From Alphaproteobacteria bacterium (lineage in GTDB: Bacteria; Pseudomonadota; Alphaproteobacteria; Micavibrionales; UBA2020), in NCBI GenBank assembly GCA_965279315.1, contig OZ257145.1, positions 73,759 to 137,758 of the forward strand: a DNA stretch of 64,000 bases, written 5' to 3'. Made by a program: the position numbers and the translations under genes. Numbering within the stretch: the first letter of the stretch is position 1; every line of letters begins with the position of its first letter. Below the pieces are notes generated by a model that saw only the letters and a list, made by a program, of their open reading frames with translations, ran no database searches and had not been told where the DNA came from. Shown here piece after piece: positions 1-64,000 of the stretch.

Positions 1-1
1 G

Positions 2-676
2 AAGAAGATGCTGGCGGGCGCATTGGCCAAGATTTTCAAATTCGACACGCCCGCGAAAAAAACGGCCAAGCCGCTGATCCTCGTCGGCCCGCCCGGCGCG
101 GGCAAGACGCTGATGACGGCCAAAATGGCGGCAGCCGCCGTCATGAGCGGCCAGAAACCCGCAATCATCACGACCGATATCGCGCGCGCGGGCGGCATCG
201 AACAGCTTTCCGCCTTCCTCGACATCATGAAACTGCCGCTGTATCAGGCGGAGGATGCGAAAACGCTGGGCGCCGCGCTGGCGAAGATCAAAGGCGCATC
301 GCCGATCATCATCGATACCGGTGGTTTGAACCCGTTTGACCCGGCCGAAATGAAAACGCTGCTGAAGCTGATGGGCGTTGCCGATATGGATGCTGCATTG
401 GTGCTGCCCGCAGGGTTCGATGCGGAGGAAAGCGCCGAAATGGCGATGACGTTCGATATTATCGGCGTGCGCCGCCTGATCCCCACGCGCCTCGATTTCG
501 CGCGGCGCATCGGCGGCATCTTAAGCGCGGCGGACAAAGGCGGGCTGGTTTTTGGCGCGGCCAGCCATACGCCGCAGGTTGCCAATGGCATTATCACGCT
601 GACCCCCGACGCACTCGCGGATTTCCTGATGCCGCATGTGCCCGCATCGGGCAAGGCGAAGAAAGGCAAGTCATGA
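2..676 (+). CDS. flhF: Flagellar biosynthesis GTPase FlhF, C-terminal part (5' end lies outside the window)
   Basis: SRP-type GTPase motifs GPPGAGKT, IIIDTGG and TRLD. The reading frame is open to the window edge, and a MinD-type flhG follows immediately. Confidence 0.75.
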   Translation, partial: KKMLAGALAKIFKFDTPAKKTAKPLILVGPPGAGKTLMTAKMAAAAVMSGQKPAIITTDIARAGGIEQLSAFLDIMKLPLYQAEDAKTLGAALAKIKGASPIIIDTGGLNPFDPAEMKTLLKLMGVADMDAALVLPAGFDAEESAEMAMTFDIIGVRRLIPTRLDFARRIGGILSAADKGGLVFGAASHTPQVANGIITLTPDALADFLMPHVPASGKAKKGKS

Positions 677-1473
677 CCACGAAAACAAAACAACCGCCAA
701 CAAAGGCGACCGGCGATGCGCCCGCGCAAAAACTCTTTGCCGTTGCTTCCGGCAAGGGCGGCGTCGGCAAGACATGGTTTTCCATCACACTGTGCCACGC
801 GCTGACACTGCGCGGGAAAAAGGTATTGCTGTTCGACGGCGACCTGGGTTTGGCCAATATCGACGTGCAGCTGGGATTGATGGCAAAGCGCGACCTGAAT
901 GACGTGATCGAGGGCAACCTGACCCTCGCGCAAGTCATCACGCCGTACGAAGAAGGCGGGTTTGACGTGATCGCGGGGCGTTCCGGCCACGGTTCGCTTT
1001 CCGCCATGGCTTTGCCGCGTTTGCAGGAATTGATGGAGCAAATCCGCGGGCTGCTGCCGAAATATGATGCGATCATCATCGACCTTGGCGCGGGCATCGA
1101 CCGCACCGTGCGTTTCATGGCGGCTGCCGCCGATGTAACGTTTGTGGTCACAACGGATGAACCGACCGCGCTGACCGATGCCTATGCGTTTATCAAGCTC
1201 AGCCACGCCGCAGGCCATGGCGACAACCTGAAGATTATTGTCAACCAGACAGGCAGCGAGAAGGAAGGAGAAGGCACCTATGGCACGATCCTGAAGGCCG
1301 CCAAGAACTTCCTGAAGCTCTCGCCGCCGCTGATGGGCATTATCCGGCAGGATAAACGCGTCAGGGATGCCATCCGCGCACAAACCCCGTTCCTTGTGCG
1401 GTCGCCGAATACCGAGACCGCGCAGGACATCGAAAAAATCGCCGACCGCGTGGTCGCCGAAATCCTCGTCTAG
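673..1473 (+). CDS. flhG: MinD/ParA-family flagellar number regulator FlhG (FleN)
   Basis: Deviant Walker A SGKGGVGKT. Its start overlaps the flhF stop by 4 nt (ATGA). Position is directly after flhF. Confidence 0.75.
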   Translation: MTTKTKQPPTKATGDAPAQKLFAVASGKGGVGKTWFSITLCHALTLRGKKVLLFDGDLGLANIDVQLGLMAKRDLNDVIEGNLTLAQVITPYEEGGFDVIAGRSGHGSLSAMALPRLQELMEQIRGLLPKYDAIIIDLGAGIDRTVRFMAAAADVTFVVTTDEPTALTDAYAFIKLSHAAGHGDNLKIIVNQTGSEKEGEGTYGTILKAAKNFLKLSPPLMGIIRQDKRVRDAIRAQTPFLVRSPNTETAQDIEKIADRVVAEILV

Positions 1474-1490
1474 CATCGGAGCGCGGGATC

Positions 1491-3437
1491 ATGAGCGATT
1501 CATCCATCCCGCCCAAACCGCCCGCGGCCAACGTGCTGAACGCCGCGACGCCGCCTGCGAAGCCACAAGGCACGCAGCGCCTGCTGGATGAGGCCGCGCC
1601 CGTCAAGCAAGCCCCCGCCGATATTGCCAAAGACCGTATGCCCGTAAAGCTGGAGGGCCGCGTGGTGTCGCAGAACCGCGAGACCGGCGAAACCCGCATC
1701 GCAACCGCACGCGGCGAAATTGTCGTGAACAGCGACAAACCAATCCCGAAAGACGCAACCGTGATGATCGAGCTCACGCGCGGCAAGGCTATCGGCCTGA
1801 TGGCGCAGATCGCCTTGCTGCGCGAAAAGGCGCAGGCGGCGGACACGCCCGATTTGCCGCCGCCCGCGCATGTAAAAGCGCCGCCCGCACCGCCGCCCGC
1901 ACCGCCATTGAAACCGGGCGATGTCGTGACCGCGCTTGTCATGCGCGACGAGGCCGTCACCCCGCCGCCGCCCGCGCCGGAAACCACTATTCCGTTGCAG
2001 CGCGCGGCACAGGTGCTGGAGCAGCTGACGCTGCAAATGCTGCGCGACCTGCCGAAGCCCCTGCCCGTGCCGAACGACGTCATCCTCCAGCTGGCCGCTA
2101 CACCCGACAAACTGGCGGCATTGCAAAAACTGCCGCCCGAGCAGCAACAGGCGATTATCAATTACCTTGCGAAGCCGGAAGTCGCCGCGAAACTGTCGCA
2201 GATGATACAACTGCCGCCCGCGCCGCTGCCGCTGCAGCCACAAACGCAGAATCCACCATCCGGCACGCCCGCACCGCCCGAGGCTGCGCCCGCAACTGAC
2301 ATGCCGCCCCTGCCCGTTCCGGCAGGAAAAGGCACGGGAAATGCGCCGCCGCCCGCCGGCGTCGGCGCGTTGAAGGGCTTGCTGCCGCTGATCGAAAGTC
2401 TGCAAAATGCCAATCCCGGCGCGGGCGGCATGATGCCGCGCATGGCGGGCGGGCAGAAAACGGATATGCCGCAGGGGTTGCAGGGATTGATCCCGAGCAT
2501 GAGCCAGTTGCGCATCGTCAGCATAACACCTCAAGGCGAAACGCCGCCCGTGCCGCAGCAGGGACAGGTATTGGGCGAGGTTGAATTCGTCACGACCAAC
2601 GGGCAGCCGTCGATCCGCGCAGGCGGGCAGAGTTTCCTGCTGCGTATGCCCGCATCGCTGCCCATCGGCACGCAAGTGGTCTTTGAACCAACGCCCATGA
2701 CGCCGCAACAGGTGATGACCAGCTTCCAGCTGGATGCCCTGCGGCAGGCAGCCGCGCCGTCAGGATTCACGCCGCTCTGGAGCACCACCTGGCCCGCGTT
2801 GCAGGAAACCATGGATGCCTTGGGCATGCTGGGCGGTATGCCAAATGCGCAGGCGATACAGGACAGCATCCCGTCGCCCACGCCGCGCCTTGCGCCGACC
2901 GCATTGTTTTTCCTCGCGGCACTACGCAGCGGCGCGGTCGAAAGCTGGCTGGGCGAAGGCACGCTGCAATCGTTGCGGCAGGCAGGAAAATCATCGCTCG
3001 CCGACCGGTTGACCGGCGATTTCGGCAGGATTTCGGCGCAGTCGAAAGAACCGCTTTCCGGCGAATGGCGCGCGATTTCCATGCCGATGATGCATGACGG
3101 CGAAATCGGCCAGATGCAATTCTATATCCGCCGCCAGCAGCAGGATGACACGCCCGAGAAGGAAGATGATATGCGCGCGGCACCGCCGACACGCTTTATC
3201 CTGAACCTGCATCTGTCGCGCATGGGCGATATGCAGCTGGACGGATTGCTGCGCAAGAAAACATTCGACCTGATTTTGCGCAGCGCCGACGCCCTGCCGG
3301 AATCCATGCGCCGCGAATTGATGGGCAGCTTCGCCAAGGGCCTGAAACAGGCCGAAATGGAAGGCGGCATCAGCTTCCAGACCCGCGCGCAGAAATGGGT
3401 GACGATTGATACGCCGATGCAGGGCACGAACGCTTAA
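1491..3437 (+). CDS. Proline-rich flagellar hook-length-control-like protein (FliK-like)
   Basis: 648 aa with a Pro/Ala/Gln-rich centre (PPAPPPAPPLKP, PPPPAPE). The C-terminal ~110 aa (RFILNLHLSRMGDMQLDGLL..FDLILRSADALPESMRRELMGSFAKGL) fit the beta-rich FliK C-terminal pattern. Flagellar gene context. Not verified by HMM. Confidence 0.45.
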   Translation: MSDSSIPPKPPAANVLNAATPPAKPQGTQRLLDEAAPVKQAPADIAKDRMPVKLEGRVVSQNRETGETRIATARGEIVVNSDKPIPKDATVMIELTRGKAIGLMAQIALLREKAQAADTPDLPPPAHVKAPPAPPPAPPLKPGDVVTALVMRDEAVTPPPPAPETTIPLQRAAQVLEQLTLQMLRDLPKPLPVPNDVILQLAATPDKLAALQKLPPEQQQAIINYLAKPEVAAKLSQMIQLPPAPLPLQPQTQNPPSGTPAPPEAAPATDMPPLPVPAGKGTGNAPPPAGVGALKGLLPLIESLQNANPGAGGMMPRMAGGQKTDMPQGLQGLIPSMSQLRIVSITPQGETPPVPQQGQVLGEVEFVTTNGQPSIRAGGQSFLLRMPASLPIGTQVVFEPTPMTPQQVMTSFQLDALRQAAAPSGFTPLWSTTWPALQETMDALGMLGGMPNAQAIQDSIPSPTPRLAPTALFFLAALRSGAVESWLGEGTLQSLRQAGKSSLADRLTGDFGRISAQSKEPLSGEWRAISMPMMHDGEIGQMQFYIRRQQQDDTPEKEDDMRAAPPTRFILNLHLSRMGDMQLDGLLRKKTFDLILRSADALPESMRRELMGSFAKGLKQAEMEGGISFQTRAQKWVTIDTPMQGTNA

Positions 3438-3446
3438 CTTTGCCGC

Positions 3447-3872
3447 CTATTTCTGCTCGTCCTGCTTGCGCCGGAAACCTTCGAGGCCGATGGCGTCCAT
3501 CTCGCGGCTTTCCTTGATGGCCCGCTCCTCCGCCTCCAGCCGCTCGCGTTCTTGCTGCGTCATTTCGTATTTTTTCAGCTCGCTGAAGGTTTCCATCAGG
3601 CTTTCCTTGGCCTTTTCGATGTGTTTTTCCAGCTGTTCTTCGTCCTCGATCATCTTGCGCTGCTGCAGGCGGACGGTTTCGGCGTATTGGGCGAAGGTGA
3701 AATGTACGTCGCCGTTCAGCCGGATGGATTCTTTTTCCGTCTCGAAACTGCGCTCCAGCTCCCGCCGGCGGCGTTCCATTTCGGCCATCTGGCCGTGGAG
3801 CTCGCCAAGCGCGCGGCGTTTTTCATCGAGTTCGTGCTTGTGCAGGCGGATAAGGACGGAAAGGTCGGCCAT
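3447..3872 (-). CDS. fliJ: Flagellar export chaperone FliJ
   Basis: 141-aa highly charged coiled-coil protein starting 7 nt after the fliI stop. This is the classic fliI-fliJ arrangement. Confidence 0.6.
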   Translation of the reverse strand: MADLSVLIRLHKHELDEKRRALGELHGQMAEMERRRRELERSFETEKESIRLNGDVHFTFAQYAETVRLQQRKMIEDEEQLEKHIEKAKESLMETFSELKKYEMTQQERERLEAEERAIKESREMDAIGLEGFRRKQDEQK

Positions 3873-3878
3873 GACTTA

Positions 3879-5258
3879 TTACTTCTTGGGCGGCGGCGCG
3901 GCAGGCTTGGGCGGTGCGGTGGGCGCCATGCCCAGCACTTGCGCCAATTGCTTGTAGCCATCCGCGAGCGAGGTTTTTTCCAGCGGTTTCTGCGCGAGGA
4001 ACGCCTCGATCTTCGGATAGATCATGATCGCTTCGTCCACCTTGGGGTCTGCCCCGCGGCGGTATGCGCCCAGGCGGATCAGCTCCGCCATGTCTTCATA
4101 GGTCGACATGATTTCGCGCCCGCGCGCCACCAGTGCCGCCTGTTCCGGCGTCAGGCAGCGCGGCATGGAGCGGGAAATGGAGCGCAAAATGTTGATGGCG
4201 GGGTAACGCCCGCGATCGGCAATCGCGCGTTCCAGCACCACGTGGCCGTCGATGATCCCGCGCACGGCGTCCGAAATCGGTTCGTTGTGGTCGTCGCCTT
4301 CGACAAGGACGGAGAAAAAGGCGGTGATATCGCCCTTGCCCTTCACGCCCGGCCCTGCGCGTTCCAGCAGTTTGGCGAGTTCGGAGAAAGTGGTGGGCGG
4401 ATAACCCTTTGATGTCGGCGGTTCACCGGCGGAAAGCCCGATCTCGCGCTGCGCCATCGCAAAGCGCGTCACGCTGTCCATCATGCACAGGACCTGCTTG
4501 TTCTGGTCGCGGAAATATTCGGCGACGGCGAGCGTCATGTAAGCGGCCTGACGGCGCATCAGCGGCGATTCATCGGATGTGGAGACGATGACGACGCTTT
4601 TCTTCAACCCTTCGACGCCAAGGTCGTCTTCAAGGAATTCCTGCACCTCGCGCCCGCGCTCGCCGATCAGCCCGATCACGGAAACTTCCGCTTCGGTATA
4701 ACGCGCCAGCATCGACATCAGGACCGATTTACCAACGCCCGAGCCTGCGAAAATGCCCATCCGCTGTCCGCGCGCGGTCGACAGGAAACAGTTGATCGCG
4801 CGCACGCCGAGGTCGAGCTTTTCCCCAAGGCGTTTACGGTCATGCGCGGCGGGCGGTTTGTTTTTCAGCAGCATGTGGTCTTCGCCGCCCAGTATCGGCC
4901 CCTTGCCGTCAATCGGTTCGCCGAACGCGTTGATGACACGGCCGAGCCATGCGTTGCTGGGGAATACGGCGGGTTGCGCCGTGCCGACTTCCGCGCGGCA
5001 ACCGAGACCGACGCGATCAAGCGGCTTGAACGGCATGACGAGCGCGTGGCCTTCGCGGAACCCCACCACTTCGCAAGGGATCGGGTCTGCGCCGCGCGGC
5101 ATCAGGTTGCAGCGGTCGCCAATCGCCAGTTCGCGCTCCACGCCGCCCACTTCGACCAGCATCCCGAGAATTTTCGAGACTCGGCCAAACAGCTGGTAAT
5201 CCGCCAGTTCGTTGATGCTTTCGCCTAAGTTTTCGATGAAATGATGGTCCGAAACCAT
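3879..5258 (-). CDS. fliI: Flagellum-specific ATP synthase FliI
   Basis: F1/T3SS ATPase family with Walker A GSGVGKS and 459 aa. Neighbours are fliJ and flhF/flhG. Confidence 0.9.
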   Translation of the reverse strand: MVSDHHFIENLGESINELADYQLFGRVSKILGMLVEVGGVERELAIGDRCNLMPRGADPIPCEVVGFREGHALVMPFKPLDRVGLGCRAEVGTAQPAVFPSNAWLGRVINAFGEPIDGKGPILGGEDHMLLKNKPPAAHDRKRLGEKLDLGVRAINCFLSTARGQRMGIFAGSGVGKSVLMSMLARYTEAEVSVIGLIGERGREVQEFLEDDLGVEGLKKSVVIVSTSDESPLMRRQAAYMTLAVAEYFRDQNKQVLCMMDSVTRFAMAQREIGLSAGEPPTSKGYPPTTFSELAKLLERAGPGVKGKGDITAFFSVLVEGDDHNEPISDAVRGIIDGHVVLERAIADRGRYPAINILRSISRSMPRCLTPEQAALVARGREIMSTYEDMAELIRLGAYRRGADPKVDEAIMIYPKIEAFLAQKPLEKTSLADGYKQLAQVLGMAPTAPPKPAAPPPKK

Positions 5259-5461
5259 GAGAAACCCCCGCTTCTTTTACGATTATCTCATATTTTTTAA
5301 TGAAAAATGAAGATGTTTTTCTCGTTGATAATAAAGGGTAATTCGGCCTGATCGTTAAAATCGCCGAACTATTTTTAACCTTTATTAACGATCATGTTAT
5401 AATGTTAGTAAGGATTAAGTACTGATTCAACTCCACTAAGCAAACATTAAGGGGAAACGCG

Positions 5462-6175
5462 ATGCGGGTGCTGCTTATTGAAGACGACCAGTCCACGGCA
5501 AAGAGCATCGAGCTGATGCTCAAGTCTGACGGATATGTCGTTGATGCGACCGATATGGGCGAAGACGGCCTCGAAATCGGCAAGCTCTACGAATACGACA
5601 TCATCATCCTCGACCTCATGCTCCCCGACCTTGACGGTTATGAAGTACTGAAGCGCCTGCGCGCGGCGAAGGTGGAGACGCCCATCCTGATCCTTTCCGG
5701 CCTGTCGGAACTCGACAGCAAACTGAAAGGCCTCGGCTTCGGCGCCGACGATTACCTGACCAAGCCTTTCGACAAGCGCGAACTGATGGCGCGTATCCAG
5801 GCGATCGTCCGCCGCTCCAAGGGCCATGCGCAAAGCATCATCAAGACCGGCCCCATCACGGTCAACCTCGATGCCCGCACGGTGGAAGTCGACAGCAAGC
5901 AGCTGCACCTCACCTCGAAAGAATACGGCATCATCGAGCTTCTCTCGCTCCGCAAGGGATCGACGCTGACCAAGGAAATGTTCCTCAACCACCTCTATGG
6001 CGGCATGGACGAGCCTGAAGTCAAGATCATCGACGTGTTCATCTGCAAGCTGCGCAAGAAGATTGAAAAGATCATGCCCGATGGCGGCGGCTGCATCGAA
6101 ACGGTCTGGGGACGCGGCTATGTGCTGCGCGATCCGGCAGGCGCGACCGCCGGCAAGGAAACGGCGAACGCGTAA
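5462..6175 (+). CDS. ctrA: Cell-cycle and motility response regulator CtrA (OmpR family)
   Basis: Near-diagnostic CtrA strings: [49 protein letters not shown]. Receiver domain plus winged-helix domain. Confidence 0.9.
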
Positions 6176-6206
6176 TTAAAAGTTTTAGGGTTCTTCCCGA
6201 AAAGAA

Positions 6207-6233
6207 CGGCTGCATTCGTGCAGCCGTTTTTTT
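6207..6233 (+). terminator. Rho-independent terminator of ctrA
   Basis: Stem CGGCTGCA, loop ttcg, stem TGCAGCCG, followed by TTTTTTT. It sits about 30 nt after the ctrA stop. Confidence 0.7.
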
Positions 6234-6237
6234 GTTT

Positions 6238-6332
6238 GGCGCATGTTTGCGCCGTTTTTTGTTTGGTGCATGTTTGCGCCGTTTTTTGTTTGGTGCATGT
6301 CTGCGCCGTTTTTTATTGGCGCATGTCTGCGC
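6238..6332 (+). repeat. 27-bp tandem repeat (about 3.5 units); each unit is a small hairpin plus T-tract
   Basis: Units GG(C/T)GCATGT(T/C)TGCGCCGTTTTTT(G/A)TT(T/G) start at 6238, 6265 and 6292, with a partial unit from 6319. The arms GGCGCA/TGCGCC pair. The array produces the artefactual ORF text LRRFLFGACLRRFLFGAC. Confidence 0.85.
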
Positions 6333-6333
6333 T

Positions 6334-7152
6334 TTAAGTTGCGTCGCTGCGCATATACCCGCCCATCACGCCATCCAGCAGTTTCAGCCCGGCAGCCTCC
6401 GCCGGCGGGGTTTCCGCTGCGCCCAGCATCAGCACGCCATCCCGCCGCAAATTGGCGCGGATGTCGGACAGCACGGCAAGGCGCGTGGCGGCGTCGAAAT
6501 AGATCAGCACATTGCGGCACAGGATCAGGTCGAACTGCCCCAGATGCCCGACGCCGTCCAGCAGGTTCATCTGCCGGAATTTCACCACATCGCGGATATG
6601 CGGTTTCAGCACCCATTCTTCGTCGCAGCGGCTGAAATGGCGCAGCAGCGTTGCAGCGGGCACGCCGCGCTGCGCCTCGAACGCGCTGTAACTTGCGGCC
6701 TTGGCCTTTTCCAGCACCTGATGCGAAATGTCGGTCGCGATGATGTCGTATTTCCATCCCGCATGGGCAACGCCCATATCGTGCAGCAGCATGGCGATGG
6801 AATACGCCTCCTGCCCGCTCGCGCAGCCCGCCGACCAGATGCGCAGGGTTTTGTCCACGCGGTTGCGCATCAGCGCGGGCAGCGCCTTTTCCTGCAACTG
6901 GCGGAACGGCAGCATGTCGCGGAAAAAAGATGTCTCGTGCGTCGACATCGCCTCCACCACATCGCGCAGTATTTGCGGCGATCCCATGCGGATTTCGCGC
7001 GCGACGCCGGCAAGGTCGTCGACGCCATAGCGGTCGGCCACGGGCATCAGCCGCGATTTCAGCAAATATTCCTGCCCCGGCGCCAGCACAAGGCCGGATT
7101 CACGCCGCAGCACATCGACGAACAGCAGCAGGTCTTGCGGGTGCAAATTCAT
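6334..7152 (-). CDS. cheR: Chemotaxis protein methyltransferase CheR
   Basis: CheR-type SAM methyltransferase (IWSAGCASGQEAYS, LLCRNVLIYFD). Last gene of the che operon; overlaps cheB by 4 nt. Confidence 0.9.
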   Translation of the reverse strand: MNLHPQDLLLFVDVLRRESGLVLAPGQEYLLKSRLMPVADRYGVDDLAGVAREIRMGSPQILRDVVEAMSTHETSFFRDMLPFRQLQEKALPALMRNRVDKTLRIWSAGCASGQEAYSIAMLLHDMGVAHAGWKYDIIATDISHQVLEKAKAASYSAFEAQRGVPAATLLRHFSRCDEEWVLKPHIRDVVKFRQMNLLDGVGHLGQFDLILCRNVLIYFDAATRLAVLSDIRANLRRDGVLMLGAAETPPAEAAGLKLLDGVMGGYMRSDAT

Positions 7153-8231
7153 GCCGGCACCTTCAAGCGCCGCAGCAGCGCGGCGGCCATCTCATCCAGC
7201 GGCACGGTTTGCGCGCTCAGCCCCGCCTGCACGACAGCGCCCGGCATGCCCCAGACGACGCTGGATGCCTCGTCCTGCGTCACAACTGTGCCGCCCGCAT
7301 CAACGACAGCGCGGCAGCCTGCAACGGTATCCGTGCCCATGCCTGTCAGCACCGCCACCAGCAATTTTGCGCCATATGATTTCGCCAGGCTGCGCAGCAT
7401 CGGGTCGGCGGCGGGGCGGCAAAAATGTTCGGGCAATTCCTGGTTGAGCGATATGCGGCGAACCCCGTCAGACCCATCGACCGTCAGATGGTAATTGCCG
7501 GGCGCGACATACACGCGGCCCGCCACGACCGCTTCGCCATCCACGGCCTCGCGGCAATCCAGCCCCGTCGTCTGCGTGATATTTTCCGCCAGCAGCGCGG
7601 TGAAACCCGCGGGCATATGCTGCGTGATGAAAACCGGCACGCTGGGCGGCGGCAACCCGCCCAGCACCTTCAGCAATGCCAGCGGCCCGCCGGTCGAGGC
7701 GCAGATGGCAAGCGCGGCGGGCGCATCCGGCGGCGCATCACGCTCTACAACCCTTGGTGGTGGAGGCGGCGAAAAAAAAGGCGCGGCTTCTGCGGGTTTG
7801 GCGCGCAGGCGTCCCAGCACTTTCACGCGCTGTATCAGCTCGTCGCGGAACGGCCCGGGGTCGGACAGGTCATGCACATTGGGTTTGCCAAGGCAGTCGA
7901 CCGCGCCCAGCGCAAGGCATTTGAGCGCCAGCGCCGCGTTTTCGCGCGTCTTGGTGGATGCGACAATGATGGGCAGCTTCGGGTTTGCCGCCAGCAATAA
8001 AGGCAGCGCGGTGATGCCGTCCATCACCGGCATTTCAAGGTCGAGGATCACGACATCCGGCGCTGCCTCGGCCAGTTCCTGCAACGCCGCCTGCCCGTTC
8101 GGCACCGCCGCCGTCACCTTGATCGCAGGATCGGTTTCGAGGAAGCGGGTCAAAAATCCGCGCACGATGCTGGAATCATCGACCACCATCACGCGCACGA
8201 TACCGGAAATGTTTTTTCCCGACTTCGGCAT
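7149..8231 (-). CDS. cheB: Chemotaxis response regulator protein-glutamate methylesterase CheB
   Basis: N-terminal receiver domain (VMVVDDS) followed by a methylesterase domain (ICASTGGP, MPAGFT, GMGTD). Confidence 0.9.
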   Translation of the reverse strand: MPKSGKNISGIVRVMVVDDSSIVRGFLTRFLETDPAIKVTAAVPNGQAALQELAEAAPDVVILDLEMPVMDGITALPLLLAANPKLPIIVASTKTRENAALALKCLALGAVDCLGKPNVHDLSDPGPFRDELIQRVKVLGRLRAKPAEAAPFFSPPPPPRVVERDAPPDAPAALAICASTGGPLALLKVLGGLPPPSVPVFITQHMPAGFTALLAENITQTTGLDCREAVDGEAVVAGRVYVAPGNYHLTVDGSDGVRRISLNQELPEHFCRPAADPMLRSLAKSYGAKLLVAVLTGMGTDTVAGCRAVVDAGGTVVTQDEASSVVWGMPGAVVQAGLSAQTVPLDEMAAALLRRLKVPA

Positions 8232-8235
8232 GGCG

Positions 8236-8601
8236 TTACAGCACGCCGACCTGGCGGAACTTGGTCTTCAGGATATCGCGGTCGAAGGGTTTCATGATGT
8301 ATTCGTCCGCCCCCGCTTCCAGCGCCTCCTGTATCTGCGCCATTTCGCTGTGGGTGCTGCAGAAGATGATCTTGATGTCCTCGCCGCCCGGAAATTCCCG
8401 CAGGGTTTTCAGGCAGTCGATGCCGTTCATCACCGGCATGTTCCAGTCGAGCAGCATCACATCGGGCATTTTTAGCTTGCACGCGTCCAGCGCCTGCTGG
8501 CCGTCTTCGGCCTGCGTGCATTCGAAACCGATTTCCTCCAGCAGCTTGCTGGCAAGGCGGCGCACAATACTGCTGTCATCGACGATAAGGCACGTTTTCA
8601 T
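8236..8601 (-). CDS. cheY: Chemotaxis response regulator CheY
   Basis: 121-aa single receiver domain (LIVDDS, LLDWNMP, KPF) lying between cheW and cheB. Confidence 0.85.
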   Translation of the reverse strand: MKTCLIVDDSSIVRRLASKLLEEIGFECTQAEDGQQALDACKLKMPDVMLLDWNMPVMNGIDCLKTLREFPGGEDIKIIFCSTHSEMAQIQEALEAGADEYIMKPFDRDILKTKFRQVGVL

Positions 8602-9080
8602 TTCTTCTCCGCAGCGGTTATCGCGTCGTCAGGTTGGCAGAGCGTGGCGATCATGCCCTTCACGTCCAGCTGCGCCAGCAATTCGCCGCCGCTTTGCCAG
8701 ACGCCCGTGACCGACCTGCGCCAATTGGCGTCAAGGACCGGCGGCACGGGGCCTGCCTTCCCCTCCAGCGATAATACCTCCCCGACGCTGTCCACCGCAA
8801 GGCAGTACAGGTCGCCGTTATGCTCGATCACCAATGACATGCTTGCGGAAATGTTTGATGCGCCGGCGGCGCGGCGCGGCGCGTCCGGCAATTCCAGATA
8901 ACGGCGCAGGCTGACGGCAAGCGCAATGCGCCCGCGCAGGTTCAATATGCCGATTATGGCAGGCGCGGCGCGCGGCACGGGGGTCAGCCGCTGCCCGCCG
9001 CGGATGACGTCATGCACGTCGAGCGCGGGAATGCCGCAGAGCTGCCCCGCGAGCCTAAATGACAATATCTGGGTGGTCAT
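8598..9080 (-). CDS. cheW: Chemotaxis coupling protein CheW
   Basis: 160-aa CheW-like domain (ILNLRG motif) directly downstream of cheA. Its start overlaps the cheA 3' end. Confidence 0.85.
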   Translation of the reverse strand: MTTQILSFRLAGQLCGIPALDVHDVIRGGQRLTPVPRAAPAIIGILNLRGRIALAVSLRRYLELPDAPRRAAGASNISASMSLVIEHNGDLYCLAVDSVGEVLSLEGKAGPVPPVLDANWRRSVTGVWQSGGELLAQLDVKGMIATLCQPDDAITAAEKK

Positions 9081-11124
9081 GCTGTAACCCTTCGCGCGCG
9101 CGGCGGATCAGCCACGGCGCATCCATCACATCGACCGCATGGCCGGCGGCAAGCGCGCTGCCCAGCGACCGCCATCCCGGCCCCGATCCCGATTCCTGTT
9201 TCAGCGCGACATCGGGCAGCGCATCGACCACCCCCAGCACGCTGTCGAAAATGACGCCCGCCTGCGCATCGCCGTCGCGTATCACCAATACCGGCTGGCG
9301 TTTGCCAGCCGGCGCACAGCCCGGATAGGCGATCAGCGGCAGCAACCCGTCGCGATAAGGTATCACCTGCAACCCGCCCGCGTTTTCAACCGTCGACATG
9401 TCGATGCGTTCAATCCGCGACAGGTATTCCAGCGGCACGGCGCGGTCAGACCCCGCACCCGCGCGGAACAGCAGCGCCGGATGCTTGCGCTCGGCGATAG
9501 CCACAATTTCATCAGCCACCGGTTTGGGCGCAGGCTCGATATTGGCGGCGCGCGCGATGCCGGAGGGGTCCGCGATCAGCACAACGCCGCCGTCGCCCAG
9601 CACGGCATTGCCGGAAAACAGGCGTAACCGCTGCAGCGCGGGCGACAGCGGCTTCACCACGATTTCTTCCGCATTCGCGATGCCGTCGCAAATGATGCCG
9701 AACACCCCGCCCCCGCCCACATGCAGGATCACGACAAAGGGGTTGAGCGCCTTTGCGGCCTGCTCATCCGCGCCAAAGACAGTTTGCAACGATACCAGCG
9801 GCACCATCTGGCCACGGAGCGGCAGGAATTTCGCGCGGTCGATGCGCTGTATTTTATGCACGCCGCCGCGTTTCAGCGCGACGACCTCGCGCACCGCGTT
9901 ACGCGGTATAGCGTATCTTTCGCCATCCGTTTTCACGATCAGCGCGGGGATGATGGCGAGCGTCAGCGGGATGCGCATCGTGACGACCGCACCCTTGCCC
10001 GCGACCGATGCCAGTTCGACCGTACCGCCGATTTTTTCGATATTGGCGCGCACCACATCCATGCCGACGCCGCGCCCCGACAAAGCAGTGACTTCAGCCG
10101 CTGTGCTGAAACCCGGCGCGAAGACCAGCTGCTGCACCTGCGACGCGGTCAGGCTGCGGCCGCGCGTGGCGGGCACAAGGCCGCTTTCAATCGCCTTTTG
10201 CAGGATGACGGATTCATCCAGCCCGCGCCCGTCATCGGACACATCGATCACCACCTGCCCGCCCTCATGCCGCGCGGAGAGCAGGATCGTGCCTTCCGGC
10301 GGTTTGCCCCGCGTGACGCGCGCGGCAGGCTTTTCGATGCCATGGTCGGCGGCGTTGCGCAGCAGGTGCGTCAGCGGGTCGCGGACCAGTTCCAGCACCT
10401 GCCTGTCGATTTCCGTCGTGCCGCCCTGCATCTCCAGCCGTATTTTCTTGCCGAGATCGATCGCCATGTCGCGAACAAGGCGCGGCAGCTTGCCCCATAA
10501 ATTCCCGACCGGCTGCATGCGCGCCTTCAGCATGCTTTGCTGAAGCGCGGAGACGGTCTTGTCAAGCCGTTGCAGCGGCTGGTGCAATTCGCCCCGCATG
10601 TGGGGCAGCAGCTGGTTGCGCGCCAGCACCAGTTCGCCCATCAGCGTCATCATGTCTTCCAGCGTATCGACGCCGATGCGCAATGATTTCGCCGACAGGT
10701 CATCCATCGCCGCGCTGAAGGCGTTCACGGCCTCCGGCATCACTTTGCGCGAGGCGGATTCCGTGTCGAGCAGGTCGATCAGCACGCGGTCGTCGCCCGC
10801 AGGCTCGACGCCCGTCTCCGCGATGCCGCCCACGATGCCCTTGATGCGGTCGAGCGACTGCAGAATAAGCGAGACTGAATTCGTCGTCACCGGCACAGTG
10901 CCTGCGCGGTACTGGCTGAGCACGCTTTCGGCGTGATGCGTGACGTTTTCAAGGCGCGGCAATCCCAAAAATCCGCAATTGCCCTTCACCGTATGCACAA
11001 GGCGGAAGATGCGCCCGATCAGCTCGGCATCATTCGGATTTTTTTCGAGCCGCACAAGGTCGAGGTCAAGCGCGTTCAGCTTTTCCGTCGTGTCGGTCAG
11101 GAATTCCTGCATCAGCTCGTCCAT
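9055..11124 (-). CDS. cheA: Chemotaxis histidine kinase CheA
   Basis: Hpt domain (HTVKGN), dimerisation domain, HATPase domain (DDGRGLD, GRGVGMDVV) and a CheW-like C-terminus. The start is placed at MDELMQEF (ATG at 11124), preceded by AAGGAGG. The longer ORF start at 11151 lacks an SD. Confidence 0.9.
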   Translation of the reverse strand: MDELMQEFLTDTTEKLNALDLDLVRLEKNPNDAELIGRIFRLVHTVKGNCGFLGLPRLENVTHHAESVLSQYRAGTVPVTTNSVSLILQSLDRIKGIVGGIAETGVEPAGDDRVLIDLLDTESASRKVMPEAVNAFSAAMDDLSAKSLRIGVDTLEDMMTLMGELVLARNQLLPHMRGELHQPLQRLDKTVSALQQSMLKARMQPVGNLWGKLPRLVRDMAIDLGKKIRLEMQGGTTEIDRQVLELVRDPLTHLLRNAADHGIEKPAARVTRGKPPEGTILLSARHEGGQVVIDVSDDGRGLDESVILQKAIESGLVPATRGRSLTASQVQQLVFAPGFSTAAEVTALSGRGVGMDVVRANIEKIGGTVELASVAGKGAVVTMRIPLTLAIIPALIVKTDGERYAIPRNAVREVVALKRGGVHKIQRIDRAKFLPLRGQMVPLVSLQTVFGADEQAAKALNPFVVILHVGGGGVFGIICDGIANAEEIVVKPLSPALQRLRLFSGNAVLGDGGVVLIADPSGIARAANIEPAPKPVADEIVAIAERKHPALLFRAGAGSDRAVPLEYLSRIERIDMSTVENAGGLQVIPYRDGLLPLIAYPGCAPAGKRQPVLVIRDGDAQAGVIFDSVLGVVDALPDVALKQESGSGPGWRSLGSALAAGHAVDVMDAPWLIRRAREGLQHDHPDIVI

Positions 11125-11207
11125 GCGGACAGCCTCCTTGTACAGGTACAAGGATGGCGCAGAAGCATTAAGTTTCGATTATGCGGCGCATACCGCCGTA
11201 TGCGAAA

Positions 11208-11729
11208 TCAGCGTTTGGGTTTAAAAACCGCGGGCCGCGGGGCTTTGGTCGGTTTTTCCGTGCGCACGCCCTGCTTTTCGATATGGGCGTTGAAGGCGCG
11301 GCGGCGGCTGATATCGGGGTTTTGCGTCTCGTAACGCTCTTTCAGTTTTACCATCATCTCGTGCTTGAACTTGCCTTCGGCAAAATCAAACGGCGTCTTG
11401 TCGGCATCATTCGCCTGCGCAAGGTTGCCGTTATAAGCGAGGACGGTCGCGGCATTTTGTTCATTGCCGCTGGTCATGGCGAAATGCACCGCCGTATTGC
11501 CGCGCGCGCCTTTCTGGTTGAGGTCTGCACCGTTGACGATCAATTTTTGCACCAGCGCGTGATTGCCCCAGGACATCACGGTCATCAGCGCGGTGCGGTT
11601 CTGATTGTCAGTCAGTTTCAGGTCGGCGCGGCTGGCCAGCCAGTCGACCTGATCCATGTCGGGCTGGGCTTTCTGGACTTCTCTCAGCAATTCCTCGCCA
11701 AAGGCGGTGGCTTGGGGACCTGTCGGCAT
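11208..11729 (-). CDS. Ankyrin-repeat protein, first gene of the che operon
   Basis: ANK repeats (NRTALMTVMSWGNHALVQKLIVNGADLNQKGARGNTAVHFA). ATG at 11729 has a GAGG 5 nt upstream. The upstream ATG at 11756 directly abuts the putative -10 box and is less likely. Confidence 0.7.
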   Translation of the reverse strand: MPTGPQATAFGEELLREVQKAQPDMDQVDWLASRADLKLTDNQNRTALMTVMSWGNHALVQKLIVNGADLNQKGARGNTAVHFAMTSGNEQNAATVLAYNGNLAQANDADKTPFDFAEGKFKHEMMVKLKERYETQNPDISRRRAFNAHIEKQGVRTEKPTKAPRPAVFKPKR

Positions 11730-11756
11730 CGTAACCTCGAAATTCGGGATGGGCAT

Positions 11757-11784
11757 ATTCTAGCGCGCTGGAGAATTATGTCAA
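11757..11784 (-). promoter_or_regulatory. Putative sigma70-type promoter of the ank-cheAWYBR operon
   Basis: On the minus strand: TTGACA, 16 nt, TAGAAT. Confidence 0.35.
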
Positions 11785-11924
11785 TCTCCGGTTGGGTAGT
11801 CCGTTTTCACAATGTTCAATAACCGTTTATTATTTTAATCATAACACAATAATGCGAAAAGCGCAATTTAATCCCCGCAAGGATTTGACCTTGCTGGCGA
11901 ATATCACGCGCGATTTTAAACGGA

Positions 11925-12566
11925 TCAGGAAGTGTGCAGCTGGAATTCCACGCGGCCGAAATCTGCCTGCGATGTCCATGACAGTTTCAGGTCAAAGACT
12001 TGGGCGAATTTTCCGGTGACATAGGCATGGACCGAACGGGGGTCGAGGTCGTCGGCGGCGGTTTCGCCGCGCAGCGCAGCCTCCGCGCCTTCGCGGAAAC
12101 CGGGGTTTTTGCCGGTGACGAGGATTTTAAGGCCCTTGTTACCCTCCAGCGCGGAGACGGCAATTTTGCCTTCGCCGTGGTTACATTCTTCGGCCAGCAC
12201 CAGCAAATTCAGCAGGACCTTGAAAAACCCGCGCGGCGGCATGGAGAATTTCACGCCGAGATCGGGCTCGAATTCGGCCTGGATGCGGCCGGATTTCAAA
12301 AGGTCGGAGAACACGTCGCGGATATCCTTGAACCCGACGTTTTTGTCGGTGCCCGCCGCGCCGTAGGACAGGCGGAACGCTTTCAGGCGGATGGAGGCCT
12401 GCAGCGCGCTGTCGGCGATCAGCTTCATCGCCTCTTCGCCCGCGTCGTCACCCAGCTCCTGCATCAGTTCCACGCCGTTGCTGACTGCGCCCACGGGGCT
12501 GACCAGGTCGTGGCAGATGCGCGATGCGATCAATTCCATCACGCGCGGGCTCAGCAGGACATCCAT
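11925..12566 (-). CDS. chpT: Histidine phosphotransferase ChpT (CckA-to-CtrA/CpdR relay)
   Basis: 213 aa. The N-terminal ELIASRICHDLVSPVGAVSNGVELM is the characteristic ChpT DHp-like histidine motif. A degenerate CA-like C-terminus follows. Confidence 0.7.
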   Translation of the reverse strand: MDVLLSPRVMELIASRICHDLVSPVGAVSNGVELMQELGDDAGEEAMKLIADSALQASIRLKAFRLSYGAAGTDKNVGFKDIRDVFSDLLKSGRIQAEFEPDLGVKFSMPPRGFFKVLLNLLVLAEECNHGEGKIAVSALEGNKGLKILVTGKNPGFREGAEAALRGETAADDLDPRSVHAYVTGKFAQVFDLKLSWTSQADFGRVEFQLHTS

Positions 12567-12588
12567 GATATACCCCTATGTTTCGTTG

Positions 12589-14004
12589 TTAGAACGGCGA
12601 TCCGATGCCGCTTTGTTTCAGCTGGTCGATCAACTGGTTTTTCAAACGCTCCAGCCCTTCGGCGTTAAAGCCTTCGGCGCGGATGGTCAGCGCGTCTTCG
12701 GTGTTCGACGGGCGCATCAGCCACCAGCCGTCGGGCGTCGTCACGCGCACGCCATCGATGTCGATGATTTCCACATCCTTCGCCGCTTCCTGTTTCAGGC
12801 GCGCCTTGATTTCGGGCGCGATGTCGAACTTGCGCTCCGCCGGCACATGGAAGCGGATTTCGGGGGTGTTCTGCATCTTCGGCAGGTGCGCCGTCAGCTC
12901 AGACAGCGACTTGCCGGAATGGCTCAGGATGTTCAGCAGCCGCACGGCATCATAAATCGCATCGTCAAAGCCGTAATATTTATCGGCAAAGCAGATATGT
13001 CCCGCAAGCTCGCCCGCCAGCGGCGCGTTCAATTCGCGCATCTTCTGCTTGATCAGCGAATGGCCGGTGATCCACATCACGGGCTTGCCGCCCAGGCGCG
13101 CGATTTCATCAAATAGCACGCGGCTGCATTTCACATCGGCGATGATGTATGCGCCGGGATGGGTTTTCAAAACTTCCTGCGCATAGACCGCCATCAGCAG
13201 GTCTGCCCACAAAATGCTGCCATCGCCATCGACCGCCCCGATACGATCTGCATCGCCGTCGAAAGCGATGCCCACATCGGCCTTCACATCCTTGACCAGT
13301 TTTTGCAGGTCGACAAGGTTTTTCGCGACTGTCGGATCGGGGTGGTGGTTGGGGAATGTGCCGTCGATTTCGTCGTAAATCAGCGTATGTTTGCCGGGCA
13401 GTTTCTTGACCATGCGGCGCAAAATCTCGCCCGCCGCGCCATTGCCGTTATCCCATGCCACATTCAAATCTTTCGGGCCGTCATAGGCGGCGACCAGACG
13501 GTCCACATAGGTGTCCTGAATATCAATCGTCGTGACAGTGCCCTGCCCCGTTTCGAAATCGCCGTCGGCGACCATCTTGCCGAGTTTCTGGATGTCCGCG
13601 CCAAAGAACGACTGGTCCTTGAACGTCATCTTGATGCCGTTATACGACAGCGGGCTGTGCGAGCCGGTAATTTGAATGGCCGCATCGAGGCCGCGCGACT
13701 TCATCGTGAAATACGCCATCGGCGTCGGGCCAAGGCCAATCGCCTCGACCGTCAGTCCGCAGTCGATCAACCCGCGAATGGCGTTCTCGGCGAATTCGGG
13801 GGAGCTTTCGCGGCCGTCATAACCCACCGCAATCGTCTTGCCGCCCTTGCGCTTCAGGACCGTGCCGAAGCCGCGGCCGATGAAATAGCAGTCATCCGCC
13901 TTGAGCGTGTTGCCCACCGTGCCGCGGATGTCGTATTCGCGCAGGATGCTTTTGTCGAAGATGTGGGTGGCGGCGAAGGTTTTCTGGGCTGTCTGCATGG
14001 TCAA
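12589..14004 (-). CDS. Phosphomannomutase/phosphoglucomutase (alpha-D-phosphohexomutase)
   Basis: Active-site loop TGSHSP, metal loop FDGDADR and the GELAGH motif. 471 aa. Confidence 0.85.
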   Translation of the reverse strand: MTMQTAQKTFAATHIFDKSILREYDIRGTVGNTLKADDCYFIGRGFGTVLKRKGGKTIAVGYDGRESSPEFAENAIRGLIDCGLTVEAIGLGPTPMAYFTMKSRGLDAAIQITGSHSPLSYNGIKMTFKDQSFFGADIQKLGKMVADGDFETGQGTVTTIDIQDTYVDRLVAAYDGPKDLNVAWDNGNGAAGEILRRMVKKLPGKHTLIYDEIDGTFPNHHPDPTVAKNLVDLQKLVKDVKADVGIAFDGDADRIGAVDGDGSILWADLLMAVYAQEVLKTHPGAYIIADVKCSRVLFDEIARLGGKPVMWITGHSLIKQKMRELNAPLAGELAGHICFADKYYGFDDAIYDAVRLLNILSHSGKSLSELTAHLPKMQNTPEIRFHVPAERKFDIAPEIKARLKQEAAKDVEIIDIDGVRVTTPDGWWLMRPSNTEDALTIRAEGFNAEGLERLKNQLIDQLKQSGIGSPF

Positions 14005-14081
14005 TTATTCCGGAAACTAATGTGTTTATAGTGTCATTAGTTTTATCGCACCCCACCCTTCCTCGCAAGCAAACGCGCCCC

Positions 14082-14110
14082 TTACAGTTTTCATATTGCC
14101 ATGGTATATT
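14082..14110 (+). promoter_or_regulatory. Putative promoter for the 14145-17694 operon
   Basis: TTACAG, 17 nt, TATATT, in an AT-rich divergent intergenic region. Confidence 0.3.
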
Positions 14111-14144
14111 ATTTCACTATATTGGAACTCTTAACCAGATTCTA

Positions 14145-14711
14145 ATGGATGCCATGAAGCGCTTGCCCCGCGAAAAAATCAGCGAAGAATTCAACGCATC
14201 GAAACGCGAATTCGCCGACTATGGCGCGAAGTCGGGCTTTGACGTCGCGCTGCAAAACATCAGCACCGCGATCCTTGACCTGAAGGAAGCGGGCATCGAC
14301 GTATCGCTGGAAATTTTCGGCGACGCGTCGGAACAGGCGTTTGATCTGTTCGGCACCACCAGCGTGACCGTGCCGATCAGCGGGATCCTGCGCATCGGGC
14401 CCATCCACCGCCTTTTCGCGCTGGCCACCAAATCCGACAGCAAGAACGTGATGATCATCGGGCTCTCGAATTACGACATCCGCTTCAACGGGCCGGATGC
14501 GAAACTGGCCGATGATGGCGAGCTTTCCGGCAAGGTGCGCAGCATCAATTTCGACCTGAAAAAAGACCCCGACGCATTGGTGAAATTCCAGCAGGAAATC
14601 ATCAACCATGCCGCACGCAATGCGGTGGTGAACGACAACGACACGGCGCAGGTTTTTGACAGCGCGGCCAGTTTGCGCAAATCCGTCCTGCCGCGCCCGA
14701 AAGCATCATGA
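14145..14711 (+). CDS. Hypothetical protein
   Basis: ATG at 14145 (MDAMKRLPREK). The stop overlaps the next gene's start (ATGA). No motif recognised. The upstream part of the ORF (14022-14144) is AT-rich and promoter-like. Confidence 0.5.
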   Translation: MDAMKRLPREKISEEFNASKREFADYGAKSGFDVALQNISTAILDLKEAGIDVSLEIFGDASEQAFDLFGTTSVTVPISGILRIGPIHRLFALATKSDSKNVMIIGLSNYDIRFNGPDAKLADDGELSGKVRSINFDLKKDPDALVKFQQEIINHAARNAVVNDNDTAQVFDSAASLRKSVLPRPKAS

Positions 14712-15619
14712 GCGATTTTTCCGCCTATCTCGCGCCCGAAGGTTTCGTCCACGAATTGGTGGCCGAACTGGGCGACGATGTGGATGACGTGCATGAACGC
14801 CTTGTCATTTCAAAGAAGCCCGCGCGTCGCGTGATCTGGGCGGAAAACAGCTGGCTGAACCCGCAATGGATTGAAGTTTCATCCATCGGCGACGCCGCAA
14901 AAAAACTGAAAAGCCTGCAGCGCAACTGGTGGAATTACGGCTTCGATTTCCACCGCCGTTCCGGCCTCATCACCGAAAAGCTGCCGCATGTAGGGGGCAA
15001 GCCGCTGAAATTCGGCCAGCCGTTGATTACAGCGCCATTAGGATCGTGGACGCTGGTGAAGGAAAACCTGATCCTCGCCTCGCCTTCCTGTTCCGAACCC
15101 GTGCCGAACGGCGCGTATAAATTCGACGAGGACAAGGGCGAGCCCCCCAACCGCGCCTATTTGAAATTGTGGGAGGCGCTGACGCGCGCCGGGAAAATGC
15201 CGGGCAGCGGCGAGACCTGCATCGATTTCGGCTCCGCCCCCGGCGGCTGGACCTGGGTGCTGCATGCGCTGGGCGCGCATGTCATCAGCGTCGACAAAGC
15301 GCCGCTCGCGCCCAATATCGCGAAACTGCCGCGCGTGAAATACATGGAGCAAAGCGCGTTTTCGATTGCGCCGAAGGATATCGGCCCGGTCGACTGGCTG
15401 TTTTCCGATGTCATCTGCTACCCCGAACGCCTGTTCCGGCTGGTGAGCGACTGGCGCGAGGCGGGATATGCGCGCAACTTTGTGACCACCATTAAATTAC
15501 AAGGGGATACCGACTTCAAGGCCATCCAGCCCTTCCTTGACATCGAGGGGTCGTATGCTATCCATTTGTATCACAACAAGCATGAAATAACCTGGTTCAG
15601 TCTGGAGAAACCCGTATGA
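14708..15619 (+). CDS. SAM-dependent RNA 2'-O-methyltransferase, RlmM/FtsJ-like
   Basis: C-terminal Rossmann region CIDFGSAPGGWTWVL..VDKAPL..WLFSDVICYPERL, as in RlmM (YgdE). Confidence 0.6.
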   Translation: MSDFSAYLAPEGFVHELVAELGDDVDDVHERLVISKKPARRVIWAENSWLNPQWIEVSSIGDAAKKLKSLQRNWWNYGFDFHRRSGLITEKLPHVGGKPLKFGQPLITAPLGSWTLVKENLILASPSCSEPVPNGAYKFDEDKGEPPNRAYLKLWEALTRAGKMPGSGETCIDFGSAPGGWTWVLHALGAHVISVDKAPLAPNIAKLPRVKYMEQSAFSIAPKDIGPVDWLFSDVICYPERLFRLVSDWREAGYARNFVTTIKLQGDTDFKAIQPFLDIEGSYAIHLYHNKHEITWFSLEKPV

Positions 15620-17694
15620 GCTACAAAGGCGACGAGCACCTGAAATCCCTCCTCTCCGCGTCCGGCGAAAAACGCTCGGTCGAGGAAGTGAAGGAAACGC
15701 TGCGCGGCATCAACGCCGCCCCCGCCGACCTTGGCGAGCCGCAACGCTGGGCGCGCCTGTTCACGACGAACGACAACGCCGAAACCGTGCAGCAGCTGGC
15801 GCTCTTGAAAGAACACCTCGCCGCGAACCAGAACAATGTGAAGCAGGATAAACTCGCCGATCTGCGCGCCGAAATGGCAAAGCGCGGCGTCGATGGTTTC
15901 TATATCCCCCGCGCCGATGAATTCCAGGGCGAATATGTGCCCGCCCGCGCCGAGCGTCTGGCATGGATCACCGAATTCACAGGTTCCGCCGGTTACGCCG
16001 TGGTGCTGAACGACAAGGCCGGTTTCTTAACCGATGGCCGCTACACGCTGCAATCCCGCGCGCAGGTGGACGACAAATCATTCCAGATCTGCAACGTGTC
16101 GGAAAACCAGCTGCCGATCCCGACCATGTCGCCGGTCGAATGGATTGAAAAGAATTTGCCCGCAGGCGCGCGCTTCGGCGTTGACCCGTGGGTGCATACG
16201 CCCAACGACCTGAAACGCATCAAGGACGCGGTTGAAAAGGCCGGCGGCACGCTGGTGCTGCTGCAGGACAATCCGCTGGACGCGGCATGGAAAGACCAGC
16301 CGCCCGCGCCGCTTGCCCCCGTCGTGCCGCAACCGCTGCAGTTTGCCGGAAAATCCTCCGATGAAAAGCGCAGCGAACTTGCACAGGTGCTGACGGCAAA
16401 AGGCGCGGATGCGATTGCGGTCGCGCTGCCCGAAGAAATTGCATGGCTTCTCAACATCCGTGGCGGCGACGTGCCCTGCACGCCCTTCGCCCTTTCCTAT
16501 GCCATTGCGCACAAGGACGGATCGGTGGACTGGTATATCGACAGCCGCAAGGTGACCGGGGAAACGAAGGCTTGGGTCGGCGCCGATGTGCGCCTGCACC
16601 CGCTGGAAGATTTCGCGGGCGGCATCGAGAGTTTGGCGAAACAGGGGAAAAAGGTCTGGGTCGATCCCGGTTCCTCCCCCGCCAAGCTCGAAGACATCAT
16701 CAAGACGGCGGGCGGCACAAGCATTGCCGAGAAAAGCCCGATCCAATTGATGAAGGCAAAAAAGAACGCGGTGGAGATTCAGGGCACGATCGACGCGCAT
16801 ATCCGCGACGGCGTGGCGGTCACGCGCTTCCTGTCCTCCATCTGCGGTCAGGGTCAGGCGGCGAAGTATGACGAGCTCACCGCCTCCGACCTGCTGCAAT
16901 CCTTCCGCGAACAGGGGCAGAATTTCCGTGGCCTCAGCTTCGACACCATTTCCGGCGCGGGCGGCAACGGCGCGATTGTGCATTACCGTTCATCGCCCGA
17001 AACCAACAAGCCGCTGATGGCAGGGCCGATCTATTTGGTCGACTCGGGCGCGCAATACCTCGACGGCACGACCGACATCACGCGCACCGTCGCGGTCGAT
17101 AATGTGACGGCGGAGATGAAGGAACACAATACCCGCGTACTGAAAGGCCATATCCAGGTCGCCATGTCCGTCTTCCCCGAAGGCACCGTCGGCAAAGTGC
17201 TGGACGACAAGGCACGCGCCGCGCTGAAGGAAGTCGGCCTCGATTACGCGCATGGCACCGGCCATGGCGTGGGCAGCTACCTCTCCGTCCATGAAGGCCC
17301 CGCCGGCATTTCGCCGCGCTCTACCACCGTGCCGTTCGAAGCGGGCATGATTGTCTCCAACGAACCCGGTTTTTACAAGGAAGGCGCGTACGGCATCCGT
17401 ATCGAAAACCTCGTGACCGTGATCTATACGGGCAAGGTGGATGCCGATGGCAAAAAACTGCTCGGCTTCAAAACGCTCACCATGGCGCCCATCGACACCA
17501 ACCTGGTGGAGCCCGCTTTGCTGACGCCCGAAGAACTGAAATGGCTGAACGATTACCACACCGAAGTCCGCAACACGCTGAAAACGCTGCTGGACAAGGT
17601 TGACCCGAAAGCATCCGAGTTTCTGGTGAAAGCCACCCAGCCGATCAGCAAGGGCAACGGGCCTTCGCCGAAGCTGCAGAATTTCTGCCTGTAA
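15616..17694 (+). CDS. Xaa-Pro aminopeptidase (M24B, aminopeptidase P), with an ~80-aa N-terminal extension
   Basis: Pita-bread metal ligands (DSGAQY, DITRT, HGTGHGVGSYLSVHEGP, SNEPGFY, RIEN). The start overlaps the upstream stop by 4 nt. Confidence 0.85.
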   Translation: MSYKGDEHLKSLLSASGEKRSVEEVKETLRGINAAPADLGEPQRWARLFTTNDNAETVQQLALLKEHLAANQNNVKQDKLADLRAEMAKRGVDGFYIPRADEFQGEYVPARAERLAWITEFTGSAGYAVVLNDKAGFLTDGRYTLQSRAQVDDKSFQICNVSENQLPIPTMSPVEWIEKNLPAGARFGVDPWVHTPNDLKRIKDAVEKAGGTLVLLQDNPLDAAWKDQPPAPLAPVVPQPLQFAGKSSDEKRSELAQVLTAKGADAIAVALPEEIAWLLNIRGGDVPCTPFALSYAIAHKDGSVDWYIDSRKVTGETKAWVGADVRLHPLEDFAGGIESLAKQGKKVWVDPGSSPAKLEDIIKTAGGTSIAEKSPIQLMKAKKNAVEIQGTIDAHIRDGVAVTRFLSSICGQGQAAKYDELTASDLLQSFREQGQNFRGLSFDTISGAGGNGAIVHYRSSPETNKPLMAGPIYLVDSGAQYLDGTTDITRTVAVDNVTAEMKEHNTRVLKGHIQVAMSVFPEGTVGKVLDDKARAALKEVGLDYAHGTGHGVGSYLSVHEGPAGISPRSTTVPFEAGMIVSNEPGFYKEGAYGIRIENLVTVIYTGKVDADGKKLLGFKTLTMAPIDTNLVEPALLTPEELKWLNDYHTEVRNTLKTLLDKVDPKASEFLVKATQPISKGNGPSPKLQNFCL

Positions 17695-17719
17695 TTTTTT
17701 TTAGAATGAGCGCCGCTCT

Positions 17720-17766
17720 AATCCCCTCTCCCGCGCTTGCGGGAGAGGGTTAGGGTGAGGGTGCGT
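17720..17766. repeat. REP-like palindromic element (CCCCTCTCCCGC..GCGGGAGAGGG..GGGTGAGGG), left copy
   Basis: Hairpin CCTCTCCCGC-gctt-GCGGGAGAGG plus a GGGTGAGGG tail. An inverted homologous copy lies at 18400-18445. Confidence 0.8.
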
Positions 17767-17787
17767 GTCAGAGCGAAAGGTCTCGGG

Positions 17788-18369
17788 ATGGAAGCACCAG
17801 AAAATAGTCAGGACTTAGAAAGCTATAAAACTTTTGGGCAGTCTGAAAATACCCGTGTCGAATTTGTTCGGCTCATATCTTTTGAGAAAATGAAGCAGAA
17901 TATTGCGAAGATCGCTAAACATCTTCATCTGGAAGAAAAGCATGTTTGTTATGTTTGGGGCGGAGGAGGAAACTCAAAATCCACATATCAAGCCCTGCGT
18001 AAAAATAACGATATCTCCGTAATGTTTGCGCGGAGTTGCATGCCGGGAATTTTCAAGATATTTGGCTCGTTAATACCTAGTCATCAAGGGCTGGTGAAGA
18101 TTAACAAGGCTGACGCGCTTTGGCCTGCGGTGGAAGTAATTTTAGAGGCTGAGATGACTACAATATTTGTTTTCGATAGAAAACTTGAAGCCGGTTTTCT
18201 GGAAGCCGCAAAATCCTACGATTTTCGAAAAACTTCAGACGACAGCTTTGGTGTAAAAGAGGATCTAGGATATTTAATTTATTTCGTGGATGCAGAAAAC
18301 TGGGATGAAGGCGTTGCCGAAGTCGTTTCACTCGGCAAAGACGTGCCGCATGACTTCGTGCTGGAATAA
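17788..18369 (+). CDS. Hypothetical protein encoded in a low-GC insert
   Basis: 193-aa ORF from ATG 17788 (MEAPENSQ). AT-rich codon usage unlike its neighbours. The longer ORF start at 17737 merely translates the REP element (RVRVRVRV). Confidence 0.5.
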   Translation: MEAPENSQDLESYKTFGQSENTRVEFVRLISFEKMKQNIAKIAKHLHLEEKHVCYVWGGGGNSKSTYQALRKNNDISVMFARSCMPGIFKIFGSLIPSHQGLVKINKADALWPAVEVILEAEMTTIFVFDRKLEAGFLEAAKSYDFRKTSDDSFGVKEDLGYLIYFVDAENWDEGVAEVVSLGKDVPHDFVLE

Positions 18370-18399
18370 ATTGGAAGCGAATTTTTAATTGCGCGCCAG

Positions 18400-18445
18400 A
18401 CTCACCCTCTCCCCCCGCCCTCTCCCGCAAGGGCGGTAGAGGGGG
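18400..18445. repeat. REP-like palindromic element, right copy (inverted relative to 17720-17766)
   Basis: Its reverse complement, CCCCCTCTACCGCCCTTGCGGGAGAGGGCGGGGGGAGAGGGTGAG, aligns with the left copy. Confidence 0.8.
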
Positions 18446-19019
18446 CCAAGGCCCCGCGCCGATAAACGCACAACACCACAAATGCCGTGTTAATCACAAT
18501 CGACGACACCGGATAGACCAGCGTCGTCACCGTGAAATTCGTGAGTGCGACAAGTGACAGCCCCAGTTTCACATTCGCGATCATATAGGCGGCCAGGTTT
18601 TCTTCTGAAGGTTTCGTCCATGATTTGCGGATGGTCGGGTAAAATGCGACGCAGCTGATGATGGAGGCCAGCACGACCGACAATAACGGGTCGTCCGTCA
18701 GCACCCACGGCACGACCGCAACAAAGGCTGCAACAAGTGACAGCTTGTCGCCGCGCGTGATGTTTTTCTCGCCCCATTTCAGCGCCAGCGTGGCCTGAAA
18801 CAGGCATGCCGCCGCCGTGATGCCGAGCGCCCATGCCCCCGGCCCCGCATGGTCGGCCAATTGGCCGAGGAAGGCGATCAGCGTGACCAGCCCCCAGACC
18901 AGATGCGTGTAAAAATGCGGGCGCGTTTCGCCGCGGAAGATGGAGAGGATATAAACCGTTGTCCCCCACAACCCGATAAGGAACGCCGCCAGCCCGAAAA
19001 TTTCCTGATATGTCGCCAA
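18402..19019 (-). CDS. Integral membrane protein, function unknown
   Basis: About 6 hydrophobic helices. TTG start with GGCAGGG upstream. The last ~12 codons run into the REP element, so the true C-terminus is uncertain. Confidence 0.5.
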   Translation of the reverse strand: MATYQEIFGLAAFLIGLWGTTVYILSIFRGETRPHFYTHLVWGLVTLIAFLGQLADHAGPGAWALGITAAACLFQATLALKWGEKNITRGDKLSLVAAFVAVVPWVLTDDPLLSVVLASIISCVAFYPTIRKSWTKPSEENLAAYMIANVKLGLSLVALTNFTVTTLVYPVSSIVINTAFVVLCVYRRGALAPSTALAGEGGGRG

Positions 19020-19122
19020 AACCCTGCCCCTTTGCCCTGCCTGCCAGCATAGGGCGGCGGGGCGGGGCTGTCACGGGCGGCGCGTTAAAATACGCATGAC
19101 TTGTTCAAAGTTATGACAATAA

Positions 19123-19151
19123 TTGACACCGATTTCGCCTTGTCATAGTAA
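19123..19151 (+). promoter_or_regulatory. Putative promoter of the ank1-ank2 pair
   Basis: TTGACA, 17 nt, TAGTAA, about 55 nt upstream of the ATG at 19205. Confidence 0.35.
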
Positions 19152-19204
19152 CCCCTATTTTCTATAGTTCCCCCTGTTCCCAGATTCAACCGGACAGGAC
19201 AGCG

Positions 19205-20317
19205 ATGCCGCTGATGCACACCAACAAAGGTTTCCTGAAGGCCGCCGAGCGCGGCGATATGGATGTGCTGAAAAGCTATCTGGCCGGCAAGCACGCCCCC
19301 GAATTCCTGAAGATCACCGACCGCAACGGGAACACCGCGCTGCACCTTGCCGTGAAATCGGGCAAGATCGACGCCATCGACGCGCTGCTGGCGGCGGGGG
19401 CGGATATCGAGGAACGCGGGCGCGTCAATTACACGCCGCTCGGCACCGCCGTCTATGCCAGCCGCACGGATTCATTGCGCCACCTGCTGGCAAAGGGCGC
19501 AGACCCGAATGCCGACATGCAGGGCGGATCCACCGCGCTGGGCATTGCGGTTGCGCGCAACAGCCCCACCGCCGTCACCTTTTTGCTGGAGGCGAAAGCC
19601 GACCCGAATTTGGGCAACCCGCTGATGATGGCCGCGCAATACGACCGCACCGCGATCGTGAAGATGCTGATCGCGGCGGGCGCGAATATCGATGTGCATG
19701 ACGACCAGAAACGCAACCCACTGCATTACGCCGCCATCAACACCTCGCAGGAACTCGCGACGCTGCTGCTGGAAAAGGGCGCGGATATCAACCAGCGCGA
19801 CAAATCGAACGGCTTCAGCCCGCTGCAATGGGCGATCCATTACGGGCGGCACCAGATGGTGGAATTCTTCCTGGAAAAAGGCGCCGATGCCGAGGTCAAG
19901 AACAATAACGGCCAGACCGCGCTGCAGGCCGCGCGCGCCGGCCGCAACGAGGCGATCATCGGCATCATGGAATCGCGCCAGAAACCCCTGCGCCCCGGTT
20001 ACGACCTGCCCGACACGGCGGAGGGCGAAACCGAAACATGGCTGCGCATGGGCGCGGGAAAAATCGCGCAGGTCGGCATCTATCCCGCGCTGGAGCGTAA
20101 ATTGACCGAGATTTTCAATTTTGAATCGCGCGAGCGCATCACCATCTCCGAAAACCTGCGCACGGGCGTTGAAAACATGGCGGCACCACAGAGCTTTGAC
20201 GTTATCGAGGAAACGGTGCTGCAAAAAGCGGCCGCCGCCTATCGTAATGCGGGTGGGACGGTTGATGAGACACAGCTGACACGCCGCAGCCTGAACAAGA
20301 CCGCGAGGCTCCCGTAA
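19205..20317 (+). CDS. Ankyrin-repeat protein with conserved C-terminal TEIFNFESRER module (paralog A)
   Basis: About 7 ANK repeats (GNTALHLAVKSGKIDAIDALLAAGADI and others). The last ~95 aa are shared with the two following genes. Confidence 0.85.
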   Translation: MPLMHTNKGFLKAAERGDMDVLKSYLAGKHAPEFLKITDRNGNTALHLAVKSGKIDAIDALLAAGADIEERGRVNYTPLGTAVYASRTDSLRHLLAKGADPNADMQGGSTALGIAVARNSPTAVTFLLEAKADPNLGNPLMMAAQYDRTAIVKMLIAAGANIDVHDDQKRNPLHYAAINTSQELATLLLEKGADINQRDKSNGFSPLQWAIHYGRHQMVEFFLEKGADAEVKNNNGQTALQAARAGRNEAIIGIMESRQKPLRPGYDLPDTAEGETETWLRMGAGKIAQVGIYPALERKLTEIFNFESRERITISENLRTGVENMAAPQSFDVIEETVLQKAAAAYRNAGGTVDETQLTRRSLNKTARLP

Positions 20318-21273
20318 TGTTCGACAGCGCGAAAAAATTCATCCAGGCCGTGAAGGATAATGACGAGAAAACCGTCACGCGGTATGTCAAAGAATACTAT
20401 TACAACAGCCGCAAAGTGGACCTGAACGCGCGTGACGACGGCGGCATGACCGCCATTTATTACGCCGCAAAGCTCGGCCATAGCGAGATCCTCAACACCA
20501 TGCTGAAATTCGGCCTGAACGCCAATACGCCGGACAAGGAAGGCCATACGCCGCTGACGATCAGCCTGATCAACAAGCAGCGCGACGCCGCGAAGGTATT
20601 GATTGCGCGCGGCGCGGATGTGAACGCCCATGCCGCCGATTACATCACGCCGCTGCATTTCGCCGCGCATCAGGGCGATATCGAGCTGGTGAAACTGCTG
20701 GTGGGTTACGGCGCTGACCTGAACCCCGTAATCGTGAACAACGGCTATACCCCGCTGCATTGGGCGATCATCCAGGGCCATGCGAATGTGGTGGAATTCC
20801 TGATGGAGCGCGGCGCGCGCACCGATATGCCCGACAAAAAAGGCCAGACGCAGCTGGACATCGCGGCCACCAAGGGCGCGCACCTGCAAAAAATCCTCGA
20901 AACCGCCGCCGCCAAGGCCGCAGCCGCTACGATGGCGCAAGAGCCCGCCGCCCCCGTCTACAGCGGCAACGACAGATGGCTGCGTACCGGCGAACATCAG
21001 GTCACGCATATCGGCGAGATCCCCGACATCAACCGCCGCCTGACCGAGATTTTCAATTTCGAAAGCCGCGAGCGCACCGTCATCAACGAAAATACGCGCA
21101 GCGGCGTCGAAACCACTTCCGCCCCCGAAAATTTCGACAACATTGCCGAAGCGGCGCTGCGCAAGGCGCTTGCCGAATTCGTGAAGCTGGGCGGCGAAGC
21201 GGTGGAATCCGATGTCATCGGCAAGCGCAATTCCGGCGCGAATAACGGTCCGTCAAGGCCGTTCCGCGTTTAA
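20317..21273 (+). CDS. Ankyrin-repeat protein with conserved C-terminal TEIFNFESRER module (paralog B)
   Basis: ANK repeats (GMTAIYYAAKLGHSEILNTMLKFGLNAN and others). Its start overlaps the upstream stop (TAATG). Confidence 0.85.
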   Translation: MFDSAKKFIQAVKDNDEKTVTRYVKEYYYNSRKVDLNARDDGGMTAIYYAAKLGHSEILNTMLKFGLNANTPDKEGHTPLTISLINKQRDAAKVLIARGADVNAHAADYITPLHFAAHQGDIELVKLLVGYGADLNPVIVNNGYTPLHWAIIQGHANVVEFLMERGARTDMPDKKGQTQLDIAATKGAHLQKILETAAAKAAAATMAQEPAAPVYSGNDRWLRTGEHQVTHIGEIPDINRRLTEIFNFESRERTVINENTRSGVETTSAPENFDNIAEAALRKALAEFVKLGGEAVESDVIGKRNSGANNGPSRPFRV

Positions 21274-21342
21274 TTAAACCAGCAATTTAAATTTAAAAAA
21301 GCTGAAAACATTAGTGTTTTCAGCGCGGTAGCATAATACCTC

Positions 21343-21371
21343 TTGACGCTTTTCCGTGCGGTTGGGATAAT
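21343..21371 (+). promoter_or_regulatory. Putative promoter of ank paralog C
   Basis: TTGACG, 17 nt, GATAAT, about 40 nt upstream of the ATG at 21414. Confidence 0.4.
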
Positions 21372-21413
21372 TCCCCAACACCATCAACAACTGCGGGGAA
21401 CACGACTTACCAC

Positions 21414-22379
21414 ATGGCATTCATCAGCACGAAGAAGACCTTCTTTGCGGCCGCCACCAGCGGTGATCTTGATGAAATCAAATACGGTTTGCAGGAGGGC
21501 CAGCCCTACCCCGTCGACATGAAAAACCCCGAAGGCAAAACCGTGCTGATGCTGGCGGCGGAAGCGGGACAGCTGGAAGCCATCAAATACCTCCTTACCC
21601 GCAAGCCCGACCTGACGCAGACCGACCCCGAGGGCAATACCGCGCTGCTGCTCGCACTGACCAAGGATAAATCGGCGGCGGCGCTGCTGCTGATCGCGGC
21701 GGGATCGGATGTGAACGCGCATAACAGCAGCTATACCTATCCCATCCACTGGGCGGCGCATAACGGCGACCTTGATGCCGCGAGGGCTATGGTCGAAAAA
21801 GGCGCTGACCTGAATGTGCGCAATAAAAAGGACGAGCTGACACCCGCCTATTACGCCGTCGCCAGCGACCGCGGCGCAGTGCTGGAATTTCTCATCGCAT
21901 CGGGCGCGCGCACCGATATGCCGGGCAAGGACGACAAGACCCCCGCCGACCTCGCCAAGGAAAAATACCCGCGCCTGCAAAAAATCATCGAGACGACGGT
22001 GCGCGCAACGCCCGCCGTGGAAACGCCCGCTGTTGCTGCCGTTCCCGCCGCCGCCCCGCCCGCAAATGAAAACAAACCCGCCAGCGCATCCGAAACATGG
22101 GCGCTGATGAACGCCACCACCATCGCCAAAATCGCCGAAATGCCTGTGCTGAGCCGCAAGATCACGGAGATTTTCAATTTCGAATCCCGCGAACGCCTGA
22201 TTATTTCCGAGAACCTGAAGACGGGTGTGGAGACGCTGGGCGTGGCCGAGAGTTTCACGACGCTCGCCGATGCCATCCTTTCCCGCGCGACGGATGAGTT
22301 GAAAAAAGCAGGTGGCAAGCCGCCCGTGCTGGACGACAAGCCCGCGAGTGCGGGGCCGATTGCGCGGTTGAAAATCTAG
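21414..22379 (+). CDS. Ankyrin-repeat protein with conserved C-terminal TEIFNFESRER module (paralog C)
   Basis: ANK repeats (GKTVLMLAAEAGQLEAIKYLLTRKPDL and others) and the same C-terminal module. Confidence 0.85.
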   Translation: MAFISTKKTFFAAATSGDLDEIKYGLQEGQPYPVDMKNPEGKTVLMLAAEAGQLEAIKYLLTRKPDLTQTDPEGNTALLLALTKDKSAAALLLIAAGSDVNAHNSSYTYPIHWAAHNGDLDAARAMVEKGADLNVRNKKDELTPAYYAVASDRGAVLEFLIASGARTDMPGKDDKTPADLAKEKYPRLQKIIETTVRATPAVETPAVAAVPAAAPPANENKPASASETWALMNATTIAKIAEMPVLSRKITEIFNFESRERLIISENLKTGVETLGVAESFTTLADAILSRATDELKKAGGKPPVLDDKPASAGPIARLKI

Positions 22380-22380
22380 T

Positions 22381-22493
22381 GTCACCCCGGCGAAGGCCGG
22401 GGTCCACGGACTGACGCTGTGTCGCATAACAGGTGACGGACGGTTACAGGACACGCGATGCCGTCCGTGGATTCCGGCCTTCGCCGGAATGAC
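22381..22493. repeat. MITE-like element bounded by inverted GTCA(C/T)(C/T)CCGGCGAAGGCCGG(G/A)(G/A)T hairpin units
   Basis: GTCACCCCGGCGAAGGCCGGGGTCCACGGAC at the left end pairs with GTCCGTGGATTCCGGCCTTCGCCGGAATGAC at the right end. Confidence 0.75.
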
Positions 22494-22508
22494 ATTTTTT
22501 TGTTGAAT

Positions 22509-22601
22509 GTCATGCCAGCGAAGGCTGGGATCTCGCAGGTCGAAGACCTGCCTTTATAAAACCGCGCGGGCGCGGGAGATGCCAGCCTTCGCTGGCATGA
22601 C
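22509..22601. repeat. MITE-like element, same family as 54723-54815
   Basis: Ends GTCATGCCAGCGAAGGCTGGGATCTC and GAGATGCCAGCCTTCGCTGGCATGAC, with a central CTTTATAAAA. Confidence 0.75.
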
Positions 22602-22617
22602 GAGAGGAACGGGACAG

Positions 22618-22647
22618 CAAAAAGGGTCCGGCATAACGCGCGGACCC
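22618..22647 (-). terminator. Rho-independent terminator of rpsU
   Basis: Minus strand: GGGTCCG, 10-nt loop, CGGACCC, then TTTTTG. Confidence 0.6.
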
Positions 22648-22686
22648 CTTTCTCAATACCTTAGCGGTGATATTAACCGATAACGA

Positions 22687-22902
22687 TTATTCGCCGTCCC
22701 TTTCCTTGCGCTTGCGCTCAAGTTTGCGGTGGCGACGAACTGCTTCAGAACGCTCACGCGCCTTCTTGACAGAAGGCTTCTCATAGTGGCGGCGCAGTTT
22801 CATTTCGCGGAACAGTCCTTCACGCTGCATCTTTTTCTTCAATGCGCGCAGTGCCTGGTCTACGTTGTTATCGCGTACGATGACCTGTACGATGGTAATC
22901 AC
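22687..22902 (-). CDS. rpsU: 30S ribosomal protein S21
   Basis: [40 protein letters not shown] is canonical S21. The start is uncertain: GTG at 22902 (chosen) or ATG at 22959, which would add 19 atypical residues. Confidence 0.8.
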
Positions 22903-23157
22903 CCCTTTCCGAATCTCTTTATAAAAGCTCGCCTTGATTGGCGTCAGCGGTTGTAACATAGGCTTTGCTTGCCTGAAAAGCCTTATATTTCCCGCCGATT
23001 TGTGCGTTGCAGCACAAAAAGTTGCGCTATCGCGTTGATTTTTAACATTTATCTACGCCAATTTATGAAAAAAAATGTTGAAATAAAGTTGCCCGGGACG
23101 GTATACGATACTACCTTAACGCTGATACGGAATCGTCTACTAGGGGTGGATCAGGGC

Positions 23158-26100
23158 ATGCGCGACGCTGTTACGCTGAATGACAAATACACCGAAAAAT
23201 CGGGCCGGATTTACCTGAACGGCCTTCAGGCCCTGGTGCGCATCCCCATGATGCAGCATGAACTCGATAAACAGGCCGGCCTGAAAACCGCCACCTTCAT
23301 TTCCGGCTATCGCGGATCACCGCTGGGCGGCCTCGACCAAGCCATCATGCAGGCCAAAAAATTCACCGCTGAACACGAGATCAAATTCGTCCCCGGCGTG
23401 AACGAGGACCTGGGCGCAACCGCCGTCTGGGGCAGCCAGCAATTGAACCTCGGCCCCGCCGCCCGTTACGACGGCATCGTGGGCATGTGGTACGGCAAAG
23501 GCCCCGGCGTCGATCGTTCGATCGACGTATTGAAACACGCGAATGCGGCGGGCAGCTCGAAACACGGCGGCGTGCTGGCGCTGGCGGGCGACGACCATGC
23601 CTGCAAATCATCCACTTTCCCGCACCAGTCGGAACATGCATTCATCCATGCGATGATCCCGATGCTGCACCCCGCAGGGATCGAGGACGCGCTCGAGCTC
23701 GGCCTGCACGGCATCGCCATGAGCCGCTATTCGGGCACATGGTCGGGCCTGAAAATCATTTCCGATTTCGCCGACAGCTCGGCCTCCGTCAATACCGACC
23801 CCTTTGCAATGCAATTCATCAGGCCGACAGATTTCGCAATGCCGGAAGACGGGCTAAACATCCGCTGGTACGACGCACCCGTGGCGCAGGAAGAACGCCT
23901 TGTCACGCTGAAGCTGCCCGCCGCGCAGGCCTATGCGCGCGCGAATGGCCTCGACCGTTTGACATTGAACCCCGCCCGCAAACGCTTTGCGATTGTGGCG
24001 ACCGGCAAAGGCTGGATGGACACGATGCAGGCGCTCGAAGATTTGGGCATCACGAAACAGCGCGCCGAGGAAATGGGCCTCGCGGTTTATAAAGTCGCGC
24101 TCGTCTGGCCGCTGGAAACCTCCGGCATCATCAAGCTTGCCGAGGAAGTCGAAGAACTGTTCGTGGTCGAGGAAAAGCGCGGGCTGATCGAGGAGCAGAT
24201 TAAAAAAGCCCTCTTCAACATGCCCCTGCCCCGCCGCCCGCGCGTGACCGGCAAGATCGACGACCGCGGCGCGCCGCTGCTGCCCGAAACCTACGAGCTG
24301 TCCCCCGGCCAGATCGCCGATGCGCTGATCAAGCGCCTGACGCCCATCATGGACACCTCGTCCTTCGCCAGCCGCATGGAAATCATCCACAAGAATTTCG
24401 ACCTGAAGGGCAAGCCATCGCCCGTCGTGCGGATGCCGTGGTTCTGCTCCGGCTGCCCGCATAACACCTCGACCGTGGTGCCCGAAGGCTCCCGCGCGCT
24501 CGCCGGCATCGGCTGCCATTACATGACGATGTGGATGGACAGATCGACCATGATGTTTACCCAGATGGGCGGCGAAGGCGTGCCATGGATCGGGCAGGCA
24601 CCGTTCACGGATGAAAAGCATATCTTCACGAACCTTGGCGATGGCACATATTTCCATTCCGGCCTGCTGGCAATCCGCGCTGCGCAAGCCGCGAAGGTGA
24701 ACATCACTTATAAAATCCTGTATAACGACGCGGTCGCCATGACCGGCGGCCAGCCGGTCGACGGCCAGCTGACCGTGCCGATGGTGGCGGCCCAAGTGCG
24801 CGCCGAAGGCATCGAGACGATCCATATCGTATCGGACGAGCCGTGGAAATATAAAGGCGTGATGCTGCCGAGCGGCGTGCAAATCACCCACCGCGACAAC
24901 CTCGACGAAGTGCAGCGCGTGTTGCGCGAAATCCCGGGCGTGACGGTCATGATCTATGACCAGACCTGCGCCGCCGAAAAACGCCGCCGCCGCAAACGCG
25001 GCCTGATGATCGACCCTGCAAAACGAGTCGTCATTAACGAACGCGTCTGCGAAGGCTGCGGCGATTGCGGCAAGAAATCGAACTGTCTGTCTATCGCGCC
25101 CGTCGAAACCGAATTCGGCCGCAAGCGCCAGATCGATCAAAGCAGCTGCAACAAGGATTTCTCCTGCGTGAAGGGCTTCTGCCCCAGCTTCGTCACCGTG
25201 CTTGGCGGCGGATTGAAGAAACCCGAAGCCGCGAAGATCGGCAACGAGGTTGAGGAATTCTTTGCGGCCATGCCGATGCCCGTCATCGGCGACCTGTCGC
25301 AGCCCTGCGCGATCCTCGTCAACGGTGTGGGCGGCACGGGCATCGTGACCGTCGGCGCGATTTTGGCCATGGCGGCACACCTTGAAGACAAGGGCGCGAC
25401 CACCATGGACCAGACCGGCCTTGCCCAAAAGGGCGGCGCGGTCACCAGCCATATCCGCATCGCGAAAACGCCGGACGCCATCAACACCGTGCGCATCGGC
25501 ATCGCCGGCGCGAATGTCATCATCGGTGCGGATTTGCTCGTCACCGCCGATGGCGACTGCCTGTCGAAAATCCGTCAGGGCGAAACGAAAATTGTATTGA
25601 ACACCCACAAGGCGCAGACGGGCGAATTCACCCGCAAGCCTGACTGGACGATCCCGTCGAAATCCATCGTCTCTACCATCGCGGAACTGACCGGCAAGGA
25701 TAACCTTTTCGTGCTGGATACCACGCAGGTGGCGACGGCGCTGATGGGCGATTCGATTGCGACCAACATGTTCATGCTGGGCTACGCATGGCAAAAAGGC
25801 CTCATCCCGCTCGGCCATGACGCGATCATGAAGGCGATTGAACTCAACGGCGTCTCCATCGGCATGAACCAGCAGAGCTTCACATGGGGCCGCCGCGCAG
25901 CCTGGGATCTGGCCAAGGTCGAAGAACTGGCCGCGCCCAAGAAAACCGCCGACGGCTCCGACCGCCACCGCCAGATTTCGACCTCGACCGAAGAAACCAT
26001 CGACCGCCGCATGATGTCCCTCACCGGATACCAGAACGCGGCCTATGCGGAAAAATACAAGGACCTCGTCGATGCCGTACGCACCGCCGAGATCCGCGTG

Positions 26101-26646
26101 AAGGGCAACCCCGGCAAACTGACCGAGGCTGTCGCCCGTTATTACTACAAACTGATGGCGTACAAGGACGAATACGAAGTCGCCCGCCTGCACACCGACG
26201 GCCAGTTCCTGTCACAGCTGAAAAGCACCTTTGACGGCGATTACAAGCTGCGCTTCCATCTTGCCCCGCCCCTGCTCGCCAAACGCGACGCGGTGACGGG
26301 CGAACTCCAGAAAATGGAATTTGGCGCGTGGATTTTGCCGGTGTTCGCTGTTTTGGCCAAGCTCAAAGGCCTGCGCGGCACGCCGCTCGACATTTTCGGC
26401 TATACCCATGAACGCCGCACGGAACGCCAGCTGATCAAGGATTACCGCGCGACGGTCGAGGGCCTGCTGACCGGCCTGACCGACCGCAATTACAACGTCG
26501 CGGTTGATATTGCCAGCATCCCGGAACATATCCGCGGCTATGGCCACGTCAAGGACGCGCACCTGAAGAAGGCGAAAGAAGCGGAAGCCGCGCTCCTCCT
26601 CAGTTTCAACAGGCCGGTCCAGCCGGAGCAAAAGAAAGCCGCCTGA
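23158..26646 (+). CDS. Indolepyruvate/2-oxoacid:ferredoxin oxidoreductase, fused alpha-beta form
   Basis: About 1160 aa. TPP region GDGTYFHSG, ferredoxin-type Cys clusters CEGCGDCGKKSNC and CNKDFSC..GFCPS, and the N-terminal LNDKYT..GRIYLNGLQALVR typical of the family. The start is placed at MRDAV; the upstream 190 nt are AT-rich. Confidence 0.85.
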   Translation: MRDAVTLNDKYTEKSGRIYLNGLQALVRIPMMQHELDKQAGLKTATFISGYRGSPLGGLDQAIMQAKKFTAEHEIKFVPGVNEDLGATAVWGSQQLNLGPAARYDGIVGMWYGKGPGVDRSIDVLKHANAAGSSKHGGVLALAGDDHACKSSTFPHQSEHAFIHAMIPMLHPAGIEDALELGLHGIAMSRYSGTWSGLKIISDFADSSASVNTDPFAMQFIRPTDFAMPEDGLNIRWYDAPVAQEERLVTLKLPAAQAYARANGLDRLTLNPARKRFAIVATGKGWMDTMQALEDLGITKQRAEEMGLAVYKVALVWPLETSGIIKLAEEVEELFVVEEKRGLIEEQIKKALFNMPLPRRPRVTGKIDDRGAPLLPETYELSPGQIADALIKRLTPIMDTSSFASRMEIIHKNFDLKGKPSPVVRMPWFCSGCPHNTSTVVPEGSRALAGIGCHYMTMWMDRSTMMFTQMGGEGVPWIGQAPFTDEKHIFTNLGDGTYFHSGLLAIRAAQAAKVNITYKILYNDAVAMTGGQPVDGQLTVPMVAAQVRAEGIETIHIVSDEPWKYKGVMLPSGVQITHRDNLDEVQRVLREIPGVTVMIYDQTCAAEKRRRRKRGLMIDPAKRVVINERVCEGCGDCGKKSNCLSIAPVETEFGRKRQIDQSSCNKDFSCVKGFCPSFVTVLGGGLKKPEAAKIGNEVEEFFAAMPMPVIGDLSQPCAILVNGVGGTGIVTVGAILAMAAHLEDKGATTMDQTGLAQKGGAVTSHIRIAKTPDAINTVRIGIAGANVIIGADLLVTADGDCLSKIRQGETKIVLNTHKAQTGEFTRKPDWTIPSKSIVSTIAELTGKDNLFVLDTTQVATALMGDSIATNMFMLGYAWQKGLIPLGHDAIMKAIELNGVSIGMNQQSFTWGRRAAWDLAKVEELAAPKKTADGSDRHRQISTSTEETIDRRMMSLTGYQNAAYAEKYKDLVDAVRTAEIRVKGNPGKLTEAVARYYYKLMAYKDEYEVARLHTDGQFLSQLKSTFDGDYKLRFHLAPPLLAKRDAVTGELQKMEFGAWILPVFAVLAKLKGLRGTPLDIFGYTHERRTERQLIKDYRATVEGLLTGLTDRNYNVAVDIASIPEHIRGYGHVKDAHLKKAKEAEAALLLSFNRPVQPEQKKAA

Positions 26647-26652
26647 TATATT

Positions 26653-26868
26653 TTATGTTTTTGACAGCAGACGGAGGCGGACCTGCCAGCCTTCAGAATG
26701 CTCTTGCGGCATGACGTAATTGTCAGCCGATACCGGTTGCCAGATGGGCGCCGGTCCGCCATCCTCGCTGCCAAAACCGTTCGACGCGAAGAAGAACAGC
26801 GGCAGCGCAAAGGCGAGAATGATAAAATACATTTTGTATTTGTTTAAAACGTTGATTGAGCTTTTCAT
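26653..26868 (-). CDS. Small hypothetical membrane or secreted protein
   Basis: 71 aa. N-terminal hydrophobic stretch MYFIILAFALPLFFFAS. AAGGGG lies upstream of the ATG at 26868. Lower GC than its surroundings. Confidence 0.3.
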   Translation of the reverse strand: MKSSINVLNKYKMYFIILAFALPLFFFASNGFGSEDGGPAPIWQPVSADNYVMPQEHSEGWQVRLRLLSKT

Positions 26869-27030
26869 GGACACGACCCCTTTTCTTTTTACTCATGGAA
26901 GCGTCCCCCGATGTTTCCTATCTTCAGTATATCACCGGAATTTTTAACATCGGTTTAAGTATTGATAGAATTGTTTACAAATCATGACGACGCGGCATGG
27001 CGCGTTCATGATTGTGAAATGTGAAAATTC

Positions 27031-28644
27031 TCAGGCCGCGTGCGGCGCGACTTCGATGTTGAGCGCGGCGGCCAACAATGCCTTGGTGTATTCTTCACGC
27101 GGGGCTTCGAACACCTGCGATGCGGGGCCGCTCTCGACCACCTTGCCGTTGCGCATGACAATTACATCATGCGACATCGCCTTCACCACGCGCAGGTCGT
27201 GGCTGATGAACATATAGGCAAGGTTATGGTCGCGCTGCAATTTGCGCAGCAAGTCGACGATCTGCGCCTGCACCGACATATCCAATGCCGATGTGGGCTC
27301 GTCAAGGATCACGAATTTTGGGTTGAGCACCATCGCGCGCGCAATCGCGATACGCTGCCGCTGCCCGCCCGAAAATTCATGCGGATAACGGTTGCGCGTT
27401 TCAGGGTCGAGGCCGACTTCCTTCAATCCCGCGACCACTTTGGCGTCACGCTCTGCCGCATTCATCTGCGGGAAATGCACCAGCAACCCTTCCTCGATGA
27501 TCTGCGCCACCGACAGGCGGGGCGACAGCGAGCCATAGGGGTCCTGAAACACGATTTGCATGTCGCGGCGCAGGGGGCGGATTTGTTTGTCGGTCATATC
27601 GTTCAGCGACTTGCCCTCGAACTGCACCAGTCCCTGACTGCCCAACAGGCGCAGCAGCGCAAGGCCGAGCGTCGTCTTGCCCGAACCGGATTCACCCACC
27701 ACGCCCACCGTCTGCCCGGGGCGGATGACGACGCTGATGCCGTCGACCGCGCGCACATAATCGGTCGTGCGGCGGAAAATGCCGGTCTTGATGGGGAAAT
27801 GCACCTTCAGGTCGTCCGCTTTCAGTATCGGTGCGGCATTTGCATCAAAAGGCAGCGGATGACCGTGCGGCTGCGCGGCGAGCAGCATTTTCGTGTAATC
27901 ATGCTGCGGGCTGGCGAACAGGGTTTTGGTGTCCGCCTGTTCCACGATATCGCCGCGATACATCACGGCGACGCGGCTTGCCATCTTGCGCACGATCGAC
28001 AGGTCATGGGTGATCAGCAGGATCGCCATGCCCATTTTCTGCTGCAGCTCCAGCAGCAGTTTGAGAATCTGCGCCTGCACGGTCACATCGACCGCCGTCG
28101 TCGGCTCGTCCGCGATCAGCAGGTCGGGTTCGTTCGCCAAGGCCATCGCGATCATCACGCGCTGCCGCTGCCCGCCCGACAGTTCATGCGGGTATGCGCC
28201 AAGGCGCTGCGTCAGTTTCGACAGCCCGACCAGTTCCAGCAACTCGATCACGCGCTTGCGCGCGGCGTCGGGCGCCATTTTCTTGTGCAGGAACAGCGCC
28301 TCCGCGATTTGTTTTTCAATCGTGTGCAGGGGGTTCAGCGATGTCATCGGTTCCTGGAAAATCATCGCGATCTTGTTGCCGCGGATGGTACGCAGCACGC
28401 TGTCGCCCGCGCCCATCAATTCCTGGTCCCTGAACTTGATCGAGCCCGAGGGGTGCTGCGCGACCGGATAGGGCAGCAGCTGCAGGATGGACAGCGCCGT
28501 GACGGACTTGCCGGAGCCGGATTCACCGACCACCGCCAGCGTTTCGCCCTTTTCGATGGAGAAGGAAATGCCCTTCACGGCATGCGTGACCTGTTTTCCA
28601 TTCACGAAATCGACCGAGAGGTTTTTGACATCCAGCAGGGCCAT
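27031..28644 (-). CDS. yejF: Peptide/microcin C ABC transporter, fused double ATPase (YejF-like)
   Basis: Two ABC cassettes (GESGSGKS twice, LSGGQRQR twice). The start is placed at MALLDVKNL, 5 nt after the yejE stop. Confidence 0.8.
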
Positions 28645-28648
28645 GGCC

Positions 28649-29680
28649 TTATCCTTTGAAAATCTTGCGCGGGTCGAAGGCGTCGCGCACGCCTTCGCCA
28701 ATGAAGGTCACGAGGCTCAGCATGATCGCGGTCGAGAAAAAGGCGGTGATGCCGAGCCATGGCGCCTGCAGGTTATTCTTGCCCTGCGAGAGCAATTCGC
28801 CAAGGCTGGCCGATCCGGGCGGCATGCCGAAGCCGAGGAAATCAAGGCCGGTCAATGTCGATACGGAGCCCGCCAGCACGAAGGGCATCATGGACAGCGA
28901 TGCGACCATGGCGTTCGGCAGCGCATGCTTGAACATGATGCCCGGCGTCGAAACGCCCAGCGCCTTGGCCGCGCGGATGTAATCGAGGTTGCGCGCCTTC
29001 AGGAATTCCGCGCGCACCACATCGACCAGCGTCATCCACGAAAACAGCAGCATGATGCCCAGCAGCGTGAAGAACCCCGGCGTGATGATGCTCGACATGA
29101 TGATGAGCAGGAACAATACCGGCATCCCCGACCATATCTCGATGAACCGCTGGGTCAAAAGGTCGAACAGCCCGCCCAGATAGCCCTCCATCGCGCCCAC
29201 GAGAATGCCAAGCGCGGATCCCAGCAGCGTCAGCGTCAGGCCGAAGATGATCGAGATGCGGAACCCGTAAATCAGCCGCGCCAGCACATCGCGCGCCTGG
29301 TCGTCGGTACCGAGCCAGTTTTCACGGGTGGGCGGCGACGGCGCAGGCACATCGAGGTTGTAATTGATGGTCTGGTACGAATAACGGATCGGCGGCCAGA
29401 CCATCCAGCCTTTTTTGTTGATGAGGTCGGCGACGGCTGGGTCGCGGTAATCCGCCTCGGTTTCGAATTCGCCGCCAAAATCCGTTTCGGCATATGACCT
29501 GAACACCGGCATGTAATACCCGCCGTCATAGCTGACGAAAATGGGCTTGTCGTTCGCAATGACCTCCGCAAACATGCTGAAGAAGAACAGCATCGCGAAC
29601 ACCCACAACGACGCATAGGCGCGCCTGTTGCGCTTGAACTGCGCGATGCGCCGCTGTGCGATCACGGAGAATGCCATCAA
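28649..29680 (-). CDS. yejE: ABC transporter permease (YejE-like)
   Basis: Opp/Dpp-type permease with the N-terminal FKRNRRA..W motif typical of YejE. Overlaps yejB by 4 nt. Confidence 0.8.
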
Positions 29681-30789
29681 CGCGCCCCTTGCGAATTGAA
29701 GTCGATGCGCGGGTCAACCCAGGTCATCAGAAGGTCGGAAATCAACTTCAGGACCAGGCCGAGCAGCGTGAAAAGGTAGAGCGTGCCGAACATGATCGGG
29801 TAATCGCGGCTGATGACCGCCTCGAAACCCAGCAGGCCAAGGCCGTCGAGCGAGAAGATCGTCTCGATCAACAGCGAATTGGTCAGGAAAATGCCGACCA
29901 TCGCCGCCGGGATGCCTGCGATCACGATCAGCATGGCATTGCGGAACACGTGGCCGTACAGCACCTTTCGTTCCGGCAAGCCCTTGGCGCGGGCGGTCAG
30001 CACATAAAGCTTGTTGATCTCTTCCAGGAACGAGTTTTTGGTGAGGATGGTCAGCGTCGCAAAACCGCCGATAACCGACGCGATCACGGGCAACGTGATG
30101 TGCCAGAAATAATCCTTGATGCGCGCCGGCCATGACAGGTCGTTCCAGTTATCCGACGTGATGCCGCGCAAGGGGAAGATGTTGAAATATTTTCCGCCCG
30201 CGAACACGACGATCAGCAAAATCGCGAACAGGAAGCTGGGAATGGCATATCCCGCGATGATCACGCCCGACGTCCATGTGTCGAAGGCAGAACCATCCCT
30301 GACCGCCTTGCGGATGCCCAGCGGGATCGAGATGAAGTACATCAGCAATGTCGTCCAGAGGCCGAGCGAGATCGACACCGGCATTTTTTCCAGCATCAGG
30401 TCCATCACGTTGCGGTCCTGAAAAAAGCTGTTGCCGAAATCGAAGGTCAGGTAATCCTTCAGCATCTTCCAGAAGCGCTCGTGCAGCGGCTTGTCAAACC
30501 CGAACTGCTTTTCGAGGCTCTTGATGAATTCGGGATCGAGCCCCTGCGCGCCGCGATATTTCGAGCCGCCGCCCGAAACCGCCATCTGCTGTTGCTGCGA
30601 CTGGATGCCGGTATCGGTGCCGCCGCCGGAAAAACGCTGCGTCGCCGAGGTGTCCATGCCCTGTATCCGCGCAATCACCTGCTCCACCGGCCCGCCCGGC
30701 GCCAGCTGCACAATCATGAAATTGAGCAGCAGGATGCCGAACAGCGTCGGGATCATCAAAAGCAGGCGGCGGATGGTATAGGCGAACAA
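29677..30789 (-). CDS. yejB: ABC transporter permease (YejB-like)
   Basis: [31 protein letters not shown], an OppB/DppB-type permease. Confidence 0.8.
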
Positions 30790-30802
30790 GTGTTGTTGTC
30801 CC

Positions 30803-32665
30803 TTATTCTTTTTTCAGCGTTTTCAGGCGCTCGGCGACGGCTGCGGCCTTTTTCTTGTCATACCACCAGCTCTCGGGGATGCCGAGGCCGTATTTGGGGG
30901 TGATGCCGGGACGGCCGAACTTGTCCCAATAGGCGATGCGGAAGTAATCGATATGCCAATGCGGGATCAGGTAATAGCTCCACAGCAGGATGCGGTCGAG
31001 CGCGTGCGTGGCGGCCAGCAGCTCTTCGCGGTCCTTGGCGGTGATGACGAGGTTGATGAGTTCATCGACCACGGGGTCCTTGATGCCGATCAGGTTGCGG
31101 CTGCCCTTGACGTTGACCTTGTCCGAGCCCCAATAGTCGCGCTGTTCGTTGCCGGGCGACAGCGACTGGCCAAAGGTGCCGACCGTGATGTCGAAATCGA
31201 AATTGTCCATGCGGTTCTGGTACTGCGTCGTGTCGACCGTGCGCACCGTCACGACCGCGCCCAGTTTTTTCAGGTTCGCGACGAAGGGGCCGACCCAGCG
31301 CTCGAACATCGGGCTGGAGAGCAGGATCTCGAATTTCATCACATCCGCGCCGCGCACCAGCACCTTGCCGGCGCCCATGCGCCAGCCGGCATCGGCCAGC
31401 AGGCGTTTCGCCATCGACAGGTTGTCGCGCATGTCGGCGCCCGAGCCGTCGGTCACGGGGCTCTTGAATTCATCGACGAAAATCTCGTTCGGGATTTTGC
31501 CGCGGTATTTCTCGAGGATCTCGAGCTCGCGTCCCTGCGGGCGGCCGGTAGACGCCAGTTCGGAGTTGTCGAAGTAGCTGTTGGTGCGTTTGTACGACCC
31601 GAACGCGAATTGCTTGTTCGACCATTCAAAGTCGAACGCATAGCCCAGCGCGCGACGCGTGAGCACATCGGCGAAAATGTTGCGGCGGGTGTTGAAGATA
31701 AACCCCTGCATGCCGGACGGCAGGCTGTGGTGGATTTCCTCTTTCTTGATCCAGCCTTCCGTGACGGGCACGGTGTTGTATTCCGCATTCCACGCCTTGG
31801 CCTGGTTTTCGGCGCGGAAATCGTATTCGCCCGCGAACAACGCCTGCAGCAGCACGGTTTCGTCGCGGTAGAGGTCGTACACGATGGTGTCGAAGTTATA
31901 CTGCCCCTTGTTCACGGGCAGGTTCTCGCCCCACCAGTTTTTCACGCGCTCGTACACGATGCGCTTGCCGGCATCGACCGACTTGATCTTGTACGCGCCG
32001 GAACCGACCGGCGCATCGAGCGTGGTCGCATCGAATTTTTTGCCTTCCCAGTAATGTTTGGGCAGCACCTGCATCTCGCCCATGATGAGCGGCAGTTCAC
32101 GGTTGCCCGCCATGTTGAAGGTGAATTTGACGCGGGTGGGGGATTCCGCCTTTGCCTCTTTCACGTTCGCGTAATAGGCGTGATAGAACGGGTGGCCGTC
32201 CTTCATCAGCGTGTTGAAGGTGAACACGACATCATCCGCGGTCAGCGGCTGGCCGTCGCTCCACTTGGCTTCCTTGCGCAGGTTGAAGACGACGTAGGAG
32301 CGGTCTTCGGGCATCTCGATGCTTTCGGCGATCTGGCCGTATTGCGTGAAGGCCTCGTCATCCGACCGTGATGTCAGCGGCTGGTAGATCATGCCAAGGC
32401 CGGGGGCCGCGACACCCTTGATGATGAAACCGTTCAGCGTATCGAAAGTGCCGGCTGCGGCGAGGCGGATTTCCCCGCCCTTCGGCGCATCGGGATTGGT
32501 GTATTCAAAATGCGTGAAACCGGGCCCGTATTTCGGTTCGCCATGCATCGCGATGGCGGGCGCAGCCTTGGGGGTTTCGGGTGATGTCCCTTGTGCAACC
32601 GCAAGGCCTGAAACCGTCAGCAGGAATGCGATGGCCAGACCCTTTAACAACCCGGTATGCGCCAT
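30803..32665 (-). CDS. yejA: Periplasmic family-5 solute-binding protein (YejA-like)
   Basis: 620 aa with a signal peptide and SBP_bac_5-like sequence. First gene of the yejABEF operon. Confidence 0.8.
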
Positions 32666-32785
32666 TTAAATCTCCTGATAATCCAATAGGTTAAGCATGT
32701 ACTGCCCTGCGGGTACTATACCCGCCCCGAAAGGCCGTGGCAAGACGCGCAAATGAGGCATTTTTTTGCAAAAACAGGGAACCGC

Positions 32786-32824
32786 ATAAATTAAAACCGC
32801 CGGGTTTTTGAGGCCCGGCGGTTT
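32786..32824 (-). terminator. Rho-independent terminator of giant paralog 1
   Basis: Minus strand: AAACCGCCGGG, loop, CCCGGCGGTTT, then TTAATTTAT. Confidence 0.65.
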
Positions 32825-32847
32825 TATCGAAGATAATATCGGCTTTG

Positions 32848-35800
32848 CTAGGTCTGGTAGCCGCGCTTGCCGGTGAGGCCTTTTTCCCATGGCAGGCGTT
32901 TGTATTTGGAGTTTTCCTGTTCCTTGAACTTGGCGGCCAGGAAGTCGTCCTGCTTGTCGGGGCTCATCTTGTTGTAGGCCACCTTGTCCTTGGCGTTCAG
33001 CCCGTCGATCGTGTTGCTCTTGTCGATCGCGGCCTGCTTGCGCTCGTCGGCCGTCATCACCTTGTCCTTGGCGTTCGACTTCATGTTGTCGGCGCGGCTT
33101 GCCAGCTGCGTGCGTTCGGCAGCCAGCGCATCCGCATCCTTGATCGGCACGTCGCCCTTCGGCTGCATCTGGCCGATGACGCGGGTTGCCGCGTACATGT
33201 TGCCGTCATGACCCTGGCCGAGCGAAGCGGAGACGCTGCGATCCGGCGAGCCGCCCATCCAGCGGATCAGGTTTTCCGGGAAGATGTCGAGCAGCTTGAA
33301 CGACGTGTTCGCCGCCGTGTACAGCGTGCCCAGGTAAATGACCGAATAACAGACCTTGGCAACCAGCGCCATGAAGTAGTTGTTCGACGAGATGACCGAG
33401 GACGCGCCTTGCGAGAAGGTCGTGTGGAAGAAGACCGCGAAGGTGTTGTAGATCAGCATGCCGGCGACAAAGCCCATCACCGTCAGCACGGGGCGCATCA
33501 GCACGTTCAGCCACATGATCCACGCCGTGCGCAGCTGCGGCTGCCCCGCCGTCAGGCCGTCACCGGTCGAGACCAGGTGCGCCAGCGCTGCGACCGGCAC
33601 CATCACCACCGCCTCGAACACCGACACCATCCAGGTCAGGACCGAGAAGGCGACGCGCAGGAACGGCAGCACGGGCAGGTAGAAGGAAATCATCAGGCCC
33701 GACACGATCATCGCGGTGCCGATGGTGGCGAATGCGTTGAGCAGCGACGAAACGGCCACACCGATGCCGAGCGAGAAGCCGAAGCCTTTCAGCGTCGAGA
33801 CAGCCTGGACCAGCGTCACGCCGCCCCACAGCAGGGCGCCCGTGCCCAGCACGCTATGGCCCGTATTGGCCAGCTGCGCGAGGGGGTAAGTGCCGGTCGC
33901 GGCCAGGTCGACCGCGCGGAAGATGAACGCGCCGCCATAGCTGGGCACGAAGAAGCGCGCGAGCGTCGCCGCGATGTTGTTGTCGCCGCCCGAGAGGTTC
34001 TTGAATGCCGACATCAGGTTTTTCAGGGATCCGCTGGAGCCCGTGTTGATGTCGCGGCCGCCGGTTGCCGCCGTGTTCAGGTTGCGGCCGGTGGTGCCGG
34101 GCGCCGTGGAGTTCGCCCACCATTTGTCGTAGCCGTCGAGCGCGCCGAGGACTTTTTCCTCGAGGCCCGAGATGCGGCACGAACGGCCGATGATTTTCGA
34201 CCCGATGCAGCGCAGCCAGCCCGAGCCGCCGGCGCCGATCCAGACGGAGCCCGGTTCAACGGTCGCGGTCGGCTGTTGCGCGCCTGCCATCAGGCTGTTC
34301 ATGTTGGTGATGTCCTGGTACCACATGCCCATGCCGGCCCAGCCGCGCGCATTCATCTGCGCTACCATCGGGCCGCCGATATAGGTCGTCAGCGCGGTTT
34401 TGCCGGGGCCTTCATAGGCGGTCATGATGTCGGTCTGCAGTTGGTTCGACATCGCCTGCTGTTCATCCATCGTGGGGTCGGTCGCGGCGGCGGCCGTCGT
34501 CGCCGCATCGCATTGCGGGATCGCGCCGACAGGGCTGGTGCCCGTGCCGCCGTCGGGGAATTTGCGCGCGACATAACGGCAGGCGAAGCGGCGGGCCATT
34601 TCAATGACCGTGCCGCCGGAACCCATCGCACTGGTCGCGCTGTCCTGCATCGCAGGCTCCAGCGCGCCGCGCATCGCGTTACGGAACGCGCGGGCGGCGA
34701 TCGTGAAGTTGGGGGCGGCGTTGTAATCCGTGCCGCTGACGATCGGGGTCGAGGTCGACATCGGGGTCGAGGGCACCATCGCCGACCATGCCAGGAACTT
34801 GTCCATGTCATCGGTCGTGGAGGCGGTCGAATAACTGATCGTGCCGCAGACGTTGGAGCCGGTGTTGTTGGTGTAGCGGTTCGTGATCGTGCCGAGGTTC
34901 GGCGTCACGTCCTGCACGCGGCGGATCACCTGGTCGGGCGGCAGGCCGCCTTGCGTCTGCTGCAGGTAGGTGTTGAACGCCACCTGGCAGACCATCACCT
35001 TGCCGATGCTGTTGACGAGCGAGGTCGCGTTATTGACGGCGAAGGGCGCCAGCAGGGACTGGTCGCCCACAACGCCCGCCACATATTGCGACCAGGCGCG
35101 CGTACCGAAGTTCGAGCCCCATTCGGCCAGTTTCATCACGGCATACTGGCCGGAGGAGAAGCCGGAGCCGAGGGGGAACAGCAGGCCGAGCGCGAACATC
35201 ACGCGGATCGGCGCCCAGACCATGTTATGGCGGCCGCCGCCGAACACGCCGGTTTTCGCGGTGTCGATGATGATGGAAACGATCATCCACAGCATCATGA
35301 CGCAGGCAATCGTGATGACGCCGGTGTTATACGCGCCCATCATGCCGGCAAGGGCGTTCTGCAGCGCGCCGCCGTTCGGCGTATCGGCTGCCGCCTGGCG
35401 CAGGATCTTGTCCAGCACCATCAGGCCGTAATCGGTCGAGATGTTGTTGTTCGCGACGCGACCGTCGAACAGGCCGCCCGCGCCCGTGATGGCGCCCACG
35501 TTGCCCATGTCGGTCTTGCCGGCGCCCGCGCCATAGGGGTTGCCCGGGTGGGTGAAGAACAGCTGCGCCTGCGCGACTTCGCCGACGCCCAGGAAGATGC
35601 GGGCGAAGAACGTGCCGAGCGTCGCGGTCAGCGTGACGATCATCATGACGACGACGGTGAACATGCCGTACTGGTACATGCCGGTGCGGCGCGTGGTGCG
35701 CAGGCGGAACCAGACATCGCCCATCATCTTGGTGAACTTGATATTGGGCACGCCTTCCGCGCCGTAGTTGACCGCGGGGTGGTCGTTCGGCAGCAGGGAT

Positions 35801-36144
35801 GCCTGCACCAGCACCTGCGCCATGATGCGCATGAACACAGGGTAAATATGGGAGAAGCCGCGGAAGCACAGGCTGAACTGCGGCAGGAACATGAACGCGG
35901 CAATGGCCGAGCCCTTGATGCGGAACGGCTTGCGTTTGCCTTCCGCGATCTCGCGCTTTTCAAGCGCGCGTTTTTCGGCATAGGGGCTGGCGGCTTTCTG
36001 GACGTCTGTCAGGCCGCGGCGGGCTGTCACGCGCTCGCCGGTTGCGAATCTCTCGACGGCGGCATCGGCCTTTTTGTCCTTGCGTAGCTCCGCGAGTGCG
36101 CGAAGACCGTCCGCAATTAAACCCTTATGCTTGGAATCGCTCAT
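32848..36144 (-). CDS. Giant polytopic membrane protein, paralog 1 of 4 (tentatively DotA/TraY-like or VirB6/TrbL-like; family unverified)
   Basis: 1098 aa from ATG 36144 (MSDSKHK). It shares these blocks with the other three: F(M/V)FLPQFxxCFxGFSH(I/L)YPxFMR, STDY(A/G)LMVLDKILRQ, GGGRHNMVW(A/T/V)PIRV(M/V/L)FALG, GQY(A/M)VMKLAEWGSN(F/L)G, (V/I)MVCQ, TNRYTNNT, RGWAGMGMWYQ, TNTYPLA, FYLP(V/A)LPF(L/I)RVAFxVLTW and LYTAANTSFKL. The CDS is certain; the function is not. Confidence 0.85.
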   Translation of the reverse strand: MSDSKHKGLIADGLRALAELRKDKKADAAVERFATGERVTARRGLTDVQKAASPYAEKRALEKREIAEGKRKPFRIKGSAIAAFMFLPQFSLCFRGFSHIYPVFMRIMAQVLVQASLLPNDHPAVNYGAEGVPNIKFTKMMGDVWFRLRTTRRTGMYQYGMFTVVVMMIVTLTATLGTFFARIFLGVGEVAQAQLFFTHPGNPYGAGAGKTDMGNVGAITGAGGLFDGRVANNNISTDYGLMVLDKILRQAAADTPNGGALQNALAGMMGAYNTGVITIACVMMLWMIVSIIIDTAKTGVFGGGRHNMVWAPIRVMFALGLLFPLGSGFSSGQYAVMKLAEWGSNFGTRAWSQYVAGVVGDQSLLAPFAVNNATSLVNSIGKVMVCQVAFNTYLQQTQGGLPPDQVIRRVQDVTPNLGTITNRYTNNTGSNVCGTISYSTASTTDDMDKFLAWSAMVPSTPMSTSTPIVSGTDYNAAPNFTIAARAFRNAMRGALEPAMQDSATSAMGSGGTVIEMARRFACRYVARKFPDGGTGTSPVGAIPQCDAATTAAAATDPTMDEQQAMSNQLQTDIMTAYEGPGKTALTTYIGGPMVAQMNARGWAGMGMWYQDITNMNSLMAGAQQPTATVEPGSVWIGAGGSGWLRCIGSKIIGRSCRISGLEEKVLGALDGYDKWWANSTAPGTTGRNLNTAATGGRDINTGSSGSLKNLMSAFKNLSGGDNNIAATLARFFVPSYGGAFIFRAVDLAATGTYPLAQLANTGHSVLGTGALLWGGVTLVQAVSTLKGFGFSLGIGVAVSSLLNAFATIGTAMIVSGLMISFYLPVLPFLRVAFSVLTWMVSVFEAVVMVPVAALAHLVSTGDGLTAGQPQLRTAWIMWLNVLMRPVLTVMGFVAGMLIYNTFAVFFHTTFSQGASSVISSNNYFMALVAKVCYSVIYLGTLYTAANTSFKLLDIFPENLIRWMGGSPDRSVSASLGQGHDGNMYAATRVIGQMQPKGDVPIKDADALAAERTQLASRADNMKSNAKDKVMTADERKQAAIDKSNTIDGLNAKDKVAYNKMSPDKQDDFLAAKFKEQENSKYKRLPWEKGLTGKRGYQT

Positions 36145-36194
36145 GGTTTTGCCCTGCAAATAAAGACCGGAACCTATAACAGGCTTATTCTTAA

Positions 36195-36223
36195 ATTGTA
36201 CGCCTTTTTCTTAAAACCGTCAA
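36195..36223 (-). promoter_or_regulatory. Sigma70-type promoter of paralog 1 (conserved cassette)
   Basis: Minus strand: TTGACG, GTTTTAAGAAAAAGGCG (17 nt), TACAAT. It sits inside a ~75-bp block repeated upstream of all four paralogs. Confidence 0.6.
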
Positions 36224-36322
36224 ATTTATGGACATTTATGCAAAATTTTACGGGACGGAATTGGCAAGTAATCTCATATAGTTAACAAAAACCTAACCTG
36301 CGGGGCCGCGATGCGCTTGCCC

Positions 36323-36356
36323 AAAAAAGACACCGCCGGACATGTGCCCGGCGGTG
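36323..36356 (-). terminator. Rho-independent terminator of giant paralog 2
   Basis: Minus strand: CACCGCCGG, 8-nt loop, CCGGCGGTG, then TCTTTTTTGG. Confidence 0.7.
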
Positions 36357-36385
36357 CGTTATCACTGTGGCCTGCGGGCGTCCGT

Positions 36386-39300
36386 TCAGATCTTGAACAG
36401 CTTGCCGGCCAGCGCTTCGTTTGCCTTGATCAGGTCGTTCAGCTTGCTTTCGCTTGCCGTGCCCTTGGCAACCAGCCCGCGCAGCACGCTTTCGGCGTAT
36501 TTCGCGTCCGAGAACTGCTCGCGCTTGGCGATATCGGCGTTTTTCCAGGCCGTGCGCTGTTCGGACGACATTTCGTTTTCAGCCGCACGGTCGCGCGATT
36601 CCACCAGCTTGCCATGCGCCAGCGCGACGGCCGCTTTTTCATCGCGGGTCATGAAGCCCCATTGCGTGTTGACGTCGGAGCCGGCGTTTTTCTCTTCCCA
36701 CATCGCTTGCGCGTAGCCGATCGTTTTCTTCGGCTCGCGGCTGGCTTCGTCCATCGCCGCGCCGTCAAGGCCCAGCTTGCTCAGCAGGTTCAGCTCGTCC
36801 TGCGCCTTCATATAGCCGAACATCGCCTCCGTGCCCGGTTTGCCCACGCCCGGCGCGAACAGTTCGGGATCTGTTTCGTAATAGCGGCGGATAAAGCTGT
36901 CCTTGTCCGCAGCCGACATACCGACATAGTTCACGGCATCGGCGCCCGACATCTGGTTTTCGATCTTCTGGCGCACGGCTGCGATCTGGGTTGCATTCAT
37001 CGCATCCATGCCGGAGCCGCCGCCGCCCGAAAGTGCGCCGTCAAGCGCGCTGTCCGAGATGCTTGCGCCGGCCAGCTGGCCGCGGCCCACCGACGGGCCA
37101 TCCAGTTCGCGGAAGTTCTGGTCGTTGTCCTTGTGTCCGCGCTGGCCGTGACCGGCCAGTTTTTCACCGAAATGGTAGCCGGAACCGCCCATATCCTTGC
37201 CGCCCTCGTTGCGGGAGAACCAGCGGCGCGGGTTCATGCTGGCATGCATATTCAGGCCGGCAAAGGTCGTGCCTGCGCCGCTGTAACCCGCCTTGCCAGT
37301 CGTGTTCAGGCTATAGCCGATGCCGCGCTCGAAGCCGAAGCGTTTGTATTTCTTGTTCTCCTGCTCCAGGAACTTGTGCTGCAGGAAGCGGTCCTTGTCG
37401 CCGGACGACATGTTGCCCATGCGGTCGCGTTCGTCCGCGGTCATGCGGGAACGGGCCAGCTGCATGTCCGACTGCTTGCGCGCAAGCTTGCTGTCGGTCA
37501 GCAGCTCGTCGCGGACGCCCATGGCCGCCGCACGCGACGCCACGCTGTTCGCGTTCTTGAGGTTGGTCAGGTCGTCGTCGGACTTGATCAGGTTGCGCAC
37601 GTTCCAGCCCGAAGACATCGGGATCGCCTGTTCCAGGTTCTTGATCAGTGTCGCACCGGCGAAGCCGAGGCCGCCGCCGATGTTGGAACGGCCGTCCAGC
37701 AGCGCGGTGTCCTGTTTCGCGCCCCATTCGCCGAGCCAGCGCATCAGGTGGTTGGGGAACACGTCCAGAAGCTTGAACGAGGTGTTCGCCGCCGCATACA
37801 GCGTGCCGAGATAAATGACCGAATACGCGACCTTGGCAAGGATCTGCATCGGGTACCAATGCGTCGACATCACCGATGCCGCGCCCTGTTCGAACGTCGT
37901 GTGGAAAAACACGGCGAAGGTCGAATAGCACAGCATGCCGGCAATGAAGCCGAACACGGTCAGGATCGGGCGCATGAAGACGTTGAACCACAGCGTCCAG
38001 GCCGTCCGCCCGTGGTTACCCATCAGGCCGGGCCCCATGGTGGAGAGGTGGGTCAGCGCCGCAACCGGCACCATCACGACCGCCTCGAACACCGAGGTCA
38101 GCCAGGTGAGAACGGAGAACGCGACGCGGATGAAGGGCAGCGCGGGCAGGTAGAAGGAAATCACGCAACCCGCCAGGATCATCATCGAGCCGACGGAGGC
38201 AAGCGCGCCCATCAGCGCGGAGAAGGCAAGGCCTTTACCGAGCGAGAAACCCGCGCCGTCAATCGTCGACACGGCCTGCAGGATCGAGACACCCGTCCAC
38301 AGCAGCGCGCCGATGCCCAGCACGCTATGGCCGGTATCCGACAATTGCGCCAGCGGATAGGTGTTGGTCGCGGACAGGTCGACCGCCTTGAACAGGAACA
38401 CGCCGGCAGCACGCGGGAAGATAAAGCGCGTCAGCACGGTCAGGATGCCGTTGTCGCCGATCGACACGTTGCCGATCCATGACAGGATCGAGCCGATGGA
38501 AGAGCCGACCGCAGGGTTCAGTTCCTGGTTGGAGGACGCGGCCGCCTGGCCGACCTTGCCGGGCGATCCCGAAAGGCCCGATACGCCCCACCAACGGTCA
38601 TATTCGTTCATGACCGAGAACACTTTGTCCTCGAGGCCGGAGATTTTGCACTGCTCGCCGGATTCGCTGGAGTCACCCGCGCAACGCTCCCAGCCCGCAC
38701 CGCCCGAGCCTGACCAAATCGAGCCGGGCTCGACCGTCGCCATGGGTTCCTGCGCCGTGTACTGCACGTTGTTCAGGTTCGCGATGTCCTGGTACCACAT
38801 GGCCATGCCGGCCCAGCCGCGGCTCGACATTTCGGTCATCATCGGGCTGGTCGCCGTGGTGCCGACGTAGTTGTTGAGCGCGCCGCGCCCGCCGCCCGTA
38901 TAGGCGGCCATCATCGCGGCCTGCATCGTGTTCAGCATGTTCTGGTGCGACGACGTGTCGGGGTCGGTCGCGGCGGCCGCTGCGCCTGCGCACATCGGGA
39001 TATCGGCCACGGGGTTGCCCGCACCGCCGCCGTCGCTGAAACGGCGGGAAACGAACTGGCACGCGAAAGTGCGCGCATCGTTCACGACAGAACCCGCGCC
39101 GACGCCGGTCGGGGTGTCGGCGAGGTCGGCGGAAAGCGCCCCGCGCATCGCGTCGCGGAAGCCCTTCACGGCGGTCGTCATGCCGACGTTTTTATAGTTG
39201 TTGTCGGGCGCGGTGCCGGTCGAGGTCGAGGCGGTCATCGCCGTGTTCGGCGTCGCCGTGCTCCAGTCGAGGAACTGGTTGTTGTCGTCCGGCGTCGCGG

Positions 39301-40549
39301 CCGTGGCGAACTTGATCGCGCCGCAGATGTTGTTGGCGGTGTTGTTGGTGTAGCGGTTGGTGATGTAAAGCTGGCTTTGCTGCGGCGTGCCGGGCGCGGC
39401 GCTCATGGCGTCCTGCTTCAGCTCGATCACCTGGTCGGGGTCAAGCGCGCCGGTGCGCTGCTGCAGGTAGGTGTTGTAGGCCGCCTGGCAGACCATGATC
39501 TTGTTGATCGATGTCACCACGTTGGTGTTGTTGTTGACGGTATAGGGCGACAGCAGCGTCTGGTTGCCGACGACGGAAGCGACATAGGTCGCCCAGCCGC
39601 GCGTGCCGAAGTTGGAGCCCCATTCCGCAAGCTTCACGACCATGTACTGGCCGCCCGAGAAGCCGGCGGAGCCCAGCGGGAACATGATGCCAAGCGCGAA
39701 CAGCACCCGGATCGGCACCCAGACCATGTTGTGGCGGCCGCCGCCGACGGTGCCGGTTTTCGCGGTGTCGATGATGACGGAAATGACCATCCAGCCGATC
39801 ATCAGGCAGGCGACGACGAGCATGCCGGAGTTATAGATCATCATCAGGCCGCCGAGCGCGTTTTGCAGCGCGCCGCCGGTCGGGTTGCTGGCCATGCCCT
39901 GGCGCAATACCTTGTCGAGCGCCATCAGCGCATAGTCGGTCGAGATGCCGTTGCCCTGCACGCGCAGGTCGAACAGGCCGGAGGATCCCGCGATCGTGCC
40001 GGCGGTCGCATCCAGTTCCGTCACGCCCTGCCCCTTCAGGTACGGGTCGCCGGGATGGCGGAAGGCCTCGAAAATCTGCGCCTGCGCAACGGCGCCCACG
40101 CCCAGGAAGATGCGCGCGAAGAACGCGCCCAGCGATGCGGTGAAGGCCATGATCATCATCATGACCGCGCCGAACATCGTCCATTGATAGGTGCTCGCGC
40201 GGTTGGTTTTCAGGCGGAACCACACCTCGCCCAGCAGCTTGCGGAAGCTGTAGGATTTTTTGGTGATGGCATCGGCCTCGAGCGCGGGGTGAGTCGCGGG
40301 AATCAGCGACACCTCGGCGAACATCGTCGCCATGGTGCGGATAAAGGCAGGGTAAAGGTGCGACATGCCTTCAAAACACATGCGGAATTGGGGCAGGAAG
40401 ACGAAGGCGGCGGTCGATTTCGCCTTGATGCGGGGAGCGCGCATGTTGTTCATCGCATCGCGGATGCGACGGGCCAGATAAGGGTTGACCTTGAGCTCTT
40501 CTTCGGCCGGAATGCCTTGATTAAGCTTAGGTTTGACCATGCGTTTCAT
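36386..40549 (-). CDS. Giant polytopic membrane protein, paralog 2 of 4, with a ~430-aa hydrophilic C-terminal extension
   Basis: 1387 aa from ATG 40549 (MKRMVKP); the start was chosen by analogy with the cGGGG..ccATG context of the other paralogs. Same conserved blocks. Long Lys/Asp/Glu/Met-rich tail. Confidence 0.85.
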   Translation of the reverse strand: MKRMVKPKLNQGIPAEEELKVNPYLARRIRDAMNNMRAPRIKAKSTAAFVFLPQFRMCFEGMSHLYPAFIRTMATMFAEVSLIPATHPALEADAITKKSYSFRKLLGEVWFRLKTNRASTYQWTMFGAVMMMIMAFTASLGAFFARIFLGVGAVAQAQIFEAFRHPGDPYLKGQGVTELDATAGTIAGSSGLFDLRVQGNGISTDYALMALDKVLRQGMASNPTGGALQNALGGLMMIYNSGMLVVACLMIGWMVISVIIDTAKTGTVGGGRHNMVWVPIRVLFALGIMFPLGSAGFSGGQYMVVKLAEWGSNFGTRGWATYVASVVGNQTLLSPYTVNNNTNVVTSINKIMVCQAAYNTYLQQRTGALDPDQVIELKQDAMSAAPGTPQQSQLYITNRYTNNTANNICGAIKFATAATPDDNNQFLDWSTATPNTAMTASTSTGTAPDNNYKNVGMTTAVKGFRDAMRGALSADLADTPTGVGAGSVVNDARTFACQFVSRRFSDGGGAGNPVADIPMCAGAAAAATDPDTSSHQNMLNTMQAAMMAAYTGGGRGALNNYVGTTATSPMMTEMSSRGWAGMAMWYQDIANLNNVQYTAQEPMATVEPGSIWSGSGGAGWERCAGDSSESGEQCKISGLEDKVFSVMNEYDRWWGVSGLSGSPGKVGQAAASSNQELNPAVGSSIGSILSWIGNVSIGDNGILTVLTRFIFPRAAGVFLFKAVDLSATNTYPLAQLSDTGHSVLGIGALLWTGVSILQAVSTIDGAGFSLGKGLAFSALMGALASVGSMMILAGCVISFYLPALPFIRVAFSVLTWLTSVFEAVVMVPVAALTHLSTMGPGLMGNHGRTAWTLWFNVFMRPILTVFGFIAGMLCYSTFAVFFHTTFEQGAASVMSTHWYPMQILAKVAYSVIYLGTLYAAANTSFKLLDVFPNHLMRWLGEWGAKQDTALLDGRSNIGGGLGFAGATLIKNLEQAIPMSSGWNVRNLIKSDDDLTNLKNANSVASRAAAMGVRDELLTDSKLARKQSDMQLARSRMTADERDRMGNMSSGDKDRFLQHKFLEQENKKYKRFGFERGIGYSLNTTGKAGYSGAGTTFAGLNMHASMNPRRWFSRNEGGKDMGGSGYHFGEKLAGHGQRGHKDNDQNFRELDGPSVGRGQLAGASISDSALDGALSGGGGSGMDAMNATQIAAVRQKIENQMSGADAVNYVGMSAADKDSFIRRYYETDPELFAPGVGKPGTEAMFGYMKAQDELNLLSKLGLDGAAMDEASREPKKTIGYAQAMWEEKNAGSDVNTQWGFMTRDEKAAVALAHGKLVESRDRAAENEMSSEQRTAWKNADIAKREQFSDAKYAESVLRGLVAKGTASESKLNDLIKANEALAGKLFKI

Positions 40550-40602
40550 GCGTGATGCCCCGAGAAAATAGTTCCACACACCTAAATCAGGCTTATTCCT
40601 TC

Positions 40603-40631
40603 ATTCTACGCCTTTTTCTTAAAACCGTCAA
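40603..40631 (-). promoter_or_regulatory. Sigma70-type promoter of paralog 2 (conserved cassette)
   Basis: Minus strand: TTGACG, GTTTTAAGAAAAAGGCG, TAGAAT. Confidence 0.6.
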
Positions 40632-40711
40632 ATTTACGGGCATTTATGCAAAATTTTACAGGTACATAAGTCCCTCAGGGGTTTTCCCCTGTTCCGGCGC
40701 CGCCCTGCCCC

Positions 40712-40746
40712 AAAAAGAAAACCGCCGGATCTTGCGACCCGGCGGT
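40712..40746 (-). terminator. Rho-independent terminator of giant paralog 3
   Basis: Minus strand: ACCGCCGG, loop, CCGGCGGT, then TTTCTTTTTGG. Confidence 0.7.
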
Positions 40747-40771
40747 GATTTCTTTGGCTGAAGCCAGGGCC

Positions 40772-43672
40772 TTAGGCCTTGTCGCCGCCGACTTTTTTGC
40801 CGCCGCCGCCGCCGCTCTTCATGTTGAAGTTGGGCTTCATCTGGCCGAGCAGCTGGGTACCGGCCAGCATCATGCCGTCGTTATGGTCGTCCATGCTATG
40901 GTCAGGCGAGCCGCCCATCCAGCGCATCAGGGCCGAGGGGAACATGTCCATCAGCTTGAACGAGGTGTTCGCAGCCGTGTACAGCGTGCCCAGATAGATG
41001 ACCGAATATGCCACTTGGCCGAGGATCATCATGATCGGGTTACCGTTCGAGGCCAATACCGCCGCCGAGCCCTGAGAGAAGGTCGTGTGGAAGTAAACCG
41101 CGAAGGTGTTGAAGATCAGCATCCCCGCCACGAAGCCGAACACGACCAGAATCGGGCGCATCAGCACGTTCAGCCAGAGAATCCATGCCGTGCGCGCACC
41201 GCCCGCCAGGCCGTCGCCTTCGGATGTCAGGTGGGCAAGCGCCGCGATCGGAACCATCACCACAGCCTCGAACACGGAGGTCATCCAGGTCAGGACCGCG
41301 AAAGCCACGCGCAGGAACGGCAGGACCGGAAGGTAGAAGGCAATCATCACGCCCGCCACCATCATGGTCATCGCAATCGTCGCAAGGCCGTTCGCAAGGG
41401 CCGACACCGCAAGACCGCCACCGCCGGAGAACGTCGCGATCTCCGCGCTCGACAGGATCTGCAGCACGGTCAGGAGGACCATGATGGTCGTCGCCGTGCC
41501 GATGATCGAGTAGCCGGTATCAGCCAGCGACGCGAGCGGATAGGTGTTGGTTGCAGCAAGGTCGACCGCCTTGAAGAGGAACATGTCGCCCGCACGCGGC
41601 CAGATTTTCGAGATGATCCAGTCAGCGATGCTCAAGTCGCCGGTTGCGAGGTTTTTCAGGAACGAGATCATCGACCAGAAACCGCCGCCACCCGAAGACG
41701 GGTTCAGGTCCGAGGTACGCTGCGCGGTGCCGTAGTCGGTACGGCCAGCCGAGCCGGGGCGGGACGCATCTGCCCACCAGCGGTCATAGTCGGCCATGAC
41801 GCCGACCACTTTTTCCTCGATATCGGGGTTTTTGCAGGCGCGGCCGAACAGTTTGCGGCCCGCGCATTTCATGGTGTTCCAGACGGACGACCAGAAGCCG
41901 CCTTTACCGGCGCCTTCCCACAGCGTGCCGGGTTCGACCGTCGCCGTCGGCTCGCGCGCCGATTGCAGCAGGCCGTTCAGCGACGCGATGTCCTGGTACC
42001 ACATGCCCATGCCGGCCCAGCCGCGGGCCTTCATTTCGTTCATCATGTCGCCGCCGCGGATATAGCCCATCAGGTCGGCTTTCGCGGAACCTGCAGCGCC
42101 GTCGGGGGCCACGCCGCCGTCATAGACCTGATTGATCGCCTGCATCAGCGCATCCAGTTCCTGCTGGGGCTGTGCTGCGTTCGGGTCGTTGGCGGGGGTC
42201 GCCATCGCGGCGCAGTTGTTGTAGCCGCCAGTCATCAGGCCGACCGGGTTGTTGGGCGTGCCGGGGTTGCCGTAGCGGCGCGCCACGAAATCGCAGGCGA
42301 AGGTACGCGCGGTCTGGATGATCGGGCCGCCCGAGCCGGTGGCGCCGTTCAGCGAGGTTTCATTCAGCTGGTTCTGCAGCGCGCCCATCATCTTGTTGCG
42401 GAAGCCCGCAACGGCGGTCGCCATCGTGGCTTTGTAGTTGGTGTAGGTCGCGCGGTTCGCGTTGGCGGCGGCGGTCGACGCGGCGTCCATCGGGGTGGTG
42501 GTGGTGGCGTTGGCCAGCATCAGGTCAACGTCTTCCGTGCCTGCGTTCGCGCTGGTCCCGTAAGTGATCGTGCCGCAGACGTTGGGGTCGGTGTCGTTGG
42601 TGTAGCGGTTGGTGACCCAGCCGGTGCGGTTGGTCAGATCCTGTTTAATGCGGATGACCTGGCGCGGGTCCATGCCGCCGGTCGATTGCTGCAGGTAGGT
42701 GTTGAACGCGACCTGGCAGACCATCACCTTGTTGATGCCGGCGACGAGCGAGGTTGCGTTGGCGGCGGAGAAAGGCGACAGCAGCGACTGGTCGCCGACG
42801 ACGCCGTTCACATAGGTGAGCCAGCCGGTGGAGCCGAAGTTGGAGCCCCATTCCGCCAGCTTCATCACGGCATACTGGCCGGAGGAGAAACCCTGGTTGC
42901 CGAGCGGGATCATGATGCCCAGCGCGAAGACGACGCGGATCGGGGTCCAGACCATGTTGTGGCGGCCGCCGCCGAAGAGGCCGGTTTTCGCCGAATCAAC
43001 GACGATCGACAGCACCATCCAGAACAGCATCGCGCCTGCGACCAGCAGGACGCCCGAGTTGTAGACCTGCATCAGGCCCGCCAGCGCGTTTTGCAGCGCG
43101 CCGCCGTTGCCGGGGACGCCGGTTGCCGCCTGACGGAGAATTTTGTCGAGGACCATGAGCGCGTAGTCGGTCGAGATGCCCGAACCGTTGACGCGGGAAT
43201 CGAACAGGCCTGCAGCGCCCGTGATGCCGGCGGTACCGCCGGAAATATCCGTCAGGCCGGTGCCGTAGGGGTCGCCGGGATGCGCAAAGATCTGCGCCTG
43301 CGCCACTTCGCCAAGGCCGAAGAAAATGCGCGCGAAGAACGTGCCGATGGCGGCCGCCAGCGTCACCATCATCATGATGATCCCGCCGAACATGCCGTAC
43401 TGGAAGGTGGTGGCGCGCGTCGTGCGCAATGTGAACCATGCCTCGCCGAAGAGGTCGCGAATCTGCGTGTTGGGCACACCCTGCGCGCCGTAGTTCAGCG
43501 CCGGATGGTCATCGGGCAAAAGTTTTGCCTGCACGAACATGAGGGCAAGGACCCGCATGAACACCGGATAAATGTGGGAGAAACCCTGGAAGCACATCCG
43601 GAACTGCGGCATGAACATAAAGGCCGCGACATTTGTTCCCTTGATGCGGTTCGATTCTCTGGCGTCGCTCAT
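40772..43672 (-). CDS. Giant polytopic membrane protein, paralog 3 of 4, with a Gly/Lys-rich tail
   Basis: 966 aa from ATG 43672 (MSDARES). Same conserved blocks. C-terminus SGGGGGKKVGGDKA. Confidence 0.85.
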   Translation of the reverse strand: MSDARESNRIKGTNVAAFMFMPQFRMCFQGFSHIYPVFMRVLALMFVQAKLLPDDHPALNYGAQGVPNTQIRDLFGEAWFTLRTTRATTFQYGMFGGIIMMMVTLAAAIGTFFARIFFGLGEVAQAQIFAHPGDPYGTGLTDISGGTAGITGAAGLFDSRVNGSGISTDYALMVLDKILRQAATGVPGNGGALQNALAGLMQVYNSGVLLVAGAMLFWMVLSIVVDSAKTGLFGGGRHNMVWTPIRVVFALGIMIPLGNQGFSSGQYAVMKLAEWGSNFGSTGWLTYVNGVVGDQSLLSPFSAANATSLVAGINKVMVCQVAFNTYLQQSTGGMDPRQVIRIKQDLTNRTGWVTNRYTNDTDPNVCGTITYGTSANAGTEDVDLMLANATTTTPMDAASTAAANANRATYTNYKATMATAVAGFRNKMMGALQNQLNETSLNGATGSGGPIIQTARTFACDFVARRYGNPGTPNNPVGLMTGGYNNCAAMATPANDPNAAQPQQELDALMQAINQVYDGGVAPDGAAGSAKADLMGYIRGGDMMNEMKARGWAGMGMWYQDIASLNGLLQSAREPTATVEPGTLWEGAGKGGFWSSVWNTMKCAGRKLFGRACKNPDIEEKVVGVMADYDRWWADASRPGSAGRTDYGTAQRTSDLNPSSGGGGFWSMISFLKNLATGDLSIADWIISKIWPRAGDMFLFKAVDLAATNTYPLASLADTGYSIIGTATTIMVLLTVLQILSSAEIATFSGGGGLAVSALANGLATIAMTMMVAGVMIAFYLPVLPFLRVAFAVLTWMTSVFEAVVMVPIAALAHLTSEGDGLAGGARTAWILWLNVLMRPILVVFGFVAGMLIFNTFAVYFHTTFSQGSAAVLASNGNPIMMILGQVAYSVIYLGTLYTAANTSFKLMDMFPSALMRWMGGSPDHSMDDHNDGMMLAGTQLLGQMKPNFNMKSGGGGGKKVGGDKA

Positions 43673-43726
43673 GGTTAAAACCCCGACAAAAACAGACACA
43701 CACACCTAAATCAGGCTTATTCTTTC

Positions 43727-43755
43727 ATGATACGCCTTTTTCCTAAAACCGTCAA
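43727..43755 (-). promoter_or_regulatory. Sigma70-type promoter of paralog 3 (conserved cassette)
   Basis: Minus strand: TTGACG, GTTTTAGGAAAAAGGCG, TATCAT. Confidence 0.6.
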
Positions 43756-43819
43756 ATTTACATGAATTTATGCAAAATTGTACGGGTGTAAAAAAGCCAA
43801 GCGGCACAAGGGGATCTGC

Positions 43820-43859
43820 GAAAAGAGAACCGCCGGACACCCTTTCGGCGCCGGCGGTT
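43820..43859 (-). terminator. Rho-independent terminator of giant paralog 4
   Basis: Minus strand: AACCGCCGG, loop, CCGGCGGTT, then CTCTTTTCG. Confidence 0.6.
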
Positions 43860-43910
43860 TGCAATTTATTTTCAGTCCATCCGGCTTTATGTCGCGCGCC
43901 GTAGCTGCGG

Positions 43911-46900
43911 TCAGGCTTTTCCGCCTGCGCCGCCCTTGCCCGACTGTCCGCCGGAGCCGGCACCCATGCCGAGTCCCCCGCCGCCTTTGCCGCCGGGAGC
44001 GCCCGGCGCGCCACCGCCGCCACCCACATCCGCAGCTTTCGTGCCGCCGGGGGTTGCATCGGGGTCGCCGGCTTTTTTGCCGCCGTACTGGAACTTGGGC
44101 GCCATGCCCTCCATCATCTTCGCAGCTGTCAGCATGTTGCCGTCGCTATGGTCGTCCATGCTGTGGTCAGGCGAGCCGCCCATCCAGCGCATCAACGCGT
44201 TCGGGATCACGTCCATCAGCTTGAAGGACGTGTTCGCCGCCGTATACAGCGTGCCCAGATAGATGATCGAATAGGTCACTTGCGCGATCATCGCGGTAAA
44301 GATGTTGTGGGTCGCAATCAGCGTCGACGCGCCCTGGCTGAAGGTGGTGTGGAAATAGGTCGCAAAGGCGTTGAAGATCAGCATGCCGCCCACGAAGCCG
44401 AACACGACCAGCACCGGGCGCATCAGCACGTTGAGCCACAGGATCCACGCGGTTCGCGCACCGCCGGCCAGGCCTTCGCCTTCGGTGCCAAGGTGCGTCA
44501 GCGCCGCGATCGGCACCATCAGCACCGCCTCGAACACCGACGTCATCCAGGTCAGCACCGCGAATGCGACGCGCAGGAACGGCAGCACGGGCAGGTAGAA
44601 GGCGATCATCACGCCCGCCACCAGCATTGTGGTGGAAATGGTCGACAGCACGTTCGCAACGGCGGACGCGGCGAAACCGATACCGCCCGACACCGTGAAC
44701 AGCTTGCCCGCCGTCAGGATCTGGATGATCGTGAGACCCGACAGGATGCTGAGCGAGGTGTAGATGATGCGGTGGCCGGCATCCGTCAGCGTCGCCAGCG
44801 GATAGGTGTTGGTGGCCGCCGTATCGACGGCGCTGAAGATAAAGCTGTCGCTGGCGCGCGGCCAGATGCGTTCGGCAACCCAGTTCAGGATGCCGGAGCC
44901 GCCGCCGAAGGCGACCGATTTGATGAACGAGATCACGGTGCGCAGGCCGCCGCCCGACGATGACGGCGTCACGTCCTGCGTGCGTTGCGCGCCGCCCATG
45001 GTGCCGAGCGGGGTGTTGGCGGGTGCGCCGGGGCGCGACGCGCTTGCCCACCAGGCGTCATACTCGCCAAGGATGGATGCGGCTTTTTCCTCGATCTCGG
45101 GGCTCTTGCAGGGGCGGCCGACGATGCGGCGGCCTGCGCATTTCAGGTTGCTCCAGAAGCCGCCTTTCGTTGCGCCTTCCCACAGCGTGCCGGGCTCGAC
45201 CGTTGCGGTCGGTTCGCGTGCGCCCGCCACTTGCGCGTTCAGCGCGGCGATTTTCTGGTACCACATGCCCATGCCGGCCCAGCCGCGACGCTGCATTTCC
45301 TTGATCATGCCGTTCGGGCCGGTGATGTAGGCCATCAGCGCGTCTTTCGCAAACGGGCCGCCGCCGCAGCCGGGGCTGGTGGGCGAAATGGGTGCGGAGC
45401 CGTCATATGTGCAGCGGATCGCGTCCATCATCATGCCGACCTGGCGCTGGGGGATAGAGGCGTCGGGGTCTGCCGCGGGCGCAACCGTGCCGCCGGGGCA
45501 GGCCGCATAGGGCGCGGACAGCAGGCCGACGGGGTTCGGCGTCGTGGTTTCCCAGCGGCGCGCAACGAAGGGGCAGGCCAGCTGGCGGGCGAGCGTGACA
45601 ACCGTGCCGCCGCCGGTGCCGGAACCGGTGTCAGCCGCGATGTCCATGTTTTCCGTCAGCAGGGGCTGCAATGCGCCCATCATGCGCTGGCGGAAATCCG
45701 CAAGGCGGTCGGCGAATTCCTGGTCGTAGTTGGTGTACATCGTACGGTTCGCGGCGTTCGCGGCAAGCGCGGCCGAGGCCGGGTCCATCGGCGACGAAAC
45801 GCCGGTGTTCGCCATCGCGGCGCCCACGTCCGAGTTCACGCCGTTGTCAAAGCCATAAGTGATCGTGCCGCAAATGTTGGCATCGGTGTTGTTCGTGTAG
45901 CGGTTCGCGACCCAGCCCACGCGGTTGGTCGTGTCCTGCTTCACGCGGATGACCTGCTGCGCATCGAGCCCGCCGGTGATGTTCTGCAGCGCCGAGTTGA
46001 ACGCGATCTGGCAGACCATGACCTTGTTCACGCCCGCCGCGATCGAGGTCGCGTTGTGGACGGAGAACGGCGCCAGCAGGCTCTGGTCGCCGACCACGCC
46101 CGCGATATACTGCACCCAGCCCTTGGTGCCAAGGTTGGAGCCCCATTCGGCCAGCTTCATGACCATGTACTGGCCGGAGGAGAAACCCTGCGCGCCGAGC
46201 GGGAAAATGATGCCGAGCGCGAAAACCATGCGGATCGGGGCCCAGACCATGTTGTGGCGGCCGCCGCCCAGCTTGCCGGTGCGCGCGGTGGAAACCACGA
46301 TCGACATGATCATCCAAAGGGTCACGACGCCCGCGATCAGCGTCATGCCGGTGTTATAAACGCGCATCAGGTCGACCAGCGCGTTTTGCAGCACGCCGCC
46401 GTTACCGACGGGCGCGGTCGCCGCCTGGCGCAGGATTTTGTCGAAAACCATCAGGGCGTAGTCGGTCGACACGCTCGCGTCGTTCACGCGGGTGTCGAAC
46501 AGGCCGCCGGGCGCTGTAATCGTGCTGGTACCGCCCGTGATCGCCGTTTCGCCGGGGCCGCCGGAGCAGCCGCCATAGGGGTTGCAAGGGTGTTCCAGCA
46601 CGCGCGGCAGGAACAGCTGCGCCTGCACGGCATTGCCGACCCCGAACACCACGCGCAGGAAGAACGAGCCGACCGCCAGCACCATCATCATGATCATCAG
46701 CACGACACCCGTGAACATCGACCACTGGTGCGCGCTGGAACGCGTGACGCGCAGCGTGAACCAAGCCGTGCCGAACAGGTCGAAAATATGGGTGTTGGGA
46801 ATCTCTTTCGCGCCGTAATTCAGCGCGTTATGCGACGAGGGGATCAGCTTCGCTTCGGCAAAAACCTGCGCAAGGCAACGCATGAAGACGGGGAAAAGAT

Positions 46901-46997
46901 GCGCAAACCCCGTAAAACACATGCGGAACTGCGGCATGAACAGAAACCTCGCGATGGAAGTTTTCTGACCAGAGTTGTAATCATCGGCATGGCTCAT
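43911..46997 (-). CDS. Giant polytopic membrane protein, paralog 4 of 4, with a long Gly-rich tail
   Basis: 1028 aa from ATG 46997 (MSHADDY). Same conserved blocks. C-terminus GGGGGAPGAPGGKGGGGLGMGAGSGGQSGKGGAGGKA. Confidence 0.85.
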   Translation of the reverse strand: MSHADDYNSGQKTSIARFLFMPQFRMCFTGFAHLFPVFMRCLAQVFAEAKLIPSSHNALNYGAKEIPNTHIFDLFGTAWFTLRVTRSSAHQWSMFTGVVLMIMMMVLAVGSFFLRVVFGVGNAVQAQLFLPRVLEHPCNPYGGCSGGPGETAITGGTSTITAPGGLFDTRVNDASVSTDYALMVFDKILRQAATAPVGNGGVLQNALVDLMRVYNTGMTLIAGVVTLWMIMSIVVSTARTGKLGGGRHNMVWAPIRMVFALGIIFPLGAQGFSSGQYMVMKLAEWGSNLGTKGWVQYIAGVVGDQSLLAPFSVHNATSIAAGVNKVMVCQIAFNSALQNITGGLDAQQVIRVKQDTTNRVGWVANRYTNNTDANICGTITYGFDNGVNSDVGAAMANTGVSSPMDPASAALAANAANRTMYTNYDQEFADRLADFRQRMMGALQPLLTENMDIAADTGSGTGGGTVVTLARQLACPFVARRWETTTPNPVGLLSAPYAACPGGTVAPAADPDASIPQRQVGMMMDAIRCTYDGSAPISPTSPGCGGGPFAKDALMAYITGPNGMIKEMQRRGWAGMGMWYQKIAALNAQVAGAREPTATVEPGTLWEGATKGGFWSNLKCAGRRIVGRPCKSPEIEEKAASILGEYDAWWASASRPGAPANTPLGTMGGAQRTQDVTPSSSGGGLRTVISFIKSVAFGGGSGILNWVAERIWPRASDSFIFSAVDTAATNTYPLATLTDAGHRIIYTSLSILSGLTIIQILTAGKLFTVSGGIGFAASAVANVLSTISTTMLVAGVMIAFYLPVLPFLRVAFAVLTWMTSVFEAVLMVPIAALTHLGTEGEGLAGGARTAWILWLNVLMRPVLVVFGFVGGMLIFNAFATYFHTTFSQGASTLIATHNIFTAMIAQVTYSIIYLGTLYTAANTSFKLMDVIPNALMRWMGGSPDHSMDDHSDGNMLTAAKMMEGMAPKFQYGGKKAGDPDATPGGTKAADVGGGGGAPGAPGGKGGGGLGMGAGSGGQSGKGGAGGKA

Positions 46998-47048
46998 GGC
47001 TTTGCCCCGGCAAATATAGGATGAACCGCCTTATTCAGGCTTATTCAT

Positions 47049-47077
47049 CCATGATACCCCTTTTTCTTAAAACCGTC
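47049..47077 (-). promoter_or_regulatory. Sigma70-type promoter of paralog 4 (conserved cassette)
   Basis: Minus strand: TTGACG, GTTTTAAGAAAAAGGGG, TATCAT. Confidence 0.6.
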
Positions 47078-47168
47078 AAAATTAAGGCATATTTATGCCA
47101 AATTTTAGGCAGCGGCGAAGAAGGGACTGATGGTGAATCATACCATTGATTGCATTAAGGAATATTTA

Positions 47169-48053
47169 CTATTCCCATTTCAGCGCCGACATTAAATATG
47201 TAGGCCTGTAGGGATAGGTTTTGAGGAATTCCCCGGTGCCGTGCAGGCTCGGAACGCCCGTTCCGGAAACAGGGAAGGCGTCGCGGTGGATTCCCGAGGT
47301 GATCAGGATGGAATCGAGTCCCGCCCCCGTCGCCCCCTCGATATCCGTCTGCATCCCGTCGCCGATGCACAGGACGCGCTGCACCCCCATCCCCTGCAGG
47401 CAGAGGGTATAGACCCCGCGATGCGGCTTGCCGAAATAGGTGACCGCCCCGCCCGCCGCCGCATAGGTATCGGCGAAGGTGCCGGGGCAGATGACCAGCT
47501 TGTCCCCCACATGCACAATCCGGTCGGGATTCGCGCAGAGCATGGGGAGGCTGGATTTCAGGCAGGCGTCCAGCACCGGCTGGTACATTTCCGCCGTGTC
47601 GTCGAAATCGTTGACGCCGCTGTTGAGCACGAAATCGGCCTCCGACGGTTTGGCGACAATCTCGATATCGAGTCCTTCATAGAGGCTGCCGTCCTTGTCG
47701 CCGGGGCCCAGGTGGTAGCAGCGCCTGCCCCATTCCTTGAGGTATTTTTCTTTCAATGCCATCCATGTCGCCTCGCCGGACGTCATGATGCCGTCATAGA
47801 GTTCGGGCCCGATGCCCATTTCCGTCAGCTTGCCCGCCACGACATGCGCGCGGCGCGGCGCGTTCGACAGCATCCAGACGATGCGCCGCGCATCCTTCAG
47901 CGCGCGCAAGGTCTCGACCGTTTTCGCGTAAGGCTTCAGCCCGTCATGCACCACGCCCCACAGGTCGAGGATAAAGCCGTCGTAATTGTTCACGATTTCA
48001 TACAGGCCGGGCAGCAGTTTCAGCCGGTCGTTCGCGGGCTTCACGATCATCAT
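47169..48053 (-). CDS. HAD-superfamily hydrolase (subfamily IIA-like)
   Basis: DLWGVVHDG nucleophile motif, SNAPR and GDGMQTDI motifs. 294 aa. Confidence 0.75.
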   Translation of the reverse strand: MMIVKPANDRLKLLPGLYEIVNNYDGFILDLWGVVHDGLKPYAKTVETLRALKDARRIVWMLSNAPRRAHVVAGKLTEMGIGPELYDGIMTSGEATWMALKEKYLKEWGRRCYHLGPGDKDGSLYEGLDIEIVAKPSEADFVLNSGVNDFDDTAEMYQPVLDACLKSSLPMLCANPDRIVHVGDKLVICPGTFADTYAAAGGAVTYFGKPHRGVYTLCLQGMGVQRVLCIGDGMQTDIEGATGAGLDSILITSGIHRDAFPVSGTGVPSLHGTGEFLKTYPYRPTYLMSALKWE

Positions 48054-49369
48054 GCGGCGCCTCCGCCCGTGAATTGCGCGGGTTCGGGCTTGCCGAACAG
48101 GAATCCCTGCCCGTAATCGATGTCGAGGTCGAGGAGTTCGATCAATTGTTTTTCCGATTCTATTTTTTCGACGATCATGTCGATGCCGTTGGTGTCCAGT
48201 TCCGTCTTCATGCGTTTCAGGCGGCGCAGCCCGCCCTGGTCCTTCAATTCCTTCAGCAGCAGCCCTGCCTCCACCTTGATGAAGCGGATGCGGCGCGCCT
48301 CCAGCTGCGCGTAATCGAACGAAATGGATTTCACGAGATCCATCGAGAAACGGCAGCCAAGGCTGGAAAGCCCGCCCAAAACCGGCAACGCATCCGCGCT
48401 GATCGACGCCAAATCACGCTGGCCCAGTTCGAACACAAGGCGCGGCGCAAGGTCGCGGTTCTGCGCGATGAATTCCACAAGGTCGCCCATGAATTTCGGG
48501 TCGTTGAGGGTTAAACTGGTGATGTTGCAGAAATAGGCATGGCCGTCGTCCGATGTGTCGCGGATCATCTGCAGGCTGCGCAGCAGCAATAGGTTGTCGA
48601 TGGAGGGCGCGAGGTCCTGCCGGATCGCGACCTCGATATACCGCTCCGCCGCCAGATACACTTGCGGCTTGATGCGGATGCGGGAGAACATTTCAAAAAA
48701 CCGCATCTTGCGCTGCGGCAGGTTGACGATGGGCTGCATGAACAAATCAATCCTGTCCTGCTTCACCGCCGCGCGCACCAGCGTCAGCACCTGTTCGTCG
48801 GTCAGGTTTTTGACGATCGCATCGGGCGTCGCCTGCGGCAGCGATTGTTCCAGCGCGCCGATATCGAGCGGCGTTTCCTTGTCGCCCTCCTCCGTCCCGC
48901 CAAGGCGCGACAGCTGTTCGGCCAGCGACTTGATCATGCGCTGCTCGACCGCAAGGCCCTCGCTTGCCTGCATCCGGCCAAGGCCGCGCGCAACGGCGCC
49001 GGCATCGGCGAGGCTTTTCTTCAGCACCAGCAGGTCGTTGCGGTTGCGCGCCGTTTCGCGCACAAGGCGGTCGTAATCGCCGTTCATGCGCTGCATCTGC
49101 GCCGCAATCTCTTTTTCCCATTTGCGGCGCGACACCATTTCAACCGCCATCATGGCGGCAAGGCACAGCAGCGCGGCGAACAAAAACGCGATGCGGGCGG
49201 AGACGACGGAGCCGAGAAAAATCAGGAACGTCATCAGCCCGAGCGCAATCACGATATTGCGGAAGGTCAGGTGCGGCTGCAGGGCGGCAAAGCCGCCTTG
49301 CGGGCGCGGCAGCGTGCGGCGGGTGCCGAGGTCGACGACGTTATCTTCCTGATTTTCAGGCGTGGGCAT
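48050..49369 (-). CDS. Membrane-anchored coiled-coil protein with a (partly degenerate) EAL domain
   Basis: Two N-terminal TM helices and a coiled coil. EAL-like C-terminus: QPIV, E-M-F in place of E-A-L, NITS, MDLVKS in place of DDFGTG, EKIES in place of EGVE, and GQGFLFGKP. Confidence 0.65.
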   Translation of the reverse strand: MPTPENQEDNVVDLGTRRTLPRPQGGFAALQPHLTFRNIVIALGLMTFLIFLGSVVSARIAFLFAALLCLAAMMAVEMVSRRKWEKEIAAQMQRMNGDYDRLVRETARNRNDLLVLKKSLADAGAVARGLGRMQASEGLAVEQRMIKSLAEQLSRLGGTEEGDKETPLDIGALEQSLPQATPDAIVKNLTDEQVLTLVRAAVKQDRIDLFMQPIVNLPQRKMRFFEMFSRIRIKPQVYLAAERYIEVAIRQDLAPSIDNLLLLRSLQMIRDTSDDGHAYFCNITSLTLNDPKFMGDLVEFIAQNRDLAPRLVFELGQRDLASISADALPVLGGLSSLGCRFSMDLVKSISFDYAQLEARRIRFIKVEAGLLLKELKDQGGLRRLKRMKTELDTNGIDMIVEKIESEKQLIELLDLDIDYGQGFLFGKPEPAQFTGGGAA

Positions 49370-50446
49370 CTATGCAGCCTTTGCGGCGCGCGCATCGATG
49401 CCGACCGCCTGCGAGATATGGGTGAAGCCGTCTTTTTGCAAAAGATCGACAAGTCCGTTCAGGATATCGGGCACCAGCTGCGGGCCTTCGTAAATCAGGC
49501 CCGTATAAACCTGAACCAGCGTCGCGCCTGCGCGGATTTTCGCATAGGCGTCGGCGGCGGAGGCGATGCCCCCTGCCCCGATGATCGGCAGCCGCCCGCC
49601 CGTCAGCTTATAAAAATCCGCGATGCGCTCGGTCGCAAGATCGCGCAGCAGTTGCCCGCTGAGACCGCCCTTTTCCTGCTTCAGCGCGGCATCCAGCTTG
49701 TCGGGGCGCGTGATGGTGGTATTGCCGACGATCAGGCCGTCGATGCTGTGTTTTTGCAGCAGCTCCGCAATCGCCGCGCGCTGTTCGGGCTCGAGGTCGG
49801 GCGCGACCTTCAGCACCAGCGGCGGACGCTTGGCGGCACCGTCACGCACCTTGACGAGGCCTGCCAGCAATTTGTCCAGCACCTCGCTGCCCTGCAGATC
49901 GCGCAGGCCGGCGGTATTGGGCGATGACACGTTGACGGTGATGTAATCGGCATATTCGGCCAGCTGTTCGATGCAGTGGCGGTAATCGCTATAGGGCGAC
50001 GCGGCTTCCTTGTTGATGCCGATATTCACGCCCAGCACGCCCTGAATGCCCTTGAATTTCGACCTGTAGAACGCGACGTTCTGCCAGAAATTCGCCAGCC
50101 CCTTGCCGGGGAAACCCATGCGGTTGATGACGGACCTGTTCGCGGTGTCGCGGAAAATGCGCGGTTTCGGGTTGCCGTCCTGCGCAACCGGCGTGACCGT
50201 GCCGACCTCGACGAAACCGAAGCCCATATTGAACAGCGATGATATGACTTCCGCATCCTTGTCGAACCCGGCCGCCAGGCCCAGGGGATTGCGGAATTCG
50301 CGCCCCCACAGGTTCACGAACAGCGCGGGGTTATCGACCACCTGATGCGGGCCTGCGCCCGTCTTTAGAATGCGCAAGGTCAGCTGGTGCGCCTGTTCGG
50401 GATCGAGCTTCATCAGCAGCGGGCGGATGTATTTATATAAGTCCAT
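49370..50446 (-). CDS. pyrD: Dihydroorotate dehydrogenase (quinone), class 2
   Basis: 358 aa with LGLAAGFDK, NRMGF, GVNIG.NK, NVSSPNT and GGI motifs. Confidence 0.9.
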   Translation of the reverse strand: MDLYKYIRPLLMKLDPEQAHQLTLRILKTGAGPHQVVDNPALFVNLWGREFRNPLGLAAGFDKDAEVISSLFNMGFGFVEVGTVTPVAQDGNPKPRIFRDTANRSVINRMGFPGKGLANFWQNVAFYRSKFKGIQGVLGVNIGINKEAASPYSDYRHCIEQLAEYADYITVNVSSPNTAGLRDLQGSEVLDKLLAGLVKVRDGAAKRPPLVLKVAPDLEPEQRAAIAELLQKHSIDGLIVGNTTITRPDKLDAALKQEKGGLSGQLLRDLATERIADFYKLTGGRLPIIGAGGIASAADAYAKIRAGATLVQVYTGLIYEGPQLVPDILNGLVDLLQKDGFTHISQAVGIDARAAKAA

Positions 50447-50447
50447 C

Positions 50448-51851
50448 TTAAGCCTTCACCCCGTCGCGCACGAATTTCTGCACCCATTCCAGCTTGTTGG
50501 GCAGGGTGACGCAGCGCTCTTCGCGCGTATAAAGGTCCGCCATATGGGCGGGGAGTTCCGGCGTGATGCCGATCGCTTTCCTGACCGCATCGGGGAATTT
50601 CGACGGATGCGCGGTTGCGAGCGACACGACGACGCTGTCGGGATAGGCTTCGCGGTATTTCTGCGCGACCGCCAAACCGACTGCCGTATGCGGGTCGATG
50701 ATATAGCCGTATTTTTCATGCGTATCGCGGATGGTTTTCAGCGTGTTCTCGTCGCTGACCGCGCCGCTGGCAAACAGTTCGCGCAGGTTTTTCATGCCGA
50801 CTTCCTGGATGACGAAGGGCGCCGGCTTGCGGAAATGCGCCATCGTCTGGTCCACCGCCGCGCCCTGCCGGCCGAAGACGTCGAACAGCAGGCGTTCGAA
50901 ATTGCTGGAGACCTGGATGTCCATGCTGGGGCTGAGGCTGGGCGCCGACGGTTCCATGTTCATGCGGCCGGTCGTAAAGAACCGGTGCAGGATATCGTTG
51001 CGGTTGGTGGCCGCGATCAGGCGTTCCACCGGCAGCCCCATCGACTGCGCGATATAACCGGCATAGATATTGCCGAAATTCCCGGTGGGCACGGAGAACA
51101 CGGTCTTTTTCTTGGTCTGGTGGAACAGCCGCGCACCGGCGTAAACATAGTACACAACCTGCGCGAGGATGCGCGCCCAGTTGATCGAATTGACGGCGGA
51201 AAGGTGCATGTCGTTGCGGAAGGTCGCATCGTTGAACATCGCCTTTACCAGATCCTGACAATCGTCAAAGCTGCCTTCGATGGCGATATTGTGCACATTC
51301 GAATCCAGCACCGTCGTCATCTGGCGGCGCTGCACTTCGGATACGCGGCCCTTCGGGTGCAGCACAAAAATATCGACATTATGCTTGCCGCGGAACGCCT
51401 CGATCGCGGCAGAACCGGTATCGCCCGATGTCGCGGCGACGATGGTGGTGCGCAGGTTTTTCTGGGCGAGGATATGGCTGAACACCTGGCCCAGGAATTG
51501 CAGCGCGACATCCTTGAACGCCAGCGTCGGGCCGTGGAACAGTTCCAGCACATGCAGGTTGTCGTCGAGCCTGCGCAGCGGCGCGATTTCCTTGTTCGAA
51601 AAGGTTTTGTAAGACGCGCGCAGCAGCTCGATCAGTTTTTCCGACGGGATATCGGCCTGCACAAACGGCAGCATCACGCGCCATGCCACCTCCAGGTAAT
51701 TCTGGCTGTTCATGTTGCCGATTTCCGCTTCCGACAGGTGCGGGCAGGATTCCGGCACGTAAAGCCCGCCATCCGATGCCAGCCCCGTCAGCGTCGCGCC
51801 GGAAAAACTCAGGCGCGGCGCCTTGCCGCGCGTGCTGATGTAGTTCAGCAT
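50448..51851 (-). CDS. thrC: Threonine synthase
   Basis: FHGPTLAFKDVALQ PLP-lysine motif, ATSGDTGSAA, 467 aa. Confidence 0.9.
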   Translation of the reverse strand: MLNYISTRGKAPRLSFSGATLTGLASDGGLYVPESCPHLSEAEIGNMNSQNYLEVAWRVMLPFVQADIPSEKLIELLRASYKTFSNKEIAPLRRLDDNLHVLELFHGPTLAFKDVALQFLGQVFSHILAQKNLRTTIVAATSGDTGSAAIEAFRGKHNVDIFVLHPKGRVSEVQRRQMTTVLDSNVHNIAIEGSFDDCQDLVKAMFNDATFRNDMHLSAVNSINWARILAQVVYYVYAGARLFHQTKKKTVFSVPTGNFGNIYAGYIAQSMGLPVERLIAATNRNDILHRFFTTGRMNMEPSAPSLSPSMDIQVSSNFERLLFDVFGRQGAAVDQTMAHFRKPAPFVIQEVGMKNLRELFASGAVSDENTLKTIRDTHEKYGYIIDPHTAVGLAVAQKYREAYPDSVVVSLATAHPSKFPDAVRKAIGITPELPAHMADLYTREERCVTLPNKLEWVQKFVRDGVKA

Positions 51852-53347
51852 GCGCCCTCATAGGCCTTTTCAAGATAGCGTTCGGTCACGTGTTTCTTGA
51901 AGAAGTGCGTCGACATTTTCTGCCCCGTCACCTTCTCCACCAGCTCCTGCGGCTTATACAGGCAGCCCTTCGACTGCACATTTTCGCGCAGCCAGCCGTT
52001 GAACGGCTTGAAGTCGCCGCCCTTCACGCCCTGCATGACATCCGGAATGTCTTTTTTCATCTTGTCCACGAATTGCGCCGCCGTGAATGCGCCCAGCGCA
52101 TAGGCGGGGAAATACCCGAACGCGCCGAAATACCAGTGAATGTCCTGCAGGCAGCCGTTCTTGTCATTCGGCGGCGTCACGCCCAGCAAGGCCTTGAAGC
52201 CGTCATTCCATGCTTGCGGCAAATCCTTCACCTCCAGCTTGCCCTCCACCATCGCCTTTTCGAGGCGGTAGCGCATGATGACATGGGCGGGGTACGTCAC
52301 CTCGTCGGCCTCGACGCGGATGAAACCGCGTTCCACCTTCGTCGCATGGCGATAGACGTTTTCGGGCGACCATGCGGGGCCGCTGCCGTTGAAGGCTTTC
52401 TGGATGATCGGCGTGAACCATTCCCAGTATTCGCGGCTGCGGGCGAGCTGCATGTCGAGCGACAGCGATTGCGATTCATGGATCGCCATGCCCATATTCT
52501 GGCTTGCGCCCACCGGCTGGTGCTGCCATTCGCGCGGCGTGAAGCGGTCGTAGAAACCATGCCCTGCCTCATGCGCCACGGCCTGCAGCGCATTGATGAA
52601 GCTGTCGGTGTTGTAGCGCGTGGTGATGCGCACATCGTCGCCGATGCCTGTGCTGAACGGATGCGTCGAGGTATCTAGGCGGCCCCAGCTGGATTCAAAC
52701 CCCAAGGCTTCGCACAGCTGCTTGCCGAGTTTTTCCTGCACCTCTTGCGCAAACGGGCCGGGCAGCGGCAGCGGTTCTTTCTGTTTCTCCAATACCTGGT
52801 CGAGGAAGCCGGGGATGAACGCCGCGATATCGTCGAAAATCACATCGACATCTTTGGCCGTCATATGCGGCGCATAGGGGTCCATCAGCGCGTCATAGAG
52901 CGGCTTTTTCAGCTTCGCCGATTTCACCTGCGCCTGTTCGCGCACGATATCGAGCAAACGCGCGAGATCGTCTTGCACGATCCTGAAATCGCTCTCTGCG
53001 CGCGCCTTGCGCCAGATCACTTCGGTTTTCGTTTCCTGCCCCATCTTGCGCGACACAAGGTCGGCGGGCAGCGCGGTTGCATGCGTGTATTGCCACTGCA
53101 TGATGTCGAGGTTCGCGCGTTCCCAATCGTTCAGGCTTTGCGTGTTCACGCCCGCCATCCAGTCGCCCAGCTGAGGGTCGGTCGCCATTTCATGGATCAT
53201 CACGCCCAGCGTTTCAATCTGCTTCGCGCGCTGGTTGACGCCTTTTTCAGGCATCAGCACGGCCTTGTCCCAGTCCAGCACGCTGTCGATCTGGCGCAGC
53301 GTCATGATTTTTTCAAAACGTTCTTCGAGTTTTTTATACGCCTGCAT
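51845..53347 (-). CDS. Carboxypeptidase Taq-type (M32) metallopeptidase
   Basis: HEAGHGFYD (HEXXH), HESQS, DIHWYFGAFGYFPAY. Confidence 0.85.
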   Translation of the reverse strand: MQAYKKLEERFEKIMTLRQIDSVLDWDKAVLMPEKGVNQRAKQIETLGVMIHEMATDPQLGDWMAGVNTQSLNDWERANLDIMQWQYTHATALPADLVSRKMGQETKTEVIWRKARAESDFRIVQDDLARLLDIVREQAQVKSAKLKKPLYDALMDPYAPHMTAKDVDVIFDDIAAFIPGFLDQVLEKQKEPLPLPGPFAQEVQEKLGKQLCEALGFESSWGRLDTSTHPFSTGIGDDVRITTRYNTDSFINALQAVAHEAGHGFYDRFTPREWQHQPVGASQNMGMAIHESQSLSLDMQLARSREYWEWFTPIIQKAFNGSGPAWSPENVYRHATKVERGFIRVEADEVTYPAHVIMRYRLEKAMVEGKLEVKDLPQAWNDGFKALLGVTPPNDKNGCLQDIHWYFGAFGYFPAYALGAFTAAQFVDKMKKDIPDVMQGVKGGDFKPFNGWLRENVQSKGCLYKPQELVEKVTGQKMSTHFFKKHVTERYLEKAYEGAC

Positions 53348-54044
53348 GTGAAGGCTCCTGTTTTACGGCCGGCTGGCGGCTCGCCATGATATAGATCAGC
53401 AGCATGACGCAAGCCATGCTGAACCAGAAAATCGCGTAGTTTTTGTGGTCGTTCGGGATATCGACGCGCAGCGCGCCGCCCGCTGGATACACGCCCGCCG
53501 GTTCGGCCACGGCGTCCACCACATAGGCGGGCGCGGCTGCGTCCATCGCCTTGGCGTCCAGCCAGTACCACTGGTTTTTCGCCGGGTCATTCACGGGCGC
53601 GAACATGGTTTTTTTGGGCGCCTGCACGAACCCCTCGACCTGCACGATGCCTTCGGGGCGGTTGACGGTTTTATTGGTGTCGGAAATCCAGCCGCGGTTG
53701 ACCAGCACCGTGCCGCCCGATGCGCGGCGGAACGGCACGACCATCTGGTACCCGACCGCGCCGTTTTGCACGCGGGGGCCAAGGTGGAATTCGCGGTCAT
53801 AGAGAAACTGCCCCGCCAGCGTCACGCGGCGGTATTCCCATGCGGCGATATCGTCGATGCTTTCCGGTAGCGGCGCGGCTGCCGTCGCCATGCGGGTATC
53901 AAGCCGTTGCAAAAGCGCGGTTTTCCATTCCAGCCGTTGCAGCTGCCACACGCCCAGCCCCAGGTTCACCGCGACGATGGCAACCGTCAGCAGTGTCGGA
54001 AACAGGCGGGGCTGGAAGGATTTGGCGGTCGATTTGGCAGTCAT
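53334..54044 (-). CDS. SURF1/Shy1 cytochrome oxidase biogenesis protein
   Basis: N-terminal TM followed by LGxWQLxRLxWK, and a C-terminal TM with HxxYAxxWF. Adjacent to the cox cluster. Confidence 0.8.
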   Translation of the reverse strand: MTAKSTAKSFQPRLFPTLLTVAIVAVNLGLGVWQLQRLEWKTALLQRLDTRMATAAAPLPESIDDIAAWEYRRVTLAGQFLYDREFHLGPRVQNGAVGYQMVVPFRRASGGTVLVNRGWISDTNKTVNRPEGIVQVEGFVQAPKKTMFAPVNDPAKNQWYWLDAKAMDAAAPAYVVDAVAEPAGVYPAGGALRVDIPNDHKNYAIFWFSMACVMLLIYIMASRQPAVKQEPSHAGV

Positions 54045-54140
54045 GGTGGTCCGTTATTTTTAGGCTTGCTTATATTAATGTTGTTCTGCAAAAAGGTGGA
54101 GTCATCTTTAGTCCGGATATTTTACAGAAAAGGCCGCAGC

Positions 54141-54719
54141 ATGGTATCCCGCCCGCTGACCAAAGGCGAAGCTGCATTGGCGAAAACCGTCTTCGGCGAT
54201 TCCATCGATTATGCCACCGTCACGATCAACGACGGCAAGTTCGCAGGCTTCCATCCCGAAGGCACAGCGATGGCGCCGAACGGCAACCTGTATATGTATG
54301 GCTGCTATGTGGACGATTATTCACAGCTGGAAACCTATGGCCAGTCATTGTTCATCCACGAGATGACGCATGTTTGGCAGTACCAGAACAAGATCCTCGC
54401 GCCGATTGCCGAGGCCGTGAAGCTGAACCTGAAACACAAATTCAATTACCGCGCCGCGTATGATTACACGCTGGAGGCCGGCCGCGACCTGACCGACTAC
54501 AACATGGAACAGCAGGCCAGCATCGTGCAGGACCATTTCGCCCTGAAAAACGAAGCCGGTTCGGAATACTGGAGCAACTGCCAGAACGTGGAAACCGGTG
54601 CAGCCCGCATGGCGCTCTACGATCAGGTGCTGGCGAAGTTTGATGCTGATCCGGCCTATGCGAAGCAGGCACAGTTTCCGACGGCGGGGTCGAAGAAGAA
54701 ACCCAAGGCTCCCGTCTAA
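54141..54719 (+). CDS. DUF4157-like HEXXH protein (often annotated 'vgr-related protein')
   Basis: ATG 54141. LTKGEAALAKTVFGDSIDYATVTI...SLFIHEMTHVWQYQ matches the remembered DUF4157 pattern (FG..d...V.v ... HE..H..Q). Not verified by HMM. Confidence 0.55.
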   Translation: MVSRPLTKGEAALAKTVFGDSIDYATVTINDGKFAGFHPEGTAMAPNGNLYMYGCYVDDYSQLETYGQSLFIHEMTHVWQYQNKILAPIAEAVKLNLKHKFNYRAAYDYTLEAGRDLTDYNMEQQASIVQDHFALKNEAGSEYWSNCQNVETGAARMALYDQVLAKFDADPAYAKQAQFPTAGSKKKPKAPV

Positions 54720-54722
54720 GTT

Positions 54723-54815
54723 GTCATCCCTGCGAAGGCAGGGATCTCCCGTGCGCAAGCACGGCTTTATAAAAGCAGGCGGTGCTTGCGAGATGCCAGC
54801 CTGCGCTGGCATGAC
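54723..54815. repeat. MITE-like element, same family as 22509-22601
   Basis: Ends GTCATCCCTGCGAAGGCAGGGATCTC and GAGATGCCAGCCTGCGCTGGCATGAC, with a central CTTTATAAAA. Confidence 0.75.
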
Positions 54816-54818
54816 AAA

Positions 54819-55205
54819 TCAGCCCTTCCGGTGCCGCCATTCCAATAAAATGATGTAGGCCTTCACCACCGGCAGCAGCAGCGCCATCGCGCCCAGCATG
54901 ACCGCGAGCCACAGCACGCCATGTACCCATAGCGGCGGGTGCACGAGGTTTTCGAACGCCCATGCCAGCGGGATGATGGTGATGCCGAAGAAGAAGATCA
55001 GGAAAACGCTCGCCCCGTCGCCGATGTCATGCGCGCCAAGATCCGCGCCGCAGTCGCCGCAGGTTTTGACGACCGTGATCGAGCGCGGCTGGAACAGCCG
55101 GCCTTTACGGCAGACGGGACAACGGGGTTTCAGACAGAAGCGCAGATCCTGAACTATGCTCAGGAGTTGCCCCACCAGTAAATCGCGACGAAGAGGAACA
55201 GCCAT
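54819..55205 (-). CDS. DUF983 family membrane protein
   Basis: CPVCRKGRLF...CGDCG zinc-ribbon-like pair followed by two TM helices. This is its usual position next to coxC in alphaproteobacteria. The ATG at 55205 overlaps the coxC 3' end by 46 nt, so the start is uncertain. Confidence 0.65.
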   Translation of the reverse strand: MAVPLRRDLLVGQLLSIVQDLRFCLKPRCPVCRKGRLFQPRSITVVKTCGDCGADLGAHDIGDGASVFLIFFFGITIIPLAWAFENLVHPPLWVHGVLWLAVMLGAMALLLPVVKAYIILLEWRHRKG

Positions 55206-56008
55206 ACAACGTCAACGAAATGCCAGTACCATGCGGCGGCTTCGAACCCGAAATGGCTTTTCGCGGTGAAATGCCCCTTCATGTTGCGGAACAGGCAGAC
55301 CAGCAGGAAGACCGAGCCCACAAGGACGTGGAAGCCGTGGAAGCCCGTCGCCATATAGAAGGCGGAGGAATAGATGTTGCCGCCGTTTTCGATCGAGAAA
55401 CGGAAGGTGGCATGCATGTATTCATAGGCCTGGAAGCAGGTGAAGAACGCGCCCAGCAGGACGGTGATCAGCAATGCCTTGGTCGCTTCCTGTTGCTTGC
55501 CTTCCAGAATCGCGTGGTGCGCCCAGGTGACGGTGCAGCCGGACAGCAGCAGGATCATGGTCATCAGGAAGGGGATGTCGAAGGCGTCGATCGGCACGAT
55601 ATTGGTCGGCGGCCAGACAAAGCCAATCGCCTCGGTCGGGCGCAGCGCGCCGTTGAAGAACGCCCAGAAGAAGGCGACGAAGAACATGACCTCGGACGAG
55701 ATGAACAGCGCCATGCCGTAACGGAAGCCGATTTTGGCGATGGGGCTGTGTGCCTTTTCCACGACCGCTTCATGGATGACGTCTTTCCACCAGACCCAGA
55801 ACACGGCGCCCAGCAGGATGAAGCCGAGGATGACGCCGTAGATGCCGGGCGTGATGCCCATGATGCTGACCTTGTGCATGTACAGCACCGCGAACGACGC
55901 GAGCAGCCCCGCCGTCATCGCGCCGACGAACGGCCACGGGCTGGGGTTGACGAGGTGGTACGGATGCGGCTTGCCGCCATTGAGGTCATATACCGGTTCA
56001 TCGGACAT
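55160..56008 (-). CDS. coxC: Cytochrome c oxidase subunit III
   Basis: HPYHLVNPSPWP start, 7 TM helices, HGFHV and WYWHFVDVVWLFLF motifs. Confidence 0.9.
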   Translation of the reverse strand: MSDEPVYDLNGGKPHPYHLVNPSPWPFVGAMTAGLLASFAVLYMHKVSIMGITPGIYGVILGFILLGAVFWVWWKDVIHEAVVEKAHSPIAKIGFRYGMALFISSEVMFFVAFFWAFFNGALRPTEAIGFVWPPTNIVPIDAFDIPFLMTMILLLSGCTVTWAHHAILEGKQQEATKALLITVLLGAFFTCFQAYEYMHATFRFSIENGGNIYSSAFYMATGFHGFHVLVGSVFLLVCLFRNMKGHFTAKSHFGFEAAAWYWHFVDVVWLFLFVAIYWWGNS

Positions 56009-56025
56009 GAGGGTGTTCCCTTTCG

Positions 56026-56619
56026 TTAGCCTTTGTCATTCACAAAATTGTCCATCGCCTTTTGCAGCTCCGCGCTGTCCTTGCGGTAAAAGGTGTAGGA
56101 CAAGGTAATGGTGTCGATATTTTTCAGGTCGGGATCGTCGACGATCTTGGGGTCGACGTAAAACACGACCGGCATGGAAACTTTTTCGCCGGGCTGCAGC
56201 ACCTGTTCGCCGAAGCAGAAGCATTGCGTCTTGAAGAAATACTGCCCCGCCTGCAGCGGGGTGACGTTATAGACCGCGGTGCCCGTCACGGGTTCGCCGG
56301 TGGGGTTTTCGGCCTTGAAGGACGCAAAACCGTCGGCGCCGATATTCAGCACGACAGGCCCCTGCTCCGCCTGGAAATCCCACGGCATGCCGGGCGCGGT
56401 GTCGGCATGGAAACGCACGGTGATTTTACGGTCGAGGGCGGCGTGTTTTTTCTTGGCGGCGGCCACTTCGGCCACCTGCGTCGTGCCGCCCCAGCCTGTC
56501 AGCTTGCAGGTGAGCTTGTACAGCGGGACGGAGGCGAAGGACAGCACGATCATGCCCAGCACGACGCCCATCGTGATCTTCATCACTTTTTTGTTTTTCT
56601 GTTCCAGCGTCGGTTCCAT
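56026..56619 (-). CDS. ctaG: Cytochrome c oxidase assembly protein CtaG/Cox11
   Basis: A single TM helix followed by the Cox11 domain with the CFCF copper motif. Confidence 0.9.
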   Translation of the reverse strand: MEPTLEQKNKKVMKITMGVVLGMIVLSFASVPLYKLTCKLTGWGGTTQVAEVAAAKKKHAALDRKITVRFHADTAPGMPWDFQAEQGPVVLNIGADGFASFKAENPTGEPVTGTAVYNVTPLQAGQYFFKTQCFCFGEQVLQPGEKVSMPVVFYVDPKIVDDPDLKNIDTITLSYTFYRKDSAELQKAMDNFVNDKG

Positions 56620-56623
56620 TGCG

Positions 56624-56743
56624 TCAACCGCCCTTCATGCGGATGAGCGACACCGCAAACACGGTCACGACAAACGCGATCACGGCCAGGAACACGGCGT
56701 AGTTTTTGGCTTTTTTGCGCTTATGGAGTTCCGATTTCGGCAT
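56624..56743 (-). CDS. Small (39 aa) single-TM protein between ctaB and ctaG (CoxF-like)
   Basis: Not in the ORF track (under 60 aa). Read by hand as MPKSELHKRKKAKNYAVFLAVIAFVVTVFAVSLIRMKGG. It fills the ctaB-ctaG gap exactly, and a small ORF in this position is common in alphaproteobacterial cox clusters. Confidence 0.5.
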   Translation of the reverse strand: MPKSELHKRKKAKNYAVFLAVIAFVVTVFAVSLIRMKGG

Positions 56744-56744
56744 G

Positions 56745-57650
56745 TTACACCTTGTCCAGCATCAGGACGGTGAACAGCGCGAACAGGTAGAAAATTGAAT
56801 AGCCGAACATCAGGCGCGCAAAGCGGTAGCCTGTTTCGCGCAACACGCGGACCGAACTGACGATGAACATCAGGTGCAGCAGCGAGGCGATCACAAGGTA
56901 AATCACGCCCGCCATGCCCATGAAATAAGGGGCGAGGACGACGGGGATCATCAGGAGCGTGTAAAGCACCATCTGGCGCTTGGTCGATGCTTCGCCCGCC
57001 ACAACAGGCATCATCGGCACGCCCGCTTTTTTATAGTCCTCGTTGCGGTAGAGGGCGAGCGCCCAGAAATGCGGCGGCGTCCACAGGAAGATGAGCGTGA
57101 ACATGACGATCGATTCCAGCGACACGTTGCCCGTCACCGCCGCCCAGCCGATCATGGGCGGGAACGCGCCGGCCGCGCCGCCGATCACGATGTTCTGCGG
57201 CGTGATGCGTTTCAGCCAGACTGTATAGATGACGACGTAAAAGAACGATGCGAAGGCGAGCAGGCCCGCGGCCGCCCAGTTGACCGCAACGCCCATCAAC
57301 CCGACGGACAAAAACGTCAGCACGCCGCCAAAAGCCAAAGCCTCCGCCGATTCAACGCGCCCCGTGACGATAGGGCGGTTTTTCGTGCGGGACATGATGG
57401 CGTCGATGTCCTGTTCGTACCACATGTTGATTGCGCCCGATGCGCCCGCGCCGACCGCGATGCAGAACACCGCGACCAGTTGCAGGAACGGGTGCAGGTG
57501 GCCGGGCGCAAGGACGATGCCCGCCACGCCCGAAAACACCACCAGAGTCATCACGCGCGGCTTCAAAAGCTCGATGAAATCGCGGATACGCGTTTCTTCG
57601 CGCGCGGTATCGGGCGCGGCGTCGAAGCTGTATGTCGCGAAATCGGTCAT
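56745..57650 (-). CDS. ctaB: Protoheme IX farnesyltransferase (heme O synthase)
   Basis: UbiA-family prenyltransferase with LLKPRV, NMWYEQDID and MSRTKNRP motifs. Confidence 0.9.
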   Translation of the reverse strand: MTDFATYSFDAAPDTAREETRIRDFIELLKPRVMTLVVFSGVAGIVLAPGHLHPFLQLVAVFCIAVGAGASGAINMWYEQDIDAIMSRTKNRPIVTGRVESAEALAFGGVLTFLSVGLMGVAVNWAAAGLLAFASFFYVVIYTVWLKRITPQNIVIGGAAGAFPPMIGWAAVTGNVSLESIVMFTLIFLWTPPHFWALALYRNEDYKKAGVPMMPVVAGEASTKRQMVLYTLLMIPVVLAPYFMGMAGVIYLVIASLLHLMFIVSSVRVLRETGYRFARLMFGYSIFYLFALFTVLMLDKV

Positions 57651-57658
57651 GCTTCCTT

Positions 57659-60315
<2,657 letters not shown>

Positions 60316-60507
60316 GTGACAGTTATATACCTGTCACATATGCTTGTGAAGCACCGCGCAACAAAATTTATATGCCATAATCCGGCAAGCGGCGATTGTT
60401 TTTGAAGGGTTTATTGGAGACGAAGTTGGTGCGGATGGCGAAGGTGTGGACGGGCGTTCAATTTTGGGAGGCTAGTTTTCATAGACCGCGTCCTGCCCCC
60501 GACGCCG

Positions 60508-60620
60508 TAACCCCGGCGAAGGCCGGGGTCCAAGCACTCTCAGGATAATTGGCAGCGACACCTCATAAGCCGCAACCTACCCCTGCGCGCGAAGCCCATA
60601 CCGGCGAAAGCCGGTATCCA
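60508..60620. repeat. Degenerate copies of the CCGGCGAAGGCCGG hairpin repeat family
   Basis: CCCCGGCGAAGGCCGGGGTCCA at 60511-60532 and ATACCGGCGAAAGCCGGTATCCA at 60598-60620. Confidence 0.6.
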
Positions 60621-60715
60621 GTTTATAACCCGCTAACCTTTCATCCGTTTTTCAATGATTCCGCTATTCTTCGCAGCTCTGCAATTACTTCTTTGCTGCA
60701 ATGGGATGGCGCGCC

Positions 60716-61648
60716 TTAGGGCGCGGTGCCGGGCGTTGCCTTCGGCTTTGCTTTGCGCGGCGGGTGCAGCCTTGCGGTGATGGCGTTCGCCACTGTCTCC
60801 TGCGTCGCCTTCGAAAGATCCTCTTCCGTTCCCTGCCAGTATGCAGGGCCGTTCACGATATGCGCGCGCACCTTGCCGGGGAATTCCTTGCCCAGCTGTC
60901 CGGATAAAAATTCCATCGATGTGTCCGTGCGCCCGAAGATCACGAAATCGACCGTCGCGCGCAGATGGTTGCGCAGCAGTTTTTCCATCTCCGCCTTCGC
61001 CGCCGGATAATCATGGAAACCGCCGTCGGAGATCACGACGAAATGCGACCGCTGCCCGTTCAGCTTGTTCACGGCGGCTGTCTTGATCATCTCCGTCACG
61101 GCAGGCGCGAAATCGCTGGAGGGGCCGCCCTTGAACAAATCCTTCCGCGTGTCGGGATCGAGGATATCGCCCCGCACCCATTCTGCGTCGCGCGCGCCCG
61201 CATAAAGGCACACCGGCGCACCCAGCACCGCCGCGCCATCCAGCGCGGCTGCGAAAGGTTTCGCCGTGATGCTGCCGGAGCGGTCGATGAAAACGGCGAC
61301 AGAAGTATTTTTTACATTCACGCGCGCCGATTTTATGCGCGCCTGCACATCACTGGTGCGCGTGCGGAAGCGCGCCTTTTCGGCGGCGGCCTTCTTCGCT
61401 TCATCCTGTTCCAGTTTGCGCAAGATACGGTCGGCGGATTTGCCCAACTGCCGCTGGTCTTCGGCGGCGCGGTCGAAATGACGTTTCAGCGCCGCCGCAT
61501 CATCGGCCAGTTCAGGCGCAAGAGCCTGCGCATCCGCCACCACGCGCGCGGATTTTTCGCTGCCTTCGGCGGCGGCGTCGAATTGCTGTTTCAGCCAGTG
61601 CAGCGCGTCAATCGTTTCGCGCGGCGCGGGTTTGCCGGGGTTCTGCAT
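60716..61648 (-). CDS. vWA-like (MIDAS DxSxS) protein with an N-terminal coiled-coil region
   Basis: VAVFIDRSGSI is a MIDAS-like motif, followed by HFVVISDGG. 310 aa. Confidence 0.55.
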   Translation of the reverse strand: MQNPGKPAPRETIDALHWLKQQFDAAAEGSEKSARVVADAQALAPELADDAAALKRHFDRAAEDQRQLGKSADRILRKLEQDEAKKAAAEKARFRTRTSDVQARIKSARVNVKNTSVAVFIDRSGSITAKPFAAALDGAAVLGAPVCLYAGARDAEWVRGDILDPDTRKDLFKGGPSSDFAPAVTEMIKTAAVNKLNGQRSHFVVISDGGFHDYPAAKAEMEKLLRNHLRATVDFVIFGRTDTSMEFLSGQLGKEFPGKVRAHIVNGPAYWQGTEEDLSKATQETVANAITARLHPPRKAKPKATPGTAP

Positions 61649-61732
61649 GGCATCCTGCCGTTATCCGTAAAATGATGGTTATTTTTAGGATGTGGGAGGC
61701 AGGGAGTCAAGGCGGACAAAATTGGCAGGAAA

Positions 61733-62326
61733 CTACGCGCCAAAGATTTCGTCGTACCAATGTGCTTCTTTATCTTTGAACCAAGACTCGTTTTGAGGAA
61801 TGCAGAGAGCAGCTAAGCCCTTGGCACTCGTGCCATAGCGTCTCGTTAATGCAATCAGATCCATCAACCCTGTTCTATCAAGGTTTTGCAATTTAACTTC
61901 CAGCCCTGCCGACTTGCCCAAAACACTTGGGAGGCCTACGACGCTTATTACCGCAGGGATAGATTCAAGCCATGTAAAAAAATGGTATTCATCTATGTAA
62001 GCAAAAAATACACGCGGTTCATCGAGGATAATAACCATTCCATCCGGAAACCACTTTTTAGTTTGATAGACGACAAGAAGATCAACTAAATCGCCGATAG
62101 TCTCAACAGCTGCCCATTCTTCAGGCATTGGAGATATAGATTCCCAGTTTGCGACTCGATCGAAAAAATCTTTTATCAGATCGGGACTCATATTCAAATC
62201 GTTTGCAAAATGCATATCCAACGTCAATTGCTGGTCAGTTCCACCGACCCTGCATGCATAGGAGACGCTATCCAGTATACCTTCAGCAATTTTTTCTCTG
62301 GTTTTTTTCAACTTATCCATCATCAC
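61733..62326 (-). CDS. Hypothetical protein in a second low-GC segment
   Basis: 197-aa ORF with AT-rich codon usage unlike the flanks. No motif recognised. Confidence 0.5.
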   Translation of the reverse strand: MMMDKLKKTREKIAEGILDSVSYACRVGGTDQQLTLDMHFANDLNMSPDLIKDFFDRVANWESISPMPEEWAAVETIGDLVDLLVVYQTKKWFPDGMVIILDEPRVFFAYIDEYHFFTWLESIPAVISVVGLPSVLGKSAGLEVKLQNLDRTGLMDLIALTRRYGTSAKGLAALCIPQNESWFKDKEAHWYDEIFGA

Positions 62327-62445
62327 GTAATTTGGAATTTACATGCCATGATGTCGCCCGCGGCACATGGCAAGCATAACACCTTGCATGCGATAAAGCT
62401 GAATAGATTTTCCCTGTATCTAGTCCTCTAATATAACTGCGGAAT

Positions 62446-62700
62446 TTAACGCCGCTGTTCCATGTCAAGTTCGCGCATCAGGAAGTTAACCTCTTCCAGC
62501 TCGCGGTCCATCGCCCGCAGCGCGTGGTAATCCATCGGGTTCTGGCGCATCAGCCTTGCCCGTTCTATTTTCGCCTCCACGCAATACAACTTGAGAAGCT
62601 GCAGGTGAAAACCTGCAAGTGTCGCCACCGTCGCGCGTTCAAGGGCATGTTCGATCCCCAGCGCGGCGAGGAACGGGTTGGTCACCGTGTTCAGTGCCAT
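62446..62700 (-). CDS. Small hypothetical helical protein
   Basis: 84-aa ORF downstream of engB on the same strand. Normal GC. No motif recognised. Confidence 0.4.
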   Translation of the reverse strand: MALNTVTNPFLAALGIEHALERATVATLAGFHLQLLKLYCVEAKIERARLMRQNPMDYHALRAMDRELEEVNFLMRELDMEQRR

Positions 62701-62783
62701 TCATCCTGCCAAAATAATTCAAACAATAGGACGAGTTTAGCAGAACGGCATGGGGTGTCAAAATACCACCCTTAAGTGGCTGA

Positions 62784-63437
62784 TTATGCTTGTTCGCAGA
62801 CCTGCAGCAGAATCGCGCGGAGTTCGGCAATGCCGATATTCTTGTCGGAACTGGTGGGGAAAACTTTGCCATGCGCGGCGACGTGCTTCATCCGCAACTC
62901 TTCTTCGACGGTCGTGATGGTGGCGGCAAGCTCCGCCGCCTTCGGCTTGTCGGCCTTTGTCAGGATCACGACATAGCGCACGCCGGAGCGGTCGAGGATT
63001 TCCATGCTGTCGCGGTCGGCGGGCATGATGCCGTGGCGGGAATCCACCAGCAGGCAGACGCGGCGCAAGGAACGGCGTTCGCGTAAGTAATCATAGATGA
63101 GGCCGTTCCACGCCGCGATTTTTTCCTTCGACTCTTTCGCATAGCCATAGCCCGGCAGGTCGACGAGGCGGAATTTGCCGTCGATCTCGAACATGTTGAT
63201 CTGCTGCGTGCGGCCCGGCGTTTTCGACGCGCGCGCCAGCGCCTTGCGCCCCGTGACCGCGTTGATGAGGCTGGATTTGCCGACGTTGGACCTTCCGGCG
63301 ACAGCGATTTCCGGCATGCCGTCATCCGGCGGCATCGCCTGATGGTTGGCGACACCCGCCACGAATTTGCATTCGCGCTGGAACAGCCGCTGCCCCGCCT
63401 TCAACGATTCAGGGTCGAAGACGAAACCCTGGCTCAT
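62784..63437 (-). CDS. engB: Ribosome biogenesis GTPase EngB/YihA
   Basis: GRSNVGKSSLINAVTG (G1), DLPGYG (G3), TKADK (G4). ATG 63437 overlaps the yidC stop (ATGA). The upstream part of the longer ORF is not EngB-like. Confidence 0.9.
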   Translation of the reverse strand: MSQGFVFDPESLKAGQRLFQRECKFVAGVANHQAMPPDDGMPEIAVAGRSNVGKSSLINAVTGRKALARASKTPGRTQQINMFEIDGKFRLVDLPGYGYAKESKEKIAAWNGLIYDYLRERRSLRRVCLLVDSRHGIMPADRDSMEILDRSGVRYVVILTKADKPKAAELAATITTVEEELRMKHVAAHGKVFPTSSDKNIGIAELRAILLQVCEQA

Positions 63438-64000
63438 GATACCGGCAGCTTCGGTTTTTTCTTGCGGCGGTCGGCATGGCCGCGGATGAGCGAGGTGTTT
63501 TCGCCGCCCACTTTTTTCAGGATGTAATACTGCTGGAAGATCGACAGCACGTTCGACCATGTCCAGTAGATGATAAGGCCGACCGCAAACTGCGCCATCA
63601 TCACGGTTGCGATGAAGGGGAACCAGGTCTGCAGCCTCTCCTGGGTCGCGTCCGCCATCGGGGGCGTGATGCGTTTTTGCAGGACCATGGTCAGGCAGAA
63701 CAGCGCGGGCCACGCGCCGATCATCAGCGCGTGCGGCGGCGTCCACGGGATCAGGCCGAACAGGTTGAAGATGGATGTCGGGTCGGGCGCGGACAAATCG
63801 TGGATCCAGCCCCAGAACGGCGCATGACGCAGGTCGACCGAAATCAGGATGACCTTGTACAGCGCGAAGATGATCGGGATCTGCACGATGATCGGCCAGC
63901 AGCCCGAAAACGGGTTGGCGTTTTCGACGCGGTACAGTTCGTAAATCTCCGCCTGCAGCTTCACCTTGTCGTCTTTATATTTTTCCTGCAATTCCTTCAG
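63434..64000 (-). CDS. yidC: Membrane protein insertase YidC, C-terminal part (5' end lies outside the window)
   Basis: NPFSGCWPIIVQIPIIFALYKV and PFWGWIHDLSAPDP are conserved YidC core strings. Basic C-terminal tail. The frame is open to the window edge. Confidence 0.9.
   Translation of the reverse strand: MKELQEKYKDDKVKLQAEIYELYRVENANPFSGCWPIIVQIPIIFALYKVILISVDLRHAPFWGWIHDLSAPDPTSIFNLFGLIPWTPPHALMIGAWPALFCLTMVLQKRITPPMADATQERLQTWFPFIATVMMAQFAVGLIIYWTWSNVLSIFQQYYILKKVGGENTSLIRGHADRRKKKPKLPVS

Follow-up and report, generated by a model that had tools for sequence, protein, structure and literature searches.

The Bep effectors of Bartonella form a multi-copy, tandem alphaproteobacterial family whose members end in a conserved domain of about 100 residues and a short positive tail. 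This domain, BID, is all-helical and about 100 aa long, and it serves as a signal for the VirB/D4 type IV secretion system (T4SS) on proteins with varied N-terminal domains (FIC, tandem BID). In Xanthomonas, the proteins delivered by a bacteria-killing T4SS (X-Tfes) are marked by a conserved folded C-terminal domain, XVIPCD, of about 100–120 residues, and these proteins have a variety of toxin domains, with immunity genes lying alongside. The ANK-PRANC/F-box proteins of poxviruses, Orientia and Wolbachia and the eukaryotic ASB (ANK-SOCS box) proteins are expanded paralogues with diversified ankyrin-repeat (ANK) arms and one short constant C-terminal docking domain. F-box, PRANC and SOCS boxes are small and helical, and their partners in eukaryotic cells are Skp1 or Elongin B/C. 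PUR repeats, with the element order beta-beta-beta-beta-alpha, pair into a PUR domain. The Dot/Icm Ank effectors of Legionella and Coxiella (AnkB, AnkH, AnkX, AnkY and others) are signal-peptide-less ANK proteins, many per genome, with their own C-terminal export signal. Dot/Icm signals occupy the last 20–30 residues, which are polar or acidic (E-block) with a hydrophobic residue near the end (PMC3096851). One predatory bacterium, Bdellovibrio, has an ANK protein with a role of its own: Bd3460 is described in PMC4686830 as a short immunity protein, made of ANK repeats only, that counters DD-endopeptidases of the predator itself.

Here we describe a family of ANK proteins represented by three tandem genes, A, B and C, in a window of 64,000 nucleotides, by which we mean the whole stretch of DNA that was analysed. 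Set against Bd3460 as outlined in PMC4686830, the family has no signal peptide, carries an additional C-terminal domain and is multi-copy. The structural and regulatory bases of the epibiotic predator-prey junction "remain unknown" (PMC12428579), and a family present at least 13 times in a single genome, with diversified ANK arms and a constant handle, would be a concrete candidate set of predation factors, with the handle as a ready-made bait for the partner machine.

Our preferred reading, which is tentative and to which we give a probability of roughly 0.35, is that variable ANK arms share one constant handle for a putative Sec-independent export or docking partner. The variable ANK arm would be the target-binding part, and the constant C-terminal unit would be a common handle that brings differently specific arms to one shared partner. 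This partner may be an apparatus by which the predator exports or translocates proteins independently of Sec, in which case the family would amount to a set of ANK effectors for delivery. Elsewhere, large families of ANK proteins that lack a signal peptide are typically found in effector-injecting bacteria (such as Legionella, Coxiella, Orientia and Wolbachia), and we counted this analogy of lifestyle for the delivered-effector reading. Against it, we know of no precedent for ANK targets inside bacterial prey.

The A-B-C locus and its gene family

The three open reading frames lie on the forward strand at the positions, and with the C-terminal sequences, given in the first-pass annotation (Table 1). 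Its assignment of ANK repeats held in Pfam searches, where Ank_2 scored 154, 112 and 86 bits for A, B and C against a cutoff of 27.3, placing all three in the Pfam Ank clan. The start codon of B and the stop codon of A share one base, an overlap that very probably reflects translational coupling. The promoter upstream of A is conserved and near the sigma-70-type consensus, its hexamers and spacer being kept in seven of nine orthologous upstream regions, and the synteny of the three genes with housekeeping genes (pepP ... S21, ior) is stable.

Table 1. Features of the A-B-C locus, in positions of the window
Feature	Position	Strand	Remarks
A-B operon promoter-like site (TTGTCA, 17 nt, TATAGT)	19140..19168	+	10/12 consensus positions
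Gene A, 370 aa	19205..20317	+	ANK at about residues 6-250, Pro-rich linker, C-terminal module, tail; Ank_2 E = 1.5e-45
Module core of A (W279 to G351)	20039..20257	+	beta-meander plus helix; HMM E = 7.5e-30
Tail of A (TVDETQLTRRSLNKTARLP)	20258..20314	+	short acidic patch, then basic Lys/Arg/Pro end; pLDDT 54-73
Gene B, 318 aa	20317..21273	+	ORF; Ank_2 E = 1.4e-32
Module core of B (W221 to G293)	20977..21195	+	pLDDT 89-97 in full-length model; HMM E = 4.4e-29
Tail of B (EAVESDVIGKRNSGANNGPSRPFRV)	21196..21270	+	pLDDT 52-61; hydrophobic F at -3, V at -1
B-C intergenic perfect 10-bp hairpin (GCTGAAAACA-loop-TGTTTTCAGC)	21301..21324	.	terminator scan, minus-strand call
Gene C promoter-like site (TTGACG, 17 nt, GATAAT, TG before it)	21343..21371	+	10/12 consensus positions
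Gene C, 321 aa	21414..22379	+	ANK repeats, Ala/Pro-rich linker, module, tail; Ank_2 E = 2.4e-24
Module core of C (W229 to G301)	22098..22316	+	HMM E = 5.4e-28; alignment
Tail of C (KPPVLDDKPASAGPIARLKI)	22317..22376	+	alignment

Family genes were numerous, with 152 of them at 79 loci in 30 Micavibrio-like MAGs and 792 module-defined clusters at 50% identity in a representative library. The further copies that the first-pass annotation had proposed to count number at least 13 in one genome, and arrays hold up to six tightly coupled genes. Cultured Micavibrio were not represented among the family-bearing loci, and the family was absent from plasmid and phage collections. A, B and C each have their own 1:1 orthologue, with the order kept, in four other genomes, so the tandem paralogues are not the product of recent duplication. 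Orthologues of A in L001–L003 are 60–69% identical in the ANK part and 79–86% in the module; for orthologues of C the values are 83–90% and 86–88%. To judge from these sequence comparisons, the family is specific to Micavibrio-like predatory Alphaproteobacteria, old and paralogous.

The first-pass annotation had considered that the module might be confined to one cluster, with no other fusion partners, as a result of simple recent duplication. The absence of other partners was borne out, but the confinement was not: the module is ancient and lineage-wide. The related idea of a portable module on varied cargo failed: ANK repeats are present in 110 of the 116 copies from genomes and in 131 of the 144 representatives from the library. 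We found no non-ANK partner domain among these 116 + 144 members, the ANK-less remainder being fragments or degenerate ANK-like repeats. The module always occupies the extreme C-terminus, always behind ANK or ANK-like repeats, and the arms contain 2 to about 9 repeats. The varied N-terminal domains of the Beps differ from this pattern, as do the X-Tfes, since the family has ANK arms only and no linked immunity-like gene. No linked chaperone, immunity or toxin gene was seen, which we counted against the export reading.

The tandem arrangement bears on another reading, possible if rather doubtful, in which the module pairs with a second copy of itself. Homo- or heterodimers formed in this way would have two ANK arms and act as bivalent cytoplasmic scaffolds, with the tail as an accessory. 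Coupled tandem genes are usual in the family: besides the A/B overlap, 23 of 37 tandem gaps measure 20 nt or less, and two or more co-directional copies are present at 47 of the 79 loci. Hetero-oligomer formation fits such tight translational coupling of paralogues at least as well as export does. However, 32 of the 79 loci contain a single gene, which we counted against self-association.

The genomic setting is also relevant to a cytoplasmic adaptor or localisation handle, in which module and tail would tether ANK-bound clients to a conserved internal machine, for instance the feeding junction, a polar hub or an AAA+ protease. Such proteins would be comparable to ANK-SOCS-box and ANK-PRANC/F-box adaptors, or to SspB with its flexible linker and short C-terminal ClpX-binding peptide. 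This reading has the same logic of variable arm and constant handle, and the housekeeping synteny, strong conserved sigma-70-like promoter and 1:1 orthologues, including the well-kept ANK arms of C, suggest core cellular roles. We nevertheless consider it unlikely, and a need for up to 13 adaptors is hard to see in a predator with a small genome. The synteny, the promoter type and the absence from plasmids and phages are also unlike typical horizontally acquired effector islands, and to that extent count against the export reading.

Sequence and predicted fold of the shared module

A, B and C combine different ANK parts with near-alike C-termini, as the first-pass annotation had described, with 23–34% identity N-terminally versus 38–43% from the conserved W onward. 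TEIFNFESRER is identical in all three, which also have in common W, P, R, I.EN, GVE, F, L..A and GG. Conservation of this core at the DNA level was found where it had been placed in B (21043–21075) and C (22164–22196), but in A the earlier coordinates were one base off (20105–20137). The 33-nt cores are alike at 29 of 33 bases pairwise, and because all differences between them are synonymous (as in Ser TCG / AGC / TCC), we attribute their conservation to protein-level selection and not to gene conversion. The proposed module of ~95 aa stands as a shared C-terminal unit, refined to a folded core of ~75 residues (W to GG) and a flexible tail of ~20 residues.

Across the family, the signature is W-(21 residues)-T-x-[IVLTM]-F-N-F ... 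N ... E ... F ... A ... GG, located 56–80 residues before the stop and after the ANK repeats. A, B and C have the invariant columns of this TxIFNF family and match its HMM far beyond chance (E between 5e-28 and 8e-30). Mean identity over 6,670 family pairs was 41.5% in the module core versus 26.4% in the ANK part, with the module the more conserved part in 98.6% of pairs, and all eight fully invariant columns are inside it. Among 119–155 copies at 25–45% overall identity, T, N and N never vary and E/D hardly does. Invariant T, E/D, N, N and E could form a site, such as one for oxygen-liganded Ca2+/Mg2+ or a small-molecule pocket, and the module could be a ligand- or metal-binding or small enzymatic domain that regulates the ANK arm. 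We regard this as highly improbable, as there are no invariant His, Cys, Ser or Lys of catalytic type, the domain is very small, and Pfam, Foldseek and PDB profile searches revealed no similarity to enzyme or binding folds. The same invariant polar residues (T, N, N, E/D), together with the conserved tail, would be left unexplained by dimerisation alone.

AlphaFold modelled the module of A alone with a pLDDT of 90.4 and a pTM of 0.78, as four to five beta-strands (residues 2–9, 12–19, 24–31, 36–43 and 49–51) followed by one helix (62–74). The helix ending in ..AGG/LGG that had been anticipated in the first-pass annotation is present in the models. In the full-length model of B, the paired helices of the ANK part (1–207) lead to a linker (208–219) with pLDDT from below 50 (213–215) to 73, and then to the module (220–295; Table 1). 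Linkers in the family are Pro/Ala-rich and predicted to be disordered. By these predictions, the module is a domain that folds on its own, modelled with high confidence and tethered by a flexible linker.

The module could not be assigned to any named domain, in agreement with the earlier reading. It had no Pfam match even at E <= 10, no match in PADLOC and none in sequence and profile searches of the PDB, and NCBIfam matched only the ANK parts. Foldseek, which had been suggested as a check, gave no significant PDB neighbour (none at E < 1e-3). The module thus appears to be a previously uncatalogued kind of domain, with a predicted fold that has no structural neighbours. Its 792 clusters and confidently predicted fold make it a clean new domain family, which merits a database entry whatever its function.

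These results alter the comparison with known docking and delivery domains. The first-pass analogy with BID fails on fold, because five beta-strands and a single helix are predicted for the module and BID is helical. We rejected membership of the Bep-type BID domains on this beta-rich predicted fold and on the absence of a Pfam match at E <= 10 and a PDB fold at E < 1e-3. Membership of the ANK-F-box/PRANC/SOCS-box families was also rejected, given a Pfam match in none of the 116 + 144 members and the beta-rich module; those families also dock in eukaryotic cells, whereas the organism here is a predator of bacteria. The missing SOCS box, F-box or PRANC match speaks against the adaptor reading as well. 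A parallel with XVIPCD would suit a bacterial predator, because X-Tfe proteins go into rival bacteria, but XVIPCD has neither a sequence match nor a significant PDB fold match to the module.

For self-association, the models provide mixed indications. Conserved hydrophobic residues alternate along the central strands and hence lie on both faces (V/I14, A15, V/I17; I30 versus F31, F33), of which a single helix covers no more than one; we counted this for pairing. The topology, four to five antiparallel strands and then a helix, recalls the element order of PUR repeats and Whirly-like units and their possible pairing, and Pur-alpha is among the weak Foldseek matches (3k44_B, 8chu_B). However, there is no sequence similarity, and these matches are insignificant (E 0.6–0.7, TMq 0.26–0.27).

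Tails, cellular location and the DotA-like genes

We found no signal peptide in the A/B/C family, a hydrophobic N-terminus in only one of 116 members and a convincing transmembrane segment in none of them. These features indicate that the proteins are cytoplasmic unless exported by another route, and the lack of a signal peptide also fits the adaptor reading.

The net-positive tails pointed out for A, B and C (+4, +4 and +3 over the last 12 residues) proved general, averaging +2.3 and exceeding 0 in 114 of 116 members. Tails are Lys/Pro-rich and follow a semi-conserved motif: GG-x-A-[DP]-[ED]..[VIL], basic residues, then L-x-K-[PK] or [KR]-x-[FL]-x-[LIVP] at the end. The ending of C, ..[AG][RK]LK[IV], was found again in orthologues and in P0005. 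Tail endings such as GPIARLKI and SPIGRLKV may resemble the basic-hydrophobic tail by which E. coli SspB binds ClpX; this would favour an adaptor, though the putative likeness covers a short motif. In 42% of members position -3 is hydrophobic, and further in, at about -14 to -25, there is a weak acidic patch (15–24% D/E). By analogy, the charge, the -3 residue and the acidic patch may be of the kind used by Sec-independent export signals. Type I secretion substrates, for comparison, are characterised by RTX/GG repeats and by a C-terminal signal that is not cleaved and contains little Lys or Pro; we rejected this class, with no RTX/HemolysinCabind Pfam match in 116 + 144 members and Lys/Pro-rich tails. 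The fit to Dot/Icm signals is partial: the hydrophobic -3 residue and the weak acidic patch stand beside basic positions -4 to -11 (20–39% K/R, at most 10% acidic), and we counted the basic tail against the export reading. Dot/Icm Ank effectors also differ in that they have no folded C-terminal domain in common. Their polar or acidic signal is short (PMC3096851), versus a folded domain and basic tail here.

Four tandem DotA/TraY-family genes are located at 32851–46997 of the same window, scoring 201–228 bits against a cutoff of 100 and matching Legionella DotA (PDB 9ngy, E = 6e-15). The genome thus shares a DotA-family gene with the Dot/Icm Ank effector producers. DotA, with IcmX, forms the central translocation channel in T4B systems (PMC12857230). 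The window genes adjoin an opp transporter operon, outside any Dot/Icm cluster, and no VirB, VirD4 or other dot/icm or T4SS gene was seen in the 64-kb window or, in five relatives, within 10 kb of the DotA-like gene. In at least six MAGs, DotA-like genes are on contigs that match in length those with ANK-module loci. This lineage-wide DotA/TraY-like membrane protein is the only T4B-type component seen and the sole apparatus-like clue.

A classical T4SS signal, either BID-like and bipartite with a positive tail for the VirB/D4 coupling protein or a canonical Dot/Icm C-terminal signal, would account for the conserved C-terminal unit of ~100 residues with its net-positive extreme end (a Bep-type feature), the ANK cargo and the DotA/TraY-like array. 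We find it very unlikely, given the beta-rich module without database relatives, the basic last 12 residues and the lack of VirB/D4 genes or a Dot/Icm cluster in the regions covered, in which the family differs from the Beps and the Dot/Icm Ank effectors. NCBIfam Dot/Icm Ank equivalogs (AnkY, AnkH, AnkG, AnkX and others) matched ANK parts only, at no more than 94 bits versus cutoffs of 450–1400 (the best, 94 bits, against 600 for AnkY). In addition, M. aeruginosavorus, the one cultured Micavibrio genome, is reported to have neither T3SS nor T4SS (PMC3189940). This report, and the absence of a complete secretion system in the window and around the relatives' DotA-like genes, also count against our preferred reading of a handle for export or docking.

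In a more specific form of that reading, which we consider quite unlikely, the ANK-module proteins would be cargo of a cryptic trans-envelope conduit, type IVB-derived and built around the DotA-like protein with its four copies here, through which epibiotic Micavibrio-like predators inject prey or another host cell. If true, the beta-rich TxIFNF domain and its Lys/Pro tail would be a new class of folded translocation signal. Each of the five relatives has one DotA-like gene, which immediately precedes an Opp-type ABC importer and has the same direction, an association that raises the separate question of the role of a T4B channel protein in these genomes.

Gene organization and structure of the C-terminal module

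Three neighboring ankyrin-repeat (ANK) genes, here called A, B, and C, encode proteins with a common C-terminal folded module of ~75 residues, followed by a tail of ~20 residues. The first-pass annotation had placed the genes as plus-strand ORFs at the positions in the table and had quoted their C-termini with an identical TEIFNFESRER block; the positions were confirmed, and the C-termini were borne out by an alignment of A, B, and C. Each protein gave strong ANK-repeat matches in Pfam, and matches in NCBIfam and PADLOC were confined to the ANK parts. Identity among the three was 23%–34% in the N-terminal parts compared with 38%–43% from a conserved Trp onward. The conservation of the core at the DNA level, noted in the same annotation, is real, as the 33-nt cores differ at synonymous sites alone (the Ser codon is TCG, AGC, or TCC among the three genes). 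Because all the differences are synonymous, including Ser TCG versus AGC, we interpret this similarity as protein-level selection and reject gene conversion. Neither the family HMM nor a core search found a further copy of the module in the window.

Features of the window, with positions and strands
Feature	Position	Strand	Detail
Gene A	19205-20317	+	370 aa ORF
Gene B	20317-21273	+	318 aa ORF
Gene C	21414-22379	+	321 aa ORF
TEIFNFESRER cores	starts 20105 (A), 21043 (B), 22164 (C)	+	33 nt, DNA reading
Upstream region of A	19096-19168		near-consensus promoter region
Promoter-like site before A	19140-19168	+	TTGTCA, 17 nt, TATAGT
Perfect hairpin before C	21301-21324		sequence scan
Second promoter-like site, before C	21343-21371	+
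Region downstream of C	22380-22601		two REP/MITE-like copies
REP/MITE-like copy 1 arms	22380-22411/22463-22494
REP/MITE-like copy 2 arms	22509-22534/22576-22601
DotA/TraY gene 1	32851-36159	-	1103 aa
DotA/TraY gene 2	36389-40579	-	1397 aa
DotA/TraY gene 3	40775-43705	-	977 aa
DotA/TraY gene 4	43914-46997	-	1028 aa
Unmatched ORF	1491-3437	+
Unmatched ORF	6232-7494	+
Unmatched ORF	17737-18369	+
Unmatched ORF	18402-19019	-
Unmatched ORF	60719-61648	-

The module had been described as unrecognized, and no Pfam family matched it alone even at E <= 10. NCBIfam and PADLOC gave nothing significant on it, and PDB sequences were unmatched by single sequence and by profile. An AlphaFold2 model built on an 18-sequence alignment (pLDDT 90.4, pTM 0.78) predicts strands at 2-9, 12-19, 24-31 (carrying TEIFNF), 36-43, and 49-51, then a helix at 62-74, with low confidence for the tail. 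Modeled at full length, B resembles beads on a string, with an ANK solenoid (1-207), a disordered linker (208-219), the module (220-295, pLDDT 89-97), and a tail at pLDDT 52-61. Foldseek searches of the PDB (best E = 0.056, TMq <= 0.40) and BFVD (best E = 0.017) returned only generic beta-meander matches, none of them significant. The module is a real, uncatalogued domain, predicted to fold autonomously on a flexible linker. Conserved hydrophobic residues are predicted on both faces of its sheet, and 23 out of 37 tandem pairs in the family are translationally coupled (A and B share a single base), both consistent with a self-association domain, a role we consider credible but rather unlikely.

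Upstream of A, the promoter-like hexamers and their spacer are kept in seven of nine orthologous loci, a phylogenetic footprint. This near-consensus sigma-70-type promoter, in which the spacer TTGACATAG..N..TATTTTCTATAGT is also conserved, persists in L001-L003, L007, L010, and L011 (family-bearing loci of relatives), even though the proteins of these species are only ~40%–70% identical. Such conservation despite protein divergence suggests that expression of A is strong, possibly constitutive. Each REP/MITE-like copy downstream of C is an inverted arm pair of ~26–32 nt, 88%–96% complementary and built on the core CCGGCGAAGGCCGG / CCAGCGAAGGCTGG.

Distribution and age of the family

The module is not restricted to this one tandem cluster, as might have been expected of a simple duplication. 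A pattern scan that took one genome from each species found it at 79 loci in 30 metagenome-assembled genomes (MAGs), with no cultured isolate among them. These MAGs are labeled Micavibrio, Alphaproteobacteria, Rhodospirillaceae, or Bdellovibrionales; since NCBI taxonomy places Micavibrio under Bdellovibrionales, it follows that the last label reflects this placement, and that the family-bearing MAGs form one lineage. We note that some record titles disagree with gene content: L015, L063, and L070 (DASPMW) are labeled "Patescibacteria group bacterium", and several loci, L002, L024, and L048 among them, are labeled "Bdellovibrionales bacterium", but the contigs of both groups carry the syntenic alphaproteobacterial genes and the ANK-module family. 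For the Patescibacteria label, mis-binning or mislabeling of the MAG seems the likely cause.

The motif T[EH]IFNF occurs in 116 ORFs, 56–80 residues before the stop with a single exception at 112, and a further ~36 copies, found by the family HMM, have variants of the motif (TDVFNF, TEVFNF, and TETFNF, for example), for a total of 152 genes. These are co-directional inside each locus and number at least 13 in one genome. Arrays hold one gene at 32 loci, two at 28, three at 14, four at four, and six at one. The longest has six consecutive co-directional genes (L017, 1116-7247) and the four-gene arrays include L037, L056, and L060; several copies in these four loci carry TEVFNF, TDIFNF, TETFNF, or TELFNF. 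When 1.84 billion representatives were searched exhaustively with the HMM, 792 clusters passed E <= 1e-3 and 453 passed E <= 1e-10, all of unnamed metagenome proteins, and the match reached the C-terminus in all of the best 150. Plasmid and phage collections gave no match, an exact-sequence query with protein B returned nothing, and we found no mention of the family in the literature searched.

The idea that the module is a portable unit with varied fusion partners was not supported. ANK families matched in 110 of the 116 genome copies and in 131 of the 144 representatives, with no other recurrent domain in either set. The six "non-ANK" genome copies have degenerate ANK-like helical repeats, and members without an ANK match are fragments or belong to a ~270-residue subfamily with such repeats. 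Because the partner, fragments aside, is always ANK or degenerate ANK-like repeats, the module does not behave as a portable unit. Apparent stand-alone module proteins were rejected as truncated calls on short contigs, with V starts and visible ANK remnants; their full-length relatives all have ANK.

Recent duplication was likewise rejected, as L001-L004 contain a separate orthologue of each of the three genes, in the same order. The block from pepP through the ANK genes to S21-ior is syntenic in ~12 genomes. Housekeeping genes make up the immediate neighborhood, namely those for an FtsJ-like methyltransferase, aminopeptidase P, ribosomal protein S21, an indolepyruvate-oxidoreductase-like protein, an Opp-type ABC importer, CtrA, and flagellar and chemotaxis functions. 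Clustering of 738 neighboring ORFs across loci returned syntenic housekeeping families only and no recurrent linked partner gene. These neighbors, the lack of a GC anomaly, and the absence of plasmid or phage matches led us to reject a mobile-element origin. The family is an ancient, lineage-specific, multi-copy ANK family with a constant C-terminal domain. Five sizeable ORFs of the window were unmatched in Pfam and NCBIfam (see table); unmatched ORFs include one of 648 aa within the flagellar/chemotaxis/CtrA region and one of 205 aa, hydrophobic by eye, directly upstream of A and divergent from it.

In 98.6% of 6,670 pairs, the module core was better conserved than the ANK part (mean identity over all pairs 41.5% versus 26.4%), and the eight invariant columns of this set (W, T, E, I, F, N, F, N) all fall within the module; in the wider family, near-invariance is limited to F-N-F, the Trp, and the second Asn. 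The invariant polar residues could mark a ligand- or metal-binding site, which we regard as very improbable. The tail pattern runs GG-x-A-[DP]-[ED]-x-x-[VIL] and then a basic stretch (positions -4 to -11, with 20%–39% K/R and hardly any acidic residues); the tail is hydrophobic at -3 in 42% of members, and often ends L-x-K-[PK] or [KR]-x-[FL]-x-[LIVP]. Mean charge is -1.75 for the mildly acidic folded core and +2.3 for the last 12 residues, and at the sequence level the basic tail is semi-conserved. No signal peptide, transmembrane segment, or membrane anchor was found in family proteins.

DotA/TraY-family genes and possible roles of the module

Four tandem genes in the same window scored 201–228 bits on TIGR04346 (cutoff 100), with no Pfam match. 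They are mutually 45%–60% identical and distantly homologous to Legionella DotA (PDB 9ngy, E = 6e-15), a protein that together with IcmX makes up the central channel for T4B translocation (PMC12857230). Homologues annotated as "DotA/TraY family protein [Micavibrio sp.]" are found on contigs equal in length to those of six ANK-module loci (L003, L007, L009, L010, L012, and L036), so both gene families co-occur in the lineage. Five relatives, down to 34% identity, have just one DotA-like gene, which occupies a conserved slot between EAL / HAD and SBP_bac_5, two permeases, and an ABC ATPase, immediately upstream of the opp operon and in the same orientation, a placement that recurs throughout the lineage. 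Neither the 10 kb around it in these relatives nor the rest of the 64-kb window holds another dot/icm gene. Together with the opp-operon setting, this weakens the array as proof of a T4BSS, and the DotA-like gene may have another role. In M. aeruginosavorus ARL-13, T1SS and T2SS are reported to be complete, with nothing to indicate a T3SS or T4SS (PMC3189940); ankyrin and DotA terms are absent from the supplements of the ARL-13 paper.

We infer that the constant C-terminal unit would serve as a common handle for one shared partner, with the ANK arms supplying specificity. This partner may be a Sec-independent export or translocation apparatus, a tentative reading to which we give a probability of roughly 0.35. 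It is suggested because the proteins are cytoplasmic as judged from sequence, because the expansion of the family resembles that in effector-injecting bacteria, because the common feature is C-terminal, where T1SS and T4SS signals lie, and because a T4B-type channel protein is conserved in the lineage and amplified in the window. However, stable housekeeping synteny, the strong conserved sigma-70-type promoter, and the lack of a complete apparatus in the window or within 10 kb of the relatives' DotA-like genes argue against export, and ANK targets in bacterial prey would be without precedent. Additionally, the tail is basic whereas the Dot/Icm signal is acidic (PMC3096851); a classical BID or Dot/Icm signal, as first proposed, is a weak candidate. 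That module and tail instead form a cytoplasmic adaptor or localization handle seems unlikely.

ANK arms with a constant C-terminal box are a known design, seen in ANK-PRANC and ANK-SOCS adaptors and in effector families with shared signals. The module, whose function is putative, is a clearly delimited bait with which to trace partner machinery in a predatory lineage that has received little study. What is new here is the domain and its fold, along with its confinement to Micavibrio-like predators and the number of its copies.

What the first reader, a model, noticed from the sequence alone, without database searches (positions are those of the whole stretch)
32786..47110. Array of four tandem paralogous giant polytopic membrane proteins (966-1387 aa) with no recognisable partner genes
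**What is seen**
- Four consecutive same-strand genes (32848-36144, 36386-40549, 40772-43672 and 43911-46997) encode clearly homologous proteins.
- They share long, nearly invariant blocks: FMFLPQFxxCFxGFSHIYPVFMR, STDYALMVLDKILRQ, GGGRHNMVWxPIRVxFALG, GQYxVMKLAEWGSNxG, VMVCQ, TNRYTNNT, RGWAGMGMWYQ, TNTYPLA, FYLPVLPFLRVAFxVLTWxxSVFEAVxMVPIAAL and LYTAANTSFKL.
- The architecture, read by eye, runs in this order: a cytoplasmic N-terminus, about 3 TM helices, a hydrophilic domain of about 400-450 aa containing Cys residues, 5 or more TM helices, and a variable hydrophilic tail.

**What it recalls**
- From memory, the block '..TG.(F/V)GGGRHNMVW.PIR..FALG...PLG..GFS.GQY..' resembles the region of the DotA/TraY (type IVB) family that follows its first TM helix.
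- Tandem amplification of enlarged polytopic paralogs with C-terminal extensions is known for the VirB6-like RvhB6a-e genes of the Rickettsiales.
- I could not verify either relationship.

**Why it is unusual**
- No other dot/icm, virB/trb, coupling-protein or relaxase gene is in the 64-kb window. The neighbours are yejABEF and a HAD hydrolase.
- This is therefore either a dispersed or orphan secretion component family, or an undescribed stand-alone envelope system.
- The many ankyrin-repeat proteins in the same window are typical T4SS cargo in intracellular bacteria. This makes a host- or prey-directed function an attractive hypothesis, but it remains untested.
Basis: partly seen in the sequence, partly recalled or inferred. 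Interest (0 to 1): 0.9.

Follow-up and report, generated by a model that had tools for sequence, protein, structure and literature searches.

The report
Four tandem DotA secretion-channel paralogs
Four neighbouring genes in a Micavibrio-like bacterium encode diverged copies of DotA, the central channel protein of Legionella-type (type IVB) secretion machines, but they sit among housekeeping genes with no other secretion gene nearby, so it is still open whether they serve a machine encoded elsewhere or work alone.

Summary
**Observation.** Four intact minus-strand genes (1098, 1387, 966 and 1028 aa) are 51-61% identical.

**Family.** All four pass NCBIfam TIGR04346 (DotA/TraY) at 201-228 bits against a cut-off of 100. 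Their only match among solved structures, by sequence or by fold, is Legionella DotA (9ngy). They miss the Legionella DotA equivalog model (128-156 bits against 500) and carry a family-specific N-terminal module of about 180 aa.

**Organisation.**
- Each copy is its own transcription unit, with a terminator and a promoter region of about 56 nt.
- That promoter region is 84-95% identical between copies, while the coding DNA is 60-71% identical.
- It recurs upstream of orthologs in about 40 MAGs labelled Micavibrio or Alphaproteobacteria.

**Context.** The gene keeps one chromosomal slot (DHODH-EAL-HAD-DotA-yejABEF). It has been tandemly duplicated several times independently. No other T4SS gene lies in the window or within 10 kb in any related locus checked.

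**Interpretation.**
- Most likely (0.55): the copies are channel subunits of a dispersed Dot/Icm-like system, paralleling Rickettsia's tandem RvhB6 genes.
- Rival (0.3): they form a channel that needs no T4SS.
- The whole-genome test that would decide between these could not be run.

The parts
43911..46997 (-). D4, a DotA/TraY-family paralog of 1028 aa with a Gly-rich C-terminal tail.
   Evidence: ORF. TIGR04346 scores 211 bits against a cut-off of 100. Aligned with the other copies. Its clade with D3 is shown in the tree.
40772..43672 (-). D3, a DotA/TraY-family paralog of 966 aa and the shortest copy. It was the one used for the structure model.
   Evidence: The start was fixed by the leader alignment and by the 966-aa homolog P0001 at 98% identity. 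AF2 model: pLDDT 76.6. Foldseek hit to DotA 9ngy.
36386..40549 (-). D2, a DotA/TraY-family paralog of 1387 aa with a hydrophilic C-terminal extension of about 430 aa.
   Evidence: TIGR04346 scores 227.5 bits. The tail has no Pfam or NCBIfam match.
32848..36144 (-). D1, a DotA/TraY-family paralog of 1098 aa with an N-terminal extension of about 70 aa and a charged C-terminal tail of about 130 aa.
   Evidence: TIGR04346 scores 228.4 bits.
47051..47107 (-). Conserved promoter region of D4: TAAAATTTGGCATAAAT, a short spacer, then TTGACG, 17 nt and TATCAT.
   Evidence: The same element lies upstream of orthologs in about 40 MAG loci.
43727..43782 (-). Conserved promoter region of D3.
40603..40658 (-). 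Conserved promoter region of D2.
36195..36250 (-). Conserved promoter region of D1.
43820..43855 (-). Terminator-like hairpin after D4: CCGGCGCC..GGTGTCCGGCGG followed by a T-rich run.
   Evidence: It fell below the simple scanner's T-run rule.
40721..40746 (-). Intrinsic terminator after D3: an 11-bp stem followed by TTTTCTTTTT.
36330..36357 (-). Intrinsic terminator after D2: a 12-bp stem followed by CTTTTTT.
32796..32822 (-). Terminator-like hairpin after D1: ACCGCCGGG..CCCGGCGGT followed by TTTTAATTT. It separates the array from yejA, which has its own promoter-like site at 32743-32715.

Best explanation
**What the genes are.** The four genes are diverged paralogs of DotA. DotA is the polytopic inner-membrane protein that forms the pentameric central chamber, or protochannel, of type IVB (Dot/Icm, IncI-type) secretion machines. 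It holds the position that VirB6 holds in type IVA systems.

**Where they come from.** The organism is an uncultured Micavibrio-like alphaproteobacterium. In this lineage the DotA gene sits alone at a fixed chromosomal position between a HAD hydrolase gene and yejABEF. It has its own strongly conserved promoter and its own terminator.

**How the array arose.** Tandem duplication produced three lineages of copies (D1, D2 and D3/D4). D3/D4 later split into D3 and D4.

**Proposed mechanism (inferred, not shown).**
- Each protein inserts into the inner membrane through an uncleaved signal-anchor helix that replaces Legionella DotA's signal peptide.
- It places a Cys-stabilised domain of about 420 aa in the periplasm.
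- It oligomerises through the well-conserved TM1-TM2 and HH1-HH5 helices into a channel.
- That channel works with Dot/Icm-like parts encoded elsewhere in the genome to pass proteins into a contacted prey or host cell.
- The paralogs would give alternative or mixed channels. They differ mainly in the periplasmic surface and the cytoplasmic tails, much like the tandem RvhB6a-e genes of Rickettsia.
For: **Shown here**
- All four proteins exceed the curated DotA/TraY cut-off.
- The family profile aligns collinearly with Legionella DotA over TM1/TM2, the extended domain, HH1-5 and the C-terminal RW.GGSP motif. No other PDB protein matches.
- The AF2 model's only significant structural neighbour is DotA 9ngy, over 932 aligned columns.
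- Among the paralogs, identity is highest in the channel-forming helices (65-70%). It is lowest in parts of the periplasmic domain (39-41%) and in the tails (33%).
- All copies are intact. Each has its own promoter and terminator.
- The paralog clades are old and have been retained.
- Four ankyrin-repeat genes lie in the same window.

**From the literature**
- DotA-IcmX forms the central protochannel of the Dot/Icm machine (PMC12501162).
- Dot/Icm-type systems (pT4SSi) were detected in seven marine Micavibrionales genomes (PMC9418006).
- T4BSS genes lie in one or several operons (PMC11338181).
Against: **No linkage to T4SS genes.** No other T4SS gene was found in the 64-kb window. None lies within about 10 kb in the related loci checked. 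In most of them gene order shows only housekeeping neighbours. Pfam confirms this for the non-syntenic and more distant ones.

**Canonical DotA genes are linked.** The Methylorubrum megaplasmid DotA homolog lies next to a DotM homolog. Plasmid TraY genes lie on plasmids typed as conjugative or MPF_I.

**Other points**
- The Legionella-type DotA equivalog model is missed by a wide margin: 128-156 bits against 500.
- The conserved promoter was found upstream of nothing else.
- The only cultured relative, M. aeruginosavorus, was reported to have no T4SS (PMC3189940).
- I could not examine any whole genome of this lineage.
Confidence: 0.55

Rival explanations
1. **T4SS-independent channel.** In Micavibrionales the DotA scaffold has been freed from the rest of the type IVB machine. 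It now works as a stand-alone oligomeric inner-membrane and periplasmic channel, for example in prey contact, envelope remodelling or uptake. The tandem paralogs would diversify that function.
For: - The gene is solitary in every related locus examined, from about 98% down to about 25% identity.
- It behaves as a vertically inherited core gene with fixed synteny, not as part of an island.
- It has a dedicated promoter that is far better conserved than the coding sequence and was seen nowhere else.
- It has a family-specific N-terminal module of about 180 aa. That module is absent from the part aligned to Legionella or Methylorubrum DotA.
- The family is large: 2159 representatives at E <= 1e-30.
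- M. aeruginosavorus was reported to lack a T4SS (PMC3189940).
Against: - In Legionella, DotA is assembled inside the DotG cage and capped by IcmX, and it has no known activity alone (PMC12501162).
- An inner-membrane chamber alone gives no route across the outer membrane.
- Dot/Icm-type systems have been reported in some Micavibrionales (PMC9418006).
- Adjacency to yejABEF carries little weight. The whole region from the cox genes to POR is syntenic, and a terminator plus a separate promoter lie between D1 and yejA.
- It is not known whether M. aeruginosavorus has this gene at all.
Confidence: 0.3
2. **Non-functional remnant.** The array is what is left of an integrated conjugative (IncI-type) element whose other tra genes were lost. 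On this reading the copies are non-functional or decaying.
For: - TraY/DotA homologs are common on conjugative plasmids.
- No tra partner gene lies nearby.
- One copy in the related MAG locus L007 is split into two ORFs.
Against: - All four ORFs are intact and 966-1387 aa long, with about 400 invariant columns.
- Codon-position GC is typical of expressed genes and matches the neighbours.
- GC content matches the flanking DNA.
- No tRNA gene was found. No integrase or relaxase turned up in the HMM scans of the window.
- The position is conserved across dozens of species.
- The promoter is under strong constraint.
- The paralog clades are ancient and have been retained.
Confidence: 0.03

Closest known systems
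[quoted passage not shown]
   Same: - Homologous along the whole core: TM1-TM2 with the conserved loop (GGGRHNMVW.PIR against GQKWSSIWIPLR), a large periplasmic Cys-containing extended domain, five long hydrophobic helices and the C-terminal RW.GGSP motif.
- It is the only significant structural neighbour.
- Similar size, about 1000 aa.
   Different: - Only about 15-25% identical.
- The window proteins miss the DotA equivalog cut-off, at 128-156 bits against 500.
- Legionella DotA's signal peptide is replaced here by a conserved cytoplasmic segment of about 180 aa plus a signal-anchor helix.
- There are six conserved periplasmic Cys here, against five disulfides in Legionella DotA.
- Here there are four copies with no T4SS neighbour, whereas the canonical homologs checked lie with T4SS genes.
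TraY of IncI-type conjugative plasmids, and alphaproteobacterial MPF_I DotA/TraY such as the one on the Methylorubrum extorquens AM1 megaplasmid
   Same: - Same NCBIfam family, TIGR04346.
- 21-30% identity, mainly over the C-terminal hydrophobic helices.
- 24% identity over residues 181-930 against the Methylorubrum protein.
   Different: - The plasmid genes lie on plasmids typed as conjugative or MPF_I. The Methylorubrum gene lies next to a DotM/IcmP homolog.
- The genes here are chromosomal and solitary, lie in a fixed syntenic slot and are tandemly amplified.
RvhB6a-e, the tandem VirB6-like paralogs of the Rickettsiales vir homolog (type IVA) system
   Same: - Tandem amplification of the polytopic inner-membrane channel component.
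- Enlarged proteins with variable hydrophilic extensions.
- A genome in which secretion genes are scattered.
- A lineage that depends on a host or prey. These points about Rickettsia come from my own knowledge of that literature, not from a check made here.
   Different: - A different protein family. VirB6/TrbL (PF04610) does not match, and the fold resemblance to TrwI is not significant.
- The resemblance is one of organisation and presumed role, not of descent.
- In Rickettsia the rest of the T4SS is known to be present. Here it is not.

Membership tests
DotA/TraY family (NCBIfam TIGR04346) | The whole-protein HMM score is above the curated cut-off of 100 bits. | tested here: met
   Scores of 228.4, 227.5, 201.0 and 211.2 bits for D1-D4. 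D1-D3 cover the model nearly end to end. D4 matches in two stretches, the better one covering model positions 310-656.
DotA/TraY family (NCBIfam TIGR04346) | Architecture: two N-terminal TM helices, a large periplasmic extended domain, a block of about five long hydrophobic helices, and a C-terminal amphipathic helix with the RW.GGSP motif. | tested here: met
   Hydropathy, AF2 secondary structure, and four collinear profile matches to DotA 9ngy.
DotA/TraY family (NCBIfam TIGR04346) | Fold similarity to the solved DotA structure. | tested here: met
   Foldseek against 9ngy_FP1: E = 1.6e-11, probability 1.00, 932 aligned columns. TM-score is only 0.35-0.39 (monomer model, with differing domain orientation and insertions). 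The next hit has E = 0.33.
Type IVB secretion system protein DotA, Legionella-type equivalog (NCBIfam NF033886) | HMM score above the equivalog cut-off of 500 bits. | tested here: not met
   128-156 bits.
Component of a Dot/Icm or IncI-type T4BSS gene set | Genomic linkage to other dot/icm or tra genes such as icmV/W/X, dotB/C/D or dotM. | tested here: not met
   None in the 64-kb window. None within about 10 kb in the related loci, judged by gene order and, for a sample, by Pfam. For contrast, the Methylorubrum homolog lies beside a DotM homolog.
Component of a Dot/Icm or IncI-type T4BSS gene set | The remaining machine (IcmB/DotO, DotB, DotL, DotC/D/H/G, IcmX) is present elsewhere in the same genome. 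| not testable with these tools
   Only the window and flanks of up to 10 kb of related contigs can be read. The literature gives pT4SSi in seven marine Micavibrionales (PMC9418006) and none reported in M. aeruginosavorus (PMC3189940).
TrbL/VirB6 (Pfam PF04610) | A match to the Pfam model, or significant fold similarity to VirB6/TrwI. | tested here: not met
   No Pfam hit at E <= 1. Foldseek against TrwI 7o3v gives E = 0.46-0.7 and probability <= 0.47.

The most novel reading that the evidence does not exclude
In Micavibrionales the DotA scaffold may have become a self-sufficient envelope channel family that needs no type IVB machine. It would be a lineage-wide core gene, driven by one dedicated and nearly invariant promoter, and repeatedly amplified in tandem. 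It could then be the unidentified conduit through which these epibiotic predators or host-associated cells exchange material with the cell they attach to.
Probability: 0.25. Interest if true: 0.85.

Novelty: new variant of a known kind. Interest (0 to 1): 0.55.

Why it matters
**An unusual setting for DotA.** DotA has just been shown to be the gatekeeping central channel of the Dot/Icm machine (PMC12501162). Nearly all that is known about it comes from Legionella-type and plasmid systems. Here a whole uncultured alphaproteobacterial lineage keeps DotA homologs in a different arrangement:
- alone in a housekeeping region
- under a dedicated promoter conserved across genera
- repeatedly amplified in tandem

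**If a Dot/Icm-like machine exists elsewhere in these genomes.** This would be a second, independent case, after Rickettsia's RvhB6 genes, of multiplying the inner-membrane channel subunit. It would be a natural experiment on which DotA surfaces can vary.

**If no such machine exists.** DotA could then act without the other roughly 26 Dot/Icm proteins. That would bear on how Micavibrio-type predators breach and drain their prey, which is still unknown.

**A practical handle.** The invariant promoter also offers a way to find the regulator.

Tried and rejected
**Searches that found nothing**
- Pfam found nothing credible in the four proteins.
- Rfam and tRNA scans of the window were empty.
- No paper in the library contains both 'Micavibrio' and 'DotA'.
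- The other literature searches gave only two relevant statements: Needham 2022 on pT4SSi in Micavibrionales, and Wang 2011 on the absence of a T4SS in M. aeruginosavorus.
- Needham's Supplementary Data 11, which lists the Micavibrionales genomes, is not held. Pasternak 2014 is not held.

**Looking for co-regulated partner genes**
- I scanned JGI metagenome contigs for the conserved promoter core. The scan returned 21 loci.
- Ten are DotA-like loci. Eleven are chance matches in unrelated AT-rich or coding DNA, without the upstream box.
- No regulon partner emerged.

**Looking for a conserved unknown neighbour**
- Clustering of ORFs across 42 loci showed only housekeeping synteny.
- The non-syntenic loci L017, L020, L032, L036 and L041 also have only housekeeping neighbours.

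**Checks on the leader and the promoter**
- The 5' leader of about 50 nt shows no convincing conserved RNA structure by eye. I did not pursue it.
- A sigma-54-like reading of the D4 promoter (TGGCAT-N5-TGC) does not hold in the other copies.
- A CtrA box (TTAA-N7-TTAA) does not fit either.

**What the tools could not do**
- I could not place M. aeruginosavorus. It was absent from the pattern-based genome scan and from named hits. More distant family members lack the scanned motifs, so absence is not shown.
- Organism names for the more distant members were not available.
- A whole-genome search for other dot/icm genes was not possible. Bridging through plasmid Tra proteins was judged too insensitive for the word-indexed protein search.


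Full report
**1.

The region contains four long minus-strand ORFs. Their codon-position GC profile (GC3 0.85-0.88) is that of real genes and matches the neighbouring genes.

Aligning the four upstream regions shows a shared leader that ends in a conserved ATG. The products are 1098, 1387, 966 and 1028 aa. The closest database homolog of D3 is also 966 aa and 98% identical.

The proteins are 51-61% identical, with about 400 invariant columns.

**2. Family identity**

- Pfam has no model that matches.
- NCBIfam TIGR04346 (DotA/TraY) is passed by all four at 201-228 bits against a cut-off of 100. D1-D3 cover the model nearly end to end.
- The Legionella-type equivalog NF033886 is hit at only 128-156 bits against 500.
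- D3 alone hits only Legionella DotA in the PDB (9ngy, E = 6e-15).
- A 65-sequence family profile hits the same chain at E = 3.9e-30 and nothing else.
- That profile match has four collinear stretches: TM1-TM2, part of the extended domain (including the N.CGT..Y and RGWAGMG.WY blocks), HH1-HH5, and the C-terminal helix with RW.GGSP.
- An AF2 model of D3 (pLDDT 76.6, pTM 0.70) has DotA 9ngy as its single significant neighbour: E = 1.6e-11, probability 1.0, 932 columns, TM-score 0.35-0.39.
- VirB6/TrwI appears only at noise level.

These are DotA/TraY-family proteins, but not close orthologs of Legionella DotA.

**3. Anatomy** (D3 in the 977-aa numbering of the longest ORF)

| Residues | Feature |
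|---|---|
| about 12-95 | Cytoplasmic, with the FMPQF..CF.GF.H..P.F.R motif |
| about 100-127 | Helix, presumably an uncleaved signal anchor |
| about 128-200 | Loop |
| 203-241 and 253-304 | Correspond to DotA TM1 and TM2, flanking the invariant GGGRHNMVW.PIR loop |
| about 305-720 | Hydrophilic extended domain |
| 723-929 | Long hydrophobic helices, corresponding to HH1-5 |
| after 929 | Variable tail |

- The extended domain has six Cys conserved among the four copies. C330, C377 and C471 are invariant across 65 homologs, and C498 is nearly so.
- The first 180 residues or so have no counterpart in the regions aligned to Legionella DotA or to the Methylorubrum DotA homolog. They replace the signal peptide described for Legionella DotA (PMC12501162).
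- Among the four paralogs, identity is 70% in TM1-TM2 and 65% in HH1-5. It is 39-54% in sub-regions of the extended domain and 33% in the tails.
- D2 has a tail of about 430 aa. D1 has a tail of about 130 aa that shares a ..F...KF.EQEN.KYKR block with D2.

**4. Each copy is a separate transcription unit**

- Every gene is preceded by the same element: TAAAATTTTGCATAAAT, about 7 nt, TAAATTTGACGGTTTTAAGAAAAAGGCGTA, and then a -10 hexamer of the form TA..AT. This reads as a sigma-70-like TTGACG, 17 nt and -10 hexamer, matching 10 of 12 positions.
- A leader of about 50 nt follows (GAATAAGCCTGA..AGG...GGGG).
- Both halves of the element occur exactly four times in the window, against about 0 expected by chance.
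- Each gene is followed by a GC-rich hairpin of the type ACCGCCGGG..CCCGGCGGT plus a T-rich run. This includes the hairpin between D1 and yejA, and yejA has its own promoter-like site.
- The 56-nt promoter is 84-95% identical between copies. The coding DNA is 60-71% identical, and third codon positions 54-61%.

**5. Relatives and context**

- The word-indexed search found 132 homolog clusters. All come from metagenomes or MAGs. Named ones are 'Micavibrio sp.' or 'Alphaproteobacteria bacterium', and several lie on the same contig.
- A scan of GTDB species representatives gave 42 loci. All are MAGs, labelled Alphaproteobacteria, Micavibrio, Rhodospirillaceae or 'Bdellovibrionales'. NCBI files Micavibrio under Bdellovibrionales.
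- Close relatives carry 3-4 tandem copies. Most others carry one, and a few carry two.
- ORF clustering shows one conserved gene order across the clade: cox genes, SURF1, M32 peptidase, ThrC, DHODH, EAL, HAD, the DotA-like gene or genes, yejABEF, POR. It was found in 22-27 loci, including single-copy genomes whose protein is only 35-45% identical.
- The promoter element stands upstream of the DotA-like gene in about 40 of these loci. It occurs nowhere else in about 760 kb of held sequence.
- An NJ tree places an ortholog from the three-copy genomes L004 and L005 in each of the D1, D2 and D3/D4 clades. The triplication therefore predates those lineages, and D3/D4 split later. L029/L030 and L032 duplicated independently.
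- An exhaustive profile search of 1.84 billion representatives found 5451 relatives at E <= 1e-3 and 2159 at E <= 1e-30.
- Contexts of five more distant members are again housekeeping only. Two of them show three adjacent genes of similar size (about 910-1010 aa, no Pfam match), which look like further tandem copies.
- The non-syntenic loci among the 42 are also housekeeping.
- In contrast, the best plasmid relative, on the Methylorubrum extorquens AM1 megaplasmid (typed MPF_I), lies next to a DotM/IcmP homolog.

**6. What it most likely is**

*Shown:*
- These are DotA-family channel proteins.
- They are intact and under constraint.
- They are transcribed separately.
- They are vertically inherited in a Micavibrio-like order.
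- They have been amplified repeatedly.

*Inferred:* they form oligomeric inner-membrane and periplasmic channels like the DotA pentamer (PMC12501162).

Whether they act inside a type IVB machine is the open point.

- In favour:
  - The DotA core is conserved in full.
  - Dot/Icm-type systems were reported in seven marine Micavibrionales (PMC9418006).
  - T4BSS genes can lie in several operons (PMC11338181).
  - The window contains ankyrin-repeat genes.
- Against:
  - No linkage to a T4SS gene was seen in any lineage.
  - The promoter is private to this gene.
  - The N-terminal module is family-specific.
  - M. aeruginosavorus was reported to lack a T4SS (PMC3189940).

I put 0.55 on 'channel subunits of a dispersed Dot/Icm-like system' and 0.3 on 'T4SS-independent channel'. 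Decay or mobile-element remnants are negligible. The adjacency to yejABEF is best read as inherited synteny, because the whole region is syntenic and a terminator and a promoter separate the two units.

**7. Comparison and novelty**

Automated annotation already names these MAG proteins 'DotA/TraY family protein', so family membership is not new.

Several features appear undescribed; no paper in the held library mentions Micavibrio together with DotA:
- the solitary, syntenic placement
- the recurrent tandem amplification
- the N-terminal module
- the near-invariant promoter

The nearest organisational parallel is the tandem RvhB6 array of Rickettsia. That is an analogy in a different protein family. 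I class the finding as a new variant of a known kind. It is of moderate interest now, and of high interest if the stand-alone reading proves true.

**8. Limits**

- No whole genome of the lineage could be searched.
- The structure is a monomer model with a modest TM-score to DotA.
- Promoter and terminator calls are consensus matches supported by conservation, not by transcript data.
- The taxonomic placement rests on the labels of related MAGs.

Noticed in passing
window 47051-47107, 43727-43782, 40603-40658, 36195-36250 (minus strand); also about 100 nt upstream of the DotA-like gene in L001-L040: The promoter region (TAAAATTTTGCATAAAT, about 7 nt, TAAATTTGACGGTTTTAAGAAAAAGGCGTA, then the -10) is almost invariant across about 40 MAGs whose DotA-like proteins are only 35-45% identical and whose GC content differs. 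The TAAAT/TAAAAT tracts are spaced 10-11 bp apart, and even the -35/-10 spacer is conserved. This suggests a dedicated regulator or an UP-like element. It occurs upstream of no other gene in the sequence held.
   Followed up: partly
window 11208-11756 (-), 19205-20317 (+), 20317-21273 (+), 21414-22379 (+): Four ankyrin-repeat protein genes lie within 64 kb. Three of them are adjacent. Ankyrin genes also lie near the yejABEF side in L035, L036 and L038. Eukaryote-like repeats are unexpected for a lineage known as predators of bacteria. They could point to a eukaryotic host or to secreted effectors.
   Followed up: partly
window 36386-37700 (C-terminal tail of D2) and 32848-33240 (tail of D1): D2 carries a hydrophilic tail of about 430 aa with no database family. 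It contains several loosely repeated M(S/T)..(D/E)K..F segments. D1's shorter tail shares a ..F...KF.EQEN.KYKR block with it. D4 ends in a Gly-rich tail. The tails are presumably cytoplasmic and are the most divergent part of the paralogs.
   Followed up: no
L070 10001-18343 and L071 6932-15823: In two much more distant family members (about 25% identity to a second-tier query), the gene looked up lies in a run of three adjacent genes of similar size (907-1007 aa, no Pfam match). Their surroundings are unrelated housekeeping genes. They look like further tandem copies, so tandem amplification may recur across the wider family. I did not confirm by alignment that the neighbouring genes are homologous.
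   Followed up: partly
L007 10226-12980: In a related MAG, the D1-type copy is split into two ORFs of 500 and 612 aa. This is either a frameshift or pseudogene, or an assembly error.
   Followed up: no
L040 (DASPMW010000067.1, 2150 bp) and L001/L010/L013 record titles: A 2-kb contig binned as 'Patescibacteria group bacterium' carries the HAD gene, the conserved promoter and the start of a DotA-like gene, so it is probably a mis-binned Micavibrio-like fragment. Several clearly alphaproteobacterial MAGs are titled 'Bdellovibrionales bacterium' because NCBI taxonomy places Micavibrio in Bdellovibrionota.
   Followed up: partly
window 8-11151: The window also holds a flagellar export and placement cluster (FlhF-like, a MinD/ParA-type ATPase, FliI, FliJ) and a chemotaxis cluster (CheR, CheB, CheY, CheW, CheA). 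A 648-aa ORF between them (1491-3437) has no family match.
   Followed up: no
L066 12867-16592 (and L067): In one distant lineage the solitary DotA-like gene is followed on the same strand by three genes with no Pfam match (83, 836 and 259 aa). These are candidates for lineage-specific partners.
   Followed up: no

Follow-up and report, generated by a model that had tools for sequence, protein, structure and literature searches.

Organization of the dotA Array

Four adjacent genes on the minus strand of the window (the whole analyzed stretch of 64,000 nucleotides) encode proteins of 966–1387 aa from the DotA/TraY family of type IVB secretion. They score 228, 228, 201, and 211 bits (paralogs 1 to 4, respectively) with the NCBIfam DotA/TraY model TIGR04346, all above its curated cut-off of 100 bits (whole-protein score), and paralog 1 matches the DotA chain of PDB 9ngy (E 3e-16). 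With NF033886, the equivalog model of type IVB DotA, the four proteins reach 128–156 bits, below the cut-off of 500; judging from the profile scores, they are members of the DotA/TraY family, not Legionella-type equivalogs. The array is a fourfold repetition of the order block–gene–terminator, flanked by conserved genes for a HAD hydrolase and a solute-binding protein. No regulator gene is linked to it, the neighbors being the HAD hydrolase, an EAL-domain protein, pyrD, and the solute-binding protein. The features, all on the minus strand, are as follows.

32715..32743, minus strand, ordinary promoter of the syntenic downstream solute-binding-protein gene (control promoter), TTGCCA-17-TATAGT
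32786..32822, minus strand, intrinsic terminator of paralog 1, -22.6 kcal/mol, stem preceded by an A-tract and followed by a U-tract
32848..36144, minus strand, CDS of paralog 1, 1098 aa from ATG, DotA/TraY family
36180..36250, minus strand, promoter block of paralog 1, -35 at 36223-36218, -10 TACAAT at 36200-36195
36323..36357, minus strand, intrinsic terminator of paralog 2, -26.4 kcal/mol
36386..40549, minus strand, CDS of paralog 2, 1387 aa from ATG, DotA/TraY family, long C-terminal extension
40588..40658, minus strand, promoter block of paralog 2, -35 at 40631-40626, -10 TAGAAT at 40608-40603
40711..40746, minus strand, intrinsic terminator of paralog 3, -30.7 kcal/mol
40772..43672, minus strand, CDS of paralog 3, 966 aa from conserved ATG, DotA/TraY family
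43712..43783, minus strand, promoter block of paralog 3, -35 at 43755-43750, -10 TATCAT at 43732-43727
43820..43858, minus strand, intrinsic terminator of paralog 4, -24.9 kcal/mol, ACCGCCGG..CCGGCGGT stem plus U-rich tail
43911..46997, minus strand, CDS of paralog 4, 1028 aa, DotA/TraY family
47036..47107, minus strand, promoter block of paralog 4, -35 TTGACG at 47079-47074, -10 TATCAT at 47056-47051

For paralog 3, the start given by the ORF lister is an in-frame GTG at 43705.

An earlier note on this DNA had described one and the same block upstream of every paralog and a common hairpin behind it, and both were recovered. The four ~72-bp minus-strand copies of the block fall inside the ranges given there; their alignment has 56 invariant columns out of 72, with 82–90% pairwise identity. 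In the hairpins (32822-32796, 36355-36332, 40746-40721, and 43858-43829), ACCGCCGG pairs with CCGGCGGT around a loop, and a U-rich tail comes next. Behind all four paralogs, a G+C-rich hairpin of 8–12 bp with a predicted energy of -22.6 to -30.7 kcal/mol precedes a U-rich tract 12–52 nt past the stop codon, as in intrinsic (Rho-independent) terminators. The 8-bp stem pair ACCGCCGG/CCGGCGGT occurs at just six loci genome-wide, four of them in the array.

A consensus scan found the promoter TTGACG, 17-bp spacer, TA(C/G/T)(A/C)AT at all four sites, each with 10 of 12 consensus positions, so that every block carries a sigma-70-type promoter sequence with hexamers near TTGACA and TATAAT, 17 ± 1 bp apart; the array region contains seven consensus-like promoter sites in total vs. 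3.6 ± 1.8 expected from shuffles. The spacer is itself conserved (15 of 17 positions invariant among the four copies), and the two flanking segments, GAATAAGCCTG and TTKGCATAAAT, are present in each copy. In a test set beforehand, the similarity proved to be more than A/T runs, since it includes specific G/C-containing segments, namely, TTGACGG, GGCGTA, and AAGCCTG. Besides its two hexamers, the block of paralog 4 comprises the A/T-rich upstream element TAAAATTTGGCATAAAT, the conserved 17-bp spacer, and the conserved GAATAAGCCTG at about +1 to +12; its leader (47044-46998) is ~47 nt long, with CGGGG about 7 nt upstream of the ATG. The start context cGGGG..ccATG, claimed for all copies, is found in three, and paralog 1 reads CAGGGC instead. 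A/T tracts repeat about every 10 bp along the block. The CtrA box (TTAA-N7-TTAA) is absent from it: the TTAA motifs are at least 11 nt apart, none with the N7 spacing. The spacer also holds a dyad, TTTT-N3-AAAA, and a direct repeat, AAGAAAAAGGC / AAGAATAAGCC, flanks the -10 hexamer, the two copies lying 20 bp apart.

Conservation and Distribution of the Block

Bacterial promoters usually retain only the two hexamers. The promoter of the neighboring solute-binding-protein gene, taken in a same-size window as an internal control for normal promoter divergence, is an exact example: its identity is 53–57% with close relatives and about 35% with those farther away, and nothing but the hexamers is kept. 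In orthologous comparisons the block is 82–99% identical, and the remaining intergenic DNA falls to the shuffle level. Of 42 genomes of the family, 31 have the block upstream of dotA, with a single copy before each dotA gene (reversed-pattern control, 0). Compared with the copies in single-copy genomes of other genera, it shows 80–86% identity, the DotA protein there being 37–46% identical. Genomes of three or more genera share, letter for letter, the 25-nt string formed by the -35 hexamer and the spacer. Certain family members (G019, G017, G018) retain the -35 and -10 hexamers but show divergence in the spacer or in the upstream element.

Among 21 diverged copies, both orthologous and paralogous, TTGAC of the -35 hexamer is invariant, as are T1, A2, and T6 of the -10 hexamer, whose positions 3–5 vary (e.g., TACAAT, TAGAAT, TATCAT, TATGAT, TAAGAT, TATTAT, TAGACT); by its sequence pattern, this variation is the one known for sigma-70 recognition. 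The genome's own rRNA promoters are of the form TTGAC(T/C)-17-TAnnnn with A-rich upstream DNA, and spacers are neither conserved nor shared among them and the neighboring control promoter.

The suggestion that the non-coding parts are more conserved than the coding sequence also holds. Coding DNA of the four paralogs is 60–71% identical (59–67% at four-fold degenerate sites); 78% of the block positions are four-way-invariant, compared with 50% on average and 77% at most in gap-free 75-nt coding windows.

It had further been proposed to define a regulon by searching the genome for additional copies of the block, and this returned only dotA-linked ones. With up to three mismatches allowed, the 25-nt core occurs exactly four times in the 3.3-Mb genome (reversed-pattern control, 0). 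A block profile (nhmmer) yielded the four sites with E 1e-19 to 1e-22 and no fifth copy, the next match having E 0.8. Neither this profile, nor fuzzy searches with the spacer, the leader, and the upstream element, nor a pattern scan of the 42 genomes produced a copy outside dotA. Since the motif has no further target in this genome, a factor specific to one kind of target is a postulate.

Duplication History of the Transcription Units

The single-copy orthologues in other genera already have the block before the gene, and the gene is followed by the same CCGCCGG-stem terminator. Each paralog forms a clade spanning several species in the protein tree, and the single-copy genomes branch outside. 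The earlier proposal that whole transcription units were duplicated is thus borne out: conservation of the block in single-copy relatives at 80–86%, with the protein at 37–46% and the control promoter reduced to hexamers, supports duplication from one ancestral unit of block, dotA, and terminator, and indicates that the block is older than the duplications and has been held by purifying selection.

The other explanation of the likeness of the blocks is ongoing gene conversion (concerted evolution) among four direct repeats in place of selection. The repeats, being 72 bp long, 82–90% identical, and in direct orientation, would suit it, and one clear short tract does exist: in genomes G010 and G012, the paralog-1 promoter carries 5–6 changes within 22 nt, all corresponding to the paralog-3 state, in the region from -10 to +15, the tract being about 22 nt long or more and the flanking ~190 nt identical. 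However, the block is equally conserved in single-copy genomes, which have no donor copy. Copies within a genome are not more alike than orthologues, as proteins and promoter variants both group by paralog; the coding regions show no concerted evolution; and each paralog's promoter keeps its own diagnostic variants (a 1-nt insertion with TTTGGCAT in paralog 4, TACAATTTT with an AGG spacer in paralog 3), stable across species like the protein clades. Conversion as the main cause is largely refuted by the single-copy orthologues, and we consider it highly improbable; what stands of the earlier suggestion is this one tract, which appears to represent rare short conversion patches on top of purifying selection.

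Discussion

We propose that each DotA/TraY paralog is its own monocistronic transcription unit, inherited whole from one ancestral unit. The ~72-bp block would serve as an extended promoter of the housekeeping sigma factor (RpoD, sigma-70 type), composed of a UP-like element of phased A/T-rich DNA (about -62 to -36), the consensus -35 hexamer TTGACG, a 17-bp spacer, and a -10 hexamer TAnnAT. Transcription would start at the blocks, and, given the predicted start about 7 nt downstream of the -10 hexamer, AAUAAGCCUG would form the 5' end of a leader of 47–60 nt, able to fold into a tiny terminal hairpin of 4–6 bp. The CGGGG ribosome-binding context would end the leader before the ATG, and a strong intrinsic terminator would keep each unit insulated from the following one. 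Conservation of the spacer GTTTTAAGAAAAAGGCG, of the upstream A/T element, and of positions +1 to +12 goes far beyond what RNA polymerase needs, from which we infer a DNA-binding factor; these segments would make up a putative operator or activator site overlapping the promoter, and the factor would gate DotA production, acting only at dotA genes. The shared regulation suggested earlier thus stands as far as conservation well beyond the -35 and -10 hexamers implies it, and the searches for a regulator linked to the array and for a regulon gave none. Overall, we consider it probable that the array comprises four independent monocistronic units with an extended RpoD promoter block under selection, most likely serving also as a platform for a DNA-binding factor. 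More tentatively, and with somewhat less than even confidence, the block may be the private docking platform of a dedicated regulator which, binding via the TTTT-N3-AAAA dyad or the AAGAAAAAGGC / AAGAATAAGCC repeat, would switch all DotA variants on together, e.g., upon contact with prey or host.

The extra conservation could also come from RNA polymerase alone, the block being a very strong constitutive promoter with no dedicated regulator. In that case, the upstream A/T tracts would function as an UP element; DNA curvature, open-complex stability, and promoter escape would be tuned by the T4/A5 spacer together with the A/T-rich start region; and selection for very high DotA output would keep the RNA polymerase footprint (-60 to +12) nearly fixed over its full length. 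The conserved span indeed has the extent of this footprint, the A/T tracts have a period of about 10 bp, A-rich DNA likewise precedes the genome's rRNA promoters, whose general layout is that of the block, and neither a regulon nor a linked regulator was found. The UP consensus AAAWWTWTTTTNNNAAA at -59 to -38 is contacted by the alpha C-terminal domains in promoters of the E. coli rrnB P1 type, which the block resembles in its near-consensus hexamers, optimal 17-bp spacer, and phased A/T-rich DNA at about -62 to -36. Its match to the consensus is partial, however: in the A/T-rich TAAAATTTTGCATAAATGTCCATAAAT of this region only AAAATTTT fits, in the distal half alone, and the discriminator is A/T-rich in the dotA block vs. 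G/C-rich in rRNA promoters. Moreover, base-specific contacts between RNA polymerase and the spacer are few, and UP-type promoters do not need letter-level conservation of the spacer and of +1 to +12 across genera, yet here a 25-nt string is letter-identical in at least three genera, and the rRNA and control promoters neither conserve nor share their spacers. Part of the extra conservation might be due to phased A/T tracts alone, by way of DNA curvature or of UP-element function; as the full account, a constitutive promoter seems to us rather unlikely, though worth keeping in view.

If the conserved segment acted instead as a cis-acting leader RNA (a riboswitch-like or a protein- or sRNA-binding 5' UTR element), the position of GAATAAGCCTG at the predicted mRNA 5' end would be expected, as would a small RCCU-loop-AGGY hairpin that recurs there with a closing pair of G-U, G-C, or A-U depending on the lineage. 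However, each of these pair changes affects one side only, and about two events account for them; of the 72 conserved nucleotides, some 60 precede the predicted transcription start, and the remainder of the leader diverges fast. The whole leaders fold no better than dinucleotide shuffles (z-scores 0.0, +0.8, -0.4, and -1.0) and reveal no shared structure, and Rfam 15 has no match at gathering score in blocks or leaders. The leader RNA element raised in the earlier note thus received no support from folding or Rfam, and we hold it to be very unlikely. The sole Rfam match was that of one terminator to an unrelated sRNA model (31 bits, gathering score 97). The boxes could also be unused, with a promoter upstream of paralog 4 driving all four genes as a single polycistronic message by read-through, given that tandem dotA paralogs in two other families of the order are packed operon-style, with no internal promoters. 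Here, however, every junction has a hairpin of -22.6 to -30.7 kcal/mol with a U-rich tail, followed by a promoter matching 10 of 12 consensus positions, and the -10 hexamer evolves as predicted by selection on a functional sigma-70 promoter; we give read-through only a very slight chance.

In Legionella pneumophila, the icmV-dotA and other icm/dot promoters are reportedly controlled by the response regulators CpxR and PmrA, and dedicated transcriptional control of a type IVB DotA gene would be a common feature of both systems. The enterobacterial CpxR box is GTAAA-N5-GTAAA. A CATAAAT-N3-4-(A/G/C)TAAAT direct repeat with a ~10-bp period abuts the -35 hexamer of the block and resembles, as a candidate, a tandem site of the OmpR/PhoB family, its second half-site being poorly conserved (TAAAT, TTAAT, ATAAT, ATAGT). 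Legionella dotA differs in being the second gene of an operon and single-copy, in an organism of a different class.

Amplified type IV components are known from the tandem rvh/virB6 paralogs of Rickettsiales and from the Bartonella Trw locus with its tandem trwL and trwJIH copies. In these, as here, one envelope-spanning or surface component has been tandemly amplified and has diverged, the rest being single-copy and encoded elsewhere. For the rvh/virB6 and Trw arrays, co-transcription as operon segments is described, and for the Trw copies, concerted evolution; the dotA array, by contrast, has a private promoter and terminator per copy and stable paralog lineages, and DotA is a protein of the type IVB (I-type) lineage, not of VirB. 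The arrays in the two other families of the order (L042 of G035 and L043 of G029) also consist of adjacent DotA/TraY paralogs (three, of about 870–1080 aa); their junctions, unlike those studied here, are 10–30 nt long or overlapping, operon-like, with no promoter block or terminator, and by sequence these arrays look like independent expansions.

In sum, ~72 bp of non-coding DNA outlast the protein they control (80–86% DNA identity vs. about 40% protein identity) and persist through three rounds of gene duplication, with copies 82–90% identical, which points to unusually tight control of dotA in this lineage of uncultured Alphaproteobacteria. The block is a ready bait for DNA pull-down and reporter fusions toward the control of the type IVB machine, and, if it is indeed a docking platform of a dedicated regulator, it would be a handle on the master switch of this machine in the lineage. 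Unlike the operon-style arrays of the sister families, the four channel paralogs appear to be wired for independent, near-identical transcription, which bears on whether they act together or as alternatives.

Promoter Blocks Upstream of the dotA Paralogs

The four paralogs encode products of 1098, 1387, 966, and 1028 aa (paralogs 1-4, respectively, from the conserved ATG), with no Pfam domain in any of them. All four match the DotA/TraY family model of NCBIfam, TIGR04346 (201-228 bits vs the curated cut-off of 100), and fall short of the cut-off for the Legionella-type equivalog NF033886 (128-156 bits vs 500); paralog 1 matches the DotA chain of PDB 9ngy. The focal genome (G000) is alphaproteobacterial, single-contig, and complete-looking, and its close relatives are uncultured MAGs.

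Reading and alignment of the four minus-strand intergenic regions yielded a common block upstream of every paralog, in agreement with the earlier note:

36250-36180, minus strand, promoter block
40658-40588, minus strand, promoter block
43783-43712, minus strand, promoter block
47107-47036, minus strand, promoter block

On the coding strand, the block has the form TAAAATTTTGCATAAAT-N9/10-TTGACGGTTTTAAGAAAAAGGCGTAnnAT-N4-GAATAAGCCTG, with 56 out of 72 columns invariant and pairwise identity of 82-90% among the four copies. It comprises TTGACG, a 17-bp spacer, and TACAAT, TAGAAT, TATCAT, and TATCAT in paralogs 1-4, respectively, each pair of hexamers having 10 out of 12 matches in the consensus scan. 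Mere low-complexity A/T likeness is excluded, as TTGACGG, GGCGTA, and AAGCCTG are all shared.

Genome-wide (3.3 Mb), the 25-nt core has exactly four matches, and its reversed control has none; in the whole-genome search with the block profile (nhmmer) the four sites have E-values of 1e-19 to 1e-22, the next match having 0.8. The suggested search for further copies defining a regulon gave no convincing additional site in G000, be it with the full-block profile, degenerate sub-motif scans, or fuzzy matching to the upstream element, spacer, and leader. Three look-alikes of the upstream element (G000:C1:884260, G000:C1:1052539, and G000:C1:63252) were dropped because they were wrongly spaced or had no plausible gene behind them; the first one, TAAATTTGGCATAAAT on the plus strand, lies 36 nt before a 149-aa ORF, ankyrin-repeat-like by eye, and is probably a chance match, its spacing being unlike that of the dotA promoters. 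A mobile element or REP-like repeat is ruled out by the presence of only four copies, always preceding dotA, and one copy per dotA in 31 genomes.

Anatomy of the Block

Variation was analyzed in 21 diverged block copies anchored at the -35 hexamer. TTGAC is invariant in all 21, while in the -10 hexamer T1, A2, and T6 are kept and positions 3-5 vary. These three are the bases read by sigma-70, and hence the constraint on the -10 hexamer argues for a working promoter. Conservation in the spacer (consensus gTtTTa.gAAAaaggcg) exceeds that of the -10 interior; the spacer carries a TTTT-N3-AAAA dyad, whose arms are fuller in some relatives, e.g., GTTTTAGGAAAAC and ATTTTATCGAAAAT. The upstream element TAAAATTTT-NC-ATAAAT is nearly invariant, and a weaker (A/G/C)TAAAT stands between it and the -35 hexamer, adjoining the latter; downstream of the -10 hexamer, (A)AGAATAAGCCTGA spans approximately +1 to +12.

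Two repeats were observed within the block. At 36180-36223 and equivalent positions, AAGAAAAAGGC of the spacer and AAGAATAAGCC of the start region make up an 11-nt direct repeat whose two copies flank the -10 hexamer at a distance of 20 bp; this may be due to chance or may be a two-site operator. In the focal family, a 10-bp CATAAATGTC/CATAAATTTG tandem repeat puts the AAAATTTTAGATAAAT element one helical turn further upstream than in G031, a genome of a second family, where this element directly adjoins the -35 hexamer (locus L029, ~1300-1350).

Several other candidates were rejected. A mini-ORF noticed by eye, ATG-AAA-GAA-TAA, arises as a side effect where G follows TATCAT; paralog 1 lacks it, and its position is ahead of the predicted start. 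On the opposite strand there is a 12-codon ORF, which likewise shows no conservation. By-eye comparison with known sites showed that the sigma-54 motif is present only in paralog 4, with the GG/GC spacing one off, that the CtrA box TTAA-N7-TTAA is absent from the block, and that none of the FNR/FixK, IHF, and GANTC methylation sites matches all copies.

Terminators and Leaders

A terminator hairpin ACCGCCGG-loop-CCGGCGGT with a U-rich tail lies behind each of the four genes (-22.6 to -30.7 kcal/mol), so that the same-stem downstream hairpin with a T-tract, described previously, is confirmed for all paralogs. The stem pair ACCGCCGG..CCGGCGGT occurs at six loci genome-wide, four of them at the DotA array, and this small number rules out a generic terminator stem. 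CCGCCGG..CCGGCGG is also found behind dotA in the single-copy genomes G022, G014, G002, and G018, and on this comparative evidence the terminator stem is ancestral. Behind the paralog-2 orthologue of the relative G001 (locus L036), both arms have changed in a compensating manner, AGCGCCGG..CCGGCGCT replacing ACCGCCGG..CCGGCGGT, which fits selection acting on the RNA hairpin.

The leaders, 47-60 nt from the predicted start, diverge rapidly past +12, retaining a U-rich stretch and CGGGG 6-8 nt ahead of the ATG. Their folding shows no excess stability over shuffled sequences (z-scores 0.0, +0.8, -0.4, and -1.0), and Rfam yields no match for them. According to folding and alignment, the sole recurrent structure is a 4-6-bp hairpin RCCU-loop-AGGY situated 4-5 nt from the predicted 5' end, with the closing pair G-U, G-C, or A-U depending on the lineage; the changes are single-sided and represent about two events. 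This hairpin could conceivably act as a 5'-terminal stabiliser. Thus, the shared leader structure that the earlier note suggested looking for reduces to this short hairpin.

Conservation of the Block Relative to Coding DNA and a Control Promoter

Conservation of the four dotA paralogs and their promoter blocks:

Paralog amino-acid identity: 46-62%
Paralog nucleotide identity: 60-71%
Identity at four-fold degenerate sites: 59-67%
Four-way-invariant positions, gap-free 75-nt coding windows: mean 50%, maximum 77%
Four-way-invariant positions, block: 78%

The block equals the single best coding window in conservation and lies well above the synonymous level; the claim that the non-coding parts are more conserved than much of the coding sequence therefore holds. 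Between orthologues, the intergenic block retains 82-99% identity, whereas the DNA just upstream is at the level of shuffled sequences in more distant pairs.

As a control, we considered the promoter of the family-5 solute-binding protein gene downstream of the array, syntenic in the relatives G001, G010, G009, and G005. It retains CTTGC and TATAGT, and its same-size 74-nt window is 53-57% identical in close relatives and ~35% in more distant ones, compared to 92-99% and 82-88%, respectively, for the dotA block in the same genome pairs. Hence, the control promoter diverges normally, and the extended conservation is specific to dotA.

Age and Duplication History

A DotA homologue is encoded in all 41 genomes sampled across the order. 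The promoter core is present in 31 out of 42 genomes of the focal family (zero for the reversed control), and the number of core copies matches that of dotA genes: three or four copies with three or four genes, one with one. The 25-nt string covering the -35 hexamer and spacer is letter-identical in genomes of at least three genera. In the single-copy genomes G022, G014, G002, G006, and G013, the block is 79-86% identical to the window copies over 72 nt, while their DotA proteins are only 36-46% identical to the window paralogs. A recognisable version of the block, AAAATTTTAGATAAAT-TTGACGATTTTATCGAAAATGACT-TATAAT, precedes dotA in the second family (G031). These comparisons show that the block predates the duplications and has been under strong purifying selection. 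As the block and terminator stem already flank single-copy dotA, it was whole transcription units, as suggested previously, rather than coding sequences alone that were duplicated.

Each paralog corresponds to a multi-species clade of the protein tree, with the topology ((P3,P4),(P1,P2)) of the paralog lineages and the single-copy genomes outside these clades; G005 and G009 have three copies each, one of an undivided P3/P4 type. The promoter variants follow the protein-tree groups: paralog 4 is marked by a 1-nt insertion, TTTGGCAT, and GGGG, paralog 3, by TACAATTTT and the AGG spacer, paralog 2, by TAGAAT, and paralog 1, by TACAAT. Since these variants track the paralog groups across species, the copies have not been continuously homogenised. 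The exception is the paralog-1 promoter of two relatives, where the part from -10 to +15 is in the paralog-3 state, TATCATGAAAG..GAT(T/A)TAGG:

L035 (G010), ~11982-12080, conversion patch in the paralog-1 promoter
L041 (G012), ~4278, conversion patch in the paralog-1 promoter

At this position, the paralog-1 promoter has TACAAT in G000, G007, G001, G011, G009, and G005. There are five to six changes in 22 nt of the patch vs none in the flanking ~190 nt, and, judging by this distribution, the change is a short conversion patch. In G011, the paralog-1 orthologue (L039, G011:C186, 10735-13763) is split into ORFs of 517 and 634 aa with the promoter block intact, probably being a frameshifted pseudogene or an assembly error.

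Other Type IVB Loci and Neighbours

DotH/IcmK, two DotI/IcmL, a TraQ-like protein, and a 1006-aa ORF are encoded at G000:C1:919388-932350. The latter has no NCBIfam match; by eye, it shows the Walker A signature GGGKS and resembles ATPases of the VirB4/IcmB type. Genes for ankyrin-repeat proteins bearing Lys/Pro-rich C-terminal tails are interspersed among them. As these type IVB genes lie ~800 kb from the array, dotA is unlinked from the rest of the machine but not orphaned. Upstream of the array (47169-49369), the conserved neighbours encode a hydrolase of the HAD family, linked to dotA in G017 as well, and an EAL-domain protein anchored in the membrane.

Two sister-family loci, L042 (G035:C16:67500-79500) and L043 (G029:C6:297500-308000), contain three tandem dotA paralogs each in an operon-style arrangement, with junctions of 10-30 nt or overlapping and with neither promoter block nor terminator. 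They look like independent expansions, and the cassette organization thus belongs to the ancestral unit of the focal family and not to DotA arrays generally.

Discussion

The sequence anatomy of the dotA unit shows a predicted near-consensus housekeeping promoter and predicted intrinsic terminators, and the comparative data show an old block, unique to dotA and under strong purifying selection, duplication of whole units, and one conversion patch. Transcription of each paralog would start ~7 nt past its TAnnAT and end at its own terminator. That the upstream element, spacer, and region from +1 to +12 are conserved to the letter most likely reflects a DNA-binding factor overlapping the promoter.

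As the main rival reading, RNA polymerase alone would use a strong constitutive promoter shaped by UP-element and curvature constraints; we consider this less likely. A/T tracts recur with a ~10-bp period along the whole block. Ahead of the single 16S rRNA gene (G000:C1:2040658-2041158 region) lie two promoter-like sites in tandem, TTGACT-17-TATAAC and TTGACC-17-TAGATT, both with an A-rich stretch upstream; these resemble the block in TTGAC(T/C)-17-TA.... and A-rich upstream DNA, but their spacers are unrelated and G/C-rich. Ongoing gene conversion as the main cause, also raised by the earlier note, is very improbable, as both promoter variants and protein clades group by paralog across species, the short patch in G010 and G012 excepted. 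A leader RNA element is improbable and poorly supported, given leaders that fold no better than shuffles and have no Rfam match, and there is hardly any chance of polycistronic read-through of four genes, each followed by its own hairpin.

Known systems offer partial parallels. The dotA unit would work like known units with a UP-element-type sigma-70 promoter and an intrinsic terminator. Dedicated control of dotA exists in Legionella, where CpxR acts on icmV-dotA; the CATAAAT-N-TAAAT repeat of the block is loosely similar to response-regulator sites such as that of CpxR, its second half-site being poorly conserved. Amplified components of type IV systems are known as well, namely, VirB6 paralogs in Rickettsiales and Trw in Bartonella; amplification is common to both these and dotA, but those are described as operon segments. 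Our literature search found no paper joining Micavibrio and DotA, and a wider search found nothing specific to the dotA array locus. What appears to be new here is a promoter block that outdoes its own gene in conservation across genera and has been passed on faithfully to every one of the three to four DotA paralogs.
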